Translations under genes and position numbers: made by a program
Notes under the pieces: model-generated
What the model was told of the DNA's origin: nothing
The model's database searches: none
Seen by the model: the letters and a program-made list of their open reading frames with translations, nothing else
Origin: Candidatus Polarisedimenticolia bacterium
GTDB lineage: Bacteria; Acidobacteriota; Polarisedimenticolia; Gp22-AA2; AA152
Reading direction: 5' to 3'
NCBI GenBank assembly: GCA_035764505.1
Contig: DASTZC010000215.1
Coordinates: forward strand, 2,402-66,401
DNA length: 64,000 bases
In this document: positions 1 through 64,000 of the stretch, piece after piece
Position numbering within the stretch: the first letter of the stretch is position 1
Layout of the letters: the number at the start of each line of letters is the position of its first letter

Positions 1-1264
1 CTCGGTGGTGCGCACCAGCCCGTGGCCCCCGCAGGTGGGGCAGGCGACGTAGCTGCCGGCGGCCTTCTCGGCCTTCAGTCGCTGGCGCGAGATCTCCAGC
101 AGCCCCAGCTTGGAGATGCGCGTGATGTCGTACTTGGCCTTGTCGCGCTTCATCGCGTCCTTCAGCGAGCGCTCCACCTCGCGCACGTTCTTCTGGGAGC
201 GCATGTCGATGAAGTCGATGACGATCAGGCCGCCGATGTCGCGGATGCGCAGCTGCCGTGCGATCTCCTCCGCCGCCTCGATGTTGGTGGCGGTGGCCAG
301 GTCCTCGATATTCGACTCCCGCTTCGAGCGGGAAGAGTTCACGTCGATGGCGGTGAGCGCCTCGGTGCCGTCGATGACGATCTCGCCCCCCGACTTCAGG
401 GAGACGCGGCGCTTGTAGATCGTCTCGATCTGCTCTTCCAGGTTGTGGCGGGTGAAGATCGGGCGGTCTTCGGTGTAGAGCTTGAGGATCTTCCGCTTGG
501 CGGGCATCACCTCCTGGAAGAAGCTCATCGCCTTCTCGTACATCTCCTTGCTGTCGATGTAGATCTCGGAGATGTCCTGGGTGAAGTAGTCGCGAATCGT
601 CCGGAGCACCAGGTCGCGCTCCTGGTAGACGAGCGACGGCCAGAGCTGCCCGTCCGACGTCTTCTGCACGTTGTCCCAGAGCTTCAGCAGGTACTTGAGG
701 TCGCGGTGCAGCTCGGTGCGCGACACGTCGTAGCCGGCGGTCCGCACGATCACCCCGAAGCCGTCGGGGACCTTCAGCTCCTCCATGATCTTCCGCAGGC
801 GCTCGCGCTGCTCGGCGTCTTCGATCTTGCGGGAGATGCCGGAGCTGTCGGAGCCGGGCATCAGGACCAGGTAGCGGCCCGGTAGGGAGTAGTACGTGGT
901 GAGGCTGGCGGGCTTGGTGGAGAAGCCGTCCTTGATGACCTGGACCAGGATCTTCTGACCCCGCTCCAGCCGGTCGCGGATGTGCTGCCGGTGGCCGCCC
1001 CCGTCCTCGCGCCCCTTCAAAATGGGCACGTTCTTGAAGTTGATCTCGTCCATCGGCAGGAAGCCGGGACGGTCGTTGGAGTAGCGCACGAAGGCGGCGT
1101 TCAGGGTGGTGTTGATCCCCTCCACGACCCCGTTGTAGGTATTGCCTTTGATGCTCTCCCGATTCAGAGTCTCGATTTCGAAGGTGTCGAGGACACCGTT
1201 CTCCACGATCGCCACGCGGGACTCCTCCGCGTGGGTCACGTTGATCAGCATTGCTTTTGACATG
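1..1264 (-). CDS. Ribonuclease E/G family endoribonuclease (Rne/Rng); N-terminal catalytic half only, C-terminus lies beyond the window start
   Basis: Reverse-complement translation from the ATG at 1264..1262 gives MSKAMLINVTHAEESRVAIVENGVLDTFEIETLNRESIKGNTYNGVV...AAFVRYSNDRPGFLPMDEI...CPTCGGHGLV (S1 domain, DNase I-like region, Zn-link CPxCxG), closely resembling RNase E/G N-termini. No stop codon before position 1, so it is absent from the ORF track; the 22..885 + ORF is its shadow frame. Confidence 0.8.
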
Positions 1265-1519
1265 GAACTCCCGGGCAACCGGCTCGACACCCCAGAATGC
1301 GGAGCGGAGCCGTCCCATCATCTCGTTGAACCGCCCCGCGTACCGACCATCGGTCCGGGGCGAAACTGCAATCCTTCCGTTCGGGGCCGGCTTCCCCAGC
1401 GGGGGCGGCCCTCGCCGTCATCTCGTCGTCGGGCGCCGCCCGCGCGGCAGCACCCGTGGCCGCGCAGTATAGCCGATGCACCCGGCGCCCGCTATCGCAG
1501 CCGGACGAGCGCGGCTCCC

Positions 1520-2695
1520 CTAGCGCACCAGAATGGGGGTGATCCGGTCCTGGACGGAGGTGGTCACCTCGGCGCCTTCCTCAGCGACGAAGAGGTTCAC
1601 CTCGCTGCGGATGCCGTACTCGGGCAGGTAGACCCCGGGCTCGATCGTGCAGCCGGTCCCCGGGATGAGCCGCCGCTCGTCGCGTGTCTCCAGATTGTCC
1701 AGGTGCGCGCCGTTGCCGTGCACCTCGTGACCGACGTTGTGCCCGGTTCGATGGATGAAGAAGCGCTCGTAGCCGCGGTCGCGGATGAAAGCGCGCGCCA
1801 CGTCGTCGACGTCGCAGCCGCGCAGAACCTTGCCGCTCTTGGCCCCGTCCAGGACGTAGCGGATGGCGGCGTCGCGCGCCCCCGACACCGCCTGCCAGAC
1901 GTCGTCGTAGCGGGTGGGGACCGTCTTCCCCACGAACCCCATCCAGGTGATGTCGGCGAACACCGCCGATTCCGGCTTCTCGCGGCACCAGAGATCCAGC
2001 AGCACCAGGTCGCCGCTGCGGATGGCCGCGCTCTTCCCCTCCTCGGGCATGTAATGCGGGTTTCCGGCATTGGCGTTCACCGCCACGATGGGCGGCTCGG
2101 CGTGCAGATCGCGATTGCGGAACTGCTCCATCATGAACTGCTGGATCTCGTGCTCGGTCCGGGTGCGGCCGGAATCCACCGAGGAGGCGATCTCGTGGAA
2201 GGTGCGGGCGACGATCTCGTCCAGGTGGCGCGCCGAGCGCCGGTGGGACGCCAGCGCCTCGGGGCTCCAGCGCGCCTCGAAGAACTGCACCAGGTCGGCC
2301 GAGGTGACCACCTCGGTCCCGCAGGCCCGGATCAGCTCCAGCGTCCCGCCGTCGACCCGCGACACGTAGGGAATCGCTCCGCCCGGCGAGTATTCCATCG
2401 CCACCCGCCGCAGTCCCTTCAGGATCGAGCGCAGGTTGTCCTCCAGCTGGCGCCAGCCGACGTAGGCGACCTTGCGCCCCGGAAGGGAGGCGAAGGCGTG
2501 GGCCTCGATGGCGCTGTGCAGCCAGATAGGCTCGCCTTTGACGGGAATCAGGGCGAACCAGCGGCGCGTAATCATCTGCCCGCCCGACAGCCCCGCGACC
2601 CGCGCCGCGATGGGATTCAGACCGTGAAAGTCGAACAGGAGCCAGCCATCCAGCTCCGCGCTCGACAGCGCCTTCTGGATTTCAGCGAGATTCAT
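1520..2695 (-). CDS. M24-family Xaa-Pro aminopeptidase / prolidase-like metallopeptidase
   Basis: 391-aa ORF with an N-terminal creatinase/prolidase-type domain and a C-terminal pita-bread fold carrying HRTGHNVGHEVHG...IEPG metal-ligand motifs. Confidence 0.75.
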   Translation of the reverse strand: MNLAEIQKALSSAELDGWLLFDFHGLNPIAARVAGLSGGQMITRRWFALIPVKGEPIWLHSAIEAHAFASLPGRKVAYVGWRQLEDNLRSILKGLRRVAMEYSPGGAIPYVSRVDGGTLELIRACGTEVVTSADLVQFFEARWSPEALASHRRSARHLDEIVARTFHEIASSVDSGRTRTEHEIQQFMMEQFRNRDLHAEPPIVAVNANAGNPHYMPEEGKSAAIRSGDLVLLDLWCREKPESAVFADITWMGFVGKTVPTRYDDVWQAVSGARDAAIRYVLDGAKSGKVLRGCDVDDVARAFIRDRGYERFFIHRTGHNVGHEVHGNGAHLDNLETRDERRLIPGTGCTIEPGVYLPEYGIRSEVNLFVAEEGAEVTTSVQDRITPILVR

Positions 2696-2762
2696 GAGAG
2701 CCTCCCCGGGGTTTTCACGTGGGTCATTCTAGCATTTCTCCCCCGCCGCGCCGCCGCACCCC

Positions 2763-3839
2763 GTGCGCCCCTCACGACCGGGGCTGACGCGGGAGGTCGA
2801 TTCCGCTATAGTGAGTCCCTCTTTCAGCTTTTCGGAGCCTCTCGTGTCTCGACCCTTCTCCGTCGGCGGCGTCAGCGTGAATCCGCCGCTGATCCTGGCC
2901 CCCATGGCCGGCATCACCGACCAGTACTTCCGCCGCATCCTCAAGCGCATCGGCGGGGTGGGGGTGGTGTCGATGGAGTTCATCTCCTCGGAAGCGCTGA
3001 CCCGCGGCAGCGAGCGCACCCGCTCGATGATGCACTATCACCCCGAAGAGCGGCCCCTGGCCATCCAGATCTACGGCTCCGACGCCGGCCGGATGTCGGA
3101 GGCCGCCGCCTACGTCGAGGAGATGGGGGCTGACATCGTCGACATCAACATGGGCTGCCCGGCCAACAAGATCCTGAAGGGATGCTCCGGCGCGGCACTG
3201 ATGGGGGACCTCGGCCTGGCGGAGAGGATCATCCGGGCCTGCCGTGACCGCGTGCGCATCCCTCTGACGGTGAAGTTCCGTCTCGGGCTGGACGACGGGC
3301 GCAGCAACTATCTCGAGCTGGGACGCATCTGTGAGGGGAGCGGCGCCGACGCGGTGGCGCTGCACGCCCGCACGGCGCGACAGATGTTCACCGGCCGGGC
3401 CGACTGGGGAAGGATCCGCACGCTGAAGCAGACCCTGTCGATACCCGTCAGCGGCAACGGCGATATCGTCACGCCCGACGACGCGCTGGCGATGTGGCGC
3501 GAGACCGGCTGCGACGGCGTCATGATCGGGCGCGGCGCGATGCAGAACCCATGGATCTTCCGGCAGACCGCCGCGCGCTTGCGCGGCGAGGAGCCCGCGC
3601 CGGTGACCCTGGCCGACCGGCGCGAGATGATCCTCGGGCACTTCCGGCTCCTGCGCGATCAGGAGGATGAGCGCTTCGCCCTGCACAAGATCCGCACTTT
3701 CACCGGCTGGTACACGCACGGCCTCCCCAACGGCCGGCAGCTGCGCCAGAAGATCTCGACGCTCCCCACGGTGGAAGCCTTCATCGAGGCGGTCGAGTCG
3801 TTCTTCGAAACCTTCCAGGACGCCACCGCCGCCGCCTGA
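2763..3839 (+). CDS. dus: tRNA-dihydrouridine synthase (DusB-like); true start may be an internal GTG near 2843
   Basis: PLILAPMAGITDQYFRRI...DINMGCPANKI...KFRLG motifs of the Dus TIM-barrel FMN enzyme family. Confidence 0.85.
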   Translation: MRPSRPGLTREVDSAIVSPSFSFSEPLVSRPFSVGGVSVNPPLILAPMAGITDQYFRRILKRIGGVGVVSMEFISSEALTRGSERTRSMMHYHPEERPLAIQIYGSDAGRMSEAAAYVEEMGADIVDINMGCPANKILKGCSGAALMGDLGLAERIIRACRDRVRIPLTVKFRLGLDDGRSNYLELGRICEGSGADAVALHARTARQMFTGRADWGRIRTLKQTLSIPVSGNGDIVTPDDALAMWRETGCDGVMIGRGAMQNPWIFRQTAARLRGEEPAPVTLADRREMILGHFRLLRDQEDERFALHKIRTFTGWYTHGLPNGRQLRQKISTLPTVEAFIEAVESFFETFQDATAAA

Positions 3840-3884
3840 CGCTCCCCCCAATCCCCTGCCCCGGCATGGTACGATGCCCGCCCT

Positions 3885-4685
3885 TTGACTTCGGGAGTCC
3901 GCATGGACTGGCTTTCCGATCCCAACGCCTGGGTCGGCTTTCTCACGCTGGCCGGGCTGGAAATCGTCCTCGGGATCGACAACATCGTCTTCATCTCCAT
4001 CCTGGTGGGGAAGCTGGAGAAGGAGCGCCAGCCGCGGGCCTACCGCGTGGGGCTGGGGCTCGCCCTGATCTCCCGCATCGCGCTGCTCATGTCCCTGTCC
4101 TGGGTGATGGGGCTGACGCGGCCGCTGTTCGAGGTGCTGGGACGGGGGTTCACCGGACGCGACATCGTTCTGCTGCTCGGCGGATTGTTCCTGATCGCCA
4201 AGAGCACGCTGGAAATCCACGAGCGCCTGGAAGGCGAGGAGGGAGCGCGCTCATCGCGCGTCGCCGCTTCTTACGCCTCGGTGCTGATCCAGATCATGCT
4301 TCTCGACATCGTCTTCTCCCTCGACTCCGTGATCACGGCCGTGGGCATGGTGTCGCACGTCACCATCATGATCGCGGCGGTCATCGTCGCGGTCCTGGTG
4401 ATGATGATCTTCGCCAAACGGATCGGCGATTTCGTCCACCGCCACCCCAGCGTGAAGATGCTGGCGCTCGCTTTCCTTCTTCTGATCGGCGTCGTCCTGA
4501 TGGCCGACGGCTTCGGCCATCACGTGCCGAAGGGGTACATCTACACCGCGATGGCCTTCTCCCTCTTCGTCGAGCTGCTGAACCTGCGCGCCCGGGGCCG
4601 GAGCAAAGTGGGGCATCCCGTCGAGCTGCGCGAGCCCTACATCGAAGGGGCCGCCGGCGCCGCATCGCAGAAGCGGAAGGCCTGA
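3885..4685 (+). CDS. TerC-family integral membrane protein
   Basis: FLTLAGLEIVLGIDNIVFISILV... tandem TerC repeats with multiple TM helices. Confidence 0.8.
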   Translation: MTSGVRMDWLSDPNAWVGFLTLAGLEIVLGIDNIVFISILVGKLEKERQPRAYRVGLGLALISRIALLMSLSWVMGLTRPLFEVLGRGFTGRDIVLLLGGLFLIAKSTLEIHERLEGEEGARSSRVAASYASVLIQIMLLDIVFSLDSVITAVGMVSHVTIMIAAVIVAVLVMMIFAKRIGDFVHRHPSVKMLALAFLLLIGVVLMADGFGHHVPKGYIYTAMAFSLFVELLNLRARGRSKVGHPVELREPYIEGAAGAASQKRKA

Positions 4686-4727
4686 AGCCCCGCACAGATT
4701 TCCAAGGGATCCAAGGCGGAAGGAGAC

Positions 4728-5303
4728 TCAGCCCTTCATCCGCGCGTACCAGGCGCGCACCGCCGGATACTCGGGAGGGATTCCGCGGGGGCTGTACAGC
4801 TCGACGCGGGAGAGGCAGGCATACAAAGCGATGTCGGCCAGGGTCGGCCGTGCTCCCAGCGCGAACCCGTCGCCCGCCAGCAGCTGGTCCAGCGCCTCGT
4901 AGTGATGGGCCAGCTCGGCCTTTATGAGAGCCTTGCCCGCGTCATCGAGCGCCGCGCCTTTGCCGTCGACGCCGCGGCGCTGGCTCCCCACGAGCGGGAT
5001 CAACGCCTCGTCCACATACTCCTCGATGATCCAGGCCAGGGCGCGGGAGCGGGCGTCATCCGGGAGGAACCTGCCTCCTCCGTAGCTCTTCACCAGGTAG
5101 TTCAGGATGCGGGTGGAATCGTGAATGACCGTCTCTCCGTCCACCAGCACCGGCACCTTCTTCTGCCCCGAAATCTCCTCCACCGCCGAGCGGTCCGAGG
5201 GGTCGATTTCGACGCTTTCGTAGCGGACCTCCATCCGGCGCAGCGCGGAGCGCACCTTCTCGCAATAGGGGCAGGCTTCGAAATGATAAAGCTTCAAGGA
5301 CAA
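4728..5303 (-). CDS. Glutathione S-transferase-like protein
   Basis: MSLKLYHFEACPYCEKVRSALR... thioredoxin-like N-domain with CPYC plus an alpha-helical GST C-domain. Confidence 0.8.
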   Translation of the reverse strand: MSLKLYHFEACPYCEKVRSALRRMEVRYESVEIDPSDRSAVEEISGQKKVPVLVDGETVIHDSTRILNYLVKSYGGGRFLPDDARSRALAWIIEEYVDEALIPLVGSQRRGVDGKGAALDDAGKALIKAELAHHYEALDQLLAGDGFALGARPTLADIALYACLSRVELYSPRGIPPEYPAVRAWYARMKG

Positions 5304-5469
5304 CGGGGGCCTCTCTTCCCGGACCGGGCGCCGGGCGAATTATCCACAAAGGATTCAAGGGGATCAACCCTCAGCATGGACCGCCCGGGCCACCCTGGGA
5401 GGGGGATGAATCCTTTCCTATCCGATAGCATCTGAAGCTCGGGTAAGGAGGATTGAAACGGAGGAGGTC

Positions 5470-6129
5470 ATGCAGCACGAACGCCCTGCCACGAAGCGAG
5501 GTAGCCCCCCGGGTGCCCCCGGGGCGGACGTTCGCCGGGAGGAATTCGAAGCCCAGGCCCTGCCGCATCTGCGGGCGATGCACCACCTGGCGCTGCGCCT
5601 GACGCGCAACGACAGGGACGCCGAAGATCTCGTCCAGGATACCTACCTGCGTGCCTATCGTTTCTTCCACCGTTTCGAGCCCGGCACCAACATCCGGGCC
5701 TGGCTGTTCCGGATCCTGAAGAACCAGTTCCTCAATCGGGTGCAGCAGCACCGGCTCGAGTCGGGCAACGTCGACCTGGACGATATGCTCGCCTCGGGCG
5801 CCGCTCCCGAGTCGGCCTTTCCCCACGTGCAGGACCGGAACCCGGAGCAGGAAGTGATGGCTTCGGTCACTTCCTCGGAGGTCGAGGAGGCGCTGGCGGA
5901 GCTGCCGGCCGAGTACCGTCCGGTGGTGACGCTCGCCCTGGTGGACGAGAAAAGCTACAAATACATCTCGAAGGCGCTGCGCATCCCCATGGGCACCGTC
6001 ATGTCGCGGCTGCACCGGGGACGCAGGCTCCTGCAATCGCGGCTCTACGACTACGTCGCGCACCGTCACCTGGTGGGGCGCGATGCCCTCGCCGAAGCCG
6101 CCGGCGCCCGCCGCGAAGTCTCGCACTAG
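5470..6129 (+). CDS. ECF (sigma-70 family, RpoE-like) RNA polymerase sigma factor
   Basis: Region 2 (DAEDLVQDTYLRAYRFFHRFEPGTNIRAWLFRILKNQFLN) and region 4 HTH (EYRPVVTLALVDEKSYKYISKALRIPMGTVMSRLHRGR); a strong SD GGAGGAGG precedes the ATG. Confidence 0.85.
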   Translation: MQHERPATKRGSPPGAPGADVRREEFEAQALPHLRAMHHLALRLTRNDRDAEDLVQDTYLRAYRFFHRFEPGTNIRAWLFRILKNQFLNRVQQHRLESGNVDLDDMLASGAAPESAFPHVQDRNPEQEVMASVTSSEVEEALAELPAEYRPVVTLALVDEKSYKYISKALRIPMGTVMSRLHRGRRLLQSRLYDYVAHRHLVGRDALAEAAGARREVSH

Positions 6130-6145
6130 CGTCGAGCGACCGCGA

Positions 6146-6790
6146 TCAGTCCGCGAGCACCTCGTAGAGGGTTTCTTCCAGCGTATCGAGAGCCGAAGTG
6201 AAGAGGTGATCGGCCCCCGGGACGATCAGCAGCCTGGCACTCTCCCCCAGCTTCTCCACCAGGCGCCGCAGGTCGTCCGTCGATCCATATTCATCCCGAT
6301 CTCCCTGCACGATCCGGATCGGCTTGGCAATGGCCTGCAGGAAATCGAAGGACCCGAGCGTCAGGGGCAGTCCAATTCCCACCAGCCGGTCGACGCGGCC
6401 ATCATCGCCGCAGGCCTCCAACCCGACGCGGGCGCCGAAGGAATAGCCGAGCAGCGTGACCGGAAGGCCCGGACATTTCGCCGCCAGAGTCTCGAGGGCC
6501 GCCCGCACGTCTTCCTTCTCCCCCACTCCCCCGTCGTAGCCCCCCTCCGAGATCCCGACTCCCCGGAAATTGAACCTCAAGGTAGCGAATCCGCGCCGGT
6601 GAAAGGCCTTCGCCGCGCGGTAAATCACCGGCGAGTGCATCGACCCCTGATAAAGAGGATGCGGATGGCACAGCAGCGCCGCCCGCGGGGGAGGCTCGTG
6701 CGGGATTCTGAGGATTCCCTCCAGCACCCCGCAGGGGCCCATCATCTTGATCGTCTCGATTCGTGCGGCCATCTCAGGATCGATCCGCAC
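6146..6790 (-). CDS. Alpha/beta-fold hydrolase (small esterase-like)
   Basis: 214 aa with a GYSFGA nucleophile-elbow motif (GxSxG) and later Asp/His candidates; the family assignment is generic. Confidence 0.55.
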   Translation of the reverse strand: MRIDPEMAARIETIKMMGPCGVLEGILRIPHEPPPRAALLCHPHPLYQGSMHSPVIYRAAKAFHRRGFATLRFNFRGVGISEGGYDGGVGEKEDVRAALETLAAKCPGLPVTLLGYSFGARVGLEACGDDGRVDRLVGIGLPLTLGSFDFLQAIAKPIRIVQGDRDEYGSTDDLRRLVEKLGESARLLIVPGADHLFTSALDTLEETLYEVLAD

Positions 6791-7904
6791 GCCGCCGCGC
6801 CGCGGGCGGTTCTATTTCCAGCAGCGCGAGCAGCCTCGCCGTCAGGGAGCCGTGGGGCAGACGCAGGAGGCGATCGCGCGTGAGCCATCGCGCATGGCTC
6901 GGCATCCTCCAGCCCGGCGCCGGCTCCGACAGCTGCGCGGCGCGGGCGCTCACGCGGATCCGGCGATAGGTGATCGTCTGGCTCAGCCGGGCAATCTCCT
7001 CTTCGGATTCGATCGCCCGCCCCAGCCGCTGCCTGCCGACGCGACGCAATCCGGCGGCGGCGCTCTCTCCCGATTCCAGGAAATCCCCGGGGAATTCCCA
7101 CAGCCCTTCCATCAATCCGGGACCGGTGCGCCGCACCATGAGATAGGCCCCGCCATGGCGCACGATCGCCACGGCCGATTCGCGCCTCTCCGCGCGACGG
7201 CTCTTCCCGGATTGCGGCAGCTCCTCCTCGATTCCCCTGGCCCTGGCCTCGCAGTCACGCGCGAGAGGACAGCGCGCGCAACGGGGCGAAACGGGCGTGC
7301 AGATCAGCGCACCCAGCTCCATCAGGGCCTGCGTAATGTCCGAGGGACTGCCGCATCCCAGAAGATCGCGCGCCGCCTGCTCCAGGCGCCGGCGCACCGC
7401 CGCGACGGCGGGATCGCCCCGGAGGGCCAACAGGCGCGCCAGCACCCGCTCGGCGTTGCCATCCAGGGCCGGCTCCGGGCGATCGAAAGCGATGCTGGCG
7501 ATCGCCCCGGCGGTGTAGCTGCCAATCCCGGGGAGGGCGCGCAGCGCATCCATCCGGGAGGGCAGCCGGCCACCGTGCCGGGCGACGATCTCGCGGGCGG
7601 CCGCGTGCAAGTGGCGGGCCCGCCGGTAGTAGCCCAGCCCCGACCAGGCCGCCAGCACGTCGGCCTCGCGCGCCTTCGCGAGCGCCCGCACCGTGGGAAA
7701 GCGCCGCACGAAGCGCTCGTAATAGGCGATCACCGTCGATACCTGCGTCTGCTGCAGCATCACCTCGGAGATCCAGATGCGGTAGGGATCGCGCGTGCGC
7801 CGCCACGGAAGATCACGGCGATGCCGGTGATACCACGCACCGAGCCGGTGCGCCGCCTTCGCCGCCGAAAAAACCTCCGACCTTTTTTGTATAATCCGCG
7901 CCAT
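6774..7904 (-). CDS. mutY: A/G-specific adenine DNA glycosylase MutY
   Basis: HhH-GPD glycosylase motifs (WISEVMLQQTQV, LPGIGSYTAGAI), the 4Fe-4S cysteine cluster CxxxxxxCxxCxxxxxC, and a C-terminal NUDIX-like domain. Start taken at MARIIQ (7904), which abuts the divergent epimerase start. Confidence 0.85.
   Translation of the reverse strand: MARIIQKRSEVFSAAKAAHRLGAWYHRHRRDLPWRRTRDPYRIWISEVMLQQTQVSTVIAYYERFVRRFPTVRALAKAREADVLAAWSGLGYYRRARHLHAAAREIVARHGGRLPSRMDALRALPGIGSYTAGAIASIAFDRPEPALDGNAERVLARLLALRGDPAVAAVRRRLEQAARDLLGCGSPSDITQALMELGALICTPVSPRCARCPLARDCEARARGIEEELPQSGKSRRAERRESAVAIVRHGGAYLMVRRTGPGLMEGLWEFPGDFLESGESAAAGLRRVGRQRLGRAIESEEEIARLSQTITYRRIRVSARAAQLSEPAPGWRMPSHARWLTRDRLLRLPHGSLTARLLALLEIEPPAARRRADRS
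7888..7895 (+). promoter_or_regulatory. Extended -10 element TGTATAAT immediately upstream of the epimerase ATG (predicts a leaderless or near-leaderless mRNA)
   Basis: TGnTATAAT at 7888-7895 ends 7 nt before the ATG at 7903; this stretch is AT-rich within a 68% GC context. Confidence 0.35.
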
Positions 7905-8832
7905 GCGAATCCTCGTGACCGGTGGTGCGGGCTTCATCGGCAGCCACATCGCGGACGCTTACCTGCGGGCGGGACACCGGGTGGCGGTGATCGACAACCT
8001 GGCCACCGGGTTCCGCAAGAATCTCCCTGCCAAGGCGCGATTCTATGAAGCCGACCTACGGAACACAACGTTGATCCGCAAGATCGTGCTCAAGGAGAAG
8101 CCGGATATCGTCAACCACCACGCCGCCCTCGCGGAGGTGGTGAAATCTGTGCGCGATCCGCTCCCCACCTTCGAGGTCAATGTCTCCGGGACCGCGGGGC
8201 TGCTGTTGGCGTGCGGCGAGGCCGGCATCCGCAAGTTCCTGTTCGCCTCCACCGGAGGCGCAATCTACGGCGAGCCGAAGAAGGTCCCCGCGCCCGAGTC
8301 GGAGCCTCCCGTTCCCCTGTCGCCCTACGGTCTCTCGAAGTGGCTGGGCGAGGAAGTCATCCGCTTCTACTCGCGGACGTACGGCTTCCCCTACGTGATC
8401 TTCCGCTATCCCAACGTCTATGGGCCGCGCCAGAACCCGAAGGGAGAGGCGGGCGTGGTGGCGATCTTCGCCGGGCTGATGCGCTCAGGGCAGCAGCCCA
8501 TAATCTTCGGGGACGGGACGAAGACGCGCGACTACGTCTATGTCGAGGATTTGGTGCGGGCCAACCTCACGGCGCTGCGCAAAGGAAAGAACGAGACGCT
8601 CAACCTGGGATGGGGAAGGAAGGTCAGCGACCTCGACATCTTCAAAACGCTGGCAAGCGCGATGGGCTTCCGCGACAAGGCGAAGCACGCCCCCTACCGC
8701 AAGGGCGAGGTCTACCGCATCGCCCTGTCGGCCCGGCGCGCAAGCAAAGTCCTCGGCTGGAAGCCGGCCGTGACCCTCGAGCAGGGAATCCGCCGCTACC
8801 TCGACGCCACCTACCCGACGCTGCGCCGCTAG
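7903..8832 (+). CDS. NAD-dependent epimerase/dehydratase (UDP-glucose 4-epimerase GalE-like SDR)
   Basis: MRILVTGGAGFIGSH Rossmann motif plus the catalytic YxxxK (SPYGLSK) of extended SDRs. Confidence 0.85.
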   Translation: MRILVTGGAGFIGSHIADAYLRAGHRVAVIDNLATGFRKNLPAKARFYEADLRNTTLIRKIVLKEKPDIVNHHAALAEVVKSVRDPLPTFEVNVSGTAGLLLACGEAGIRKFLFASTGGAIYGEPKKVPAPESEPPVPLSPYGLSKWLGEEVIRFYSRTYGFPYVIFRYPNVYGPRQNPKGEAGVVAIFAGLMRSGQQPIIFGDGTKTRDYVYVEDLVRANLTALRKGKNETLNLGWGRKVSDLDIFKTLASAMGFRDKAKHAPYRKGEVYRIALSARRASKVLGWKPAVTLEQGIRRYLDATYPTLRR

Positions 8833-9035
8833 ACCGACAAGGCACGGGCCTGGCGCACCCCCTGCTGGCGCGATGCCTCCACTCGCCAGATCCATGCCGG
8901 TCGCGATCTTCGCGGCAATTCCGCATACCGCCCGCGCGTCCGGCACCAGCGTTGACGAAGGCCGCCCCGCGCCGGTACGATTTGGCCTCCTCAGTCCGCG
9001 AACGCAGTTCGCTGCGCCCGCAAAGAAAGGAAGCG

Positions 9036-9824
9036 ATGCCGGAAACACTGGTGAACTACCGGGTCGACGGCCCCGTCGCTCTGCTGGAGCTCAACGCCCC
9101 GCCCGCCAATACCTACAGCTACGAGATGATGCGGCAGCTCGACGACGCCATCCTGCGGGCCCGCTTCGACGACGACGTGCACGTCCTCATCCTGAGGGGG
9201 GCCGGCGACAAGTTCTTCTGCGCCGGCGCCGACATCCGCATGCTCTCCGAGATGACGCCGCGCTCCAAGTACTACTTCTGCCTGCACGCCAACGAGACCC
9301 TCAACCGGCTGGAGCAGACACCCAAGCTGGTCATCGCGGCGCTGAACGGCCACACTGTCGGCGGCGGACTGGAGGTCGCCCTGGCCGCCGATCTGCGAAT
9401 CGCCCGGAGCGGCGGCGGCAAAATCGGCGTCCCCGAAGTCGCCCTCGGGGTCCTGCCGGGCACCGGAGGGACGCAGCGGCTCGCGCGGCTGCTCGGCAGG
9501 TCCAAGGCCCTGGAGCTGATGATCGCCGGCAAGACCTTCTCCTTCGAGGAAGCCGCGGCACTGGGGCTGGTGAACCAGATCCTGGAGCCGGAAGGATTCG
9601 AGCGCGGGATCATCGAGCAGGCGCATCACTACTGCCCTCCCCGCAAGGCCCCGCTGGCGGTGGGCGCCATCAAGCGCGCCGTCCTGTCGGGCATGGAGAG
9701 CTCCTTCGCGGAGGGGCTGGCGCTGGAGCGCGAGCTTCAGCAACAGCTCTTCACCAGCGAGGACGCGAAAGAAGGGCTGGCCGCCTACAAGGAAAAACGC
9801 TCTCCGGGGTTCAAAGCGCGTTGA
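9036..9824 (+). CDS. Enoyl-CoA hydratase/isomerase (crotonase family)
   Basis: GAGDKFFCAGADI...AALNGHTVGGGLEVALAADLRIA crotonase oxyanion-hole motifs. Start trimmed to the ATG at 9036 (RBS AAAGGAAG); the 8211 ORF is an over-extension overlapping the upstream gene. Confidence 0.8.
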   Translation: MPETLVNYRVDGPVALLELNAPPANTYSYEMMRQLDDAILRARFDDDVHVLILRGAGDKFFCAGADIRMLSEMTPRSKYYFCLHANETLNRLEQTPKLVIAALNGHTVGGGLEVALAADLRIARSGGGKIGVPEVALGVLPGTGGTQRLARLLGRSKALELMIAGKTFSFEEAAALGLVNQILEPEGFERGIIEQAHHYCPPRKAPLAVGAIKRAVLSGMESSFAEGLALERELQQQLFTSEDAKEGLAAYKEKRSPGFKAR

Positions 9825-10062
9825 GCATCCTTTCCCGGGACGCGCTGCATGACCTCTCCGGTTCCGGACCGGGCCGCTCCCTGGGTGCCGCCGGGCGGGA
9901 GCGAATCCTCCGGGAGCTCACCTTGGACTGGATGATCCGCCGCTTCGAAGCGCTCTACCTGCTGGCGGCCGGCAGGCAGATCCGGTCCTTTGACGGCGAT
10001 CCTGCAGTCTCCTAGTGTAAGCTTCCACCGCTCGATAATTCTCCTTCCACGAGGAACGCATT

Positions 10063-11097
10063 TTGCGCGCCATCCGGATCCACGAGCACGGCGGATACGA
10101 GAAGCTTCTTCTCGAAGAAATTGCCTCGCCTCCCATGCGCGCCGATGAAGCGCGGGTGCGCATCCATGCCGCCGGGCTGAATCATCTCGACCTGTGGGTG
10201 CGCCGTGGGATTCCCGGCGTGAAGTATCCGCTGCCGCTCACGCCCGGCTGCGACGGCGCGGGGGTGATCCTGGAGGTGGGCGAAGCGGTGCGCGGCTTCC
10301 GCGCGGGCGAGAAGGTAGTCCTGGCGCCGGGCCTGTCCTGCGGGATGTGCGAGGCGTGCGCTGCCGGCAGCGACAACCTGTGCCGCGAGTTCGGCATCCT
10401 GGGCGAGCACCGCGACGGGACTTGTGCCGAGGAGATCGTCGTGCCTGCCCGCAACCTGATCCGGATTCCCGAGGGGCTCTCCTTCGAGCAGGCGGCGGCG
10501 ATTCCCCTGGTCTTCCTGACCGCCTGGCAGATGGTCGTCGACAAGGCGAAGGTGGTACCGGGCGAGACGGTCGTGGTCCTGGGTGCGGGAAGCGGCGTCG
10601 GGTCGGCAGCCATCCAGATCGCCAAGCTGCACGGCGCGCACGTCCTGGCGGTTTCCACCGGCGAAGAGAAGCTCGCCAAGGCCAAAACGCTGGGTGCCGA
10701 CGAGGGAATCGACCTGTCGCGCGCCGAGCTGAAGGACGAAGTGAAGCGCCTGACCTCGCGGCGCGGCGCCGACGTCGTCATCGAGCACGTCGGCAAGGCG
10801 ACCTGGGATCAGAGCCTGCTCAGCCTGACCTGGGGAGGACGGCTGGTCACCTGCGGCGCCACCACGGGCGCCGAGGTCTCCCTGAATCTCAGGCATCTCT
10901 TTTTCAAGAACCTGTCGATACTCGGCTCCACGATGGGGAGCCGCTCGCGTCTGTTCACCATCTTCCGGCACGTGGAATCCGGGCGCTTGAAGCCCGTGGT
11001 GGACCGGGTCATGCCGCTCACCGAGGCGCGCCGTGCGCACGAGCTGTTGGAGGAGCACCAAATCTTCGGCAAGATCGTCCTGTCTCCCCGGCCTTAG
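10063..11097 (+). CDS. Zinc-binding alcohol dehydrogenase / quinone oxidoreductase (MDR superfamily)
   Basis: GCDGAGVI..., CGMCEACAAGSDNLC structural-Zn motif, and GAGSGVGSAAIQ Rossmann motif. Confidence 0.8.
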   Translation: MRAIRIHEHGGYEKLLLEEIASPPMRADEARVRIHAAGLNHLDLWVRRGIPGVKYPLPLTPGCDGAGVILEVGEAVRGFRAGEKVVLAPGLSCGMCEACAAGSDNLCREFGILGEHRDGTCAEEIVVPARNLIRIPEGLSFEQAAAIPLVFLTAWQMVVDKAKVVPGETVVVLGAGSGVGSAAIQIAKLHGAHVLAVSTGEEKLAKAKTLGADEGIDLSRAELKDEVKRLTSRRGADVVIEHVGKATWDQSLLSLTWGGRLVTCGATTGAEVSLNLRHLFFKNLSILGSTMGSRSRLFTIFRHVESGRLKPVVDRVMPLTEARRAHELLEEHQIFGKIVLSPRP

Positions 11098-11123
11098 TCA
11101 GAACTCCCTCGCGAGGTTTTCAC

Positions 11124-11900
11124 GTGGCTTTCATCAACATCGGCTTTTCCGTGCAGGACCGCATCGCCACCGTCACCATCGATCGTCCCGATGTGCGCAA
11201 CGCCGTGGACGAATCGACCGCCGTCGAGATCGAGAGGGCGCTCCAGGAAGCGGAGGACAGCCGCGACGTGGCGGTCCTCGTTTTCACCGGCGGCGGAGAG
11301 AAGGTCTTCGTCTCCGGCGCCGACCTCAAGGACCTGCACCATCGCCGCGCCCGCCAGGTGCTGGAAGCCTGCCTGAACCGCCTCTTCTCGCGCATCGACG
11401 GCTTCACGAAGCCCACCATCGCCGCGATGAACGGTCATGCGCTGGGCGGCGGGATGGAGATGGCGCTGGCCTGCGATTTTCGCATCGCCGTCGCGGGAGC
11501 GAAGCTCGGCTTTCCCGAGGTCGGTCTGGGGATCCTGCCGGGAGCAGGCGGAACGCAGCGTCTGCCAAGGCTGGTGGGGCTCGGTCGCGCCAAGGAGCTG
11601 ATCCTCACCGGCGACCCGGTCGACGCGGAGCGCGCTCTCGAGCTTGGCCTCGTGCACAAGGTCGTGCCGCGCGAGGAGCTCGCTGCGGCCACCCGGGAGC
11701 TGGCCGAGAAGCTCGCCTCGCGCGCCCCCGTCGCCCTGCGTCTCGCCAAGGCAGCGCTCAACCTCTCGGCCCGGGTGCCGCTCGACTCCGGCCTCGCCTT
11801 CGAGGTCCTCTCTCAGACCGTCCTGTTCGAGACCAAGGACAAGAAGGAAGGAGTCAGCGCCTTCCTGGAGAAGCGCAAGCCGCGCTTCCAGGGGGAATGA
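11124..11900 (+). CDS. Enoyl-CoA hydratase/isomerase (second crotonase paralog)
   Basis: FTGGGEKVFVSGADL...AAMNGHALGGGMEMALACDFRIA. GTG start at 11124, in frame with the over-extended 10194 ORF. Confidence 0.8.
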   Translation: MAFINIGFSVQDRIATVTIDRPDVRNAVDESTAVEIERALQEAEDSRDVAVLVFTGGGEKVFVSGADLKDLHHRRARQVLEACLNRLFSRIDGFTKPTIAAMNGHALGGGMEMALACDFRIAVAGAKLGFPEVGLGILPGAGGTQRLPRLVGLGRAKELILTGDPVDAERALELGLVHKVVPREELAAATRELAEKLASRAPVALRLAKAALNLSARVPLDSGLAFEVLSQTVLFETKDKKEGVSAFLEKRKPRFQGE

Positions 11901-11940
11901 CGATGCGGGCGCCGCCCGGAGCACGGCGCCTGACGGCCGC

Positions 11941-13119
11941 ATGAATCGCGCGATCTTGTCGCGATGGCTGCTCGGCGCCGACGCGATGCTTCAGCGCGCC
12001 GGGGCTTGGCGCATTGCCCTGCTGGTGGGAATCGCGGCCCTGGCACTGCGCCTCGCCCGCCTCGCCGTTCATCCCGCCGTGCCCGACGGGGACGAGCGCA
12101 CCTACATGGCGCTGGCCGGGAGCCTGGCACGCCATGGAAGATTCAGCGTCGATGCGCTCGGTCCCCTCGAGGACCACTTCGGCCCGCTCTACCCGTTGCT
12201 ACAGGCAGCGATCATCCTGCTGGGCGCATCGAGCCTGCACGCGGGGCTGGCGGTTTCGCTCCTCGCGGGGAGCCTCGCTCCTCCTCTCGTCTACCTGCTC
12301 GCCCTCCGGCAATGGAAGCAACCGGCGGCGGCCGCAGCGGCAGGCCTCGCGGCGGTCGTTCATCCGGGCATGATCGGCGCTTCCCGCATGATCTACACCG
12401 AGGCTCTCACCTCGGCGCTCCTGCTGCTCGCGGTGCTGTCGGTTTTCTCCCGCCGCCGGCCGGGGTTTCTCTGCGGCTTCGCCCTCGGCCTGGCCGCGCT
12501 CACGCGACGAGAGTCGGCATTCCTCGTGCCCTTCTTCATGGCGGCGTTGTGGGCGAACCGTACCGAGCCGGGGCCGCCCCCGCGATGGCGCGAGCCGCTT
12601 CGCCTCCTGCTCATCTTCCTTCTGGTCTTCGCGCCCTACCTGGTCTATTTGAGGCTCGCTTCGGGACACTGGACCATGAGCGCCAAGGCAAACTACGCAT
12701 GGATCGTGGGGCGGCTCATGGAGGAGCGGCCGGACGAAGAGATCACGGTCCAGAGAATCCACGATCTCGAGAAGCAATACCCTACTCCTCTCCATTGGTT
12801 TCTCGACCGGCCGCTTCAGACGTTCAAGGGATTGGTCCAATCGGCCCTGCTTCATCTGGGTCTCGTGTTCTTTGGAGCGGGCGCCTGGCCCATCGGGATC
12901 GTGGCCCTGCTCGGATTGGCCCGCGCGCTTCTGCACCGCAGCATGAAGCTCTGGCCGCCCTCCCCCCTGCTCATCCCCTTCGTTCTGGTGCTGTTCTGGG
13001 CACTGGCCGGTCCGACCCTGCGATATTCGAGGGCGCTCGGTCCATTCGTCTGTGGGCTCGTCGCAGGCCTCCCGGCCAGGAATGGCCGGGCGGATGAAGG
13101 TTTGAAAACTTCTCCATAA
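11941..13119 (+). CDS. Membrane glycosyltransferase, GT39/ArnT-like (PMT_2-type), about 10 TM helices
   Basis: Highly hydrophobic polytopic protein with an early DE motif (AVPDGDERTYMALAG) typical of GT-C mannosyltransferases. Start trimmed to the ATG at 11941. Confidence 0.5.
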   Translation: MNRAILSRWLLGADAMLQRAGAWRIALLVGIAALALRLARLAVHPAVPDGDERTYMALAGSLARHGRFSVDALGPLEDHFGPLYPLLQAAIILLGASSLHAGLAVSLLAGSLAPPLVYLLALRQWKQPAAAAAAGLAAVVHPGMIGASRMIYTEALTSALLLLAVLSVFSRRRPGFLCGFALGLAALTRRESAFLVPFFMAALWANRTEPGPPPRWREPLRLLLIFLLVFAPYLVYLRLASGHWTMSAKANYAWIVGRLMEERPDEEITVQRIHDLEKQYPTPLHWFLDRPLQTFKGLVQSALLHLGLVFFGAGAWPIGIVALLGLARALLHRSMKLWPPSPLLIPFVLVLFWALAGPTLRYSRALGPFVCGLVAGLPARNGRADEGLKTSP

Positions 13120-13239
13120 AGATGGTAAATTGCCGCCGGTTTCAGGCCCCGTTTACAGAATATTCCCACCCCTGACAAGGGTTTAGGCAGCCGATCGGCC
13201 CTCGGCGCGGCCAACCCTTCTCCTCGGAGGCGAGCAAGC

Positions 13240-14661
13240 GTGACGATGCCGGCGGAAAGCGGCGGTCGGTTCGACTTGGTGGTCATCGGTGCGGGTCCCG
13301 GCGGATACACCGGGGCGATCCGCGCCGCGCAGCTGGGGCTCAAGGCCGCCCTGATCGAGCGCGACTCCGCTCTCGGCGGGACCTGCCTCCTGCGCGGCTG
13401 CATCCCCACCAAGGCCCTCCTGCAGAGCGCCGCCTTGCACCACAGCCTGCGGCAGGCCGGAGAGTTCGGCTTCAAAATCGGCGACGTGCTGATCGACTTC
13501 TCCGCCATCCAGAAGCGCAAAGCCGGGGTGGTCGAGCGTCTGTCAAAGGGCGTCGCCTTCCTGATGAAGAAGAACAAAATCGAGGTCTTCGAGGGAACGG
13601 GGCGCATCGAAGCCCCGGGGCGCGTCTCGGTGAGCTCCCGATCGGGCAAGACGCAGATCCTCGAGGCGAAGAACATCCTGCTGGCCACCGGCTCCGAGGC
13701 CAAAGGGCTTCCGGGAATCGAGCCCGACGGCAAGAAGATCCTGACCTCCGACCACATCCTCGAAATCGGCTCCGTCCCCAAGTCGCTGATCATCCTCGGG
13801 GCCGGGGCCGTGGGCGTCGAGTTCGCCTCCATCTATTCTTCTTTCATGACGCAGGTGACGCTGATCGAGCTGCTGCCGCGCCTCGTCCCGGCGGAGGACG
13901 AGGACGTCTCCAAGGAGCTCGAGCGCTGCTTCCGGAAGCGCGGCATCGCCACGCGCACCGGCGCCAAGGTCTCCAAGGCCGTCCCCTCCTCCAAGGGAGT
14001 CGAGGTGACGATCGAGCCGGGGGGCGGCGGCAAAACGGAGTCCATCACGGCCGACATGCTGCTCCTCGGAGTGGGGCGCAAGCCGAAGAGCGACGGGCTC
14101 GGGCTGGAAAAGACGAAGGTGGCGGTGGAGAAGGGCTTCGTGAAAGTGGACGATTCCTACCGGACCGCCGAGCCGGGCGTCTGGGCCATCGGCGATCTGG
14201 TGGGCAAGGCGCCGTTGGCGCACGTCGCCTCCCACGAGGCGGTGGCGGCCGTCGAGAGGATGGCCGGTCAGGAGCCGCATCCGCTCAACTACGACCAGAT
14301 TCCCTGGTGCACCTACTGCGATCCCGAGATCGCCCGCATCGGATTGACCGAGAAGCAGGCCGTCGAGAGAGGGCATGCCGTGAAGAACGGCAAGTTCCCC
14401 TTCAGCGCCCTGGGACGCGCGCAGATCCTGGGAGAGACGGAAGGATTCGTGAAGATCGTCACCGATCAGAAATATGGCGAGGTCCTCGGGGTGCATATCA
14501 TCGGCCCGAAGGCCACGGAACTGGTGGCGGAGGGCGCCGCGCTGCTGCGCCTGGAAGCCACCACCGAAGAAATTATCGCAACCATCCACGCCCACCCGAC
14601 CCTGTCGGAGGCGATGGGCGAGGCGGCCCTCGACGTGCTGGGCCGCACGCTGAACCGCTGA
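13240..14661 (+). CDS. lpdA: Dihydrolipoyl dehydrogenase (E3 component)
   Basis: FDLVVIGAGPGGY, GGTCLLRGCIPTK redox-active disulfide, NAD-binding GAGAVGVE, and an HAHPTLSE dimerisation motif. Confidence 0.9.
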   Translation: MTMPAESGGRFDLVVIGAGPGGYTGAIRAAQLGLKAALIERDSALGGTCLLRGCIPTKALLQSAALHHSLRQAGEFGFKIGDVLIDFSAIQKRKAGVVERLSKGVAFLMKKNKIEVFEGTGRIEAPGRVSVSSRSGKTQILEAKNILLATGSEAKGLPGIEPDGKKILTSDHILEIGSVPKSLIILGAGAVGVEFASIYSSFMTQVTLIELLPRLVPAEDEDVSKELERCFRKRGIATRTGAKVSKAVPSSKGVEVTIEPGGGGKTESITADMLLLGVGRKPKSDGLGLEKTKVAVEKGFVKVDDSYRTAEPGVWAIGDLVGKAPLAHVASHEAVAAVERMAGQEPHPLNYDQIPWCTYCDPEIARIGLTEKQAVERGHAVKNGKFPFSALGRAQILGETEGFVKIVTDQKYGEVLGVHIIGPKATELVAEGAALLRLEATTEEIIATIHAHPTLSEAMGEAALDVLGRTLNR

Positions 14662-15761
14662 TGTCCAAAGCCGCCCGCAAGGAATCGCGACGCAAGCAGC
14701 CGCCCGGCGCGCGCACCGCGCCCGAGGCGAGGCCCGCCAAGGGCCTCTCCCCCGACAAGCAGCTGGACATCTATTACTACCTGAAGCTCAACCGCATGGT
14801 GGAGGAGCGCCTCTCCGCGCTGTACCGTCAGGGAAAGGTGCAGGGAGGGCTCTACGGCAGCAAGGGACAGGAGGCGATCTCGGTCGGCTCAGCCTACGCT
14901 CTGGCGCCCCAGGACGTGCTGGCTCCGATGATTCGCAACCTCGGCGCCATGCTGGTGCGCGGCGTCAAGCCGGTGGAGTTCTTCCTGCAGTACATGCAGA
15001 AAGAAGGCAGTCCCTGCAAGGGACGCGACACGTCGCTGCATTTCGGCGGCATCGACCGCGGCTTCGTGCCTCCCATCAGCCCTCTGGGGACCCTGGTGCC
15101 GGTGCTCACCGGCGTGGCGCTCGCGGGGCGGATGTTGGGCCGCAAGCTGGTGGCGATGACCTACATCGGCGACGGCGCCACCAGCACGGGCGATTTTCAC
15201 GAGGGCATGGGAATCGCCTCGGTCATGCGCCTGCCTCTCGTCGTGATCATCGAGAACAACCGCTGGGCCTACTCCACCCCCGTCGCCGCCCAGTCGCTCC
15301 TGACCGATCTCGCCGAGAAGGCCCGTGCTTACGGCATTCCCCAGGGAGTAGTCGACGGCAACGACGTCCTGGCGGTGCACGAGGCGACGGAGAGCGCCTT
15401 GGATCTGGCGCGCCAGGGCAAAGGGCCGGTGCTCCTGGAAGCCAAGACGATGCGCATGCGCGGCCATTCGGAGCACGACGACGCCTGGTACGTCCCCGAG
15501 GAGGAGCGCCGCTTCTGGGAGAAGCGCGATCCGATCGCGCTGTACGAGAAGCGCCTGGTGGACCAGGAAGTCGCGACGCCCGAGGAGCTGGCTGCCATCG
15601 TGGAGCGCTGCACCTCGGAGATCGATCGCGACCTTGCCGTCGCCGAGGCGGCCCCCTCCCCGCGTCCCGAGTCGTGCATCGAGGACATCTACGCGCCGCT
15701 GGCCGACCCGGGCTCCGAGGAAGCGGCGCCCAAGACACCCGCCTCGGCGAGGAGGAGCTGA
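14661..15761 (+). CDS. 2-oxoacid dehydrogenase E1 alpha subunit (TPP-dependent; PDH/BCKDH type)
   Basis: YIGDGATSTGDFHEGMG...IIENNRWAYSTP TPP-binding motif. Its ATG overlaps the lpd stop (tgATG). Confidence 0.85.
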   Translation: MSKAARKESRRKQPPGARTAPEARPAKGLSPDKQLDIYYYLKLNRMVEERLSALYRQGKVQGGLYGSKGQEAISVGSAYALAPQDVLAPMIRNLGAMLVRGVKPVEFFLQYMQKEGSPCKGRDTSLHFGGIDRGFVPPISPLGTLVPVLTGVALAGRMLGRKLVAMTYIGDGATSTGDFHEGMGIASVMRLPLVVIIENNRWAYSTPVAAQSLLTDLAEKARAYGIPQGVVDGNDVLAVHEATESALDLARQGKGPVLLEAKTMRMRGHSEHDDAWYVPEEERRFWEKRDPIALYEKRLVDQEVATPEELAAIVERCTSEIDRDLAVAEAAPSPRPESCIEDIYAPLADPGSEEAAPKTPASARRS

Positions 15762-16744
15762 TGGCCGAGCCGATCACCTATCTCGAGGCGATCCGCCAGG
15801 GGCTGTGGGAGGAGATGGAGCGCGACCGCCGCGTCTTCATGTTGGGAGAGGACATCGGTGTCTATGGCGGCGCCTTCAAGGTCACCAAGGGCTTCCTCGA
15901 GAAGTTCGGCAAGGAGCGGATCATCGACACGCCGATTGCCGAGTCGGGGATCGTCGGAGCGGCCATCGGCGCCTCGCTCATGGGGCTGCGCCCCGTCGCC
16001 GAGATGCAGTTCATCGACTTCATCGCCTGCGCCTTCAACCAGATCACCAACTTCGCCGCCAAGAGCCGCTGGCGCTACGGGGCCGGCGTGCCGATCGTCA
16101 TTCGCGGCCCCGCGGGGGGCGGCGTGCGCGGCGGACCGTTCCATTCGCAGAATCCCGAGATGTACTTCGTCCACACCCCGGGCCTGAAGGTGGTCGCGCC
16201 GGGGACGACCTACGACGCGAAGGGCATGATCAAGGCGGCGGTGCGCGACGAGGATCCGGTCATCTACCTGGAGCACAAGTACCTCTACCGGCTGCCGCGC
16301 ATCAAGGAAGTCCTTCCGGAGGAGGACTACACTGTCCCGATCGGCAAGGCGGCGGTGCGTCGCGAAGGGACGGACATCTCCCTGATCACCTACGGCTCGA
16401 TGCAGCTGCACTGCCTGGACGCCGCCGAGGCGCTCGACAAGGAAGGAGTGAGCGCGGAGGTGATTGACCTGCGGACGCTGCTGCCCCTGGATGCCGATGC
16501 CATCGAAGCGACTGCGAAAAAGACGGGGAAGGTGCTGATCGTCCACGAGGACACCAGGACGGGGGGAATTGCCGGTGAGGTTACATCGTTGATCAACGAG
16601 CGGGCCTTCGAGTATTTGGACGGACCAGTTCTCCGTGTAACCTCCCCTGATGCGCCGGTTCCCTATAGTGCGGCACTTGAGGATTTCTTTCTGCCAAACA
16701 CTCAGAAGGTGATGGACGCTGCTCGAAAACTGGCAGCCTATTAG
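15761..16744 (+). CDS. 2-oxoacid dehydrogenase E1 beta subunit
   Basis: Transketolase-like pyrimidine-binding and C-terminal domains (MLGEDIGVYGGAFKVTKG...). Its ATG overlaps the E1alpha stop. Confidence 0.9.
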   Translation: MAEPITYLEAIRQGLWEEMERDRRVFMLGEDIGVYGGAFKVTKGFLEKFGKERIIDTPIAESGIVGAAIGASLMGLRPVAEMQFIDFIACAFNQITNFAAKSRWRYGAGVPIVIRGPAGGGVRGGPFHSQNPEMYFVHTPGLKVVAPGTTYDAKGMIKAAVRDEDPVIYLEHKYLYRLPRIKEVLPEEDYTVPIGKAAVRREGTDISLITYGSMQLHCLDAAEALDKEGVSAEVIDLRTLLPLDADAIEATAKKTGKVLIVHEDTRTGGIAGEVTSLINERAFEYLDGPVLRVTSPDAPVPYSAALEDFFLPNTQKVMDAARKLAAY

Positions 16745-16895
16745 ATGATGGTCACTTCCCCCGGACAGGGCCACCCTTACAGCCGACGGCTGGAAAGCGG
16801 CCCAGAAGGAGCGGCTAGGTGTCACAGATGGAAATAAGTGCAGGGACGGCGCATCCTGGTGCGTGCTTCCTCAGGAGCTTTCTTAAAGGTGGCCC

Positions 16896-18329
16896 ATGAA
16901 AGTTGATGTAATCATGCCCCAGATGGGGGAGAGCATTCAGGAGGGGACGGTCGTCAAGTGGCTGAAGAAGCCGGGCGACAAAGTGAAGCGGGACGAGCCG
17001 ATCCTGGAGATCTCCACCGACAAGGTGGATGCGGAGATCCCCTCCCCCGCGGCCGGCGTCCTATCGGAAATCAAGATCAACGAGGGCAAGACAGTCGAAA
17101 TCAAGACGGTCCTCGGGACGATCGAAACGGAGGGCACCGCGGCGGCGGGCGCTCAGCCTCCAAAGGCCGAAGCGCAGCAGGCCGCGGAGGCTCCGCCGAA
17201 GGCCGAAGCGCAGGCTGATGGAGCGCCGTCGGCCAAGAGCCGGCCGTCCGGCGACGGGAAGGGCGACGGCAAGGAAGCTCCTGCAGCCGCGAAAGAGCGC
17301 AAAGAAGAAAAGCGCGCGGCACCGGAGGAATCCGAGGAGGAGGAAGAAGAGACTCCGCGGGAAGGCCAGGCCGAATCGCCTCGTCCGGCCCCCTCGGCCG
17401 CCCCCCTCCGCGCCGTGCAGGGAAGCCGCGAGGAGAGGCTGCGTACCCGTTCCTCCCCTCTGGTGCGCCGCATCGCCCAGGAGCACAACCTCGACATCTC
17501 GTCGATGTCGGGAAGCGGCATTTCGGGCCGGGTCACGAAGAAGGACATCCTGGCCGCCATGGAATCGGGCGGCGCCGCTGCGGCCGCCCCGGCCGCCGCG
17601 CGCCCCGCGCCTTCGATCGCCTTCAAGTCGGGAGAGCGCACCAAGGTCGAGCCTCTGTCGGTGATGCGCCGCAAGATCGCCGAGCACATGGTGGCGAGCA
17701 AGCGGACCTCCGCCCACGTCCATTCCTACTTCGAGGTCGATTACACGGCGGTGGATCGCATCCGCAAGGAGAAGAAAGACGAGTTCCTGGATCGGCACGG
17801 CGTCAAGCTGACCTATCTTCCCTTCATCCTTCTCGCCACCGTCGAGGCCCTCAAGGCCTTCCCGGTCCTGAACGCCTCGATGGACGGCGAGAACCTGATC
17901 TACAAGAAGGACATCAACCTTGGCGTGGCGGTCGCTCTGGATTGGGGGCTGATCGTGCCGGTCATCAAGAACGCCGAGGAGCGCAACCTGGCGGGGCTCG
18001 CGAAGGCGACGGTGGACCTGGCGGAGCGGGCGCGCGCCAAAAAGCTGCAGCCCGACGAGGTCCAGGGCGGCACCTTCACCATCACCAACCCCGGCGTCTT
18101 CGGCAGCCTGTTCGGCGCCCCGATCATCAATCAGCCGCAGCTCGCGATCCTCGGCGTGGGGACGATCGAGAAGCGCCTGAAGGTGACGCAGGACGACGCC
18201 ATCGCCGTGCGCACGATGGGGTATCTGTCGATTGGCTTCGATCACCGAATCATCGACGGCGCGGTCGCCGACCAGTTCGTCTCCCACATCAAGAAGACGC
18301 TGGAAAGCTTCGACCCGCGCCTGGTTTGA
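16896..18329 (+). CDS. Dihydrolipoamide acyltransferase (E2 component): lipoyl domain, A/P/E-rich linkers, E3-binding domain and catalytic domain
   Basis: Lipoyl-lysine motif EISTDKVDAEI, PSBD (SPLVRRIAQEHNLDISSMSGSGISGRVTKKDI), and catalytic DHRIIDG. RBS AAAGGTGG. Confidence 0.9.
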   Translation: MKVDVIMPQMGESIQEGTVVKWLKKPGDKVKRDEPILEISTDKVDAEIPSPAAGVLSEIKINEGKTVEIKTVLGTIETEGTAAAGAQPPKAEAQQAAEAPPKAEAQADGAPSAKSRPSGDGKGDGKEAPAAAKERKEEKRAAPEESEEEEEETPREGQAESPRPAPSAAPLRAVQGSREERLRTRSSPLVRRIAQEHNLDISSMSGSGISGRVTKKDILAAMESGGAAAAAPAAARPAPSIAFKSGERTKVEPLSVMRRKIAEHMVASKRTSAHVHSYFEVDYTAVDRIRKEKKDEFLDRHGVKLTYLPFILLATVEALKAFPVLNASMDGENLIYKKDINLGVAVALDWGLIVPVIKNAEERNLAGLAKATVDLAERARAKKLQPDEVQGGTFTITNPGVFGSLFGAPIINQPQLAILGVGTIEKRLKVTQDDAIAVRTMGYLSIGFDHRIIDGAVADQFVSHIKKTLESFDPRLV

Positions 18330-18333
18330 GACG

Positions 18334-19050
18334 ATGCATCCCGTTCTAATCATCGGCACTCCGGAAAAGCAAGCCTCGGGCGCGGTGCGCCCGCTGGCGG
18401 TCCGCTGGCTGGGGACGGTCCCCTATGCGGAGGGGGTCCTCCTGCAGGAAGACCTGGTGCGCGCCCGGCAGCAGGGCAAGGCTCCCGACACGCTCCTGCT
18501 GCTCGAGCATCCTCCCGTGGTGACCCTGGGGCGCAGCGCCGATCCGGCACACCTGCGCTTTCCGGAGGACGAGCTGCGCCGCCAGGGCGTGGAGATCTTC
18601 GAGGCGGGGCGCGGCGGCGACGTCACCTTCCACGGCCCAGGGCAGCTCGTGGGCTACCCGATCCTGCTCCTCCCTCCCCCGCTGCGCGACCTGCACGGCA
18701 TGCTGCGGCGGGTAGAGACGGCCCTCATTGCCGTGGCGGCCGACTTCGGCATCGAGGCGCGCCGCGAGGAGGGGCTGACCGGGGTCTGGGTGGGGCGCGC
18801 CAAGCTGGCGGCGATCGGCATGCGCGTCTCCCGCTGGGTCACCTCGCACGGCTTCGCCCTGAACGTTGCCGAGGACCTGAAGGGCTTCGATCTGATCGTC
18901 CCGTGCGGCATCCGCGATCGCGGCGTCACGTCGCTCTCGCGCCTGCTCGGCCGGCCGGTGAGCCCGCAGGAGGTGATCCCGTCGGTGGCCTCCCATTTCG
19001 GCCGCGCCTTCGGTCTGGCGGCGGCAGAGGTCCAGCATGTCGGAGGTTGA
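18334..19050 (+). CDS. lipB: Octanoyltransferase LipB
   Basis: LLLEHPPVVTLGR...RGGDVTFHGPGQLVGYPIL...KLAAIGMRVSRWVTSHG motifs. ATG at 18334, in frame with the over-extended 18232 ORF. Confidence 0.85.
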   Translation: MHPVLIIGTPEKQASGAVRPLAVRWLGTVPYAEGVLLQEDLVRARQQGKAPDTLLLLEHPPVVTLGRSADPAHLRFPEDELRRQGVEIFEAGRGGDVTFHGPGQLVGYPILLLPPPLRDLHGMLRRVETALIAVAADFGIEARREEGLTGVWVGRAKLAAIGMRVSRWVTSHGFALNVAEDLKGFDLIVPCGIRDRGVTSLSRLLGRPVSPQEVIPSVASHFGRAFGLAAAEVQHVGG

Positions 19051-19987
19051 GGGCGCCGCCAAGCGCCCGCCCACGCGGCGCCGCTTCGTGGCCCCGGAGC
19101 CGCCCCCGGGGGCGGCGCGCTCTCCCAAGCCCGCCTGGCTGAAGATCCGCATCCGGACCAACGAGAATTACCAGAGCGTGCGGCGCACCATGGGCTCGCT
19201 GAGCCTGCACACGGTGTGCGAGGAAGCGCATTGCCCCAACATCTATGAATGCTGGGGCGAGAAGACGGCCACCTTCATGATCCTGGGCGACGTCTGCACC
19301 CGCCGCTGCGGCTTCTGCGCCGTGATGACCGGGACGCCCGGCCGCGTCGATCCCCTTGAGCCGGCGCACCTGGCGGAGGCGGTGGAGAAGATGGGGCTGG
19401 CTCATGCCGTGATCACCTCGGTGGACCGGGACGACCTCCCGGATGGCGGCGCGGCCCATTTCGCCGCGGTCATCGGCGCCATTCGCGCGCGTGTCCCGGG
19501 CTGCGCGGTCGAGGTCCTCACCCCCGATTTCCGCGGTGCTCCCGGGGCGCTCGACATCGTGCTGTCGGCCGCTCCCGAGGTCTTCGCGCACAACATCGAG
19601 ACGGTGCCGCGCCTCTATCGGACGGTGCGCCCCGGATCGATCTACGCCCATTCCCTGGAGCTCCTGCGGCGCGCCAAGAGCGCCGGCGCCGCGCTCACCA
19701 AGTCGGGCTTCATGCTGGGCCTCGGCGAGACACGGCCGGAGATCGGCGAAGTGCTCGCCGATCTGCGGGCCGCGGGCGTCGACATCGTGACCATCGGACA
19801 GTACCTGCAGCCCACGACCGGACACCTCCCGGTGGAGCGTTACGTACCGCCGGCGGAATTCGAGGAGATCCGCGAGGAAGCCGCGCCGCTCGGGTTCCGC
19901 CACGTGGAGGCCGGCCCCCTGGTGCGCTCCTCGTACCATGCGTCGCGCCAGGCCAAGGCTTCGCGCCACGACGAGGCGGCGCCGTGA
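19037..19987 (+). CDS. lipA: Lipoyl synthase LipA (radical SAM)
   Basis: CEEAHCPNIYEC auxiliary cluster and the CTRRCGFC radical-SAM CxxxCxxC motif. Overlaps the lipB 3' end by 14 nt. Confidence 0.9.
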   Translation: MSEVEGAAKRPPTRRRFVAPEPPPGAARSPKPAWLKIRIRTNENYQSVRRTMGSLSLHTVCEEAHCPNIYECWGEKTATFMILGDVCTRRCGFCAVMTGTPGRVDPLEPAHLAEAVEKMGLAHAVITSVDRDDLPDGGAAHFAAVIGAIRARVPGCAVEVLTPDFRGAPGALDIVLSAAPEVFAHNIETVPRLYRTVRPGSIYAHSLELLRRAKSAGAALTKSGFMLGLGETRPEIGEVLADLRAAGVDIVTIGQYLQPTTGHLPVERYVPPAEFEEIREEAAPLGFRHVEAGPLVRSSYHASRQAKASRHDEAAP

Positions 19988-20724
19988 GAGAGGCGGTGCT
20001 CCCGATCCTGCTCGGCTTCCTGCTCGGGCTGAAGCATGCCTTCGAGCCGGATCACCTGGCGGCGGTCGCGGCGCTGCGGGGCCGGAGCCGATCGAAAGAG
20101 CAGCCGCGCCCGGTGGAGATCGCCTTCCGCTGGGGAGCGGGCCACGCGGCTTCGCTGCTGCTGGCCGGAGCAGCCGTGATCTTCCTGGGGTGGCGAATCC
20201 CGGCGCGCCTCGAGTCGATCCTGGAGCTGGCGGTCGCGGCCCTGCTGATTTTCTTCGGGGCGCGGATCCTGTCGCGACTGACGCGCCGGGATGAGGCCCA
20301 CGTCCACTGGCACGAGCACGACGGCTGGCTCCATGCACACCTCCACTTCCACGCCCGCGAAGCAAAACACGGCCAAGCCGCGCACGACGAGCCGGCGCAC
20401 CGCCACCGGCACCTCGAGCCGCTCCTGCGGCCGGGACGGAGCCCTTTCTGGGTCGGCATGCTGCACGGCCTGTCGGGCACGGGCGCGGCCACGCTTCTGG
20501 TCCTGGCCGCCTCGCCCACCCCTTCCGCGGCGCTGCTCGCCCTGGCGCTGTTCGCGGCCGGGACGCTGTCCGGCATGGCCGCCTTGAGCTGGATCCTCGG
20601 GTTCCCGCTGCAGGCTGCGGAGAGGCGCTCGCGGCGCATCCATCTCGGATTGCAGGCGGCCTCGGGAGCGGCGAGCCTGCTGGTGGGCCTGGCGCTGGCG
20701 GGCCGGATTCTCATCAACTTCTGA
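19984..20724 (+). CDS. NicO/HoxN-superfamily-like metal (Ni/Co) transporter membrane protein with a His-rich loop
   Basis: TM2 signature LGLKHAFEPDHLAAV (HxxxxDH) and a His-rich loop HVHWHEHDGWLHAHLHFHAREAKHG...HRHRH; about 6 TM segments. Shorter than canonical NiCoT, so the family assignment is tentative. Confidence 0.5.
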   Translation: MREAVLPILLGFLLGLKHAFEPDHLAAVAALRGRSRSKEQPRPVEIAFRWGAGHAASLLLAGAAVIFLGWRIPARLESILELAVAALLIFFGARILSRLTRRDEAHVHWHEHDGWLHAHLHFHAREAKHGQAAHDEPAHRHRHLEPLLRPGRSPFWVGMLHGLSGTGAATLLVLAASPTPSAALLALALFAAGTLSGMAALSWILGFPLQAAERRSRRIHLGLQAASGAASLLVGLALAGRILINF

Positions 20725-20749
20725 TTCGATCCGAGGGGAGACGAGAGCT

Positions 20750-21964
20750 TTGAGCCAGCAGCGGCCGGTCCTGGGAGTCACCGACGATTTGATGTTCCGC
20801 TCGCGCATCGAGGCGGTCCTGCGCGCCGCCGGGATTCCGTCGGCCTTCACCAGCGGCGAGCGTCTCACCGAGGTGGCGGCCGAGCTCCTTCCGCGCCTGA
20901 TCCTGATCGACTACTCGCGATGCGGGGAGGCGGGGCTGCAGGCGATCCAGGCTCTCAAGGCGGCCGCCGTGACGGCCGGCGTGCCGGTGGTCGCCTATGG
21001 GTCGCACATGGACCTGGCGGGACGCGACAAGGCGAGAGCGGCCGGCGCCGACGAGGTGCTTGCCAATTCGCAGATCGCCTCGGATCTCCCGGGGATCGTC
21101 CGCCGCCACGCAGGCTCCGCCCTGCAGAGCCTGACGCTGCGGCTGGGGCACAGCCCCGATCCCGACGACGCCTTCATGTTCTACCCGCTGGCCTCCGAAA
21201 AGCTCGATACCGCCGACCTGCGCTTCGAGCAGGTGCTGAAGGACATCGAGACGCTGAACCGGATGGCGCTGGACGGCGACATCGAGATTACCGCGGCCTC
21301 GGTGCATGCCTATGGTCATCTATCCGCGCGCTACGCCATCCTGCCGTGCGGCGGCAGCTTCGGCGACGGCTACGGCCCGCTCCTTGTCGGCCGGCGGCCC
21401 TCCATGGCGGGCGATCTGCGGGGGGCCTCCATCGCCGTACCGGGGACCCTCACCAGCGCCTATCTCGCCTTGCGCCTGTTCGCGGGAGAGGTCACCACCC
21501 GCACCGTCCCGTTCGATGCCATCCCGGATCACGTGCTCTCGGGCAAGAGCGATTTCGGGCTGCTGATCCATGAAGGCCAGCTCACCTATCGCGCCTTGGG
21601 ATTGCACCCGATCGCCGATCTGGGGGCCTGGTGGAAGGAAGAGACCGGCCTGCCGCTGCCGCTCGGGGTCAACCTGGTCCGCAAGGACCTCGGCGCGGCG
21701 CGCTGCCGCCAGGTGGCGCGCATCCTCAGGGAGGCAATCGACTTTTCCCTGGCGCACCGGGACGAGGCGCTCACCTACGCCATGCGGTTCGGGCGGGGGC
21801 TCGAGCGCGGTCTGACCGACCGGTTCGTCGGAATGTACGTGAACGATCTCACCCGCGAGGCCGGATCCTCGGGTCGGAAGGCGATCGCGCTGTTCCTGGA
21901 AAAAGGGCATGCCTCCGGGCTTCTGCCCCAGCGGGTCGTCCCGGAATTCGTCGACTACGAGTAG
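20750..21964 (+). CDS. Fusion of a receiver (REC)-like N-terminal domain with a MqnA/MqnD-family (futalosine-pathway menaquinone biosynthesis, PF02621-like) domain
   Basis: N-terminal segment has REC-like landmarks (VTDDLMF, LILIDYS, VVAYGS) but lacks the conserved beta5 Lys. C-terminal segment has LRLGHSPDPDDAFMFYPLA...DIEITAASVHAY...ILPCGGSFGDGYGPLLV, typical of MqnD/MqnA. Confidence 0.6.
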   Translation: MSQQRPVLGVTDDLMFRSRIEAVLRAAGIPSAFTSGERLTEVAAELLPRLILIDYSRCGEAGLQAIQALKAAAVTAGVPVVAYGSHMDLAGRDKARAAGADEVLANSQIASDLPGIVRRHAGSALQSLTLRLGHSPDPDDAFMFYPLASEKLDTADLRFEQVLKDIETLNRMALDGDIEITAASVHAYGHLSARYAILPCGGSFGDGYGPLLVGRRPSMAGDLRGASIAVPGTLTSAYLALRLFAGEVTTRTVPFDAIPDHVLSGKSDFGLLIHEGQLTYRALGLHPIADLGAWWKEETGLPLPLGVNLVRKDLGAARCRQVARILREAIDFSLAHRDEALTYAMRFGRGLERGLTDRFVGMYVNDLTREAGSSGRKAIALFLEKGHASGLLPQRVVPEFVDYE

Positions 21965-21968
21965 CCCG

Positions 21969-22997
21969 GTGATTCCCGCCGCGCGCCGATCCGCCCCAGG
22001 GCCCGAGGGCCCTGGCCGCACCGCCGGCCCGGAGCGCGCCCTCCTCTCCTGGCTCCCCGCCCCGGCTGCCGTCCGTCTGGAAGGCAAGGATCGGATCGAC
22101 TTTCTCCATCGCCTCACCACCAACGATCTCCTGAGCGCCGCGCCGGGGCAGGGACGCTACACCGTCTTCCTCAACACGCGGGGCCGCGTGATGGATCTCG
22201 TCCTGGCGCTCGTTCTCGATGAGGCGGTCCTGCTCATCCCTTCCCCGGGAAACGCGGAGCCCATTCGAGCGCTCCTGGACGGCTACCTGTTCCGCGAAGA
22301 GGTGACGCTGCGGTGCGACGAGGATTTGGCAGGCGGTCTTCTTTTCGGCGGCGGCGCGCGGGCTGTCCTCGAGCGGGCCACGGGGGACCCATTGCCCGGC
22401 GGAGACATCGGAGATCATCGGCCCTGCCGAATCGCCGGAGTCGACGGACGTGTCGCCCGCATCCTTCCGATGCAAGGGGACACCTTCCGCCTGGTCTTCG
22501 ATAGAAACGCACTCGGGGCGGTGGAAGGCGCGCTGCTGAACGGTGGGGGCGCGCCCGCATCGGAAAGCGATCTGGAGAGCTTCCGGGTGGAGGCGATGCT
22601 TCCGGCCCTTGGACGCGAGCTGAGCGAGGAGTTCAATCCCTGGGAAGTTTCCCTGGATCGCGCGATCAATCTGCAGAAGGGGTGCTACCTGGGACAGGAG
22701 GTGGTGGCCCGGCTGCACACCTACCGCAAGGTGCAGCGCCGTCTCGTCGGATTAGAGCTGAGCGGCGGGATCCCCCGGCTGCCGGCTCCTCTCTTCGATG
22801 GCGAGCAGAATGCCGGAATCATCACCAGCGCGGCGCCCGCGCCCGATGGCAACCGCTGGCTCGCGCTGGGGGTGGTGCGCGCCGCGCTCTGCAAGCCGGG
22901 TCAGGAGCTGCGCTCCGAACCTTCCGATGCGCCGATAACCTGCCGCGTGCGCGCCGACGCGCCACCCCTCGCCGAATCTTTCGCGGGACCTTCCTAG
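21969..22997 (+). CDS. ygfZ: YgfZ/GcvT-like folate-binding protein (Fe-S cluster repair/tRNA modification associated)
   Basis: Aminomethyltransferase-like fold with the signature KGCYLGQE motif near the C-terminal third. GTG start at 21969, in frame within the 21909 ORF. Confidence 0.6.
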   Translation: MIPAARRSAPGPEGPGRTAGPERALLSWLPAPAAVRLEGKDRIDFLHRLTTNDLLSAAPGQGRYTVFLNTRGRVMDLVLALVLDEAVLLIPSPGNAEPIRALLDGYLFREEVTLRCDEDLAGGLLFGGGARAVLERATGDPLPGGDIGDHRPCRIAGVDGRVARILPMQGDTFRLVFDRNALGAVEGALLNGGGAPASESDLESFRVEAMLPALGRELSEEFNPWEVSLDRAINLQKGCYLGQEVVARLHTYRKVQRRLVGLELSGGIPRLPAPLFDGEQNAGIITSAAPAPDGNRWLALGVVRAALCKPGQELRSEPSDAPITCRVRADAPPLAESFAGPS

Positions 22998-23115
22998 AGT
23001 CAACCGACGAAAAGCGCCCTGATCCTGAGCTCGGGCAGGGGCACCCTTGCACGCGGCGGCCACAGAACCGCCGCGCGTGAAGGGCCGGCACTTGTACTTG
23101 GGGAGGGTGGTTACC

Positions 23116-24024
23116 TCAGCCCAGCGAGGCCTCGGCGAGGATGGAGTGCAGGCGATCCAGCCCGTCGGTCAGCGCCGCCGGACCAGGCTGCAGGATCAAG
23201 GCTGATTTGATTTCGTAGAGCTTGTCGCGCCGCACCGCCGGCACACAGTCCCAACCCGGCCGCGAGCGGATCGTGTCGAAGCGGACCTTGCGGCCGCACC
23301 AGGAGCCGATGATCACCTCCGGCTCGCGCCGGATGACTTCCTCGAAGCTGACGATCCTTCCCTTCGCTCCCTGCTCGCCGCGCAGCTCCGGGAAGATCTC
23401 CTCGCCGCCGGCAATCTCCACCAGCTCGCTGACCCAGCGTATCCCGGAGATGAGCGGGTCGGGCCACTCCTCGAAGAAGACTCGCGGGCGCCGCAGCAGC
23501 GCCGCTCCCTTTTCCCGCACATCCTCGATCCGGTCCTCCAGCTGCGTGGCGAGCGACTCGGCATCTTCCTCCCTTCCGACCATCCCGCCGAGCATCCGGA
23601 TCATGCGCAGAATCTCCTCGACGCTGCGCTGATTGAATGCCACGACCCAGACTCCCCGGCGCACCAGATCACGGGCAATGTCGGCCTGCAGATCGGAGAA
23701 GGTCAGGACCAGATCGGGCTTCAACTCCTGGATTCTCTCCAGGTTGGCCTGAATGAAAGCCGAAACCTTCGGTTTCTTGCGGGCCTCCGGCGGGCGGACG
23801 GTATATCCCGAGACTCCCACCACCAGATCACCGGCGCCAATCCGGTAGAGGACCTCGGTCGTTTCCTCGGTCAGGCAGACGATTCTGGATGGATACCTCG
23901 TTCCCAATGGCGGCTCCTGGAGAATCGATGCGTCGGTTTCTCTTGCGGTCTCGACGCAAGCCTTTGAAACCCGTGTGCTTAGAGGACAGCTGGCCGGCCA
24001 TGACGGTCCTGCCCCGCTTTTCAA
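23116..24024 (-). CDS. BtuF/FecB-like (class III, TroA-fold) substrate-binding protein; no recognisable signal peptide
   Basis: RIVCLTEETTEVLYRIGAGDLVVGVSGY...KPDLVLTFSDLQ... pattern of cobalamin/siderophore periplasmic binding proteins. The N-terminal 45 aa lack a hydrophobic h-region. Confidence 0.55.
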   Translation of the reverse strand: MKSGAGPSWPASCPLSTRVSKACVETARETDASILQEPPLGTRYPSRIVCLTEETTEVLYRIGAGDLVVGVSGYTVRPPEARKKPKVSAFIQANLERIQELKPDLVLTFSDLQADIARDLVRRGVWVVAFNQRSVEEILRMIRMLGGMVGREEDAESLATQLEDRIEDVREKGAALLRRPRVFFEEWPDPLISGIRWVSELVEIAGGEEIFPELRGEQGAKGRIVSFEEVIRREPEVIIGSWCGRKVRFDTIRSRPGWDCVPAVRRDKLYEIKSALILQPGPAALTDGLDRLHSILAEASLG

Positions 24025-24128
24025 GCCTCTCCGGCGAGTCCCTGCGCTGCCGGGTCAAGACCGCGTCCATTACAGCTTCCAGCTTGCCCGCAAACCTTTA
24101 TTTGATCCTTCCAACCCGCGGAAAAGGC

Positions 24129-24156
24129 TTGCAAAGAAGGCGGTTCATCGTATCAT
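24129..24156 (+). promoter_or_regulatory. Candidate sigma70-like promoter (TTGCAA-16-TATCAT) for giant gene 1
   Basis: Hexamers found by eye in an AT-richer patch 212 nt upstream of the ATG at 24368. Confidence 0.3.
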
Positions 24157-24367
24157 TACGCACACTGATAAGGGCTCGATGCCGCCGAATCCGCCGATTC
24201 CCCAGCGGGAAGGAGTGGAACAGGCGGTTTGTCTAATTCTCTCTCGGGGGTCACCCAGGCAACGGCGTTCCCGGATTTCTGTCTCGCCAGAGGGGGGGCT
24301 CAGACAGCCGGTACGACGCGCTCGCGTCGTGACCCACGCGCCTGCCACCGGCTCCGGCGGGATCCAA

Positions 24368-27300
24368 ATGGAGGCAGGCTTGAGTTCAACTCTCTCCGTC
24401 CGCTCCAGCAGCAAGTTCCTCCTTCTCGTTGTCGCGCTTCTTCCCCTTCTGACCGTTGCTTCCCTTCACAGCTGGGCCGTCAAGCCGGCGATCCACTCCG
24501 ACGTGGAGCTGGGAGACAAGCGTGACATCGACCAGGAAGCGCTCAATTTCTTCAAGCGCACCCAGCCCAAGCTGCACGACCGTCCGTTCGGGTTGAATCC
24601 CTTTGGGGAGAGCTTCACGCCGAAGCTTCCTCCGCCCAACGCGCGCCAGGGTCTCATCGAGACCTCGGCCGGATTCGTCGATCTGAAGAAGTCGGGAAAC
24701 GTCGACTTCCTCCCCGCCGCCTTCCGCGGCCGCAAGGAGCCGCGCGCCGGCTCGGGCAAGGACGTCCTGCTGGTGCAGATATCCGAGGCGGCGCTGCAGA
24801 GAGACGGCGTCGAGGGAATCGAAGAGCAGCTGCGGGAGCACGGGATCGCGGTGGTGAGCAGCGTCCCGGATCGCGGCTGGGTGCTGGTGGGCGGGGCCGA
24901 GGCGCTGTCCGCGATTCGCAAGGCCCCCTTCGTGGAGGCCTCGATCGTCTATCCGGCCGGCTTCAAGGTCGATCCGAAGCTGGGAACCACGCCGCTGCTG
25001 TCGCGGCTGCGCGCCATGTCGCGCGAGCTCGAGCTGGTGGCGCAGATCTGGCCCGGCTTCTCGGCGGATGAAGTGGCGAAAGAAGCGGGAGCGATCCTGG
25101 GCGCCGATCTGGTCGCGGTGCGCGGCATCAGCGACGGGACGCTGGCCCTACGCAGCAAGCCGGAGAAGGTCGCCGCCCTGGCGGAGATCCCCGGCATCCG
25201 GTCCATCCAGGAAGATCTCGAGTTCCTCCTCTCCGCGGCCGAGGTGCATACCACGGCACAGGTGGGCGAGGTCGAGCACACCGGCGGGGCGACGCCGTAC
25301 TGGGACATGGGAGTCGACGGGGGCGGGCTGGGCCTGGGCTCGGCCGTGCCGCCGCAGATCTTCGCCATCACCGACTCCGGCGTCAGCACCGACGCCGTCT
25401 CCTTCGCCCACAGCAACGTCGCCCTGACGCTGGCCCAGATCGTCGGCCTCATCAACGGCGGCACGCACCGCAAGGTGGTCGCCTACCAGCTGATCGGAAG
25501 CCACTCCCCCGGCGCGACGCTCGGGGAGACCTGCGACGGGCTGCTTTCGGGGTCCAACAGCCACGGCAACGTGGTGGCGGGCATCATCGGGGGCAACGGC
25601 TCGGCCCTCGGCGCCTTCGCCACGGTCACTCCGCTGCCCGGCTACGTGCGCACCAACGTCAACATGGACGGGATCGCGCGCGGCTCGCGCGTGGTGGTTC
25701 AGGACGCCGGGGCCGATCCCGAGTGCCCGATCGCCGAGCTGGTGGAGCACGGCGGCAACATCAACCCGATCAACCTGACCGACCGGATGGTGGCCGCGCG
25801 CGACGCGGGCGCCCGCCTGCACGTCATGCCCTTCGCCGTCCCCAACTTCTCCACCCAGACCAGCAGCGGCAGCCTGGGCATCTACACGGCGGAAGCCAGC
25901 GCCGTCGACACCTTCCTGGCCAACAACCTCGACTACCAGGTGTTCAGCCCGGTCGGCAACGCCGGCGCTGACCTGATCAACGGGCGCGACCAGATTCCCG
26001 ACCTGTTCGACGGCGTCTCCAGCGCCGGGAGCGATCCGCAGTGCGGCCTCGGCAACTGCCGGCCGCTGCAGATCTCGCCTCCCGCCACCGCCAAGAACTC
26101 GGTGACGGCCGGAGCGGTCTGCGAGGACGTGCAGACGATGTTCGGCGACTTCAACGAGGAAGAGAACGTCACCAACTACACCTCCAAGGGGCCGGCCACC
26201 GCCGCATCGCTGCGCACCGCGCCGATCCTGACGGGGGTGGGCAACGACAGGACCCCCACCGGCGGCGGGCCGCTCACCTATGGGATGGCGGCTTTCCGCT
26301 CCACCGACAACAATCAGGAAGGGACGGTGGAAGCGGCCCTCGACCAGCACAACCGCGGTACCTCCTTCGCCGCCGCCACGCTGACGGGCCAGGCATCGCT
26401 GGCACGCGACTATTTCGCCCAGGGCTTCTATCCGACCGGCACGCGCGTCGACACCGACAGGGTCCCGAACATCTCGGGAGCGCTGGTCAAGGCGCTGCTG
26501 GTGGCCTCCGCCAACTTCTCCGAGGAGCTCATCGGATTGACCTCCGGTGCGCAGGGCCTGGACGGCAGCGACGTCCTGGCCGACACGACGCGCGCCACCG
26601 TCGTTCCCATCGCGGGCAACATCGGCAACAACCGGCAGGGATTCGGGCGCGCCATCGTCTCTCAGGTGCTGCCGATCGTGAACTGGCCCAATCTGCCGAT
26701 CGGCGAGCCCGACACCCCCGAGTACCCGGCGCCCGGCCTGGTCGTGTGGGACCGCATCGGCACCAACGAGCAGACCATCAACAACACCTCCCGCATCGAG
26801 ATTGACCATCAGTTCCGCGTCACTTCCAACGTGGGGCAGGTGCGCGCCGCCCTGGCCTGGGCCGATCCGCCGGGCGAGCTGCTGGTGAACGACCTCGACC
26901 TGGAGCTGGTCTCCCCGTCCGGGAAGATTTACGACGGCAACAACTACAACCCCCTGAACTCGGTGGTGGGACAGTGGAGCCTGAGCCGGCTCAACGGCTC
27001 GCTCGACATCTCGGATGAGCGCAACCCGGTTGAGGCGATCCACCTTTCCAGCGATCCTGATCGCAACGTGGCGACCAATGACAACCAGCTCGAGGTCGGC
27101 ATCTGGACCGTGAAGGTCTTCCGCGGCTCCGGCGGCGCCACGCCCGGCCAGATCACCGCCAACATCAGCCAGGCCGAGGACGCCAACGCCAATTTCCACC
27201 TCGACTCGAACGTCTGCAACAACAAGAGCGTCAACAAAGGAGCCCCCTGCACCGGCAACGGCGACTGCACCGGAGCGGATCCGGGGCGCGCCTGCGGCGA

Positions 27301-30300
27301 GGACATGGATGCCGACGGCATCCTCGATACCGGAGGCCAGACTTACGGGCTGGCCATCTCCGGCCCGGTGGTGACCGTCCCCGGCGTCTTCAACCCGCCG
27401 GCGCACGCCAATTACCCGCAGAGCTACGTCCGCTTCGACAAGGCGGGCTACACCTGCTCCGATTCGGCCGGGCTGCGGCTGATGGACGTCGACGCCAGCG
27501 CGACGGGCCTCGGCTCCTCCGTCACCATCCGGGTTAAGAACGCGGTCGGGACCGTGGTCGATACCGAGACCAACCTCTCCTTCACCGACATCGGCAACCA
27601 GAACTTCTCGTCGATCAACCTGCCCGTGCGGCGCATCAGCGGAGGCACCGGCGCCACCAACAACGGCATCCTGGAAGCCGACAGCGGCTACAAGCTCGAG
27701 GTGACGGCCACCGACACGCCGCGCGACGCCATCGCCATCGCGCCGGTGAATTGCCAGCCCGACCTCCTCGCCGGGATTTTCGGCAACCCGGGAGGGCGCA
27801 ACGCGGCGGATCTGATCTTCGGCGGCTGCGACAACGATCAGTTCCTCGACGCCGGCGAGACGGTGACCTACTCGATCGCCGTGGTGAACAACTCGATCCT
27901 CAACGAGTACACCGGGGTGATCGCCAGCCTGTCGGTGTTTCGAGCCGACGGCGTCACCCCCTCCACCAAGGTCACCGTCCTCGACTCGCCGAAGGACATC
28001 GGCCGGATGCCCGCGGGCCAGCCGGTCGGCATCAGCTTCTCGCTGAAGGTGGCGACCGACGTGACGACCGAAGGGAACAAGGTGGTCCTCAAGCTGGCGC
28101 TTAGCCAGGGGACCGGCGGGACGCTGCTGTCCCAGGCCAATTTCTCCTTCACGCACGCCGTGGCCTCCAATCTGGAGGCGTTCCACTATTCCACTGACTT
28201 CCCCGCCGGCAGCGGCAGCCCCGTGGCGCGCGACCTGAACCGCAGCCTGGTGATCGAGCCGAACGACCGTCCCGGGCTGACGCTGGGTGCCGTGGACGAG
28301 ACGGTGACCTTCTCGTCGCTGTTCTTCACCGACCCGTCTACCGCGAAGATCAACAACCAGATCCAGGCCGGCGACGAGGCCTATCCGGTCGGCGGAGTCT
28401 TCATCCCGTCGGCCGACGCCAACAGCAACGGGGTGCTGGACCGCGGCATCCTGGCCACCGGCAGTCCTTCCGCCGGCGACCTGATCCCGTGGGATTTCGA
28501 TCGCAACAACGGCGGCTGGTACACGGCGCGCGATCCCCAGTCCAACATCGGCACCTCTCCGGCGACGCTGCCCATCTGGCATTACGTCACCAGCGGGCGC
28601 TGCGGCTTCCAGACGCAGAGCAAGGCCAATTGCGTCCTGGCCAACGGCACGCCGGGCAACGACCCCGACGGCGGCGGGCCGTCTCCCTGCGCCGCCATTC
28701 CCGCGGGGCTGGGCGGCTTCACCCCCGGCATGTGGCACACGGGCAACGGCACCGCATCTGCCGACGTCACCGACTGCGGCAATTACGGCATCGCCTTCAA
28801 CGCGGCGACCGCGACGCGGGCCGAGGCCCTCTACGACGTGATGTTCAGCCCGGTCATCCAGAAGGTCCACCAGGGCCTCGACGCCAACGGCTTCCCCTTC
28901 ACCGTCGAATTCCAGCGCCTCGGCTACAACGCCACGGTGCAGTTCGACGCCGAGGCCACCCTGTTCACCGACATCGATAACAATGTCGACAAGGACTATC
29001 CCAACGTCCTGATGGGCGAGCCGCTGCGCGGCGACGGCCTCAGCTACTACCTGAGCAGCCTGCTCGGTCCGGTGGACCCCTACTACACGCAGACCAATTA
29101 CAACCAGGTCACCTTCGGCCCCACGACCGATCCGGACAACTCGCTGGCGGGCGCGCCTCCGACGCTGACCGGAGATGAGACCGGCTTCCCAGGCATCGAC
29201 AGCGGCAGCCTCAATCCCTACGCCGTCAAGCCGAAGATCCCGGTGGCGCCGACCAACCTGCGCCCCTTCCCGGGCCCCAACGAGGTGCATGCCGGGACCG
29301 ACACGGTGGCGGGCCCCTCGCGCAACGTCGACATCGGCCTGGTCGGCTATGAGAACACCGGTCTGCAGTTCTACGTTCCGGGCGACTCCGGGAACCGCTT
29401 CCAGATCGGCCTGGGCTTCCTCACCTTCGAGGGGTCCGGCGGCGCTTCCGTGGGTGATTACGGCGCCGGCATCGACGACGTGGTCTTCGAATGGGACGAG
29501 GTACACCCGCTCGCCGAAACGACCCCCTCCTGCAACCTGATCGGCGGCGCCTGCAGCGGCGGCTCGGCCAACGGCCAGCGCTGCGCCACCAACGCCCAGT
29601 GTCCAGGCGGCACCTGCATCCAGACGCCCGGACAGATTGCCGCCGGACTGCCCTGCGCCACCCTGTCGGTCGACCGCACCAACCTGTACGACTGCGACGA
29701 GGCGCTGCAGGTGGTCATCAACGATCCCAAGGTCAACTCCGACCCGGCGCGCGGCACTCCGACCACCATCGACACGGTCCAGTTCCGCGCCTTCTCCAAC
29801 GCCGATCCCTTCCCCGGCGAGGTGGGGGTGGCGACCGAGACCGGCATCAACACCGGTATCTTCAAGGGGACCATCACCGTGTCGGGAACTTTCAACTCCC
29901 CCGGCACCGTCTTCGTCGTTCCCTCCAGCGAGCAGAACATCTTCGCCGCCTATGAAGACCCGCTGTGCGACTCGAACCACAACGGCGTCTTCGGGCAGTC
30001 CAGCTTCCTCAACCTGGACGGCGACGGCATCGACGCCGCGCAGGGCCGCGACGGCATCTGCGGCACCGCCGACGACGTTCCCGCGCAGTTCGGGGCCGAC
30101 GGCAAGTGCGGCGCCCAGAAGCACTGCAGCAACAACCCGGCGCTGGTCTGCTCCGTCAACGCCGACTGCGGCGCCGGCACCTGCAATGCCGCCACCATCG
30201 ACGACACCGGCGACAACTGCGCCACCGTCTACAACCCGACGCAGCTCGACGGGGACGGGGACAAGGTCGGCGACATCTGCGACAACTGCCCGTTCCTGTC

Positions 30301-33300
30301 CAACGCCGATCAGGTCGACATCGACGCCGACGGCGTGGGCGATCGCTGCGACTGGGACGACGTCGACTTCGACGGCGTGGCCAACGAGGTGGACAACTGC
30401 CCCGATGTCTACAATCCGGGCCAGGAGAGCACCGGCGGAGGGACGGTCGGCACCGCCTGCAACAACAACAGCGACATCGACGGTGACGGCATCGCCGACA
30501 AGGTCGACAACTGCGTCAATGTGAGCAACGCCACCCAGGCGAACTCCGACCGGCTCGACCCCATCACCAGCGCGATAGTGGACAAGCTGGGCGACGCCTG
30601 CGACGGCGATTGCAGCGGCACCTGCACCGGCGGGACGCGCGCCGGGCTCGGCTGCTACCTGAACTTCGACTGCCCCGGCGGCGCCTGCACCACCTCCCGC
30701 ACCTGCTCCGCCTGGAACGACGACGTCGACAAGGATGCGGTGCGCGACACCTTCGACAACTGCCCCGTCGCCTCCAACCCGACCACGCTGCCGGGCAGCA
30801 ATCCCCCGGTCCAGGCCGACGGGAACTTCAACGGTCTGGGGGACGTTTGCGATCCCTCGGGGAACTTCGACGAGAGCCGCAACGGCATCCCGGACGACGT
30901 GGAGAACGGCCCCTTCTTCGCCCTGGCGGTCTCCTGCAACAAGGTGCCGCTGGGCGACCTGGTGGTTCTGAAGACGCTGGTGCGCGACCTGCCGGAGGTG
31001 TCGCAGTGCGGCGCCGCCGGCAACCAGCCCTGCGGCGACAACGACGTCTTCGCCGACCCCGGCGAGATGGTGCGCGTGCGGCTGGTGCTGCAGAACATCT
31101 CGAACCTGAACCTGACGGGGGTCACGCTGTCGCTTTCGACGGGCGATCCCGACATCACCTGCATCACCGACACGACGATCCGGATCCCGTCGCTGGCGGC
31201 GGGAGCCACGCTGGATACGCGCAACCTGGGGACCTGCGCCGGCGGCATCAAGGCCGGACAGCGCTGCTCGAGCAACTCCGAGTGCCCCGGATCGACCTGC
31301 ACCGCCTTCGGGGCGGACGGCGATTACTTCGAGATGGTCATCTCGCCCACGGTGAACACGACCGACGTGACCAACCCGGCGCGAGGCAACCTGACGCTGA
31401 CCCTCAACTCGGACCAGGCGGGAGGCACCGAGCGCACCATCCCGATTTCCTTCATCGAGGATCTGGACCTGCCGGGCGGCGCTCCGCCGGCCTACACGCC
31501 GGCGAAGTGCACGGTGGACAGCACGACCCCGGGGGCCACCTGTGCCACCGATGCCAACTGCCAGGACGGAGTGCACCCGAACGGGAAGTGCCTGCCCGGT
31601 CTCATCTATGAAGGGTTCGAGACGACCACCGGGTTCCCCGGCACGATCGGCTTCCTGATGAACAGCGGCTCGGGCCCGAACCTGATCGCCGGCAAGCCCT
31701 GCTTCGGCTTCGTGGAAGTTCTGGGCCGGACCCCGGCCTCGGGCTGCCAGATCGATCCCGACAACGACAACGACTGGCACATCCATGGCCTGTCCTCGCC
31801 CGACTCGGGCAAGGCATTCCAGGGCGATCAGTCAGGCCACTGGGGGCTGCACACCAATACCACCAGCCGGGCCGGCGATACGGTGCACTTCCGACAGGTC
31901 GCGGCTTTCGTCACCAACCCGATCAACCTGACGCTCAGTCCGGGCGTCGACGATTTGTTCATGTCCTTCTACCAGATCGTCGATCTGCTGGACGACAACC
32001 GGGTCAACTTCGCGCCCGGTCAGGCCGGCGATTATGTCGACGTGCAGATTCAGGTCGACACCAATCCCGCCCCCGCGACCGACAGCTTCGGGCGCTGGAT
32101 GAAGCTGGAGCCGTTCCAGAACGTCTACGACCACACTTCCCAGGTCTTCTCCTGGTTCGGCTACTGCGAGTTCACCCCGGCCGACGCCGCTGAGTCGACC
32201 AATCCCACCGTGTTCGGCGAGACGATGTGCTTCCCCGACGGCGTCTGGTCGCACTCCGGGAACGTTCTGGGGGCGAACACCTTCGACATCTTCCAGGCCC
32301 AGGGACCGGGCTCGCTGGGCAGCCGCGGCGACGGCGTCTGGGTGCAGAGCAAGTTCAACCTGGCGCTGTACATGGGCCAGCGCGTCCGCATCCGCTGGAT
32401 CGGGCAGGTCTGGGAGTTCGCCAACGGCTGGGAGTCCTACCTGCAGCCGCCCGGAAGCTCGCCTCCCTTCGACGTGGGTCTCAACGACGACGGCTGGTGG
32501 ATCGACGGCGTCCAGATCACCGGCGCCATCACCTCGCAGTTCTCGCCGGTGCTCGAGCCGACCAGCCTGCCGCTGGGAAGCCAGTGCCCGGCCCTCAACA
32601 GCCCGGCCAACTGCAACGAAGCGCTCGGGACCAGCAACGGCATCACTCCCAAGCTCGTCCTGATCGACAGCGACGGCGACGGGGCCCTGGTGCCCGGCGA
32701 GGCCTTCCGCCTGGATGCTCTCGGCACCGACAACCCCGGCGGCTGCAAGAGCGGCATCCTGCAGTTCCAGTTCCTCAAGGACGGCGTGGTGGTGCAGGAC
32801 TGGTCCACCACGACCTCCTACGTCTCATCGTTCAGCGGGCTGGCGCAGTACACCGCCAAAGCGCGCTGCGGCACCGACTTCTCCTGCACCTCGGCGGCCT
32901 TCGACCTGAACGGTGTCTTGGCGGGAGGCACCTCGGCGTTGCAGGGGATCTGTCCGGCCATCCCCTTCCCCGTCACCCTGCCGGATCTGATCCTGTCGGG
33001 GACCGCTCCGACGGTGATCGCCGTCCCGAACCTGCTCGATCAGCCGACTGGGGAGACCACCTGCTCGCCGCCGGTGCCTCCCTCGCTGCAGTACACGATC
33101 GGTCCGATGCTCCCCTCCACCTACGGGCACAACCTGCTGCGCACCGACGCCGTCGGGCGCCTGGTGGGCAACGGCACCTGCGTCACCGGTCCGGTGATCG
33201 GCCAGAATTGCTTCACAAACTCCGAATGCAGCCTCCCGGGCAACCCGGGCACCTGCTCCGGAGGCGGCACCGGCGTGCTCCAGAAGTTCAAGGAGTTCCA

Positions 33301-33715
33301 GGGCGCGGGCGGAAACTGCGCCGACCCGAACACCTCATCGTGCAACATCGATGTGACGCCTCTGAACATCTGCGAGCCGGCCTCGCTCGTCCATCCACCC
33401 CACCCGGTGGAATTCCTCGATTCCACCACACCGGGCTTCTTCTGCCAGGGCGAGGAGCAGACGATCAACATGCCCTGCACCACCGATGCCCAGTGCAAGC
33501 CGCTTCAGACCTCGCGCGGCATCTGCGCGGCCGGCCTCTACTACTACCTGGCGGCGGCCTTCACCAACGCCGGGGCCGGCGGCACGCTGACGCACAATCA
33601 GTTCAACGGCCAGCCGGCGCTGCTGCACACGGCGCGGACCGATGCGGGGCCAATCAACATCCCGTACACGTTCGGGCCCTACATCGATCCGGCGTCCGCC
33701 CTGAACTGCCCGTAA
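24368..33715 (+). CDS. Giant secreted multidomain protein 1 (3116 aa): signal peptide, propeptide-like region, subtilisin S8 protease domain, Cys-rich CxxxxCPGGxC repeats, and thrombospondin type-3 Ca-binding repeats
   Basis: Start at MEAGLSS (24368) gives a signal peptide [22 protein letters not shown]. S8 triad motifs AITDSGVS (Asp), [13 protein letters not shown] (His), PVGNAGAD (oxyanion Asn), [13 protein letters not shown] (Ser). TSP3 repeats [35 protein letters not shown]...[11 protein letters not shown]. Rho-independent terminator follows. The in-frame upstream extension from 23975 is not supported by signal-peptide logic. Confidence 0.8.
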   Translation: [3115 protein letters not shown]

Positions 33716-33726
33716 GCGGAGCGATC

Positions 33727-33756
33727 CACAGAGAGGGCGGGGTCTTCGGACCCCGC
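33727..33756 (+). terminator. Rho-independent terminator after giant gene 1
   Basis: GGCGGGGTC-TTCG-GACCCCGCC perfect 9-bp stem followed by T8, 12 nt after the stop. Confidence 0.65.
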
Positions 33757-33782
33757 CTTTTTTTTGGCGCTCTGCCTGCTGT

Positions 33783-34583
33783 TCAGGTAGAGGGGACGGC
33801 TGCGGCCCCCCCCTTCTCCTTGATGGCCATCGGCTCCGCGCGATTGCCTGAATCTCTCCGGCGTCCGGGCAGTCCGGCGAGAAGCTGCTCGCCGCGGCGC
33901 ACCGAGGGAGCGACGGGCTGCTTCGGAATGCGGAAAGCCGCCCCCGCTTCGAGAAGCTTGGCATCGATGGAGGCAGGCTGGATCAGATGTCCCGCCGTAT
34001 CGCGCGGACTCTCCACGCTCCAGAAGATGAAGCGGACATGGAGTCCGCCCGCCAGGGCCGTCGGACCGCCGGGGCTCATGTCGGGCTTTTTCCGGTACGA
34101 GACCCGCGCGAGCCCGGGATGGGGATCCGCGATGACGGGGAGAACCAGGATGGATTGGATCCGGAAGGCCCCCTCCGTGCATCGCCCGACGAACATCTGC
34201 TTGCTGAGCGGCTTTCCGGCTGCATCGGCGAACTGCACCCACAGGTAGGCATTGCTCACGGGCGGCTTGCTCACGGGCGGCACCGGAGTCTCCTCCGGCG
34301 GGTGGGCGTCTTCCAGCCCATCTCCAAGACCATAGCTTCCCGTTTCGAAGCTGCTGAAGTACAGCCCCAGGTCGAGGCCCGGCAGCTGGACGCTCCCGGT
34401 CGTCCTGATGGTCGTATGGTGCGGCTCGCAGGCCAGCATGAGAATGTCGGCTCTTACGAGCACCGGGACCGGGAAGATCCTGGGCTGCTCTATCTGCCGC
34501 TCTACGGTTATCGCTTCGCTAAAGCCAGGACCGAGCACGAGAAGCGCGGCCATTACGGTGGGAATCCGGAAACCAGGGCGCAT
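33783..34583 (-). CDS. Secreted hypothetical protein (267 aa), no recognised family
   Basis: Start at MRPGFRIPTVMAALLVLGPGFSEA (signal peptide) preceded by a strong SD GGAGGAGG. The upstream TTG/M1 extension of the track ORF is unlikely. Confidence 0.5.
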   Translation of the reverse strand: MRPGFRIPTVMAALLVLGPGFSEAITVERQIEQPRIFPVPVLVRADILMLACEPHHTTIRTTGSVQLPGLDLGLYFSSFETGSYGLGDGLEDAHPPEETPVPPVSKPPVSNAYLWVQFADAAGKPLSKQMFVGRCTEGAFRIQSILVLPVIADPHPGLARVSYRKKPDMSPGGPTALAGGLHVRFIFWSVESPRDTAGHLIQPASIDAKLLEAGAAFRIPKQPVAPSVRRGEQLLAGLPGRRRDSGNRAEPMAIKEKGGAAAVPST

Positions 34584-34630
34584 CCTTAATCCTCCTCCTC
34601 GCCTCCCCCGTGGAAGTGTGTTGAGCCTTT

Positions 34631-34639
34631 GGGGGGGGG
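34631..34639. repeat. G9 homopolymeric tract (C9 on the minus strand) 48-56 nt upstream of the secreted-hypothetical start codon
   Basis: Direct reading of ...ctttgggggggggtactc...; the longest homopolymer seen in the window. Confidence 0.85.
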
Positions 34640-34869
34640 TACTCAACCGGTCCTGCGAGTCCTGATTCGGAACGGCTTCGCCCCATGGAGCGTGGTGGGC
34701 GAAACTCGCAGTCTGCTAGGTTAAGCAGCCATGCGCAGGGAAACGATGGAGGAAAGACCCGAATCGCTGGCTCGCCGTGGTGGGTGGACGGACGCAGGTG
34801 GTTCATCGGAGCGTGCTGATGCGAGGGATCAACCTACGGTGGATCCGCGCTCGAGCAGCCGATCGGCAG

Positions 34870-34899
34870 TTGACTCGAATTCGGCACAGCGGCTAATCT
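34870..34899 (+). promoter_or_regulatory. Sigma70-like promoter for tRNA-Thr (TTGACT-17-TAATCT)
   Basis: Near-consensus hexamers with a 17-nt spacer, about 67 nt upstream of the tRNA 5' end. Confidence 0.45.
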
Positions 34900-34966
34900 A
34901 AAGCCCCTTCGGAGCAGGCTCGAAACTCGCGACGAGTTCGAGCGGCCGGCATCGGCCGCTCGGCGG

Positions 34967-35041
<75 letters not shown>

Positions 35042-35203
35042 TCCCTCGGGTCGTTCTTCCTGCGGTTTCCGGCCTGTTGATCCTCCAGCCGATCGCAACC
35101 GCCGGGAAATCCCTCGAAGGGGCTCCCCTTCACTCGGTGATTTCCTGGTGCCGCCGCGCCGGCTTCCGCCGGCAACCGCGTGCACCTCGGATGCGCCCGA
35201 GCC

Positions 35204-35219
35204 TTGCAGATATCTGCAA
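35204..35219. promoter_or_regulatory. Perfect 16-bp palindrome TTGCAGATATCTGCAA with an additional TTGCAG half-site 5 nt downstream; candidate operator
   Basis: Seen directly in the intergenic region between tRNA-Thr and the Kelch/Ig gene, about 215 nt upstream of its ATG. Confidence 0.3.
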
Positions 35220-35432
35220 CGCTTTGCAGGATCAATTCTCCCCCCGTCCAGATCCAGGTCACCAGGAAAGCTGACTCATCCTTCGTGATTCGAGCGTTTA
35301 GCGGCACGTGTCGACGAGCACGGCGGCGAAATGCCCCGTGGCATGGTCATTGCCTTTCTCCCCCACTGCTCTCTGCCTTGCGCAATTGGAAACACCTGGA
35401 TAACCGGTCCGGTGACCGAAGGAGAAAAGGTA

Positions 35433-38400
35433 ATGACGAAAGGTCGGCTTTCGTTGGTCATTTTCCTGCTGATCGTGGTGGTCGCGGTCTTTCCGGCGCG
35501 CAGCATCATTACGCGCGGTCCGAGCGGGAGCTGGACTCTGCTCTCAACGTCCGCTGACGTCCGGCCGGACGCCAGCGCGGCGTTGATGGATGATGGGCGG
35601 GTCCTGATCGCGGGCGGCATGAACGGGGAAGAACCGAGCGCGGCGGCGCAGGTCTTCACCTCCGACGGCGAGTTTGTCGCGGTCGCTTCGATGTCCCACG
35701 CGCGCGGCGGCCATCAGGCGGTGAAGCTCGCGGGCGGAGCGGTCCTCATCGCGGGCGGTGTCGGCTGGGGCGGAAACCCGCATGGCAGCGCCGAAATCTA
35801 CGATCCGGCTTCGGATTCCTGGACCTCCACCGAGCCCATGGTTTCGCCGCGCACCGAGTTCAGCGCCACCCTGCTGAAAGACGGGCGGGTGCTTCTCGCC
35901 GGCGGGAACAACGGGGGCGCGATTCTGTCTTCGATGGAGATCTTCGATCCCCAGACGCAGGCTTTCTCGAGCTCGGCGGCGGCGCTGGGCACGCCGCGCC
36001 GCGGCCACAGCGCCACCCTCCTGATGGATGGCCGGGTCCTGATTGCCGGCGGCTCGGACGGTTCATCGGTCCTGTCCACGACCGAAGTCTACGACCCCGC
36101 CACCGATTCGATGGCGCAGGGACCCAGCCTGGCTGCCGCGAGAATGGAGCACTCCGCGAGCCGGCTGCTGGATGGCTCGGTCCTCCTGGCCGGCGGCTCC
36201 GACGGCTCCGCCGACCTTGCTTCGGCCGAGATCGTGGATGCCCACGCTTTCGCCGATTCGACCCCGACCGCCGGCATGGCCGCCGCGCGCCGCGGCCATC
36301 GCTCCGTAGTGCTCCCCGATAACGGCTCGGTCCTGATTCTGGGCGGCGCCTCGGGATCTGATGCGATCGCGGAGGTCTTCCGCCCCGCGAGCGGCACGTT
36401 CGTCGCCACCTCGGCGCAGCACGCGGCCCATTCGGGCGGAATTGCGAGCGCCTTGTCGCAGGAAGGCGTTGCTTTGTCGGCGGGTGGCGGATCCACCGAG
36501 GTCTACTCTTTCGCAACCGTCAAGACCGACAAGGAAGACTACGCGCCAGGCACGATCGTCACCATCACCGGCTCCGGCTGGGAGCCGGGCGAGACGGTCG
36601 GCATCACGCTGCACGAGGTGCCGGAGCTCCATGAGGAGCTGGCGTGGAGCACCACGGCCGACGAGACGGGAGCGATTCACGACACCACTTTCTCCCCCGA
36701 GTGGCAGCATCAGGGGGTGCGCTTCTATCTGGTGGCCTCAGGCAGCGTCTCCGAGGCCATGAACACCTTCACCGACGGGACGCCGACGCGCATCACCTCC
36801 TCCTCGATGAGTCCCAGCTCGGGCGCCTGCCGCTCCACGATCACCGCGAGCGCTACCCTGGAGTTCAAGACGGGCCCGAACAACTCTCCTTTCGCCGGGC
36901 TTGCGGGCAAGCCCGTGACCTTTACCCTGGGAACGGAGAGCGCCACCGGGATCACCGGCTCCAACGGCGTGGCATCCGTGAGCCTGACGGTCGCGCCCGG
37001 TGCCGCTTCCCTGCGGGCGGAGTTCGCGGGGGACGCCACCTTCAACGACACCGCCACGACCATTGCGTTCAGCGTCACGGGAGTTTGCAACAATGACAGC
37101 ACGGCGCCGGTCATCACCCCGAACGTCACCGGATTGCTGGGGACGAACGGCTGGTACGTGAGCAATGTGAGCGTCGGATGGAGCGTCAGCGATCCGGAAT
37201 CGAGCGTGACCAACATGTCCGGATGCGGCGCCAGCAGTGTCAGCGCCGACACCAACGGCGTTACCTTCACCTGCATCGCGACCAGCGCCGGCGGAACGGG
37301 CTCCCGGTCGGTCACCATCAAGCGCGATGCGACGGCCCCCAGCGCCTCGCTGGCGGTCACCTCCGGGACGCTCGGTGCCAACGGCTGGTACACGAGCGAT
37401 GTCACCCTCGCCACCTCGGGCAGCGATTCGATGAGCGGTCCGGTGAGCTGCACGCCGCTCCAGCAGCAGACGACCGATACTGCGGGGACCACGTTTTTCG
37501 GCTCCTGCACGAACGGAGCCGGGCTGATCTCGCCGGCAACGCCGCTGACGATCAAGGTGGACAAGACGGGTCCGAACGCGGTGATCGCCGTGACGGACGG
37601 CACGGCCGGCGCCAACGGCTGGTACGTCAGCGACGTCACCATCGGCACGTCGGGCAGTGATTCGGTCAGCGGTCCGGTCACCTGCACCGCCGACCAGCAC
37701 CAGAGCGACGAGACGGACGGAACCACCTTCAATGGCTCGTGCACCAATGCTGCGGGACAGAGCATGGACGCGGCCCCTCTGACCGTGAAGGTCGACAAGA
37801 CCGGTCCGAGCGCTCAGATGGCCGTTACCTCCGGCACGGCCGGCTCCAACGGCTGGTACACGAGCGACGTAACCATCGGCACCTCGGGCAGCGATTCGGT
37901 CAGCGGACCGGTCACCTGCACGGGCGACCAGCATCAGAACGACGAGACGACCGGCGCCATCTTCAGCGGCTCCTGCACCAACGACGCCGGGCTCAGCACC
38001 GACGCCGCGCCGCTGAGCGTCAAGGTCGACAAGACCGGCCCGAGCGCTCAGATGGCCGTTACTTCCGGCACGGCCGGCTCCAACGGCTGGTACACGAGCG
38101 ACGTAACGATCGGCACGTCGGGCAGCGACGAGGTCAGCGGACCCGTCACCTGCACGGGCGACCAGCACCAAAACGATGAAACGACCGGCGCCAGCTTCAG
38201 CGGCTCCTGCACGAACGACGCCGGCCTGATCACCGGCGCCACCCTGACCGTCAAAGTCGACAAGACCGGCCCGAGCGCTCAGCTCGGCGTCATCTCCGGC
38301 ACGCCCGGTTCCAACGGCTGGTACATCAGCGACGTCACCATCGGTGCCTACGGCTCCGACTCGATCAGCGGCCCGGTCAGCTGCACCGGGGATCAATACC

Positions 38401-39110
38401 AGACCAGCGACACCACCGGCGCCACCTTCAACGGCTCCTGCACCAACCAGGCCGGCCTCAGCACCAGCGCCGCGCCGAAGACCATCAAGCTGGACAAGAC
38501 CGCCCCGGTGATCTCCATCACCTCTCCGGGATCGGGCGGCTACGTCCTGAACTCCGTGGTCGCATCGCAATTCTCCTGCAGCGACGCGACTTCCGGCGTC
38601 AGCACCTGCTCCGGATCGCTGGCCAATGGCGCCAGCCTCGATACCGCCAGCATCGGCTCCAAGTCGGTGACGGTCACGAGCACGGACCTCGCAGGCAACC
38701 AGGCGACTCTGACGAAGTCCTACAACGTCCAGTTCGCCAGCCTGGGCGCCTGTCTCGATTCGACCGGGCACACGATCCTCCAGCCCATCAACGCCGACGG
38801 GACCAGCGTCTTCAAGCAGAAGAGCACCGTCCCGGCGAAATTCCGGGTGTGCGATGCCAACGGGGTTTCCGTCGGGTCGTCCGGTGTGGTGAGCAGCTTC
38901 CGGCTGATCCAGAAGACCTACGGGACGGCCACGGACGTGGACGAGGCGGTCCTCTCCACCACCCCGGACACCGATTTCCGTTGGGATCCGACGGGCAGGC
39001 AGTGGATCTTCAACATGTCGACGAAGATGATGATCGCGAATACCACCTACGTCTACCGCGTCACCCTCGCCGACAACACGACGATCGATTTCGCCTTCGG
39101 ATTGAGGTAA
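35433..39110 (+). CDS. Secreted Kelch-repeat beta-propeller protein with a C-terminal array of seven ~80-aa Ig-like tandem repeats (1226 aa)
   Basis: RBS GGAGAAAAGG; signal peptide MTKGRLSLVIFLLIVVVAVFPARS; six Kelch-like blades (DGRVLIAGG / DGSVLLAGG motifs); repeats KVDKTGPSAQMAVTSGTAGSNGWYTSDVTIGTSGSDSVSGPVTCTGDQHQNDETTG... Confidence 0.8.
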   Translation: MTKGRLSLVIFLLIVVVAVFPARSIITRGPSGSWTLLSTSADVRPDASAALMDDGRVLIAGGMNGEEPSAAAQVFTSDGEFVAVASMSHARGGHQAVKLAGGAVLIAGGVGWGGNPHGSAEIYDPASDSWTSTEPMVSPRTEFSATLLKDGRVLLAGGNNGGAILSSMEIFDPQTQAFSSSAAALGTPRRGHSATLLMDGRVLIAGGSDGSSVLSTTEVYDPATDSMAQGPSLAAARMEHSASRLLDGSVLLAGGSDGSADLASAEIVDAHAFADSTPTAGMAAARRGHRSVVLPDNGSVLILGGASGSDAIAEVFRPASGTFVATSAQHAAHSGGIASALSQEGVALSAGGGSTEVYSFATVKTDKEDYAPGTIVTITGSGWEPGETVGITLHEVPELHEELAWSTTADETGAIHDTTFSPEWQHQGVRFYLVASGSVSEAMNTFTDGTPTRITSSSMSPSSGACRSTITASATLEFKTGPNNSPFAGLAGKPVTFTLGTESATGITGSNGVASVSLTVAPGAASLRAEFAGDATFNDTATTIAFSVTGVCNNDSTAPVITPNVTGLLGTNGWYVSNVSVGWSVSDPESSVTNMSGCGASSVSADTNGVTFTCIATSAGGTGSRSVTIKRDATAPSASLAVTSGTLGANGWYTSDVTLATSGSDSMSGPVSCTPLQQQTTDTAGTTFFGSCTNGAGLISPATPLTIKVDKTGPNAVIAVTDGTAGANGWYVSDVTIGTSGSDSVSGPVTCTADQHQSDETDGTTFNGSCTNAAGQSMDAAPLTVKVDKTGPSAQMAVTSGTAGSNGWYTSDVTIGTSGSDSVSGPVTCTGDQHQNDETTGAIFSGSCTNDAGLSTDAAPLSVKVDKTGPSAQMAVTSGTAGSNGWYTSDVTIGTSGSDEVSGPVTCTGDQHQNDETTGASFSGSCTNDAGLITGATLTVKVDKTGPSAQLGVISGTPGSNGWYISDVTIGAYGSDSISGPVSCTGDQYQTSDTTGATFNGSCTNQAGLSTSAAPKTIKLDKTAPVISITSPGSGGYVLNSVVASQFSCSDATSGVSTCSGSLANGASLDTASIGSKSVTVTSTDLAGNQATLTKSYNVQFASLGACLDSTGHTILQPINADGTSVFKQKSTVPAKFRVCDANGVSVGSSGVVSSFRLIQKTYGTATDVDEAVLSTTPDTDFRWDPTGRQWIFNMSTKMMIANTTYVYRVTLADNTTIDFAFGLR
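37060..38720 (+). repeat. Seven tandem ~240-bp coding repeats (the central four near-identical at nucleotide level) inside the Kelch/Ig gene
   Basis: Units starting near 37060, 37300, 37540, 37780, 38020, 38254 and 38490. The units at 37780 and 38020 share long identical stretches (gtcaaggtcgacaagaccggcccgagcgctcagatggccgttac...). Confidence 0.75.
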
Positions 39111-39130
39111 TTCCGGAGAGAGGGAAAAGT

Positions 39131-39176
39131 CCCGGCGCGGCGGCTTCCAGGCCGCCCGCCGGGATTTCTTTTTCCT
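39131..39176 (+). terminator. Hairpin plus T-rich tail after the Kelch/Ig gene (shared by the convergent genes)
   Basis: CCCGGCGCGGCGGC-ttccag-GCCGCCCGCCGGG followed by ATTTCTTTTTCC. Confidence 0.45.
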
Positions 39177-39261
39177 GTGACCATAGCAACCATTCGGAAG
39201 GGCCCGTGGCCGCGATGGCAGGTTGATGGTCAGGCCGAGTCTGTCGTGTGGGGGCCGATTC

Positions 39262-42200
39262 TCAGAAGTAGACCTGGAACCCGAACTGAAAGCGGCGGCC
39301 GAAATCGCGCGTGGCGATGGAACGCTCGACCGTGTGGACGATCTCGCCGAACTGCAGCCATTCCACCTGGTAAACCCGCAGGTCGTCGGTGTTCAGCAGG
39401 TTATAGATTTCCAGGAAACCGGACGCCGATGCCTTGCCGAGGACGAAGTTCTTCTGCACCCGCACGTTGAACAGATAAGACGCCGGGTTGCGATGGATGT
39501 TGCGTCCCTCCCGCACCAGAGCGCCGGTGCCGTTCTGGTCGATGTGCCCGTACACCACCCTGCCCTGGGCGAAGCCGGCGTCGTCCAGCGCGCGGCCGTT
39601 GAAGACCTCCGAATAGGGCAGTCCCGACGACCACTGGGCGCTGCCGCCGATCCGCCAATCCCCAGGCAGATAGGCAATGGCATTGAGCTTCACCACGTGC
39701 CGCTGGTCGTAGCTCAAGTAGCCGTGCTCGTACTCGACGAGCGAGGGATCGTCGCCGCTTTCGGAGAGATAGCTCTCCGCGTCCCCGGTCGCCTCGGACC
39801 AGGTGTAGCTGCCCTCGAGCTGCCATTTCCGGCTGAGCCGCCGCACCAGCTCCAGCTCCCATCCGCGGTACTCCTGGGCATTGCTGTTTCCGAGGTGGAA
39901 GATGCGATTGAAAAAGAAGTTGTGCACGTAGAGATCGGGTAGCCCGTCAGGAATGGGCAGGCACTGGTTCCGCACGGGGACGTCACCGCCGCTTCCGCAG
40001 ACAACCTGTCCGAGGGCATCTCGTGGCATTCCGGTGACGGGATCGATCGTCTGATAGTGGTTGATGTCGACATCCTGCAGCTGGTCCCGGTAATCCCGGC
40101 GGATATAGGTGAGGCGCAACGACACTTCCGGAGCAATCTCCCGCTCGAACCCCAGCGTCATCTCGTCGCTGTAAGGGGTGGACAAATCGCGGTCCACCGA
40201 GGTGATCGAGGCCGGGGAGTTGGAGATGACCGGGCCGATCTGGCGGTCAGGCTTCCCGGTCTGGCTGTTCACGCCGTCGAAATCGAAGCTGTAGTAGCGC
40301 GACAGCTGGTCGGGCCCCTGCTCCAGAGCGATCGACTGCAGGAAGAGCTTGTCGTAGTAGCGTCCCCACGACATGAACCCTTTCGTCTTGCCGTCTCCCC
40401 AGGGATCCCAGGAGACGCTCAGCCGGGGCGCGAGGTTATGGTTCTCCAGCTCCACCGTCTCGGGCCGGCGGGGATTGATGCCGCTGGCCAGGAAGTCAGC
40501 CGCCGTGGGAGCCCTCCCCAGGAGCTTTTCGAGAAACGGCGAGAGCAGCTCCCGGCTCAGCTGATGCCGGGCGAGACGCTTCGGGGCAGCCGCTTTCAGC
40601 CCGGAGTAGATCTGGGAGATGCGCAGGTTGGGTGTGACTCCCTGACACTGTGCGAGAGGGTCCCCACAGAGGCCGGCGGTGCCCACCTGATCGTAGGGAT
40701 TCGTGTCCGAGCCGGCGGCGAGCAGCAGCCCATCGTAGGCGCGGCGCTCCTCGGCGGGATCGAACGGCGTGTAGCCGGAGGAAGTGAGACGCTCGACGTC
40801 CAGCCGCAGCCCCAACCCGATCGAAAGATTGGGGACCGGCTTGTAGCTGTCCTGGAAGTAGACCCCGAAGTTATCCCCGTCCGCCGTCGGGTTGCCGCTC
40901 ACGGGAATGGCGAAGAACCCGAAGAAGCCTCTTGGGGTCTGGCTCGGGGTGTGCCTGGTCGCAACCCGGGTCTGCAGCCCCTGTGCGAACAGGGTTGGCC
41001 TTATTTCGGTGTAGCCGGCATAGCTCTCCTGCTCGTAGACCAGGCCCATTCGAAGGTCGTGGGTCCCGAACAGATCTCCCACATAGGCCGAGGAGTCCTC
41101 CCTCAGCGTCAGGCGTGAGCGGTGGTCGTCGTGGCTGTAGGGATAGGGTCCGGAGGTACGTCCGTAGGAATCCTGTAGGTAGTCGCGGTCGGGGGCCTGG
41201 GGACGGCGATATTCCCCCGCCTCCGGAAGGCCGTTACCGTTGACGTCGTTCCAGAAGGGGAAAGGGGTTTGCCCCGAATCGGCCACGACATCCAGCAGCC
41301 CATTCGCGTTGGCGTCCTCCGTGTCGAAGACACCGTTGCCGGCGGTGCCGGCGGCCACCGGCCGCGAGGCGCCCAGACAGTAGCCGAAGGCCGACTGGGC
41401 GCAGGGCAGATTGAGGCCCGTGTCCTCATCCGGATCCACGGTGCCGTCGCGGTCGAGATCTATTTCCCGGTCGATCGAGCCGTTGCAGTTGAGGTCCTCG
41501 TGCTCCCGCCCCTCACACCCGAATTGCGTGGTGCGGCGGCCGTCCGCGTCCAGGTCGTATTGAGCGTCGGGGCGGCTCGCGAAGAGCTCCTCGTGGATGT
41601 CGTACGCACCATCGAAGTCATAGTCCTCCCCGGGGTCCCGCTCGTTTGCCTCCAGGATGCCATTCTGGTTGTAATCGATGAACAGCGTCCCGTTGCCGTT
41701 GGTGTCGGCGTCGATCGTGGGGACGACCTGGAAACGATTGTCGAACCAGGAGGCCGAGGTCTCGAAGATGAGGGTCGACTTGGGCAGCGCCGAGTGCTTG
41801 AGGGTGTAGGTCGGTCCGCCGCGGCGGAAGGTGTAACCCGATTCGACGGCGGTAAAGCTCCCCAGACCCTGGTCCTCGTCCTGGGTCCTATCGAAGATCA
41901 CCGAGAGCGCCAGCTTCTGTGCCGCCGTCGCCTGCCAGGTCAGCTTGCCGAACTCGCGAAGCCCCGTGGTGCGCGTCACGTAGGATTGCGTCACCGCGTT
42001 CACCGGCGTCTCTTCCTGGATGTACTCGCTGGCCAGGTAGTACCAGAGACGATCGCGGACGAAGGCGCCGGAGAGCGACAGGTACGGCTTGATATCGGTG
42101 AACGACATCTCGCGCACGCTCGAGCCGCCGCCTAGCCCACTGAGGTCCGGCGGATCGACCCCGGCGCCATCGCCGTCGACGCGATGGCTGCGAACGAAGA

Positions 42201-42996
42201 GCTTGAAGGTCCCCTGGAACTCGTTGCCGCCGGATTTCGTCACGATGTTCGCGAAGCCGCCCTGCGCCCGGCTGAATTCCGCCGGCGCGCCCGCGGTGAT
42301 CACCTCGACCTCCTGGATCGACTCGATGTTGAGCTGCTGGCCGAAGTAGCCGGTGAACGGATCCGTCGTGCTGACGCCGTCAACCAGCGTGATGACGTCC
42401 GTGGAGCGCGCCCCATGGATGTTCGGATTGCCGGTCTTGTCGACGTCGGTCACGCCGGGGGCGAGCGTGAGCAGCTCCTGATAGTCGCGCCCAAACACCG
42501 GCAGCTCCCCGATGAAGCTCGAGGAGAAGGTGGTGGAGGTGGTGACGCTTTCGGTGTCCACCGTGTCGGAGCGCCCGGCCACACGAATGCGCTGCTGCAG
42601 CTCCGAAGAGGGTCGCAGCTGCATGTCCTGGTTAAAGGTCTTCCCGGCGGTGAGCGTCAGATCGGTGAATTCGATGGGCGCGTAGCCGGGGAGGGAGGCG
42701 CGCAGCCGGTACCCCCTTCCCGACGGGAGCGAGGTTATCCGGTAGCGTCCCGCGGAGTCTGTGGTAGTCCCGCGCTCGCCGGTGGCCAGGCTGGCATTGC
42801 TGACCACCACGGTGACCCCGGGAAGCGGCGCGCGATTCTCATCGACGATGAGACCTTCCATCGCCGCCCAGTCGGAGGCAACGGCCGGATCTGGGCTACC
42901 CACCAGACAGAGCAGGAGCGTAAGGCCGAATCCCCGGCAAATCGTTCGGGCGAGCATGCCCCCGACTTTCGTGACGATGACTTTAGGTGACTCCAT
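39262..42996 (-). CDS. TonB-dependent outer-membrane receptor with N-terminal CarboxypepD_reg domain and an Asp-rich Ca-binding-like insert (1244 aa)
   Basis: Signal peptide (alternative start MLARTICRGFGLTLLLCLVGS at 42957); CarboxypepD_reg (LIVDENRAPLPGVTVVVSN...DSAGRYRITSLPSG); TonB-box/plug region; beta-barrel ending ...FGFQVYF. Insert with repeated DxDxDG-like motifs (DADTNGNG, DLDADGR, DLDRDGTVDPDED). Confidence 0.8.
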   Translation of the reverse strand: MESPKVIVTKVGGMLARTICRGFGLTLLLCLVGSPDPAVASDWAAMEGLIVDENRAPLPGVTVVVSNASLATGERGTTTDSAGRYRITSLPSGRGYRLRASLPGYAPIEFTDLTLTAGKTFNQDMQLRPSSELQQRIRVAGRSDTVDTESVTTSTTFSSSFIGELPVFGRDYQELLTLAPGVTDVDKTGNPNIHGARSTDVITLVDGVSTTDPFTGYFGQQLNIESIQEVEVITAGAPAEFSRAQGGFANIVTKSGGNEFQGTFKLFVRSHRVDGDGAGVDPPDLSGLGGGSSVREMSFTDIKPYLSLSGAFVRDRLWYYLASEYIQEETPVNAVTQSYVTRTTGLREFGKLTWQATAAQKLALSVIFDRTQDEDQGLGSFTAVESGYTFRRGGPTYTLKHSALPKSTLIFETSASWFDNRFQVVPTIDADTNGNGTLFIDYNQNGILEANERDPGEDYDFDGAYDIHEELFASRPDAQYDLDADGRRTTQFGCEGREHEDLNCNGSIDREIDLDRDGTVDPDEDTGLNLPCAQSAFGYCLGASRPVAAGTAGNGVFDTEDANANGLLDVVADSGQTPFPFWNDVNGNGLPEAGEYRRPQAPDRDYLQDSYGRTSGPYPYSHDDHRSRLTLREDSSAYVGDLFGTHDLRMGLVYEQESYAGYTEIRPTLFAQGLQTRVATRHTPSQTPRGFFGFFAIPVSGNPTADGDNFGVYFQDSYKPVPNLSIGLGLRLDVERLTSSGYTPFDPAEERRAYDGLLLAAGSDTNPYDQVGTAGLCGDPLAQCQGVTPNLRISQIYSGLKAAAPKRLARHQLSRELLSPFLEKLLGRAPTAADFLASGINPRRPETVELENHNLAPRLSVSWDPWGDGKTKGFMSWGRYYDKLFLQSIALEQGPDQLSRYYSFDFDGVNSQTGKPDRQIGPVISNSPASITSVDRDLSTPYSDEMTLGFEREIAPEVSLRLTYIRRDYRDQLQDVDINHYQTIDPVTGMPRDALGQVVCGSGGDVPVRNQCLPIPDGLPDLYVHNFFFNRIFHLGNSNAQEYRGWELELVRRLSRKWQLEGSYTWSEATGDAESYLSESGDDPSLVEYEHGYLSYDQRHVVKLNAIAYLPGDWRIGGSAQWSSGLPYSEVFNGRALDDAGFAQGRVVYGHIDQNGTGALVREGRNIHRNPASYLFNVRVQKNFVLGKASASGFLEIYNLLNTDDLRVYQVEWLQFGEIVHTVERSIATRDFGRRFQFGFQVYF

Positions 42997-43113
42997 GAAT
43001 CTAAATGACTTATACGACGTGACCCGCAGGCTGTCAAGGAGTTTATGCAGAGCAGATGCGCCCCGCGGGCGCGCGGGAGGTGTCCGGCGGCTACGGCTTG
43101 CACGGCCACGAGA

Positions 43114-44832
43114 CTACGGAGCGAAAGGAGGCGGGACGCGCCGTTTCGTGGCCTGCTCGAAGGCATAGGCCAGCTCGATGAGACGCGGCTCGCTGCAGGC
43201 CTTCCCGGCGAAGCTGACTCCATAGGGTGACGGCTTCGCTTCCACGCCCGCGGGGAAGGGAGGCGTTGGCGCATTGGGAACGAACCCCAGCGGAACGATC
43301 ACCGTCGGGTAGCCCGGCATCGCCGATACCCAGCAGCCGCTCGAGGACGGGAAGAGGAGCGCATCCAGCTTCTCCCGGTCCATCACGCTGTCGATTCCTT
43401 CCTTGGCGGTGAGCCGCAGGTTTTTCGCCAGGTCGGCCTCGTAACGCGGCCGATCGGTTTCCACGTTCATCTCGTCGGAGATGTCGAGCTGCGCCTGCCC
43501 GTACTTGATGGCGCCGCCCCTCTGGTGCGCCACGTTCCACAGCCGCAGCTCGGTCAGCGTCTTCACGGGGGCCGCCGCTCCGAGAGAGGCCAGCCACTTG
43601 TTGAAATCCCGCTTCATGCCGTACTTGAGGACGACGGAGCAATCGGCATCCTTCCCCTTCGCCTCGTCGTACCCGCCGCACGGACCCCACTTCAGGAGAT
43701 TGTCGCCCGCCTCGGGGGCCAGGATGCTCGGCAGGTCGGCCGGGTCGATGATGACCGCCCCTTCCCGCTTCAGGACGGCGATGGCTTCGTCCATCAGCTT
43801 CGCCTGATCGGGGTTGAGCCCTCCGTCGGGCTCCTTCTCCCCGGGAATGGCAACCTTGTTATAGAAGAAGGCCCGGGGGATGCCGATGCGCGCCCCCTTC
43901 AAGCCGGCCCGGTTCAGGAAACGCCTGTAATCACCCGGGCGCCCGCACGCCGTATCCACGGGATCCTGGGGATCGGGACTCTTCCCCTCCAGGACGCCGA
44001 GAAGAATGGCAGCGTCGGTCACGGTCTTCGCCATCGGCCCGGCCGTGTCCTGATCGGCCGTGATGGGAATGACGCCGTAGCGGCTGATGCGGCCAACCGT
44101 CGGCTTGATGCCCACGAGCATCGTGTAGCTGGAAGGTGTGAGGATCGACCCGGAAGTTTCCGTGCCGACGCTGGCGGCCCAGAGATTCGCCGTGGTACCG
44201 ATGCCCGAGCTCGAGCCGGCCACGGTGAGAATGGGGCGCCCGTCCGCCGTCGCCTCCCGCGGGTCCCTGCGCGGGTCATAGGGGTTCATGCCGTAGCCGC
44301 TCACGGCGTTGTAGTTGCCGGGCATGCCGCTCGCGACGAAATTGGCCAGCTCCGTCATCTGCGTCTTGGCCAGGATGATCGCACCCGCCTCACGCAGGTT
44401 CTTCACGAGAGTCGCTTCATAAGGCGGCACGAATCCATCGAAGGCCAGCGCGCCACCGGTGGTGGGCAGATCGGTGGTCTGGATGTTGTCTTTTATGGCA
44501 ATCGGAATGCCGTGCAGCGGTCCGCGCAGATGCTTCTCCTTACGCTCCCGGTCCCGCGCGTCGGCCTCCTCCAGCGCCTTCGGATTGATCGTGATGGCGG
44601 CATGCAGCTTGTCCTCGTAGGTCGCGATCCGCACCAGATATTGCTGCACGAGCTGCCGGGACGTGACGCGGTTGGCCTCCAAAGCCGCCTGCATCTCCGG
44701 GATGCCGGCTTCGACGACGCTGAACGAAGCGGCCGGCGGCTTCGAAGCCGCCAGGACGCTTCCAACGAGTGTCACGACACAGAAGACCATCAAGAGCCGA
44801 CGCAACGCAGCCTCCTCATTATGAGATGGCAC
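43114..44832 (-). CDS. Secreted amidase (amidase-signature family)
   Basis: GIPIAIKDNI (catalytic Lys) and a GSSSGIG Gly/Ser-rich AS motif. Probable signal peptide if started at MVFCVVTLVGSVLAA (44790). Confidence 0.8.
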   Translation of the reverse strand: MPSHNEEAALRRLLMVFCVVTLVGSVLAASKPPAASFSVVEAGIPEMQAALEANRVTSRQLVQQYLVRIATYEDKLHAAITINPKALEEADARDRERKEKHLRGPLHGIPIAIKDNIQTTDLPTTGGALAFDGFVPPYEATLVKNLREAGAIILAKTQMTELANFVASGMPGNYNAVSGYGMNPYDPRRDPREATADGRPILTVAGSSSGIGTTANLWAASVGTETSGSILTPSSYTMLVGIKPTVGRISRYGVIPITADQDTAGPMAKTVTDAAILLGVLEGKSPDPQDPVDTACGRPGDYRRFLNRAGLKGARIGIPRAFFYNKVAIPGEKEPDGGLNPDQAKLMDEAIAVLKREGAVIIDPADLPSILAPEAGDNLLKWGPCGGYDEAKGKDADCSVVLKYGMKRDFNKWLASLGAAAPVKTLTELRLWNVAHQRGGAIKYGQAQLDISDEMNVETDRPRYEADLAKNLRLTAKEGIDSVMDREKLDALLFPSSSGCWVSAMPGYPTVIVPLGFVPNAPTPPFPAGVEAKPSPYGVSFAGKACSEPRLIELAYAFEQATKRRVPPPFAP

Positions 44833-44954
44833 CCGATGATGGGTCGCATCCGGTACGCGGAGCGGGAGCGGCCGGGATCATACTCTCGATCGCCGGAAAC
44901 CGCCGCCCTATTGGGAGAGCTAGGAATATCAGCGGGTTCAGAGGCCGGCTGGAG

Positions 44955-47900
44955 CTAATTGGTGAGATGGTGCGGCACGGTGACGATGACGGTCTTCCGG
45001 GTGCGATTCCCCGCTGCGTCGACGGCTTCGTAAACGAGCGTATAGGTGCGGCCGGGGCCGGAAGCCGAGCGCTCGGCGCGCAGCTGGACTTCCCGGTCAG
45101 GAGTCCCCAGGTCGGCTCCTGAGATGTCCCCCGTGGTGTTTCCGTCGCTGCCTCCCGGCGCATCGTCCGGCTCGGAGCTGCTCGCAGAGAGCAGGGTTAT
45201 CGCAGGCGCCGCAGTACAGGCATCAGAGGACTGCAGGGCCAAGCTCACCGGGACCATTCGGTGATCAGGTTTCCAGAGCACCGAAGGGCTGGCCGCGCCT
45301 TCGAGCCTGGGCGCCACCGTATCGCGAACCGTGACGGCAGCGACGCAAGTGGCGACGTTCCCGGAGCTGTCGGTCGCTTCGAACGTCAGCGCGCTTTCGC
45401 CGATGGGGAAGGTGCCGCTCGCGTCAACACCACCTCCCCTGCTGTTCCGGACGACAACGCCGGCATCACACGCATCGGCTACGGTCGCCATCAGGGAAAC
45501 GACGGCCCCGGCGGGAGAGGAGCATTCGTGCGGACTCGTGCTCGGACAGGCAAGAACCGGCGGGGTCGTATCCTCGACCGTCACGGACAGGGAGGCAACA
45601 TCCGACTCCCCGGCTTCGTCCGTGACCTTGAGTTGCAAATCATGGGTTCCCAACGGAAGCGTGACCTGCAAGGAAGCTCCGGTACCTAGCAAGACCTGAC
45701 CGCCGCTCCCATAGCCGCGGTACCACTCGTAGGAAACAATACCCTCCCCGGCCGACCCGCCGGAATCACTCGAGCCCGAGCCATCGAGCAGGACCGAGGC
45801 TCCCTGCGGACCCTCGCATTCGACACGGGGTGCGGCAAGGGCTCGCGCCGTGGGAGGTGCACTGAAGGCCACGCGCGTCTCTCCCTGGTAGACAAACGGA
45901 ATCATCGCCGAGACCGGCACCGTCGCGCCGTCGGAAATTTCGAGGGTCAAGTGGTACAAGGCGCCCGTCTCGAGCGCCGCGCCCAGTTCCATGGGAGGCG
46001 AAGGCCACGAGTCGAACGGCAGGACCGTGTGGCCGCCAGTGCGTGAGCGCACATGAGCCGAATACTCGTCAAAGCCCGTTAGCATGAACTCGAAACGGAC
46101 GGCCGGGTTGTCGACGCGCCGGATACAGAAATCGAGCGGCAGCGGAAGACCGGCAATCCGCAACATCGCATCGAATGGCCCGACTGGGTCCGAGCAGGTC
46201 CCGGGAGCTATCTCGAAATCGCTCAGCGCATCGGAGCAGCCGAGCGCCGGATCGAGATCAAAAAGGATCGGCTCCCCAAAGCTGATGTTTCCATAGCCGA
46301 TGCCCTCCCCCGCCACGCCGTCGGGAAGCAGCGCTTTTCGGCACCCTTCAGGGTCGATGAAGACGTCGGGAACCGCCTCGTCGACGAAGCTGGCAGGCAC
46401 TACATCGATGTGCCCGGACAGCGGGTCTCCCTGCGGATCGCCGGCCGTCGCGCGCACCCAAAGAGTGCCATCGCCGTTCTGGCGCACGCCGCCGAGGACC
46501 AGCGTGGGTTGACAGGCATCGCCAGAGCCGTCGCTGTTGAAATCCTCCTGGCCGGGATTCGACGTTGACGGACAGTTGTCGCAGGCGTTCCCTAGACCAT
46601 CGGAATCGGTATCCTCCTGCAACGGGTCGGCGGTGGCCGCGCAGAGATCGCAAGCATCACCGATTCCGTCCGCATCACCGTCCGATTGTCCTGGGTTGGC
46701 CAACCCCTGACAGTTGTCGCAGGCGTCGCCGGCCCCATCGCCATCGTCGTCCTGCTGGTCGGCGTTGCCTACCGAGGGGCAGTTGTCCGCCAGCGCGCAG
46801 AGACCGTCCAGGTCCTGATCGTTTTCAGGATCTTGCGGGCAGGCATCGCATGGGTCCCCCAATCCATCCGCGTCTCCATCTTCCTGCGCAGGGTTGTAAA
46901 GAGCCGGGCAATTGTCGAGAGAGCAGACATTGCCGGAGAATCCCGGATCACCATAAAGGTCTTGATCGATGTCGGTACAGAGATCGCATAGGTCGCCGAG
47001 ACCGTCTACGTCGGCATCCTCCTGGCCCGGGTTGTAGTTGAACTGACAGTTGTCGGCACTGTCCCGGACGTCATCCTCGTCGTAGTCGGAGTAGACCTCG
47101 AGCGATGCCGGCACGATCACCCTGGGCCGCAATGGATCATCACTCTCGATCGCCAGGCTGAGCGCACGCGTCCCGACCGGGAGGCCGGTCGAGTCGAAGC
47201 CGACCTCGACCTCCAGCGAACCTCCCGGAGGAATCGTCGCCTGCCGGGGGGAGACGGCAACAAATAAGGGGCGGGTCGACCATCGGCCCATTCCAGTCCC
47301 CAGATCTCCCTGAATGAAATAGATGCCGGCCGACGGCCCCGGAAGCCAGCTCAATGCACCATCTCCAACGTTGAACCAGGGGATGGAAACGGTACGCCAG
47401 AACCCTTGGTCGATGTCGAAGATGTACAGGCTGTTCCCTGAATCTGGCCCATAGGCGCAGTACAGTCGGCCGATCGGATCGATGGCACTGCCGAGGACCG
47501 CTGTGGCGGGGAGTAATGGAAGCTTCCGCCAGGTATTGCTTGCAACCATATACACGCCAAAGCCGGTCCCTCCATTGCCCTGTTGCCCGTAGAGGCGCCC
47601 GTCGAAATAACGTAATCCCCCCCATCGGCCGAACGTGAAGGGAGCGGCCCTAAGGGAAAGCACGGCTCCCGTATCCGGCTCGAAGCGGAAAAGCGCGGTG
47701 CCCAGCGCGAGATAGAGATAGCGAACCCCGTCACTGGCTATGACTCCGGTCCCCGCGCTGACGGGACTGCTACGCTTCGACCAGCTGTCAGTGGCGATGG
47801 TGTAGATGCCCATTTCCGAGTTCCCCGTGTAAACGGTGTAAATCTTCCCTCCCAGGAGGGCCGCCCCCCCGTTATTTCGCGCTGCAATGGGCGAAGGCGC

Positions 47901-50900
47901 CAGCGCCTGCCATGCCCCCGAGGCGGCGTCGTATCGGTAGAACTCATTTCCTTCGTCCTCCTGGCCGTACAGGGTGAGCCGATCCGCATCCTCGGTGACG
48001 CAAGTCAGAGGCTTCGGGCTGGACGGGAGGGGCTCGAATTCACCAAGCGAGAGCTCACCCGTGGAAGCATCCGAAGAGCCGGGGATGACAAGAGCTGTCT
48101 GCGCTTCGGAAGTAGATGCCGCCGCCTGGTGGGCTGGCGGTTCCGGCGAGACGACAACCTGCAGCTGAACGTGCAGGTCGCTGTCTCCCGTGTTCTCCAG
48201 AGTAAGGCGCCTGGTTTCGCGCCGCGCTGAGGGAAGCGCTGCGCTCAAGGACGCGGGGGAGACGGCCAGCACCGGAGGCAAGGACGCGAGGCCTGCCACA
48301 GGGATGGCAATGGACGGCTCGTCAGGATCGTCGGACTGGACCATGAGAGTACCGGTTCTGGTCCCCGTTTCAGTAGGGTCGAAAACCACGTTGACTACGA
48401 GACTGCCTTCCGGCTCCAGTGCATCCGGCGTCCCCAGCCCGGCGTGCGAGATGGTGAAGTCTCCGTCAATCTCGAACCCGATCTGCAGCCGAGCCGTGCC
48501 AGTGTTGCTGACTTTCACCGGCAACGTCTTTGGATATCCAAGAAAGGTGGTGCCGAAATCGAGGGTGGAACGATCGAGCTCGACCGCCGGGACGCCGGTG
48601 ACGGCCATGAGCGCGGGGACGGTGAGAAGCGGCAGCGCCGGATCGTTGCTCAATACACGGATCTCTCCCCGGTACTCACCGGCCGTGAGACGCGACGCGT
48701 CTAAATCGGCGCGTACAGGGACCGAGCTCCCCGCCGGGACGATGCCCGATGAGGGGACCAGCGACACCCACGGAATTGATCCCCGCAGGAATTCGAGCGC
48801 CAGACCATCGTGAAGGTAGGGGGCATTGAAAGCCACCGTCAGGCCGTCGTCCCCTGCCGGGTTCTGGATTCCCACCGTGCAGCCATTGAGGGGACCGCTC
48901 AGGCTCAGGTACTGATAAAGGACGCGCCCGTCCGGATAGAGAATGATCTGGAACGTGAGCGACGTGGAAGCTCTCAGAAGGCTTGCTTCGGTGTACTGGA
49001 CCACGAAGCGTCCGGCGTCGTTCAGGTACCTGACCCTTCCCGGCGAAGCCAGGACGAGATCGTCCCAGAGACCCGCCAGAAGATTGCGGGGAGCGCCCGG
49101 AGTCGGAAGGGGCTGGTTGGTAGGCGCCGATCCCGTGCTCGAGAAGGTGAGGAAGCCGTTGGTGGATACTCTGACCGACTCAAAGGAGTTTCCATAGAAC
49201 GGGAACGAGAAGCCGAGCGGGATAGGCTCACTGAGCTGATCATCGCCGAGGATGGGAATGGGCGTGCCGGAATCCCGGATGTCGGTCCAGGAAAAGGCCG
49301 GCCCGAACCGTGCGTCGGAGTCGCTCCAGCGATAACCGAATCCATCGGGACCTCCGGCGCCCAGGATTCCAGCCCGGGTGTCGGCCTCGTCTTTGCCGAA
49401 TTCCTGCGAGACGTGGGAGGCGACGTTACCCCCCGCCACGGCGAAGCTCGAGGACCAGAGAAGATCGCTGGCCCCGGGGTTTGTCACGGTCAGAATCTGT
49501 GAGGCGGCGGTGCCGGCCGGAACTGACGCTTCCAGGGAACTCGGAGTCACCCGCGCCATCGGTGGGTCCATGCCGACGCCGATCAGCGGAACGATCATCG
49601 CCGGATGCTCTGAATCATTGCTGGCGATCGTGAGGGATCCGGAGCGCGTCCCGGTGAGGGTCGGACGGAACGCGATGTCGAAGGGCCGGGAAGCGCCGCT
49701 TGGAAGCTCCAGGGGAAGCGACAGACCGCTGGTCGAGAAATCCCCCTCGGAGGTCAGGGCGTCGATGCGGAGCGTTCCACTTCCCGCGTTGCGCACGCTC
49801 AAAGGAAGATGGCCCGTATACGGGACGTACGTGGGCCCGAAGTCGAGGGAAGGGGGGGAAACTTCAATCCGCGGAACCCCTGCGACCTCGAGCGTCGCCG
49901 GAACAAGGAGGTTCTGGTGAAAAGGATCGTTGCTCTTCACCACGAGGTCGGCACGATAGGTTCCCTCCGGGAGGCCTTGCGTGCCGAAGCGAGCTTGAAT
50001 CGGCTGCTCGCTGCCGGGGCCTACGGATCCTGAAGTCGGCTCGAGCCTCAAAAAACGGCCACAACCCGATTCCACTTCCAGCGCGATGCCGAGCGGTTGG
50101 TCCAGTCCGGTGGCCAGGTGGTGCACGGCCCCCGTCGCCAAATCCAAGGAAAGCAGATTGGAGAGATATTGCGTCACGAAGGCCTTTTCTCCCAGGGGAT
50201 CCAGGACCACCGAAGCTCCGTAGCGAAAGCCGGGGCCGACGCGACTCACGGCGCGGGTAGCCAGGTCCACCCGGTAGAGCCCACTCTGGAAGTCCATGAC
50301 GTACGCCGTCGTCTCATCCGGACTGAGGGCCACGTCGTAGGCAAGTCCGAAGTTCTCGGCAATGGTCGTGACCATTCCTGTGAAAAGATCAATCCTGGAA
50401 AGCTTCCCGGAGCCGATCCCCGCGCTGATTCCGGTCATATATGCTGCAGTCCCCAGCCGGTTCAGGGCGACCCCCGTGGGCGCAGGAAGGTCCGTCGCCA
50501 CGGGGTGGATTGTCCCGTCGGCCAAGTCGACGGCCATCAGCCGATGGCTATTGAACTCGCCGATGTACGCCACGCCTCGGGCAGCATCCAGGGCGAGGCC
50601 GTACGGCTGCCGCAGTCCGGTGGCGATGAGGGTGATGGCACCTGAGGAGGCGTCGATGGCGGAAAGGGATCCGCTATCGTGGCTCACGACGAGGAGCCTG
50701 TGGGCGGCGCGGTCGAAGACGACGCCTATCGGCGTGTTGAGCCCGCCCGCCAGCGTCACCAAGTCGCCCGTGCCCAGATCGATCGTCCTCAGGTTCCCGG
50801 CTACGAATTCGGTGATGTAGGCGAATTCCGCATCGCACGGCGCCCCGTCGGAAGTCCGCGGAACCACGACCGTAGAGTAATCGAGGCGACCTCTTCCGGT

Positions 50901-53900
50901 GTTCGAGAGCAGCAGGCTCTGGGTCTCTTCCTCTCCCGATCGGAGCACGGCTCCCAGCGCCTCGGGGCGGATGCCGGCTACCGGAGCAGGAACGCCTTGG
51001 CCGGAAAGCGGGATCTCCACGAGCGGCTCGTCCGGATCGTTGCTGGAAAACCTTAAGACCGCCGCGAATCCCCCCTCGTTCTGCGGGTTGAAAGTGATCC
51101 GCACCGGGGCTGACGCGCCCGGCGCCAGCTCCAGAGAGCTCGACGAAGACAAGAACTCCGCGCCGGTGGAGGCTATCGAAAAGACCTGCAACGGCTCGGT
51201 ACCGCGGTTCTTGACGGTCAGGCCGAGCGTCCTGCGGGCGCCAACGATGACGTCGTGGAAGTCGAGCCGATCGGCCGGATCCCGCTCGCCCCCGAACTGC
51301 AGCCTTGCGGTGTGGGAGTTCTCAAAGCAAACGCCGACGGACGGAGCGTTTCTTATTTCGACCTCGATGTTCCCATCCGCCGCCAGCGCGGCCAGGAAAT
51401 CGGGGTCGAGCCGGAAGGTTCGCGTGCCGTCGGCGGCGCAGTCCCTGCCGGTCGGGCCCACCGTGCCGAGCAGCGTCCCCTCGGCGAAGACGCTCGCCTC
51501 TTCGGGCAGGTAGCCGAAGTCTCCCTCGACCGTGACGAAGAGCCTGCCCTCCCCGTTCGGATGCACCGGAACCGGGAACGAGTGGGTGGTCACGGCCCCC
51601 GCGTCGAAGAAGGTCTTCTTGGACTGGAGCTCCAAAAGCTCCCCGAAAATGTCCAGATCCGGCCCGTCGCTCACCGTCATGACCGCCGGCACCGCAGTTA
51701 CGGGGGCGACGGGATCGTTGGTCCGGATCTCCACCACCCCTGGATAGGTCCCGGCCCTCGCGCCCGAGGCGTCGAAGCGAACCTGCACATTCTCCGCCCC
51801 GCCCGGCGGAATCGACCCTGAGCGCGGGGCCGTGTCCAGCCAATTCGGCGCGCGGCCCTCGGCATAGCGGATTATGTTGGCGAGCAGCCCGCGGGCCGGA
51901 TGGTCGTGCTCATAGAAGAACTCGAGAGAGGCGCCCACCGCGATGACGATGCCTGATCCGAAGCGGTATTCGACCAGGTTTATTCGGCCGTTCCCGTCCC
52001 GGAGGAGCGGCCGCGCCCCTGGAGGGATCGAGCTGAAAACCGATTGTCCCTCGTCGACACCAGAAAAAAAGCCGGGAATCCCGACCAGCATCGGATGGAG
52101 CGGATCCAGGACGAAGTTCCCGACGCTTTCCGCAAATTCGATTCCCATGCCTCCCGGAAGCTGGACGATCGCGGGAGATCCCAATGCATATCCCCATCCC
52201 GCGGCATGGAACTCCAGGGTTCCTCCACGATCCACGAAGTCATTCAACCGCTCCATCTGGGAGGCGAGCGCGTCGTAGAACGCATCGGATTGATCGCTGG
52301 CAACGAGGACCATCCGATAGCGATCGAGGTCCGTCGTCGCAAGCTGCTCCCCCAGGATCATGTCGTAGAGGATTCCGTTGCTTTCGAGCACGGTTTGGTT
52401 CGAGAAGGTCTTCCATGGATTGCTGCTTTGCACGAGCAGGACGCTCGGCCGGGCGGATGCGGGCGTGGCAGGCTCGACCGACGTCGCCTGTGCATCGTCA
52501 CCTGTTGCATCGACCGGAAGGCTGTCGGATCGGGGGAACACCTCGAAATCGAGGACGCCCTCGCCGGTGTTGCGGATCGTGACGTTTTGTACGGCTGCCG
52601 CCCCCGTGAGGAGGGTCTGCGAGACCGAGAGCGGCAAGATTCCAGCCCGGGCCTCGGCCAGGCCGACCCCTTGAAGCGCAATGGCGAGCTCCGGCGTGTC
52701 CGGATCATCGCTGCGGATTGAAAGCGTCGCTGCCCTCGGACCCGGCGATCCGGGAAGAAATGTAATCGACAGATCCTTCCGCTCGCGCGGCGCGAGCGTG
52801 AATGCCTCGCCGGGGGCCCTGAATTCCGGATTGTCGATCTCGATCGCGTGGATATTCAGCCGCTCGGTGCCGTTGTTCCTGAGCGTCACGACCCTGGGCA
52901 CTGACCGTCCGATCAGCAGGGATCCAAAATCAACCGAGACCCGTGAGGCAGTCAGATCCGGCTTGCCGCTCAGGCCCAGGTGCACCGCGACCTTCGGTCG
53001 AGGACGGGAGGGGTCATTGGTGTGAAACACGATCTCGGCGTCGTACTCTCCCGCCGGGACACCCTGGGGATCGAGCCTGACTGCCAGGTCGAGGCTCCCC
53101 CCGGGCGGTACGAGTCCGGTGGTCGGCCTCACGGACAGCCAGGGGACGGTATTGCGGCTGAACAGCAGGGCATTGCGCAGGAGTCTCGGCATGTCTCCCG
53201 ACCAGTACCCTGACCCGAAATAAGCGTTGACCGCCACGACCTGATGCGAGTTGGCCACCGCGAAAGGCATCCCGTCCGCCCAACCGGCGATCCATTCCGC
53301 CCCGGGTGCCAGGGCGATGCCGGCCAGGTATGCCGAAGCCGTGGCGACCCCGTCCATGATCGGGTGCGACGCGTCCCAGTCCTTCAGGGCAGAAGGTCCG
53401 GTCACCCCGCCACGGCCGACCACCGGCACATAGCCTTCCGATAGCAGCCGTCCTGTAACCTCCCATCCGGGCACGAAAGCGGCGCTCGACAGGACGACCC
53501 CACCGCCCGCGTCGACGTAATCCGCCAGCACGTCCCCGACGCCTTCCGGATCCAACATGAGCAGATTGATGGCGACCAGAACGGCATCGTATTGCGAGAG
53601 CTTCTCAAGGCTGGGCGCCACGTCCGCGATATCGATCACGTCCACGACGCCGAATTCCGGAAACTGCCTCAGGCTGGCCTGGATTTCCGAAACATCGACC
53701 TGGCTCTGGAGTATGGCGATGCGCACGGTTCCCGAGGCAACCGAGGAATCGGAGAGCAGCCCGGATCTCGTCGGCACGTGCAATGGTGGACCAAGTTCCG
53801 CCTCGTAAGGCCCGCTTGCCGGGGGCGCGGGCGGTTCCAGCGCCGCCATCTCGCTCCAGGAGCCGGCAAGAATCCCCTGCGGCGCGCTGGGAACTTTGGC

Positions 53901-55718
53901 TCCCGTCATCTCCAGGTCGAACCGGAGGTCGTTGACCCCTGAGTTGTGCACCGTCACGAGCTCGGTGGCCGAGCCTTCCGAGTCAAGGGCCTTGCTGATT
54001 GAATCCTGAGAGACCTCGAATGCAGGCGGTCCCCCCGTCCGTCCACTGGTTACGTTCGAGAGCGCTCCGACATTTCCCGATTCATCCCTGGCCTTCACCG
54101 CGACGTAGTACAGCGTGTCGAAGGCGAGACCTTCGACGACAACCTGCTCCAGAGAGCCAGGCGGAACCGGCCTCGAGGGGCCGGATGCGCGCCGGGCAGC
54201 GGCGAAATTGGCGGTGTCGATCGGATCTGTCGAGTAGCGGACGTCGTAGGAGCTCACGGTTCCCGATTCGCCGTCGTCTCCGGTGGCCGTCCAGTTCAAT
54301 GTCAGGCTGGTCCCCGTGGATAAAGTGGTTCGCAGGTCCAGGACCGTTCCGGGTGCCGTGGAGTCCTTGGTCCCCAGAGGACGGCGGGCATTCAGCCTGC
54401 CACCCTTCGAGACCTTCGTGGCGAGCGCCGCGATCGGGTCGACCGAGGAGAGCAACCTTGCTTTGAGATCGGCAAGACCGAGGTCGGGATCCACCGCCCG
54501 GACGAGCGCCGCGACTCCCGCCACGTGAGGCGTCGCCATCGAGGTGCCGCTCGCGAGGCCGTACTTACCCCCGGGCAGCGTGCTCAGGATGTCCACGCCT
54601 GGCGCGGCCAGATGCACGGTGCTGGGCCCGTAGTTGGAGAAGGCAGCGAGACGATCTTCGGAGTCGGTGGCCGCCACCGTGATGATGCCTTCCGAGGCAT
54701 AACTCGCGGGGTATTGTGGATGGATGTCGGTGTTGACACCGTCGTTTCCGGCGGCGGCGACGAAGAGGATTCCGCCCTCCGCCGCCGCGTTGATGGCGTC
54801 AAGCAGCGTCTGGGAGAAGCCCCCACCGCCCCAGGAATTGCTCAGGACGTCGGCGCCCATCGACTTGGCATATTCCACCGCGCGGACCGCGTCTGAATCT
54901 GTACCCGAGCCTCCGCTGCCCAGGAACTTGAGGGCCATCAGGCTCACGTGCCAGTTCACCCCAACCACTCCCAGAGAGTTGTCTCCGATCGCTCCGATCG
55001 TCCCGGCGACGTGGGTGCCATGGAAGTTGTCGTCCATGGGATCGCCGTCATCGTTGGCGAAGTCATAGCCGTGCACATCGTCGACGTAGCCGTTGTTGTC
55101 GTCATCGAGGCCGTTGCCGGCGATCTCCCCCGGGTTCGTCCAGATGTTCGCCGCCAGATCGGGATGGGTGTAGTCGATGCCGGTGTCGATGACGGCCACG
55201 ACGACCCTCCGATCGCCCGTCGTGATGTTCCAGGCCGATTCAGCGTCGATGTCGGCGCCGGGCGTTCCCCCGGTCTGCCCGGTGTTGTGGAGGCCGTAGA
55301 GCGCCGGGTAACGAGGATCGTCAGGGACGAGGTCCACATGGACCAAGTAGTTGGGCTCGGCATAGCGGATGTGGTGATTCCCGCGCAGCCGCTCCAGCGC
55401 CGCTTCCGTGCTGACGCCCTTGCCGAGCTTCCAGTGCTCCGCGCCGGTCTGGAAGGTCCTCAAACGGCTCCCCGCCACCTGGGCGCGGACATTGGCCTTC
55501 TCCGAAGGGCCTGTCTCGCGGTTGAACTTGACGAGAATTTCACCGGGGGCGTGGGGAGCGAGTGGTGGGGTGCCGTTCCCCTTCCCAGGTGGGGAGGGGG
55601 AAGCAAGGATGAGGATCAGGCTCCCGAAAGCGAGAAACAGGAGAGAGAAGGTCGACAGCTCACGGAAGCGCCTGGATCGTCGCGGTGACATGAGTATTCC
55701 ATGACCGACCGGTGCCAT
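44955..55718 (-). CDS. Giant secreted multidomain protein 2 (about 3580 aa): signal peptide, I9 propeptide, subtilisin S8, FN3-like, two ThuA/class-I-GATase-like modules, many Ig-like (ASH/choice-of-anchor-like) modules, NHL propeller, NIDO-like, Kelch-like, TSP3 array, PKD/HYR domains, and a conserved C-terminal module
   Basis: Probable start at MSPRRSRRFRELSTFSLLFLAFGSLILILA (55691). S8 triad VAVIDTGID / HGTHVAG / GTSMATPHVAG. TSP3 repeats DNCPALYNPAQEDGDADGLGDPCDAC... NIDO-like IPLGFSFPFYGNSFESVRVSTNGFLTF. HYR-like ...CSSPAGAVVSLMATVADACD... Confidence 0.85.
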   Translation of the reverse strand: MAPVGHGILMSPRRSRRFRELSTFSLLFLAFGSLILILASPSPPGKGNGTPPLAPHAPGEILVKFNRETGPSEKANVRAQVAGSRLRTFQTGAEHWKLGKGVSTEAALERLRGNHHIRYAEPNYLVHVDLVPDDPRYPALYGLHNTGQTGGTPGADIDAESAWNITTGDRRVVVAVIDTGIDYTHPDLAANIWTNPGEIAGNGLDDDNNGYVDDVHGYDFANDDGDPMDDNFHGTHVAGTIGAIGDNSLGVVGVNWHVSLMALKFLGSGGSGTDSDAVRAVEYAKSMGADVLSNSWGGGGFSQTLLDAINAAAEGGILFVAAAGNDGVNTDIHPQYPASYASEGIITVAATDSEDRLAAFSNYGPSTVHLAAPGVDILSTLPGGKYGLASGTSMATPHVAGVAALVRAVDPDLGLADLKARLLSSVDPIAALATKVSKGGRLNARRPLGTKDSTAPGTVLDLRTTLSTGTSLTLNWTATGDDGESGTVSSYDVRYSTDPIDTANFAAARRASGPSRPVPPGSLEQVVVEGLAFDTLYYVAVKARDESGNVGALSNVTSGRTGGPPAFEVSQDSISKALDSEGSATELVTVHNSGVNDLRFDLEMTGAKVPSAPQGILAGSWSEMAALEPPAPPASGPYEAELGPPLHVPTRSGLLSDSSVASGTVRIAILQSQVDVSEIQASLRQFPEFGVVDVIDIADVAPSLEKLSQYDAVLVAINLLMLDPEGVGDVLADYVDAGGGVVLSSAAFVPGWEVTGRLLSEGYVPVVGRGGVTGPSALKDWDASHPIMDGVATASAYLAGIALAPGAEWIAGWADGMPFAVANSHQVVAVNAYFGSGYWSGDMPRLLRNALLFSRNTVPWLSVRPTTGLVPPGGSLDLAVRLDPQGVPAGEYDAEIVFHTNDPSRPRPKVAVHLGLSGKPDLTASRVSVDFGSLLIGRSVPRVVTLRNNGTERLNIHAIEIDNPEFRAPGEAFTLAPRERKDLSITFLPGSPGPRAATLSIRSDDPDTPELAIALQGVGLAEARAGILPLSVSQTLLTGAAAVQNVTIRNTGEGVLDFEVFPRSDSLPVDATGDDAQATSVEPATPASARPSVLLVQSSNPWKTFSNQTVLESNGILYDMILGEQLATTDLDRYRMVLVASDQSDAFYDALASQMERLNDFVDRGGTLEFHAAGWGYALGSPAIVQLPGGMGIEFAESVGNFVLDPLHPMLVGIPGFFSGVDEGQSVFSSIPPGARPLLRDGNGRINLVEYRFGSGIVIAVGASLEFFYEHDHPARGLLANIIRYAEGRAPNWLDTAPRSGSIPPGGAENVQVRFDASGARAGTYPGVVEIRTNDPVAPVTAVPAVMTVSDGPDLDIFGELLELQSKKTFFDAGAVTTHSFPVPVHPNGEGRLFVTVEGDFGYLPEEASVFAEGTLLGTVGPTGRDCAADGTRTFRLDPDFLAALAADGNIEVEIRNAPSVGVCFENSHTARLQFGGERDPADRLDFHDVIVGARRTLGLTVKNRGTEPLQVFSIASTGAEFLSSSSSLELAPGASAPVRITFNPQNEGGFAAVLRFSSNDPDEPLVEIPLSGQGVPAPVAGIRPEALGAVLRSGEEETQSLLLSNTGRGRLDYSTVVVPRTSDGAPCDAEFAYITEFVAGNLRTIDLGTGDLVTLAGGLNTPIGVVFDRAAHRLLVVSHDSGSLSAIDASSGAITLIATGLRQPYGLALDAARGVAYIGEFNSHRLMAVDLADGTIHPVATDLPAPTGVALNRLGTAAYMTGISAGIGSGKLSRIDLFTGMVTTIAENFGLAYDVALSPDETTAYVMDFQSGLYRVDLATRAVSRVGPGFRYGASVVLDPLGEKAFVTQYLSNLLSLDLATGAVHHLATGLDQPLGIALEVESGCGRFLRLEPTSGSVGPGSEQPIQARFGTQGLPEGTYRADLVVKSNDPFHQNLLVPATLEVAGVPRIEVSPPSLDFGPTYVPYTGHLPLSVRNAGSGTLRIDALTSEGDFSTSGLSLPLELPSGASRPFDIAFRPTLTGTRSGSLTIASNDSEHPAMIVPLIGVGMDPPMARVTPSSLEASVPAGTAASQILTVTNPGASDLLWSSSFAVAGGNVASHVSQEFGKDEADTRAGILGAGGPDGFGYRWSDSDARFGPAFSWTDIRDSGTPIPILGDDQLSEPIPLGFSFPFYGNSFESVRVSTNGFLTFSSTGSAPTNQPLPTPGAPRNLLAGLWDDLVLASPGRVRYLNDAGRFVVQYTEASLLRASTSLTFQIILYPDGRVLYQYLSLSGPLNGCTVGIQNPAGDDGLTVAFNAPYLHDGLALEFLRGSIPWVSLVPSSGIVPAGSSVPVRADLDASRLTAGEYRGEIRVLSNDPALPLLTVPALMAVTGVPAVELDRSTLDFGTTFLGYPKTLPVKVSNTGTARLQIGFEIDGDFTISHAGLGTPDALEPEGSLVVNVVFDPTETGTRTGTLMVQSDDPDEPSIAIPVAGLASLPPVLAVSPASLSAALPSARRETRRLTLENTGDSDLHVQLQVVVSPEPPAHQAAASTSEAQTALVIPGSSDASTGELSLGEFEPLPSSPKPLTCVTEDADRLTLYGQEDEGNEFYRYDAASGAWQALAPSPIAARNNGGAALLGGKIYTVYTGNSEMGIYTIATDSWSKRSSPVSAGTGVIASDGVRYLYLALGTALFRFEPDTGAVLSLRAAPFTFGRWGGLRYFDGRLYGQQGNGGTGFGVYMVASNTWRKLPLLPATAVLGSAIDPIGRLYCAYGPDSGNSLYIFDIDQGFWRTVSIPWFNVGDGALSWLPGPSAGIYFIQGDLGTGMGRWSTRPLFVAVSPRQATIPPGGSLEVEVGFDSTGLPVGTRALSLAIESDDPLRPRVIVPASLEVYSDYDEDDVRDSADNCQFNYNPGQEDADVDGLGDLCDLCTDIDQDLYGDPGFSGNVCSLDNCPALYNPAQEDGDADGLGDPCDACPQDPENDQDLDGLCALADNCPSVGNADQQDDDGDGAGDACDNCQGLANPGQSDGDADGIGDACDLCAATADPLQEDTDSDGLGNACDNCPSTSNPGQEDFNSDGSGDACQPTLVLGGVRQNGDGTLWVRATAGDPQGDPLSGHIDVVPASFVDEAVPDVFIDPEGCRKALLPDGVAGEGIGYGNISFGEPILFDLDPALGCSDALSDFEIAPGTCSDPVGPFDAMLRIAGLPLPLDFCIRRVDNPAVRFEFMLTGFDEYSAHVRSRTGGHTVLPFDSWPSPPMELGAALETGALYHLTLEISDGATVPVSAMIPFVYQGETRVAFSAPPTARALAAPRVECEGPQGASVLLDGSGSSDSGGSAGEGIVSYEWYRGYGSGGQVLLGTGASLQVTLPLGTHDLQLKVTDEAGESDVASLSVTVEDTTPPVLACPSTSPHECSSPAGAVVSLMATVADACDAGVVVRNSRGGGVDASGTFPIGESALTFEATDSSGNVATCVAAVTVRDTVAPRLEGAASPSVLWKPDHRMVPVSLALQSSDACTAAPAITLLSASSSEPDDAPGGSDGNTTGDISGADLGTPDREVQLRAERSASGPGRTYTLVYEAVDAAGNRTRKTVIVTVPHHLTN

Positions 55719-56013
55719 TCCGCTGAAAAAGGCTGCCCTGTCTGGTGAGAGTTCGACCCTGTTTCAGCGCTTTGCAGGCTTGATTTGGTTCCCCCCCGGC
55801 AAGAGCCGTTGATGTCTATATACCGCCAAATCTATTTTCAGCAAGAGGAAATGCAGACAGGTAGAGACACCACCTGCCAAGCATCTGATCGGCAGGTCTT
55901 TGCATACAATTTCCTGGAACTGGCGCAACTGCGCGGGTTAAAGCTACCGAAGGCCTGCCTTCATAAATAGAGGTGGGAATCCCGGCCGCCGCCGGACGGC
56001 CGGGACCTTCCGC

Positions 56014-59000
56014 TTATGGACATCCTCCGGTGCACGAGGCGGGCTCGCGCGGCAGCGGCGCGGTGTCGGAGCCGTAGCCGCCGCGCGTGCCGTCGGTGGC
56101 GCGCACCTGCATCACGTAGAAGTAGACGTGACCCACCGGAGGCGCGACGTCGGCCGCCGGCGCTTCATGATGATCGAGCGCCGTCGTCCCGGCGGCGAGC
56201 ACCGTCACGCTCCCCAGCGACAGCAGGTTCGGCATCCTGGCGATGCGCGAAAGATCGCCGCGGATCAGGTCGTACCCCGAGGCCCCCTGCACCCCTCCCC
56301 AGGTGATGTGCGCCTTGCCGGAGCCGCCGTCGGGATCGACGCGCAGCTGGAGCGGATCGGCGCTCCCCATATCGTGCGGCACGGCCACGCTGACGGTGTT
56401 GCGCGTGACGTTTCCGGCGGCGTCCCGCGCCTCGTAGACCAGCGAGTAGATCCGCCCGGTTCCGTTGCCCAGCCGCTCGGCACGCAGCGATACCTGCGTG
56501 TCGGCGGTTCCCGGCTCGGTGCCGGTGATGTCCCCGGTCGTCTCACCGTCGTCGTCCCCCGGCGCGTCATCCGGCTCGGAGCTGCTCGACGAGAGGAGCG
56601 CGATGGGCGGCGCCGCGGTGCACAGATCCGAGGCCTGCAGCGCCACGCCCACCGGTACCATCCGGTGGTTCGGGCTCCAGAGAAGCACTGGGGTGGCGGC
56701 CGTCTCGAAAGCCGGCGCGACGGTATCGCGCACCGTCACCTTCGTGGAGCAGGTAGCGACATTTCCGGAGGCATCGGTTGCGGTGAAGGTCACGGTGGTC
56801 TGGCCCAGCGGATAGACGCCGGAAGCGTCTGCCCCGCCGCCGCGGCTGTTGTGGATGGAGGCCGCACCGCTGCAGACATCGGGAGCGCTGGCCACCATGG
56901 CGGTGGGGCTCCCCGCCGGCGACGAGCATTCGAGGACCCTGTCGGGCGGACAGACGAGCGCCGGCACGACCGGGTCCGTTACGCTCGCAGTGAAGGAGAC
57001 GACACTCCACTCTCCGGACTGGTCGGTCGTCTTGAGCTGGAGCGTCTGGCTGCCGACAGGAAGGGTCAGAAGGAGCGTCCGTCCGGTTCCCAGCAGAGCC
57101 TGTCCTGCCGCCCCGTAGTTCCGGTACCACTCGTAGGAGCGGATGTCGTCCACCGTCCCGGGCGAGGAATCGGGATCGCTCGCGCCCGAGCCATCCAGCA
57201 GGACCGTTCCCCCCTGGGGACCGGAGCACACTCCGGGAGCCGCTGTGGCGCTCGCCACCGGCGGATTGTTCACCGTCAGGCGCGACTCCCCCTGGTAGGT
57301 GAAGGGCAGGGTGCGTCGGACCGGGACGCTCGTTCCGTCGCTGACTTCCACCGTGAGGTTGTACTGCACGCCGGCCTCCAGATCCGCTCCGAGATCGAGG
57401 TTGTGCGGCGGCCAGGCGCTGAAGGGAACGGTGGCCAGGGCGGAGGTGTGCGAGCGCAGGTGCGCCGAGTGCAGGTCGTACGACATGACCCTCAGCTCGA
57501 ACTGCACCGATGGATTGTCGATGCGTCGCACGCACAGATCCAGCGGCATCGTATAGCCGCTGAGCTGCAGGAAATACTCGAAGCCGGCTTGCGGGGAGCC
57601 GCAGGTGCCCGGCGCCATCTCATAGTCGATCGCGCCGTCTTCGCAGGCGAGCACCGCATCGAGGTCGAAGAGAATCGGCTCGCCCAGGCTGCCGTTGCCG
57701 AAGCCGATCCCCTTGCCCGGGATCCCTTCCAGCAGCAGGGCGCTCTGGCAGCCGTTCGGGTCGTCGAACGCGTCCGGAAGCGTCCGATCCACGAAGGCCG
57801 CCGGAATCAGATCGACGTGGCCGGCGAGGGCATCGCGCTGCGGGTCGGAGGCGATGGCGCGCACGAATATGGTGCCGCTGCCGTCCTGATGGATGCCGTT
57901 GAGGGTCAGCACCGGCTGGCAGGCATCGCCCGAGCCGTCCGCATCGGAATCCTCCTGGCCCGGGTTGTAGCTGGAGGGGCAATTGTCGCAGACGTTCCCC
58001 AGATGGTCGGCATCGCTGTCGATCTGGAGCGGGTCGGCGGTCGCCGGACAGAGATCGCAGGCATCCCCGACCCGGTCTCCATCGACGTCAGCCTGCGTGG
58101 GATTGGCAATGTTCAGGCAGTTGTCGCAGGCATCCCCTGTCCCGTCGGCATCGCCATCGGCCTGATTGGGGTTCGGGGCCGTCGGACAATTGTCCGCGCC
58201 GGCGCACAGTCCATCGTGGTCGGCGTCGTTGAACGGGTCGGACGGACAGATGTCGCAGACGTCGCCGACCTGGTCGGCGTCGGCATCCTCCTGGAGCGGG
58301 TTGTAGATCGCGGGGCAGTTGTCGGGATCGCAGGTATTGGCCGGGAAGCCTGGATCGCCCGACCGATCGTGGTCGACATCGGTGCAGCTGTCACAGACAT
58401 CGCCAATCTGATCGGCGTCGGCGTCCTCCTGGCCCGGGTTGTAGGTGCGCGGGCAGTTGTCGAACGGGTCTCCCAGACCGTCGCCGTCCGAATCGGTGAA
58501 GACGGAGAGGTTCGCCGGAACATTGAACAGGGGCTTCGCGGGGTCGTTGCTCGTGATGGCAAGGTTTGCCTGGTACTCCCCGGCGGGCAGCAGTCCGGCG
58601 TCGAAGGTGACCGCCAGGTTGAGCGAGGCGCCGGCCGGTATCGTCCCATGGTTGGGACTGGCGGACACGAACGAAGCGAAGGTCACCAGCCGCGCGATGC
58701 CGGTTCCCCCCTCCCCTTGAACGAAATAGATGCCGGGGACCGGCCCGGGCAGCCATCCCATGCCGCCGTCGTTCACGGAGAAGAACGGGATGGAATTAAC
58801 CGTCCAGCGGCGGGTGTCGAGGTTGAAGCGGTAGAGATTCCGCTGGAAATAGGAGCCGTAGGTGATGTACTCGCGCCCCACCGGATCGATGGCGCTCCCG
58901 AGGACCGCCCCCGAAGGCAGCGCCGGAAGCAGGGTCCAGGAGTTCCCGGCGATGTCGTAGACCGCGAAATTGATGCCGCCGTTCCCCTGGTGCCCGTAGA

Positions 59001-62000
59001 GGCTCCCGTTGAAGTAGCGCATCCCGCCCCAGCGCTCGAAGACGAAGGGCGCCGAGCGCAGGAAGGTTATGGCGCCGGTGGCGGGCTCGAAGCGCACCAG
59101 CGTGGTGCCGGAGAGAATGTAAAGGTAGCGCGTCCCATCGCTCGCGATGATCCCCGTCCCGCTTCCGGCCGGACTGGCCCGCGTCGTCCAGCTGTTGCCG
59201 GCAATGGAGTAGATGCCCATCTGCGTCGATCCCGTGTAGACGGTGTAGATCTTGCCTGACAGCAGCGCGGCGCCGCCGTTGTTTCCCGAATTGATGGGCG
59301 ATGAGGCGAGCCCCTCGAAGGAGTTGGTCCCGGCGTTGTAGCGGCCGAAGCCGGTGCCTTCGTCCTGCTGTCCGTAGAGGCTGAGCGAGACAGGATCCTC
59401 CACGACGCAGGTCAGCGGATAGGGGCTCGGAGCGAGGCTCTCGAAATCGCCCGGCCTTCCGTCCACCTGCGCTGGATCGGTGGGGGGTGCGAAGGGCGGT
59501 ATCGGATTGCTGGAGGAGCCGGGACCGGTCGCCGAGAGTCCGAGGAAAGGCGATCTCGTCGCGGAGGCGCTGACGGCGGTGGATTGCAGGTCGAAGCTGA
59601 GATCACTGCCGCCGGTATTCCGCAGGGTCAGGGCGCGAGTCTCGGTCCCGCCCATGGGAAGCACCGAATGCAGGGACGCCGGCGACACTTCGAGAACAGG
59701 GGGTATCAGCGCCGAGCCGCTCAGCGGCACGACCACCGTCCCCTCGTCGGGATCGTCGCTCGTCAGGGTCAGCGTCCCGGTGTGTGGCCCGTCTGCCGTG
59801 GGGTGGAAGACGACGTCGGCGATCACCGTGCCGCCGATCGGGATGATCCTGGGAGTGCCGAGCGATATCGAGAACTCGCCGCTGGTCGTGGCGCCCGTAA
59901 TCGTGAGGGCGTCGGTGCCCAGGCTGCGGATCGTCAGGGGCAGCGTGCTGGTGAAGCCCGTGAAGGTCGGCGGGAAATCCAGGCTTGCGGGAGCGACGTC
60001 GATGTCGGGCGCGCCGATGACCCGCAGGGAGGCGGGGACTTCGGCATCGGCGCGGGCGGGGTCGTTGGTGTGGATCCTCACCTTGGCCGTGTACAGGCCT
60101 CCCAGGAGACGGCCGGAATCGAAGCCCGCCTCGATGGCCTGAGCGCCCCCCGGAGGGATGGAGCCCGAGGAAGGACTCACCGTCAGGAAGGCAGGAGGGG
60201 TGAGGAACCGCGCGAATCCGACTCCTTGCTCTCCCTGTACGAAATAGATGCCGGGCACGGGCCCGGCGAGCCAGCCCATTCCGCCGTCGCCGACGGGGAA
60301 AAAGGGAATGGTGAACAGGTTCCAGCTCCCGGTCGCCACATCGAACCGGTAGAAGTTTCTGCCTCCGTAGCTTCCGTAGGCGAAGTACTGCCGCGCGAAA
60401 GGATCGATCGTGGCGCCCAGGACCACGCCTCCCGGTGCGGCGGGCATCAGCGTCCAGGTGTTGCTGGCGATGTCGTAGCGTGCGAAGTGCGCTCCCCCGT
60501 TTCCTTCATGACCGAAAAGCTTGCCTTCCAGATAGCGCAGGCCGCCGAACGCCTGGAAATAGAAAGGCGGCGGCGCCAGCGCGGTGACCGCCCCGGTATG
60601 CGGCTCGAAGCGGAGCAGAGTCGACCCAAGGGCTAGATAGAGAGACAGGTTGCCATCGGAAGCGATGTTCCCGGTATCGCGCAAGGGGCTGGGCCGCAAG
60701 ATCCAGGTGTCGGATGCGATGTCGTAGACCCCCATCTGGGGCCAACCTGTATAGACGGTGTAGATCCTGCCGTTCAGCAGCGCCGCTCCGCCGTTGTTCT
60801 GCGAGTGGATCGGCGAAGTCGCCAGCTGCTCCCAGACATTCTCGGAGGAGAGGTACCGATAGAAGCGGTACCCCTGGTTTTCCTGCGCGTAGAGGATGCC
60901 GGTCGCGGGATCCTCCACCACGCAGGTCAGAGGCACGGGGCTGGACGAGAGCTGCTCGAACTCGCCCGGCAGCCCTTCGGCTCCGGGCACGGTCTGCGGC
61001 ACGTACGGCAGCGGAGCGTTGTTGGAGGTGGTGGGATCGCCGGCATCGGGTCCCAGGAAGGGACTGGTGATGGATCCGGCCGTGGCCCAGGAGATGTCCA
61101 GGAGGTAGTCGAGCGCGCTTCCCCCCGTGTTGGACAGGTTGAGGATCTGCGTCTCGCGCTGGCCTGACAGGAGGGTGGAGCTCAGCGACGTCGGCGACAC
61201 GCCCAGAATCGGTGGATCGGCGCCGAGACCCGACAGTGGGATCACGACGGTCGATTCGTCCGGATCGTCCGACTCGAGGGTGAAGCTCCCCGTCCTCGGC
61301 CCCAGCGCCGCAGGGTGGAACTCCACGTTCAGGGTGACGCTCGCGCCGATGGCAAGGGCGGCCGGAACGCTGATTCCGGACACCGAGAAGTCGCCGGCGG
61401 CGGCAAGGCCGGTGACGTGCAGCACGTCGGTGCCCGCATTCTTCAGAGTCACGGCCAGAGTGCGCGGGTAGCCGATGAAAGTCTGTCCGAAATCGAGGTT
61501 GGCCGGGGTGATCTCCACGTCAGGAACGCCGATGACCGTCATCGTCGTCGGCACGGACAGACTCGGAGCGGCTGGATCGTTGCTCAGGATGCGTATCTCG
61601 GCGGGATAGACCCCTCCCAGCATCCCGGCGGCATCCATATCGGCGGTGATCTGCGTCGAGCCACCGGCCGGGATCGTGCCGAATTCCGGGGTCATCGAGA
61701 GCCAGCGCGGCCGAGTCGAGAGATCCACGGCGAGATTATCGTGGAGGTAAAGCGTATTGAAGGCCACGGTCAGGCCGTCGCTCCCGGTCGCATTCTGGAT
61801 TCCCACCGTGCAGCTGTTGGCCGAGCCGATGAGCCGGTAGTACTGATAGGTGATGCGCCCCGAGGGATACAGGATGATCTGGAAGGTCAGGGAAGCGCTG
61901 CTATCCACATAGAGGGCGATGCCGGTGTACTGGATCACGAAGCGGCTGGGATCGCTCGCGTATCGCACGTTGCCCAGGGAGTTCACATAGAGGTCGTCCC

Positions 62001-64000
62001 AGAGGGCCGCGAGGAGGTTCTCCGGAGCGCCGGTACTGGGCAGCGGCTGATTGGTGTAGGAGGCGCTGCCGCTGGTGAACGACAGGAAGCCGTTGGTGGA
62101 CACCCGCACCGAGGTGAACTCGTTGCCGTAGTAGGGAAACGCGAATCCCAAAGGAATCGGCGAGCTGGTCGTGTCGTCGCCGGAAATCGGGACGATGGTC
62201 CCCGTATCGCGTATGTCCGTCCAATCGAAGCGCGGCCCCCTGGGATCGTCGGAATCCTTCCAGCGATAGCCGAATAGGTCCGGCCCGCCGCTGCCGCGGA
62301 TTCCGGGACGCGGGTCCGTCGCCAGCTTGGGATAATCCTGACCCGGATGCACGGTGACGCTGCTGCCGGTTACCTCGAGGAGATCGGAGGTCCAGACCAG
62401 GTCACTGCCTCCCGTGTTGGACAAGGTGAGGGTGCGGGAAGTTCGCGCCCCCGTGAACAGCGTCGCCGACAAGGATGCCGGGTCCGCGCCGGCCACCGGG
62501 GGAATGACCCCGGTCCCGCTCAGAGGCACCGCCAGGACCGCATGGTCGGGATCGTCGCTGGCGATCGAGAGCTCGCCGGTCCGCGGGCCCGGAACGGTCG
62601 GGCGGAACGTCACCTGGTAGGTCTGGCTGGCGCCGGGAGCAAGCGTCGTTGGGATTGCCGGGCCGCTGACGGAGAAATCTCCGGTCGCAGAGATTGCCGA
62701 CAGGTGCAGGAGATCGGTCCCGACGTTGCGAAGGACCACCGGCAGCGTCAGCGGGTAGGGCACGAAGGTCGGGCTGAAGGCCAATGAGTCGGGCTGGGCT
62801 CCGATGCGCGGCACCCCGATGACGGTCAGCGTCGTCGGCACCGTGAGCTCGGAATGGAACGGGTCGTTGCTGCGAACCAGCAGGTCGGCGTGATAAGTGC
62901 CTCCGAGCAGCGTCCCCGGGTCGAAGTTGGCATGCAGCTCCTGCGAGCCTCCGGCGGGCACGGAGCCGGAGGGCGGATCCACCGTCAGGTACTCCCCGAA
63001 GCAGCCGGTCTCAGTGGAGAGCGACACCCCCACCGGGCCGCTCAGGCCGGTGGCGATCGGCTGGATGGTGCCGGCAGGCAGGGCGAGCGCCAGGAGCTGT
63101 CCCCCGTAGTAGCTCGGGAAGAATGCTTTCTGGTTCAGCGGATCGAGCACGATGCCGGACGGGCTGTTCAGGGAGGAGGCGACCGTTCTCACGGCATGGC
63201 TCGCCAGGTCGACGGCCAGGACCGTTCCGTCGAAATTGGCCACGTACGCGGTCGAGACCGAGCCGTCCAGGGTCACATCGTAGGGACGCCCCATGCCTCC
63301 GGCAATCGCCGTCACAACTCCCGTGGCGACGTCGACCCTCGACAGCTCCGAGCTGTCGGCTTCCAATACGTAGGCTTCGGTCCCCGAGGAATTCAACGCG
63401 ATGCCGGTGGGCCGGCTCAAGCCGGTGGCCACCACCCGCACCGCACCGGTCGCCAGATCGATCGATTCGAGCCTGCCGCTGTCCAGCTCGCCCGTATACG
63501 CGAGGCCGCGGCTGAAATCCACGGCCAGCCCGAAAGGAAAGACGAGCCCCGACGCGATTCGAGTGATGGCGCCCGTTTGCGCGTTGACCGCCGACAGGGT
63601 CCCGGGATCGCGCTCGATGACCAGGGCACGATCCCCCTGGCGATCGAAAACCACGCCGATGGGCGTGAGCAAACTGGCGATCCTGGTGGCGACCCCGGTG
63701 GCCAGGCTCACCTTCACGACACGCCCGCCGGTGAACTCGGTCACGTAGGCGACATCGGCCTGGCACACCGCCCCATCCGAAGCGCGCGGGATGACCAGGT
63801 TGGAGAAGTCGAGCGGACTGCCGCCGCTGTTCGTGAGGAACAGGCTCTGCGTCTGTCGGCTGCCGGTCAGCAGGGTGGCGGTCAGCGATCCGGGCGTGAT
63901 GGCCGCCACGGGAGGCGGCAGCCCGGCCCCGGTCAATGGGATCGTCACGGAGGAACGGTCGGGATCGTTGCTGTCGATTCTCAGATCCCGGCTGAACCCA
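56014..64000 (-). CDS. Giant secreted multidomain protein 3 (partial, more than 2660 aa; N-terminus beyond the window end), a paralog of giant 2 with the same module order (Ig-like/NHL/NIDO-like/Kelch-like/TSP3/PKD-HYR/C-terminal module)
   Basis: The frame stays open to position 64000. The first residues in the window align to the middle of giant 2 (…TGRGRLDYSTVVVPRTSDGAPCDAEFAYITEF vs …SGGSPLDFSNLVIPRASDGAVCQADVAYVTEF). TSP3 array at about 57920-58510. Confidence 0.8.
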   Translation of the reverse strand, partial: GFSRDLRIDSNDPDRSSVTIPLTGAGLPPPVAAITPGSLTATLLTGSRQTQSLFLTNSGGSPLDFSNLVIPRASDGAVCQADVAYVTEFTGGRVVKVSLATGVATRIASLLTPIGVVFDRQGDRALVIERDPGTLSAVNAQTGAITRIASGLVFPFGLAVDFSRGLAYTGELDSGRLESIDLATGAVRVVATGLSRPTGIALNSSGTEAYVLEADSSELSRVDVATGVVTAIAGGMGRPYDVTLDGSVSTAYVANFDGTVLAVDLASHAVRTVASSLNSPSGIVLDPLNQKAFFPSYYGGQLLALALPAGTIQPIATGLSGPVGVSLSTETGCFGEYLTVDPPSGSVPAGGSQELHANFDPGTLLGGTYHADLLVRSNDPFHSELTVPTTLTVIGVPRIGAQPDSLAFSPTFVPYPLTLPVVLRNVGTDLLHLSAISATGDFSVSGPAIPTTLAPGASQTYQVTFRPTVPGPRTGELSIASDDPDHAVLAVPLSGTGVIPPVAGADPASLSATLFTGARTSRTLTLSNTGGSDLVWTSDLLEVTGSSVTVHPGQDYPKLATDPRPGIRGSGGPDLFGYRWKDSDDPRGPRFDWTDIRDTGTIVPISGDDTTSSPIPLGFAFPYYGNEFTSVRVSTNGFLSFTSGSASYTNQPLPSTGAPENLLAALWDDLYVNSLGNVRYASDPSRFVIQYTGIALYVDSSASLTFQIILYPSGRITYQYYRLIGSANSCTVGIQNATGSDGLTVAFNTLYLHDNLAVDLSTRPRWLSMTPEFGTIPAGGSTQITADMDAAGMLGGVYPAEIRILSNDPAAPSLSVPTTMTVIGVPDVEITPANLDFGQTFIGYPRTLAVTLKNAGTDVLHVTGLAAAGDFSVSGISVPAALAIGASVTLNVEFHPAALGPRTGSFTLESDDPDESTVVIPLSGLGADPPILGVSPTSLSSTLLSGQRETQILNLSNTGGSALDYLLDISWATAGSITSPFLGPDAGDPTTSNNAPLPYVPQTVPGAEGLPGEFEQLSSSPVPLTCVVEDPATGILYAQENQGYRFYRYLSSENVWEQLATSPIHSQNNGGAALLNGRIYTVYTGWPQMGVYDIASDTWILRPSPLRDTGNIASDGNLSLYLALGSTLLRFEPHTGAVTALAPPPFYFQAFGGLRYLEGKLFGHEGNGGAHFARYDIASNTWTLMPAAPGGVVLGATIDPFARQYFAYGSYGGRNFYRFDVATGSWNLFTIPFFPVGDGGMGWLAGPVPGIYFVQGEQGVGFARFLTPPAFLTVSPSSGSIPPGGAQAIEAGFDSGRLLGGLYTAKVRIHTNDPARADAEVPASLRVIGAPDIDVAPASLDFPPTFTGFTSTLPLTIRSLGTDALTITGATTSGEFSISLGTPRIIPIGGTVIADVVFHPTADGPHTGTLTLTSDDPDEGTVVVPLSGSALIPPVLEVSPASLHSVLPMGGTETRALTLRNTGGSDLSFDLQSTAVSASATRSPFLGLSATGPGSSSNPIPPFAPPTDPAQVDGRPGDFESLAPSPYPLTCVVEDPVSLSLYGQQDEGTGFGRYNAGTNSFEGLASSPINSGNNGGAALLSGKIYTVYTGSTQMGIYSIAGNSWTTRASPAGSGTGIIASDGTRYLYILSGTTLVRFEPATGAITFLRSAPFVFERWGGMRYFNGSLYGHQGNGGINFAVYDIAGNSWTLLPALPSGAVLGSAIDPVGREYITYGSYFQRNLYRFNLDTRRWTVNSIPFFSVNDGGMGWLPGPVPGIYFVQGEGGTGIARLVTFASFVSASPNHGTIPAGASLNLAVTFDAGLLPAGEYQANLAITSNDPAKPLFNVPANLSVFTDSDGDGLGDPFDNCPRTYNPGQEDADADQIGDVCDSCTDVDHDRSGDPGFPANTCDPDNCPAIYNPLQEDADADQVGDVCDICPSDPFNDADHDGLCAGADNCPTAPNPNQADGDADGTGDACDNCLNIANPTQADVDGDRVGDACDLCPATADPLQIDSDADHLGNVCDNCPSSYNPGQEDSDADGSGDACQPVLTLNGIHQDGSGTIFVRAIASDPQRDALAGHVDLIPAAFVDRTLPDAFDDPNGCQSALLLEGIPGKGIGFGNGSLGEPILFDLDAVLACEDGAIDYEMAPGTCGSPQAGFEYFLQLSGYTMPLDLCVRRIDNPSVQFELRVMSYDLHSAHLRSHTSALATVPFSAWPPHNLDLGADLEAGVQYNLTVEVSDGTSVPVRRTLPFTYQGESRLTVNNPPVASATAAPGVCSGPQGGTVLLDGSGASDPDSSPGTVDDIRSYEWYRNYGAAGQALLGTGRTLLLTLPVGSQTLQLKTTDQSGEWSVVSFTASVTDPVVPALVCPPDRVLECSSPAGSPTAMVASAPDVCSGAASIHNSRGGGADASGVYPLGQTTVTFTATDASGNVATCSTKVTVRDTVAPAFETAATPVLLWSPNHRMVPVGVALQASDLCTAAPPIALLSSSSSEPDDAPGDDDGETTGDITGTEPGTADTQVSLRAERLGNGTGRIYSLVYEARDAAGNVTRNTVSVAVPHDMGSADPLQLRVDPDGGSGKAHITWGGVQGASGYDLIRGDLSRIARMPNLLSLGSVTVLAAGTTALDHHEAPAADVAPPVGHVYFYVMQVRATDGTRGGYGSDTAPLPREPASCTGGCP

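Follow-up and report, generated by a model that had tools for sequence, protein, structure and literature searches.

A family of giant, putatively exported proteins of Acidobacteriota combines a divergent S8 domain, a TSP3 array and scattered four-cysteine modules

In animal thrombospondins, the type-3 wire precedes a lectin-like domain. The wire of thrombospondin and COMP (PF02412; 1yo8, 2rhp, 3fby) is built of contiguous DxDxDGxxDxxDxC repeats. In KP-43 and SubHal (1wmd, 5fax), a protease catalytic domain is followed by a beta-barrel with an 'L-x-W-x-D-x-P...NDLDL' motif; KP-43 measures 434 aa altogether, and enzymes of its type have an N-terminal non-I9 propeptide (PMC11982257). Gingipains (Kgp/RgpA) join a cysteine protease of family C25 to 'cleaved adhesin' jelly rolls and carry a T9SS C-terminal domain. 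In the Myxococcales, the outer-membrane-exchange receptor TraA bears TIGR04201 units as tandem stalk repeats, beside PA14 and MYXO-CTERM (PMC3325183). Here, we compare these systems with a gene from Polarisedimenticolia, Acidobacteriota that are uncultured and widespread in soils and sediments (PMC11245096, PMC8528874), located in a 64,000-nucleotide stretch of DNA analysed as a whole (hereafter the window).

The gene is a single ORF on the forward strand (23975-33715; Table 1), encoding 3,115 aa from the ATG at 24368. The 100% identical GenBank protein, from a Candidatus Polarisedimenticolia MAG, has 3,111 aa and the product name "thrombospondin type 3 repeat-containing protein", nothing more. 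Its length fits a TTG start at 24380, which a GGAGG at 24370-24374 precedes by 5 nt. The window has a G+C content of 64-71% and an exceptionally long antisense ORF of 2,212 aa runs over 25148-31786, as would be the case if the forward ORF were a high-G+C artefact or if the antisense ORF were the real gene. We give this reading a negligible chance: the GC of the forward frame at the three codon positions is 0.62/0.50/0.91 (GC3 0.913), the pattern expected for a coding frame, whereas that of the antisense frame, of Gly/Val/Ala/Arg-rich composition, peaks at the first codon position; all 57 homologues, and the matches to Pfam, the PDB and known folds, correspond to the forward frame. Homologues and codon-position GC thus refute it, and confirm that the ORF 24368-33715 is a genuine gene, of which the antisense ORF is the shadow.

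The 57 homologues, from Acidobacteriota, range from 2,830 to 3,410 aa with 33-87% identity and are collinear end to end, with 4-6 diverged paralogues per genome. We found no paper that describes this giant-subtilase family. A first-pass annotation of the window had proposed a subtilase fused to Cys-rich modules and TSP3 repeats in a non-standard architecture, a description that holds up in its main points.

Table 1. Coordinates of the gene and of its predicted parts (nucleotide positions are those of the window).
Feature	Residues	Nucleotides	Strand	Basis
Whole gene		24368..33715	+	ORF and translation, GC3, 100% identical NCBI protein, 56 full-length homologues
Putative Sec-type signal peptide	1-37	24368..24478	+	Direct sequence reading
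Pro-region-like segment	38-300	24479..25267	+	Conserved family-wide; without Pfam match
Divergent S8 domain	~301-790	25268..26737	+	Pfam, invariant residues, profile, Foldseek, AF2 secondary structure
Catalytic Asp (predicted)	336	25373-25375	+	
Catalytic His (predicted)	399	25562-25564	+	
Oxyanion Asn	531	25958-25960	+	In PVGNAG; aligns with SubHal AGNEG block
Catalytic Ser (predicted)	666	26363-26365	+	
Beta-barrel/jelly-roll domain	791-1005	26738..27382	+	SubHal C-terminal alignment, model; bears module 1
Module 1	950-976	27215..27295	+	Regex; 9 carriers within 12-member clade
Twice-occurring domain, repeat A	1130-1265	27755..28162	+	hhalign; weak NCBIfam match
Family-exclusive domain (bigA)	1266-1720	28163..29527	+	phmmer, conservation
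Module 2, CSGGSANGQRCATNAQCPGGTC	1729-1750	29552..29617	+	Regex; TIGR04201 18.1 bits, E 0.002
TSP3 calcium-binding repeat array	1882-2178	30011..30901	+	Pfam, profile; interrupted by modules 3 and 4
Module 3	1920-1939	30125..30184	+	Inside first TSP3 repeat; TIGR04201 15.2 bits; 10 carriers
Module 4	2086-2107, plus Cys2113	30623..30688	+	Sole family-wide site
Twice-occurring domain, repeat B	2185-2375	30920..31492	+	hhalign; module 5 in loop
Module 5	2290-2311	31235-31300	+	Loop insertion in repeat B; TIGR04201 15.3 bits
Module 6	2381-2408	31508..31591	+	Regex, motif location
Putative MAM/CBM/cleaved-adhesin-like jelly roll (bigB)	2410-2730	31595..32557	+	Fold match
Small beta-sandwich domain	2731-2860	32558..32947	+	AF2 strands
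Variable C-terminal region	2861-3115	32948..33715	+	Low conservation; modules 7 and 8
Module 7	from 2938	33179-33256	+	Variable C-terminal region; regex
Module 8	from 3026	33443-33526	+	Variable C-terminal region; regex

The S8 domain escapes a Pfam scan of the whole 3,115-aa protein. On the excised residues 301-800, PF00082 reaches 30.4 bits, above the gathering cut-off of 21.8, with a match that leaves the Asp block uncovered; the same model matches 12 of 16 homologues (best E 1.1e-16). A single-sequence phmmer of the region against the PDB returned nothing at E<=1, and only the family profile reaches KP-43/SubHal (1wmd, 5fax), in an alignment that takes in the C-terminal barrel as well as the oxyanion 'GN' and 'TAKN' blocks. 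The three catalytic motifs that had been picked out by eye are all in place: AITDSGVS at residue 333 (nt 25364), the His motif NSHGNVVAGIIGG at residue 397 (nt 25556) and the Ser motif NRGTSFAAATLTG at residue 662 (nt 26351). The query thus displays the S8 residues in their D-x-G, H-G-x-x-x-A-G and G-T-S-x-A motifs; it shares the Asp-His-Ser order and the oxyanion Asn with KP-43 and SubHal, and its His399 and Ser666 align with His64 and Ser221 of subtilisin BPN'. Asp, His and Ser occur without exception in the 57 homologues and in 60 further genome copies, and are kept in two sister proteins of 25% identity (P0059 and P0060).

These motifs had been called atypical; they turn out to be the norm of this family and retain all catalytic residues, so that they are not the mark of a pseudo-enzyme. 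Across the family, Phe or Tyr follows the catalytic Ser, at the position equivalent to Met222, and the oxyanion position has Ser in place of Asn in ~30% of its members. One may still read DSG/DNG, HGNVV and GTSFA as signs of a dead enzyme retained as a binding scaffold, given the low Pfam score (30 bits) and the miss in the whole-protein scan, the substitution of the oxyanion Asn by Ser, His or Gly in about one third of the family, and the low confidence of the AF2 model in the catalytic core (pLDDT 56.6 for the S8 region, 44-55 near Asp and His). This is very improbable in our view, as a dead site should drift while the triad is invariant in 117 sequences of 33-87% identity and in the 25%-identical sisters; moreover, the query has the canonical oxyanion Asn, and the deviations of the motifs are confined to non-catalytic positions. 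The AF2 model puts Asp after a strand and has helices starting at His and at Ser, as in subtilisins, which is consistent with a triad. Overall, the aligned residues support a divergent S8 domain that appears catalytically complete.

The closest structural relatives of the S8 unit are KP-43 and SubHal, by fold as well as by profile. Foldseek of the AF2 model gives 1wmd (KP-43) at E 1.4e-15 with a TMt of 0.63 over 652 columns, and 5fax (SubHal) at E 9.8e-15, these alignments spanning 652-670 columns. The region after the catalytic domain is beta-rich (pLDDT 70-92) and the family motif 'LRxALAWPDPP...LVNDLDLE' aligns by profile with residues 339-389 in the SubHal C-terminal domain; the order of catalytic domain and barrel is therefore common to both. 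Foldseek and the barrel-motif alignment place the unit with the KP-43 subfamily, and the identity of just ~18% over the structural alignment makes this relationship a remote one. The giant differs from KP-43 by over 100 aa of additional loop sequence between Asp and Ser, by a pro-region of ~260 aa, by the Phe or Tyr next to the catalytic Ser and by the ~2,100 residues that follow the barrel.

Upstream of this unit, the first 37 residues comprise a basic n-region, the hydrophobic stretch FLLLVVALLPLLTVASL and SWA followed by V, and the family consensus also has a 'WA-x-R' motif past the hydrophobic stretch, which points to a Sec-type signal peptide. The segment that follows has no match in a Pfam scan, even at E<=10, in which it resembles the non-I9 propeptide of KP-43; by analogy with subtilases (PMC11982257), it may be a propeptide. 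It contains a weak internal duplication (residues 125-205 with 206-292, hhalign 55%), and no relation was found to the fervidolysin-type prodomain of a neighbouring giant.

The TSP3 array matches Pfam TSP_3 (PF02412, cut-off 25) with 56.8 bits in four stretches of the whole protein and 78.1 bits in five stretches of the excised segment, and its profile finds thrombospondin-2 (E 6e-50) and COMP (E 2e-48) in the PDB. These profile matches make the assignment solid. The profile-HMM search suggested in the first-pass annotation has thus recovered both S8 and TSP3; the array reported there at 30240-30545 is genuine and extends further, over nt 30011-30901. The NCBIfam model of the Myxococcus cohesion protein MtsC (NF047638) scores 100.2 bits on the TSP3 part only, against an equivalog cut-off of 350, and membership was rejected. 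The array shares with thrombospondin/COMP the contiguous DxDxDGxxDxxDxC repeats, and predicted beta-sandwich domains come after it as the lectin-like domain comes after the animal wire. It differs in its bacterial host, in its central position within a protease and in the two four-Cys modules that interrupt it, and the thrombospondin C-terminal domain has no match in the giant.

A search with the pattern C-x7-11-C-x5-C-x4-9-C retrieves eight four-Cys modules of ~25 residues (consensus TCSGGTNPGAPCTSNADCPGGGTCT), starting at residues 950, 1729, 1920, 2086, 2290, 2381, 2938 and 3026, where 2,000 shuffles of the same protein gave 0.04 on average and at most 3. "At least six" had been counted before; those six (nt 29573, 30650, 31256, 31535, 33200, 33473) are all recovered, with two more (modules 1 and 3). 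They had also been described as interspersed with TSP3 repeats, which is true of modules 3 and 4 (residues 1920 and 2086); the other six lie outside the array, spread between residues 950 and 3053. The Cys pattern does recur in homologues, at ~33 different sites across the family, and module 4 alone is family-wide, with Cys2086, 2096, 2102, 2107 and 2113 in 56/57 sequences and the full four-Cys pattern in 48/57. Most other sites are clade-specific, several matching clades exactly and 13 being unique to single sequences. Compared with distant homologues, module 2 stands out as a cleanly inserted piece of ~20 aa; module 5 is a visible insertion in the alignment, confined to the 8-member clade of the query; for module 6, Cys2392/Cys2398 are present in 12/57 sequences and gapped in the others, the merged site 2370-2392 having 10 carriers. 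The alignment indicates that the modules are clade-specific insertions in a conserved scaffold, not one fused block. Recent intragenic duplication was rejected as their source, the DNA identity between modules of equal length being just ~65%.

As to the nature of the modules, TIGR04201 (Myxo_Cys_RPT) is the only curated model that they touch in the NCBIfam scans. It matches 17 of 31 family modules at E<=1 (best 9e-5), with scores of 15-18 bits for the modules in Table 1 and 16.5 bits for a natural segment of 231 aa, all below the 25-bit cut-off, and it has no match in the whole-protein scan. The modules would thus weakly resemble TIGR04201, short of membership. This is what survives of a Myxococcus-type assignment proposed earlier as uncertain: TIGR02232, the model then suggested and here assumed to be part of the NCBIfam release, was not reported for the whole protein (E<=0.1), for the eight modules and four segments (E<=10) or for the 31 family modules (E<=1). 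The EB module (PF01683, 17.6 bits vs 24.3), DUF7107 (7.4-7.8 bits vs 24.6) and WAP were rejected as sub-threshold noise, and a two-module profile against 5.8 billion proteins, a search of low power, gave 146 candidates with none at E<=1. Like the TIGR04201 repeats of TraA, the modules would be extracellular disulfide units of ~22-25 aa, and both have a C-x5-C-x4-C core, three strongly conserved Cys and additional ones. Those of TraA stand in tandem, whereas ours are solitary insertions scattered over the loops of an Acidobacterial protease that has neither PA14 nor MYXO-CTERM.

About 2,000 aa of the protein match no curated model, though they are conserved. Within this length, one domain, presumably a beta-sandwich, occurs twice, its two copies being related at an hhalign probability of 94%. 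Repeat A has a weak NCBIfam match to rhom_dep_M36 (residues 1148-1251, E 2.5e-5), and the domain is also present in sortase-dependent M36 peptidases. The bigA domain has neither a Pfam nor a PDB match and shows many invariant polar residues in the family alignment; phmmer against 1.84 billion representatives returned just 58 hits, whose lengths and positions fit family members or fragments. A relation between bigA and the putative jelly roll bigB was considered and rejected, as hhalign shows none. The bigB domain has a conserved His cluster (His2471, 2473, 2491, 2495, 2589) and ends in DDGWWID; its best fold match is the gingipain 'cleaved adhesin' domain, with MAM adhesion domains next. The likeness to gingipains is at the level of the fold only (13% identity), and the giant has a serine S8 in place of the cysteine C25 protease and is devoid of a T9SS C-terminal domain. 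Next to bigB, residues 350-440 of the AF2 model form the strands of a small domain (pLDDT 72-86). The C-terminal region consists of poorly conserved columns, many of them gapped in other homologues, and closes on a near-invariant Cys-Pro, Cys3114 being found in 55/57 sequences.

We consider that the product of the gene is probably a giant serine protease of the S8 clan, exported through Sec to the cell exterior, with accessory modules for binding and stapling, most likely a calcium- and disulfide-stabilised extracellular mega-protease. The putative signal peptide would direct export of the giant through Sec; the long pro-region would precede a KP-43-like unit made of the subtilisin fold (Asp336/His399/Asn531/Ser666) and its beta-barrel. 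The remaining ~2,100 residues would form a non-catalytic series, fixed family-wide, of predicted beta-sandwiches, the family-exclusive domain, the TSP3 calcium 'wire' and the jelly roll, and may anchor the enzyme to polymeric substrates, matrix or cell surface, with a role in binding and nutrition. The eight four-Cys modules, located in loops and linkers, are most likely each oxidised to two disulfides and would serve as knobs or staples, making exposed segments stiffer and shielding them in a proteolytic extracellular setting; this protective role is conjecture.

Since about three quarters of the protein are non-catalytic, it may serve mainly for something other than the proteolysis of external substrates. 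The giant could instead be mainly a surface or matrix adhesin, a cohesion or a structural protein, with the TSP3 wire, jelly rolls and Cys knobs as its functional part and an S8 domain acting only in cis, to remove the pro-region or to cut the protein into associated fragments like gingipain polyproteins. The ~75% of non-catalytic length conserved in every paralogue, the TSP3 arrays of MtsC, the adhesin-like fold of bigB, the likeness of the Cys module to the repeat in the stalk of TraA, a receptor for cell-cell recognition (PMC3325183), and the diverged paralogues in each genome, common in surface-protein families, all fit such a role. We nevertheless find it rather unlikely: the protein has no PEP-CTERM, MYXO-CTERM or lipobox and terminates in ...ALNCP, a true exoprotease would equally keep its full catalytic apparatus invariant, and KP-43-type enzymes are secreted proteases of broad specificity (PMC7471176, PMC11982257).

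The upstream genes (MqnA-like, GcvT-like and a periplasmic binding protein) are syntenic in a close relative only; in other lineages, an IF-2B/tsaD/lepA/signal-peptidase cluster lies between two paralogues, and a signal-peptidase-like ORF recurs at 15 of 79 loci. This pattern suggests one orthologue group that has kept its place by inheritance, and not a functional partnership; no secretion system, anchor gene or conserved partner gene was found around the loci examined. A second giant of about 3,600 aa in the same window (44955-55718, reverse strand) likewise joins S8 to a TSP3 array. It differs by its canonical S8 (206 bits), accompanied by Ig-like/ASH and HYR domains, and by the lack of four-Cys modules, and its BLAST similarity to the target is restricted to the TSP3 repeats. 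A third giant of the window has TSP3 only; giant secreted multidomain proteins thus recur in this genome.

These giants do not overturn current understanding. As S8 is missed by whole-protein Pfam and absent from the GenBank product name, peptidase censuses may overlook such genes, and there could be practical interest in a KP-43-like core that calcium and disulfides would stabilise. With a small disulfide module inserted time and again in a conserved scaffold, the family offers a clear-cut natural case of loop decoration by a mini-domain, and the resemblance of the module links an Acidobacterial protease with the Myxococcus TraA stalk repeat. A bolder view, which we hold only tentatively, is that the four-Cys unit is a self-contained mini-domain gained independently dozens of times (~33 loop or linker sites), an intragenically 'mobile' disulfide staple with an ancestry common to the TraA repeat, and that the family is a new class of 3,000-residue extracellular enzymes, in 4-6 paralogues per genome, with two large domains lacking detectable relatives elsewhere. 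For the Polarisedimenticolia, protease genes of 9 kb in such copy numbers amount to a substantial investment in handling extracellular protein that had not been described until now.

The giant is carried by a single plus-strand ORF spanning 23975-33715, which encodes 3,115 residues from the ATG at 24368. The G+C content at its codon positions 1, 2 and 3 (0.62/0.50/0.91), in a genome of 67% G+C, indicates a genuine gene, and these codon statistics make the reading of the long ORF as an artefact negligibly probable. A GenBank record of 3,111 aa is 100% identical to it ('MAG TPA: thrombospondin type 3 repeat-containing protein [Candidatus Polarisedimenticolia bacterium]'). The start is ambiguous (24368-24382): besides the ATG taken in the first-pass annotation, a TTG at 24380 is preceded by GGAGG (24370-24374), well placed as a ribosome-binding site, and the GenBank length would fit this TTG start. 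The large ORF lying antisense within the giant (see table) is a shadow of the plus frame, given its high G+C at codon position 1 and its residue composition, and could mislead gene callers.

Searching 5.8 billion proteins returned 57 full-length collinear relatives (2,830-3,410 aa, 33-87% identity), with conservation covering the entire length of the giant, recognisable domains and beyond. A Pfam scan of the whole giant reported TSP_3 only and missed the protease domain; on the excised residues 301-800, the profile search proposed in the first-pass annotation gave Peptidase_S8 at 30.4 bits (cut-off 21.8), and this model matched 12 of 16 homologues (best E 1e-16). Against solved structures, the family profile found matches of two kinds only, thrombospondin/COMP and the subtilases SubHal (5fax) and KP-43 (1wmd), the SubHal alignment taking in the oxyanion 'GN' block, the 'TAKN-x-VGA' strand, 'SS-x-GP' and the C-terminal barrel motif 'L-x-W-x-D-x-P...LVNDLDL'. 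The AF2 model of residues 285-1010 has low local confidence (pLDDT 56.6, pTM 0.70); its best PDB matches are KP-43 (E 1.4e-15, TM 0.63 on target) and also SubHal, and in it Asp336 comes after a beta-strand and helices start at His399 and at Ser666, as in subtilisins.

The three proposed catalytic strings and the six listed cysteine strings were all recovered at exactly the positions first assigned. The S8 motifs described as atypical are indeed there (D-N/S-G, HGNVVAG, Phe/Tyr for Met after Ser); they are the norm of the family and leave the catalytic residues untouched. All 57 homologues and all 60 further genome-derived copies have Asp336, His399 and Ser666, which are also kept in two collinear sister giants (P0059 and P0060, ~2,800-3,000 aa, 25% identity), whose Asp/His/Asn/Ser motifs are intact. 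These sisters are without any Pfam annotation and show no TSP3 match, their alignments skipping that region. At the oxyanion position the giant has Asn (PVGNAG), and ~30% of paralogues have Ser. That the S8 domain is a pseudo-protease is disfavoured by the invariance of the catalytic residues, and we regard it as very improbable.

The TSP3 array is, on profile evidence, genuine (E 6e-50 to thrombospondin-2) and, at residues ~1882-2178 (nt 30011-30901), wider than the ~30240-30545 first proposed. The cysteine-rich modules, previously put at six or more, number eight, all six listed among them; they follow the pattern C-x7-10-C-x5-C-x4-9-C and start at residues 950, 1729, 1920, 2086, 2290, 2381, 2938 and 3026, against a chance expectation of 0.04 in shuffled sequences. 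An HMM derived from 78 modules of the family (consensus TCSGGTNPGAPCTSNADCPGGGTCT) has matches in the window confined to the giant ORF, and matched none of ~1,500 non-family ORFs of the fetched loci. The other giants of the window have no modules. The cysteine pattern recurs in homologues: six of the seven closest keep all eight sites and the remaining one keeps seven. The sole family-wide site is residue 2086, inside the TSP3 array, with cysteines in 56/57 sequences. In other members, modules sit at other positions, giving ~33 distinct sites when merged on the reference coordinate, 13 of them seen in one sequence only. Several sites match clades exactly (2300 and 3037, the giant's 8-member clade; 1407, a 6-member clade), and alignment slices show the modules as clean ~20-residue insertions between conserved blocks. 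Recent duplication is ruled out, since the DNA identity between equal-length modules is only ~65%.

The suggestion of Myxococcus-type repeats was right in spirit, with another model: TIGR02232 was absent from every scan of giant and modules, and the only curated model touched was TIGR04201, a Cys-rich repeat whose definition comes from the Myxococcus TraA stalk (PMC3325183). Three modules of the giant score 15-18 bits; among modules of the family, 17 of 31 reach E<=1 (best 9e-5), and every score shown stays below the 25-bit cut-off. The modules resemble TIGR04201 without membership; TraA repeats are tandem, whereas the modules of this family are solitary loop insertions.

For some 2,000 residues of the giant, Pfam gave no match across 16 family members. 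Residues 1130-1265 and 2185-2375 are one domain in two copies (hhalign 94%), presumably a beta-sandwich, with weak similarity to a domain of sortase-dependent M36 peptidases. Against 1.84 billion representatives, residues 1266-1720 gave only 58 hits, consistent in length and match position with family members or their fragments; judged by this search, the region is exclusive to the family. The model of residues 2410-2730 is an all-beta jelly roll (pLDDT 65), putatively MAM/CBM-like, whose conserved cluster of His2471, 2473, 2491, 2495 and 2589 (window 31775-32134) could be a metal site. The last 250 residues are variable and poorly conserved, although the terminal Cys-Pro (residues 3114-3115, window 33707-33712) is near-invariant, the Cys being present in 55/57 homologues; no known sorting signal fits it.

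Scanning GTDB species representatives gave 129 relatives at 76 loci, nearly all from Acidobacteriota/Polarisedimenticolia ('gp22') MAGs, with typically 4-6 paralogues per MAG (six loci in SOY_30_metabat_319; five each in M3-S_metawrap_bin.116, SMAG_U11119 and SMAG_U11126). By record title, the family also occurs in MAGs labelled Patescibacteria, Dongiaceae, Cryosericum, Verrucomicrobiia, Binatia, Actinokineospora and Chloroflexi (loci L006, L010, L015, L021, L037, L046, L076). The G+C of these loci (0.675-0.71) lies inside the 0.64-0.72 common to all family loci, and mislabelling or mis-binning of the assemblies is therefore suspected.

Synteny of the genes upstream of the giant is seen only in a close relative. 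In more distant members, a conserved IF-2B/tsaD/lepA/signal-peptidase-I cluster lies between two ~3,000-aa paralogues (locus L002, 1-17156; locus L003, 8001-24805), and a signal-peptidase-like ORF recurs beside family members in 15/79 loci. We interpret this neighbourhood as inherited position; the gene context of the family yielded no partner for secretion or anchoring. In the window, the second giant also has many HYDIN/ASH-type Ig-like domains, TSP3, PKD and HYR, its relation to the target limited to the TSP3 repeats. The third carries Ig-like/ASH domains, TSP3, a partial HYR and Kelch-like fragments, with no S8 domain detected in the part inside the window. The ORF convergent with the giant has no Pfam match and probably encodes a genuine hypothetical protein, small and secreted.

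Features within and downstream of the giant (window coordinates)
Feature	Position	Strand	Description
Antisense ORF inside giant	25148-31786	-	2,212 aa; codon position 1 GC 0.92; Gly/Val/Ala/Arg-rich
ORF convergent with giant	33783-34646	-	GC3 0.76-0.79; hydrophobic N-terminal stretch
tRNA-Thr (CGT)	34967-35041	+	in 1.6-kb gap between giant and Kelch gene
Kelch-propeller protein	35331-39110	+	1,259 aa; repetitive C-terminal array
CarboxypepD_reg + TonB-dependent-receptor-like outer-membrane protein	39262-42996	-	1,244 aa
Amidase	43114-44832	-	
Second giant	44955-55718	-	3,587 aa; fervidolysin-type prodomain, canonical S8 (206 bits)
Third giant	56014-63948	-	at least 2,644 aa; start may lie outside window

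Overall, the first description of the giant is confirmed and extended, its type, multidomain subtilases, being of an already known kind. The main rival reading, rather unlikely but still of some weight, is an adhesin or matrix protein in which the S8 domain would act in cis only. We lean towards an extracellular mega-protease, exported by Sec, in which a KP-43-like catalytic unit would be joined to a fixed series of spacer and binding modules, the whole being stabilised by calcium and disulfides, with the cysteine modules acting as putative disulfide staples in exposed loops. The repeated dispersal of this four-Cys module is the one unusual evolutionary feature of the giant subtilase.

Follow-up and report, generated by a model that had tools for sequence, protein, structure and literature searches.

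A predicted NIDO-superfamily module within split immunoglobulin-type domains of two giant proteins from Candidatus Polarisedimenticolia

Introduction

Does a bacterium encode the NIDO domain of animal extracellular proteins, is such an occurrence unusual in its lineage and context, and what might the domain do there? NIDO domains are mutated in human genes for deafness and cancer. The question is raised by a 64,000-nucleotide stretch of DNA from a Candidatus Polarisedimenticolia bacterium (GCA_035764505.1, DASTZC010000215.1:2402-66401; hereafter “the window”), in which two paralogous genes for very large proteins, here giant A and giant B, share a string of motifs that an initial annotation had likened to NIDO. 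A study of SNED1 describes NIDO as a domain without a clear function or structure (10.1101/2020.07.27.223107). We therefore address the identity of the bacterial module, its distribution, its placement within the giant proteins and its probable role.

Results

Each giant protein carries a single module of about 200 residues

Both giants are encoded on the minus strand; a plus-strand reading of the same coordinates gives a meaningless translation and was discarded. The motifs quoted for both paralogs are indeed present in both, within one module of about 200 residues each. Giant A reads GFGYRWSDSD...FSWTDIRDSGT...GDD...IPLGFSFPFYGNSFESVRVSTNGFLTF...GLWDDL...FQIILYPDGR, and the string common to the two is GYRW..DSD...GP.F.WTDIRD.GT..PI.GDD..S.PIPLGF.FP.YGN.F.SVRVSTNGFL.F...LWDDL...FQIILYP.GR, with GYRW starting at nt 49337 in copy A and nt 62271 in copy B, and FQIILYP at 48933-48953 and 61864-61884, respectively. 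The ranges first assigned to the module, 48895-49345 and 61849-62283, cover its core and are too short at both ends, missing some 16 residues on the N-terminal side and about 40-48 on the C-terminal side (..QY..VGIQN..GL..); the boundaries in Table 1 are those of the HMM envelopes. The two copies share 65% identity across 203 amino acids (E 3e-92), and neither tblastn nor an HMM scan of all ORFs in the window found a third. Given the hundreds of homologues described below, the occurrence of the motif is far beyond chance.

An AF2 model of copy A (pLDDT 90.4, pTM 0.89) is all-beta with 13 strands. The conserved residues of the module are D53, N80-G81, W111, D113 and G176, which may form a ligand site or a calcium site.

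Table 1. Coordinates of the modules, their host domains, the cassettes and neighboring genes in the window.
Feature	Position (nt)	Strand	Protein extent	Basis
NIDO-like module, copy A	48777..49385	-	aa 2112-2314 of giant A	HMM envelope
NIDO-like module, copy B	61705..62316	-	aa 545-748 of listed ORF B	HMM envelope
Ig N-half hosting copy A	49428..49565	-	aa 2052-2097	half-Ig HMM
Ig C-half hosting copy A	48594..48782	-	aa 2313-2375	half-Ig HMM
Ig N-half hosting copy B	62365..62502	-	aa 483-528	half-Ig HMM, splice test
Ig C-half hosting copy B	61528..61716	-	aa 745-807	half-Ig HMM, splice test
ThuA/GATase-like cassette	52965-54029	-	giant A aa 564-918	
Second GATase-like cassette	51663-52652	-	giant A aa 1023-1352	
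NHL/SGL-type propeller cassette	49878-50987	-	giant A aa 1578-1947	
NIDO-like cassette		-	giant A aa 2052-2375	
Kelch-type propeller cassette	47088-48278	-	giant A aa 2481-2877	
Five-cassette region	47088-54029	-	giant A aa 564-2877	
Giant A	44955-55718	-	3587 aa	translation, Pfam, cassette map
Giant B	56014-64000 (window end)	-	at least 2644 aa	translation, Pfam
TSP3/post-TSP3 region			giant A aa 2990-3150; giant B aa ~1830-2000	
Kelch-repeat protein	35331-39110	+	1259 aa	
CarboxypepD_reg/Plug/TonB-dependent-receptor-like outer-membrane protein	39262-42996	-	1244 aa	
Amidase	43114-44832	-		

The giant proteins and their genomic setting

Giant A begins with a signal-peptide-like N-terminus, basic and then hydrophobic, followed by a fervidolysin-type prodomain, an S8 subtilase and an fn3 domain; after these come five split-Ig cassettes interspersed with complete Ig domains, and then TSP3 repeats, PKD and HYR. 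On the strength of the N-terminus and this series of domains, from prodomain and subtilase through fn3, Ig, TSP3 and PKD to HYR, giant A is most likely exported, as judged from sequence. Pfam found neither a Por_Secre_tail nor a CHU_C domain (the T9SS sorting domains) in giants A and B; in relatives elsewhere the terminal domain is a T9SS tail, PEP-CTERM, dockerin or FlgD-Ig.

Giant B is paralogous to giant A over the C-terminal two thirds of the latter. The N-terminus of giant B lies beyond the edge of the window, where the frame is still open at base 64000 (minus strand, 63949-64000, reading ..GFSRDLRIDSNDPDRSSVTIPLTG..), so that the GTG at 63948, given as the start of the ORF, is not the true one. 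In both giants the TSP3 runs are followed by a region of about 150-250 residues without assignment and then by PKD and HYR; giant B continues into a C-terminal extension with no counterpart in giant A. Third-position GC is 0.758 in giant A (44955-55718) versus 0.844 in giant B (56014-63948).

The window is an ordinary bacterial chromosome segment of 66% GC, with genes for RNase E/G, Dus, the E2 and E3 components of 2-oxoacid dehydrogenase, menaquinone synthesis by the futalosine pathway, a TonB-dependent receptor-like protein and an amidase. A third giant ORF (23975-33715, plus strand, 3246 aa, GC3 0.90) has almost no Pfam match besides TSP3 repeats at about aa 2115-2150 and is without the NIDO-like module. 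Between the giant genes (35331-44832) lie those for a Kelch-repeat protein, a TonB-dependent-receptor-like protein and an amidase; together with the giants these may constitute a surface or nutrient-acquisition gene cluster.

The module is related to the core of NIDO

When isolated and scored against Pfam NIDO (PF06119, cutoff 25), copy B passed (29.7 bits, E 8e-7) and copy A did not (19.4 bits, E 1e-3); scans of the whole proteins detected copy B only, at 21.7 bits and thus under the cutoff. NCBIfam has no model for the module. The HMMER matches cover positions 2-58 or 2-63 of the 186 in the profile (2-63 for copy A), short of a full-length match. The initial annotation had taken the stretch FxFPFYG...VSTNG as the hallmark of NIDO; its VxVSTNG strand does coincide with the start of the Pfam model, whereas FxFPFYG lies upstream of the model, and the nidogen equivalent of that upstream stretch, aligned by hhalign, is GDDFVSPALELSGALRFYDR...

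Searching the database with copy B yielded 20 proteins of bacterial or metagenomic origin, the majority with a precomputed PF06119 call, and a profile search yielded 40 further proteins. All ten of the close bacterial homologues that were rescanned scored above the Pfam NIDO threshold (26-42 bits), and in two of them the match extends over profile positions 2-115.

For comparison with animals we used as a query a human nidogen-1 sequence, which served as a lead only. Pfam finds in it a full-length NIDO domain (204.5 bits; residues 73-267, profile 2-186), and with it the real nidogen-1 and nidogen-2 fragments were fetched from the database. Alignment by hhalign of 31 trimmed bacterial domains, copy A being the first row, with five nidogen N-termini gave a probability of 96.6% and an E-value of 5.2e-10 over 106 columns, running from the GDD loop through FYG, VxxTNG and WDDL/LADLD to TFQxxL at about 25% identity; in greedy mode the alignment is co-linear to the end of the domain, with low confidence. 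Reciprocally, an HMM built from 409 bacterial instances and nothing else scored 38-41 bits on the real nidogen N-termini. By both measures homology to the animal NIDO regions is statistically supported, as the initial annotation had proposed, and the profile evidence is significant.

No NIDO structure was found in the PDB. An AF2 model of the real nidogen-1 N-terminus (P0061, 17-row alignment) was poor (pLDDT 50.4); its better-predicted stretch runs strand, helix, strand, strand, strand, an order that matches the bacterial strands, and the helix falls, within this low-confidence model, exactly at the 24-residue insertion that hhalign places in nidogen. Homology to the NIDO core is well supported by these comparisons, which fall short of establishing equivalence over the full length.

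The bacterial family is large and widespread

A scan of one genome per bacterial or archaeal species, with an eight-sequence alignment as query, confirmed relatives at no fewer than 590 loci in many phyla. The best 76 of these at least 590 loci, nearly all from MAGs, come from Acidobacteriota (including Polarisedimenticolia), Eisenbacteria, Krumholzibacteriota, Zixibacteria, Latescibacterota, Calditrichota, Bacteroidota, Fibrobacteres, Delongbacteria and others. Among the matches listed, identity to the window modules is at most 58%, and the nearest are in MAGs of Acidobacteriota and Eisenbacteria. An exhaustive HMMER search of 1.84 billion representatives of 50%-identity clusters gave 39,734 matches at E<=1e-3, 23,508 at E<=1e-10 and 6,294 at E<=1e-30, the counts at the weaker thresholds being inflated because the search profile held some flanking Ig columns.

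The best 150 representatives are giant proteins (median 2011 aa), mostly with two to three copies of the module and at most 14. Copies are likewise usually multiple in the best 76 loci (L001-L076, about 6.5 kb each), which hold 178 instances; each window giant has a single copy within the window. Our literature search returned no paper describing bacterial NIDO domains, which are thus known to databases and undescribed in the papers found. The view that lineage and context are unusual is accordingly not supported: this is a very large, multi-phylum bacterial family that Pfam NIDO already detects and that databases already tag as such, and NIDO in a bacterium is therefore ordinary.

The module is nested in a split Ig-type domain

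In homologues, Ig-type models match incompletely on either side of the module, with their first part only in the stretch that precedes it and with their second half only in the stretch that follows; ordinary scans give such half-Ig matches because a whole domain is inserted into the Ig. When the module was excised in silico and the flanks joined and scored against HYDIN Ig (PF22544, cutoff 25.5), a contiguous match above threshold appeared for both copies. For copy A the N-terminal flank alone scored 12.2 bits (profile 14-37) and the C-terminal flank alone 13.1 bits (profile 49-91), and the spliced flanks 27.8 bits in one stretch (profile 14-91 of 100). For copy B the N-terminal flank alone had no match and the C-terminal flank alone scored 18.6 bits, and the spliced flanks reached 32.4 bits, again in one stretch (profile 15-90 of 100). 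Since joining the flanks restores a contiguous Ig match, we place the NIDO-like module, by sequence comparison, in a loop of a HYDIN/ASH-type Ig domain, which it splits in two.

The other four inserts of giant A behave in the same way, with a contiguous Ig restored on splicing in every case: three score 38.2, 30.6 and 37.6 bits against HYDIN Ig and one 26.1 bits against BACON_2. Complete Ig domains alternate with the split cassettes. Nesting is typical of the family: in the best 76 loci a C-terminal Ig half follows the module in 176 of 178 instances and both halves are found in 158, and among the best 150 representatives the figures are 72% and 48%, which are lower bounds because the half-Ig HMMs derive from this window only. 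One homologue carries the NCBI name “choice-of-anchor D.” The nested payload in a split Ig domain is new here.

Discussion

The module is a bacterial branch of the NIDO superfamily that was already within the reach of Pfam. Taken together, the data make it probable that this branch is a side payload of exported giants, nested in Ig loops and acting as a non-catalytic binding unit. Each site encodes a bacterial NIDO-superfamily module of about 200 residues, all-beta in its model and inserted in the loop of a HYDIN/ASH-type Ig domain between Ig profile positions of about 37 and 49. The Ig domains would build a long stalk from which the module projects sideways, and the scaffold of giant A would display in the same manner two GATase/ThuA-like domains, an NHL-type propeller and a Kelch-type propeller, making the giants extended multi-tools that are presumably exported to the cell surface or secreted. 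The NIDO-like module itself may serve as an adhesive unit that keeps a ligand, probably a glycan or a matrix polymer, near the rest of the protein.

Four lines of evidence lead us to consider binding from an Ig stalk the most likely role: the module is often multi-copy; a related region occupies the distal end of a gliding adhesin; its loose structural neighbors are accessory sandwich domains of carbohydrate-active enzymes; and no catalytic family in Pfam or NCBIfam matches it. The strongest competitor, which we nevertheless consider unlikely, is a purely structural module, that is, a calcium-stabilized spacer or an oligomerization knob that sets the shape or the self-association of the giant without an external ligand. 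The conserved Asp pairs of GDD and WDD are potential calcium ligands, the same proteins contain calcium-binding TSP3 repeats, and an N-terminal fragment of SNED1 that contains NIDO behaves as a possible dimer (10.1101/2020.07.27.223107). However, an insert mounted on the side of a stalk domain is in an odd position for a spacer, the remaining inserts are of types that usually engage ligands (propellers and enzyme-like domains), and the related region of RemA/RemZ lies at the distal, N-terminal end of the adhesin. Slightly less probable again is that the module is an enzyme acting on glycans or peptides, its conserved acidic and amide residues forming an active site that acts together with the subtilase at the N-terminus; the lack of any match to a catalytic family favors binding.

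It could also be argued that the bacterial family is not homologous to NIDO at all and that a short motif (FYG...VSTNG...SF) arose by chance or convergence on an unrelated beta fold. The HMMER alignments stop within the first third of the Pfam profile, copy A and, in its full-length protein, copy B score under the gathering threshold, and the comparison is one of sequences. Against this, the 106 columns aligned by hhalign reach well beyond the motif to WDDL/LADLD and TFQ/TFQ, the bacterial HMM recognizes nidogens in the reciprocal direction, two bacterial homologues extend to profile position 115, and the order of secondary structure elements agrees in the better-predicted part of nidogen, with the helix at the insertion. 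We regard a chance resemblance as very improbable and reject it. Recent horizontal transfer from an animal, or a contaminated or chimeric window, would make for a truly odd occurrence and might be entertained while the literature describes NIDO from animals only, but it is the least credible explanation of all and is rejected on the spread of the family (at least 590 loci in species-representative bacterial genomes of many phyla, and thousands of 50%-identity clusters), on a domain architecture that is bacterial throughout, in a bacterial chromosome segment of 66% GC that also contains housekeeping genes, and on the mere 25% or so of identity to nidogen.

At the level of databases NIDO in a bacterium is no surprise, and none of the points that follow opens a long-standing question by itself. 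With a bacterial family of this size and breadth, one may ask whether an animal matrix domain originated in bacteria, and we tentatively suggest, as a possibility that we rate as doubtful, that animal NIDO branched off from a very large and ancient family of bacterial payloads mounted on the sides of Ig-stalk loops. If so, the compact, helix-free and confidently modeled bacterial members would for the first time make the NIDO fold and its ligand tractable, and the split-Ig cassette would represent a general, previously undescribed way of building modular arrays of giant adhesins and enzymes. Because NIDO is without a solved structure or an assigned function, a compact bacterial relative modeled at a pLDDT of 90 is a practical handle on the fold. 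Recognition of the split-Ig cassette should also improve the annotation of giant proteins in uncultured Acidobacteriota and bacteria of the FCB group.

Comparison with known systems

Animal NIDO (PF06119, SM00539) is found in nidogen-1/2, SNED1, alpha-tectorin, mucin-4, Drosophila Mesh and C. elegans DEX-1. The bacterial module shares with it the core that runs from the GDD loop through FYG, VxxNG and the (W/L)xDLD strand to TFQxxL, a mostly beta structure and a multidomain extracellular context, which for the window giants is predicted. The bacterial form differs in having an additional N-terminal segment (GGPD-FGYRW-DSD...W-DI), in lacking the helix-containing insertion of about 24 residues and other loops of nidogen, in being often multi-copy, and in matching by HMMER only the first third of the Pfam model; and whereas animal NIDO stands at the N-terminus of its protein or beside AMOP, vWD and EGF domains, the bacterial form is Ig-nested.

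The N-terminus of RemA/RemZ, the gliding adhesin of Flavobacterium johnsoniae, appears from its sequence to be a distant relative. The bacterial family profile aligns with residues 51-191 of 8gl6_D (E 7e-16, 61.5 bits) from the DD loop to the GI..N motif, and the protein is likewise large, a cell-surface adhesin made up of many beta domains. It is more diverged, the region alone having no Pfam NIDO match; its related region lies at the very N-terminus and is not Ig-nested; and RemA/RemZ are T9SS substrates, unlike the window giants, which have no T9SS tail. The region (8gl6 chain D) is absent from the cryo-EM structure, in which the CTD alone is resolved, and the match therefore gives no structure for the module. 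As regards fold, the loose structural neighbors of the module are supersandwich (galactose-mutarotase-like) beta domains, as in glycoside phosphorylases, polysaccharide lyases, copper amine oxidases and the P1 domain of YidC.

The host domains are of the HYDIN/ASH/BACON type (PF22544, PF15780, PF19190): the spliced flanks of the module match these models end to end, and complete copies alternate with split ones in the window giants. What distinguishes the split copies is that they are interrupted, after about strand C, by an inserted domain of 200-370 residues.
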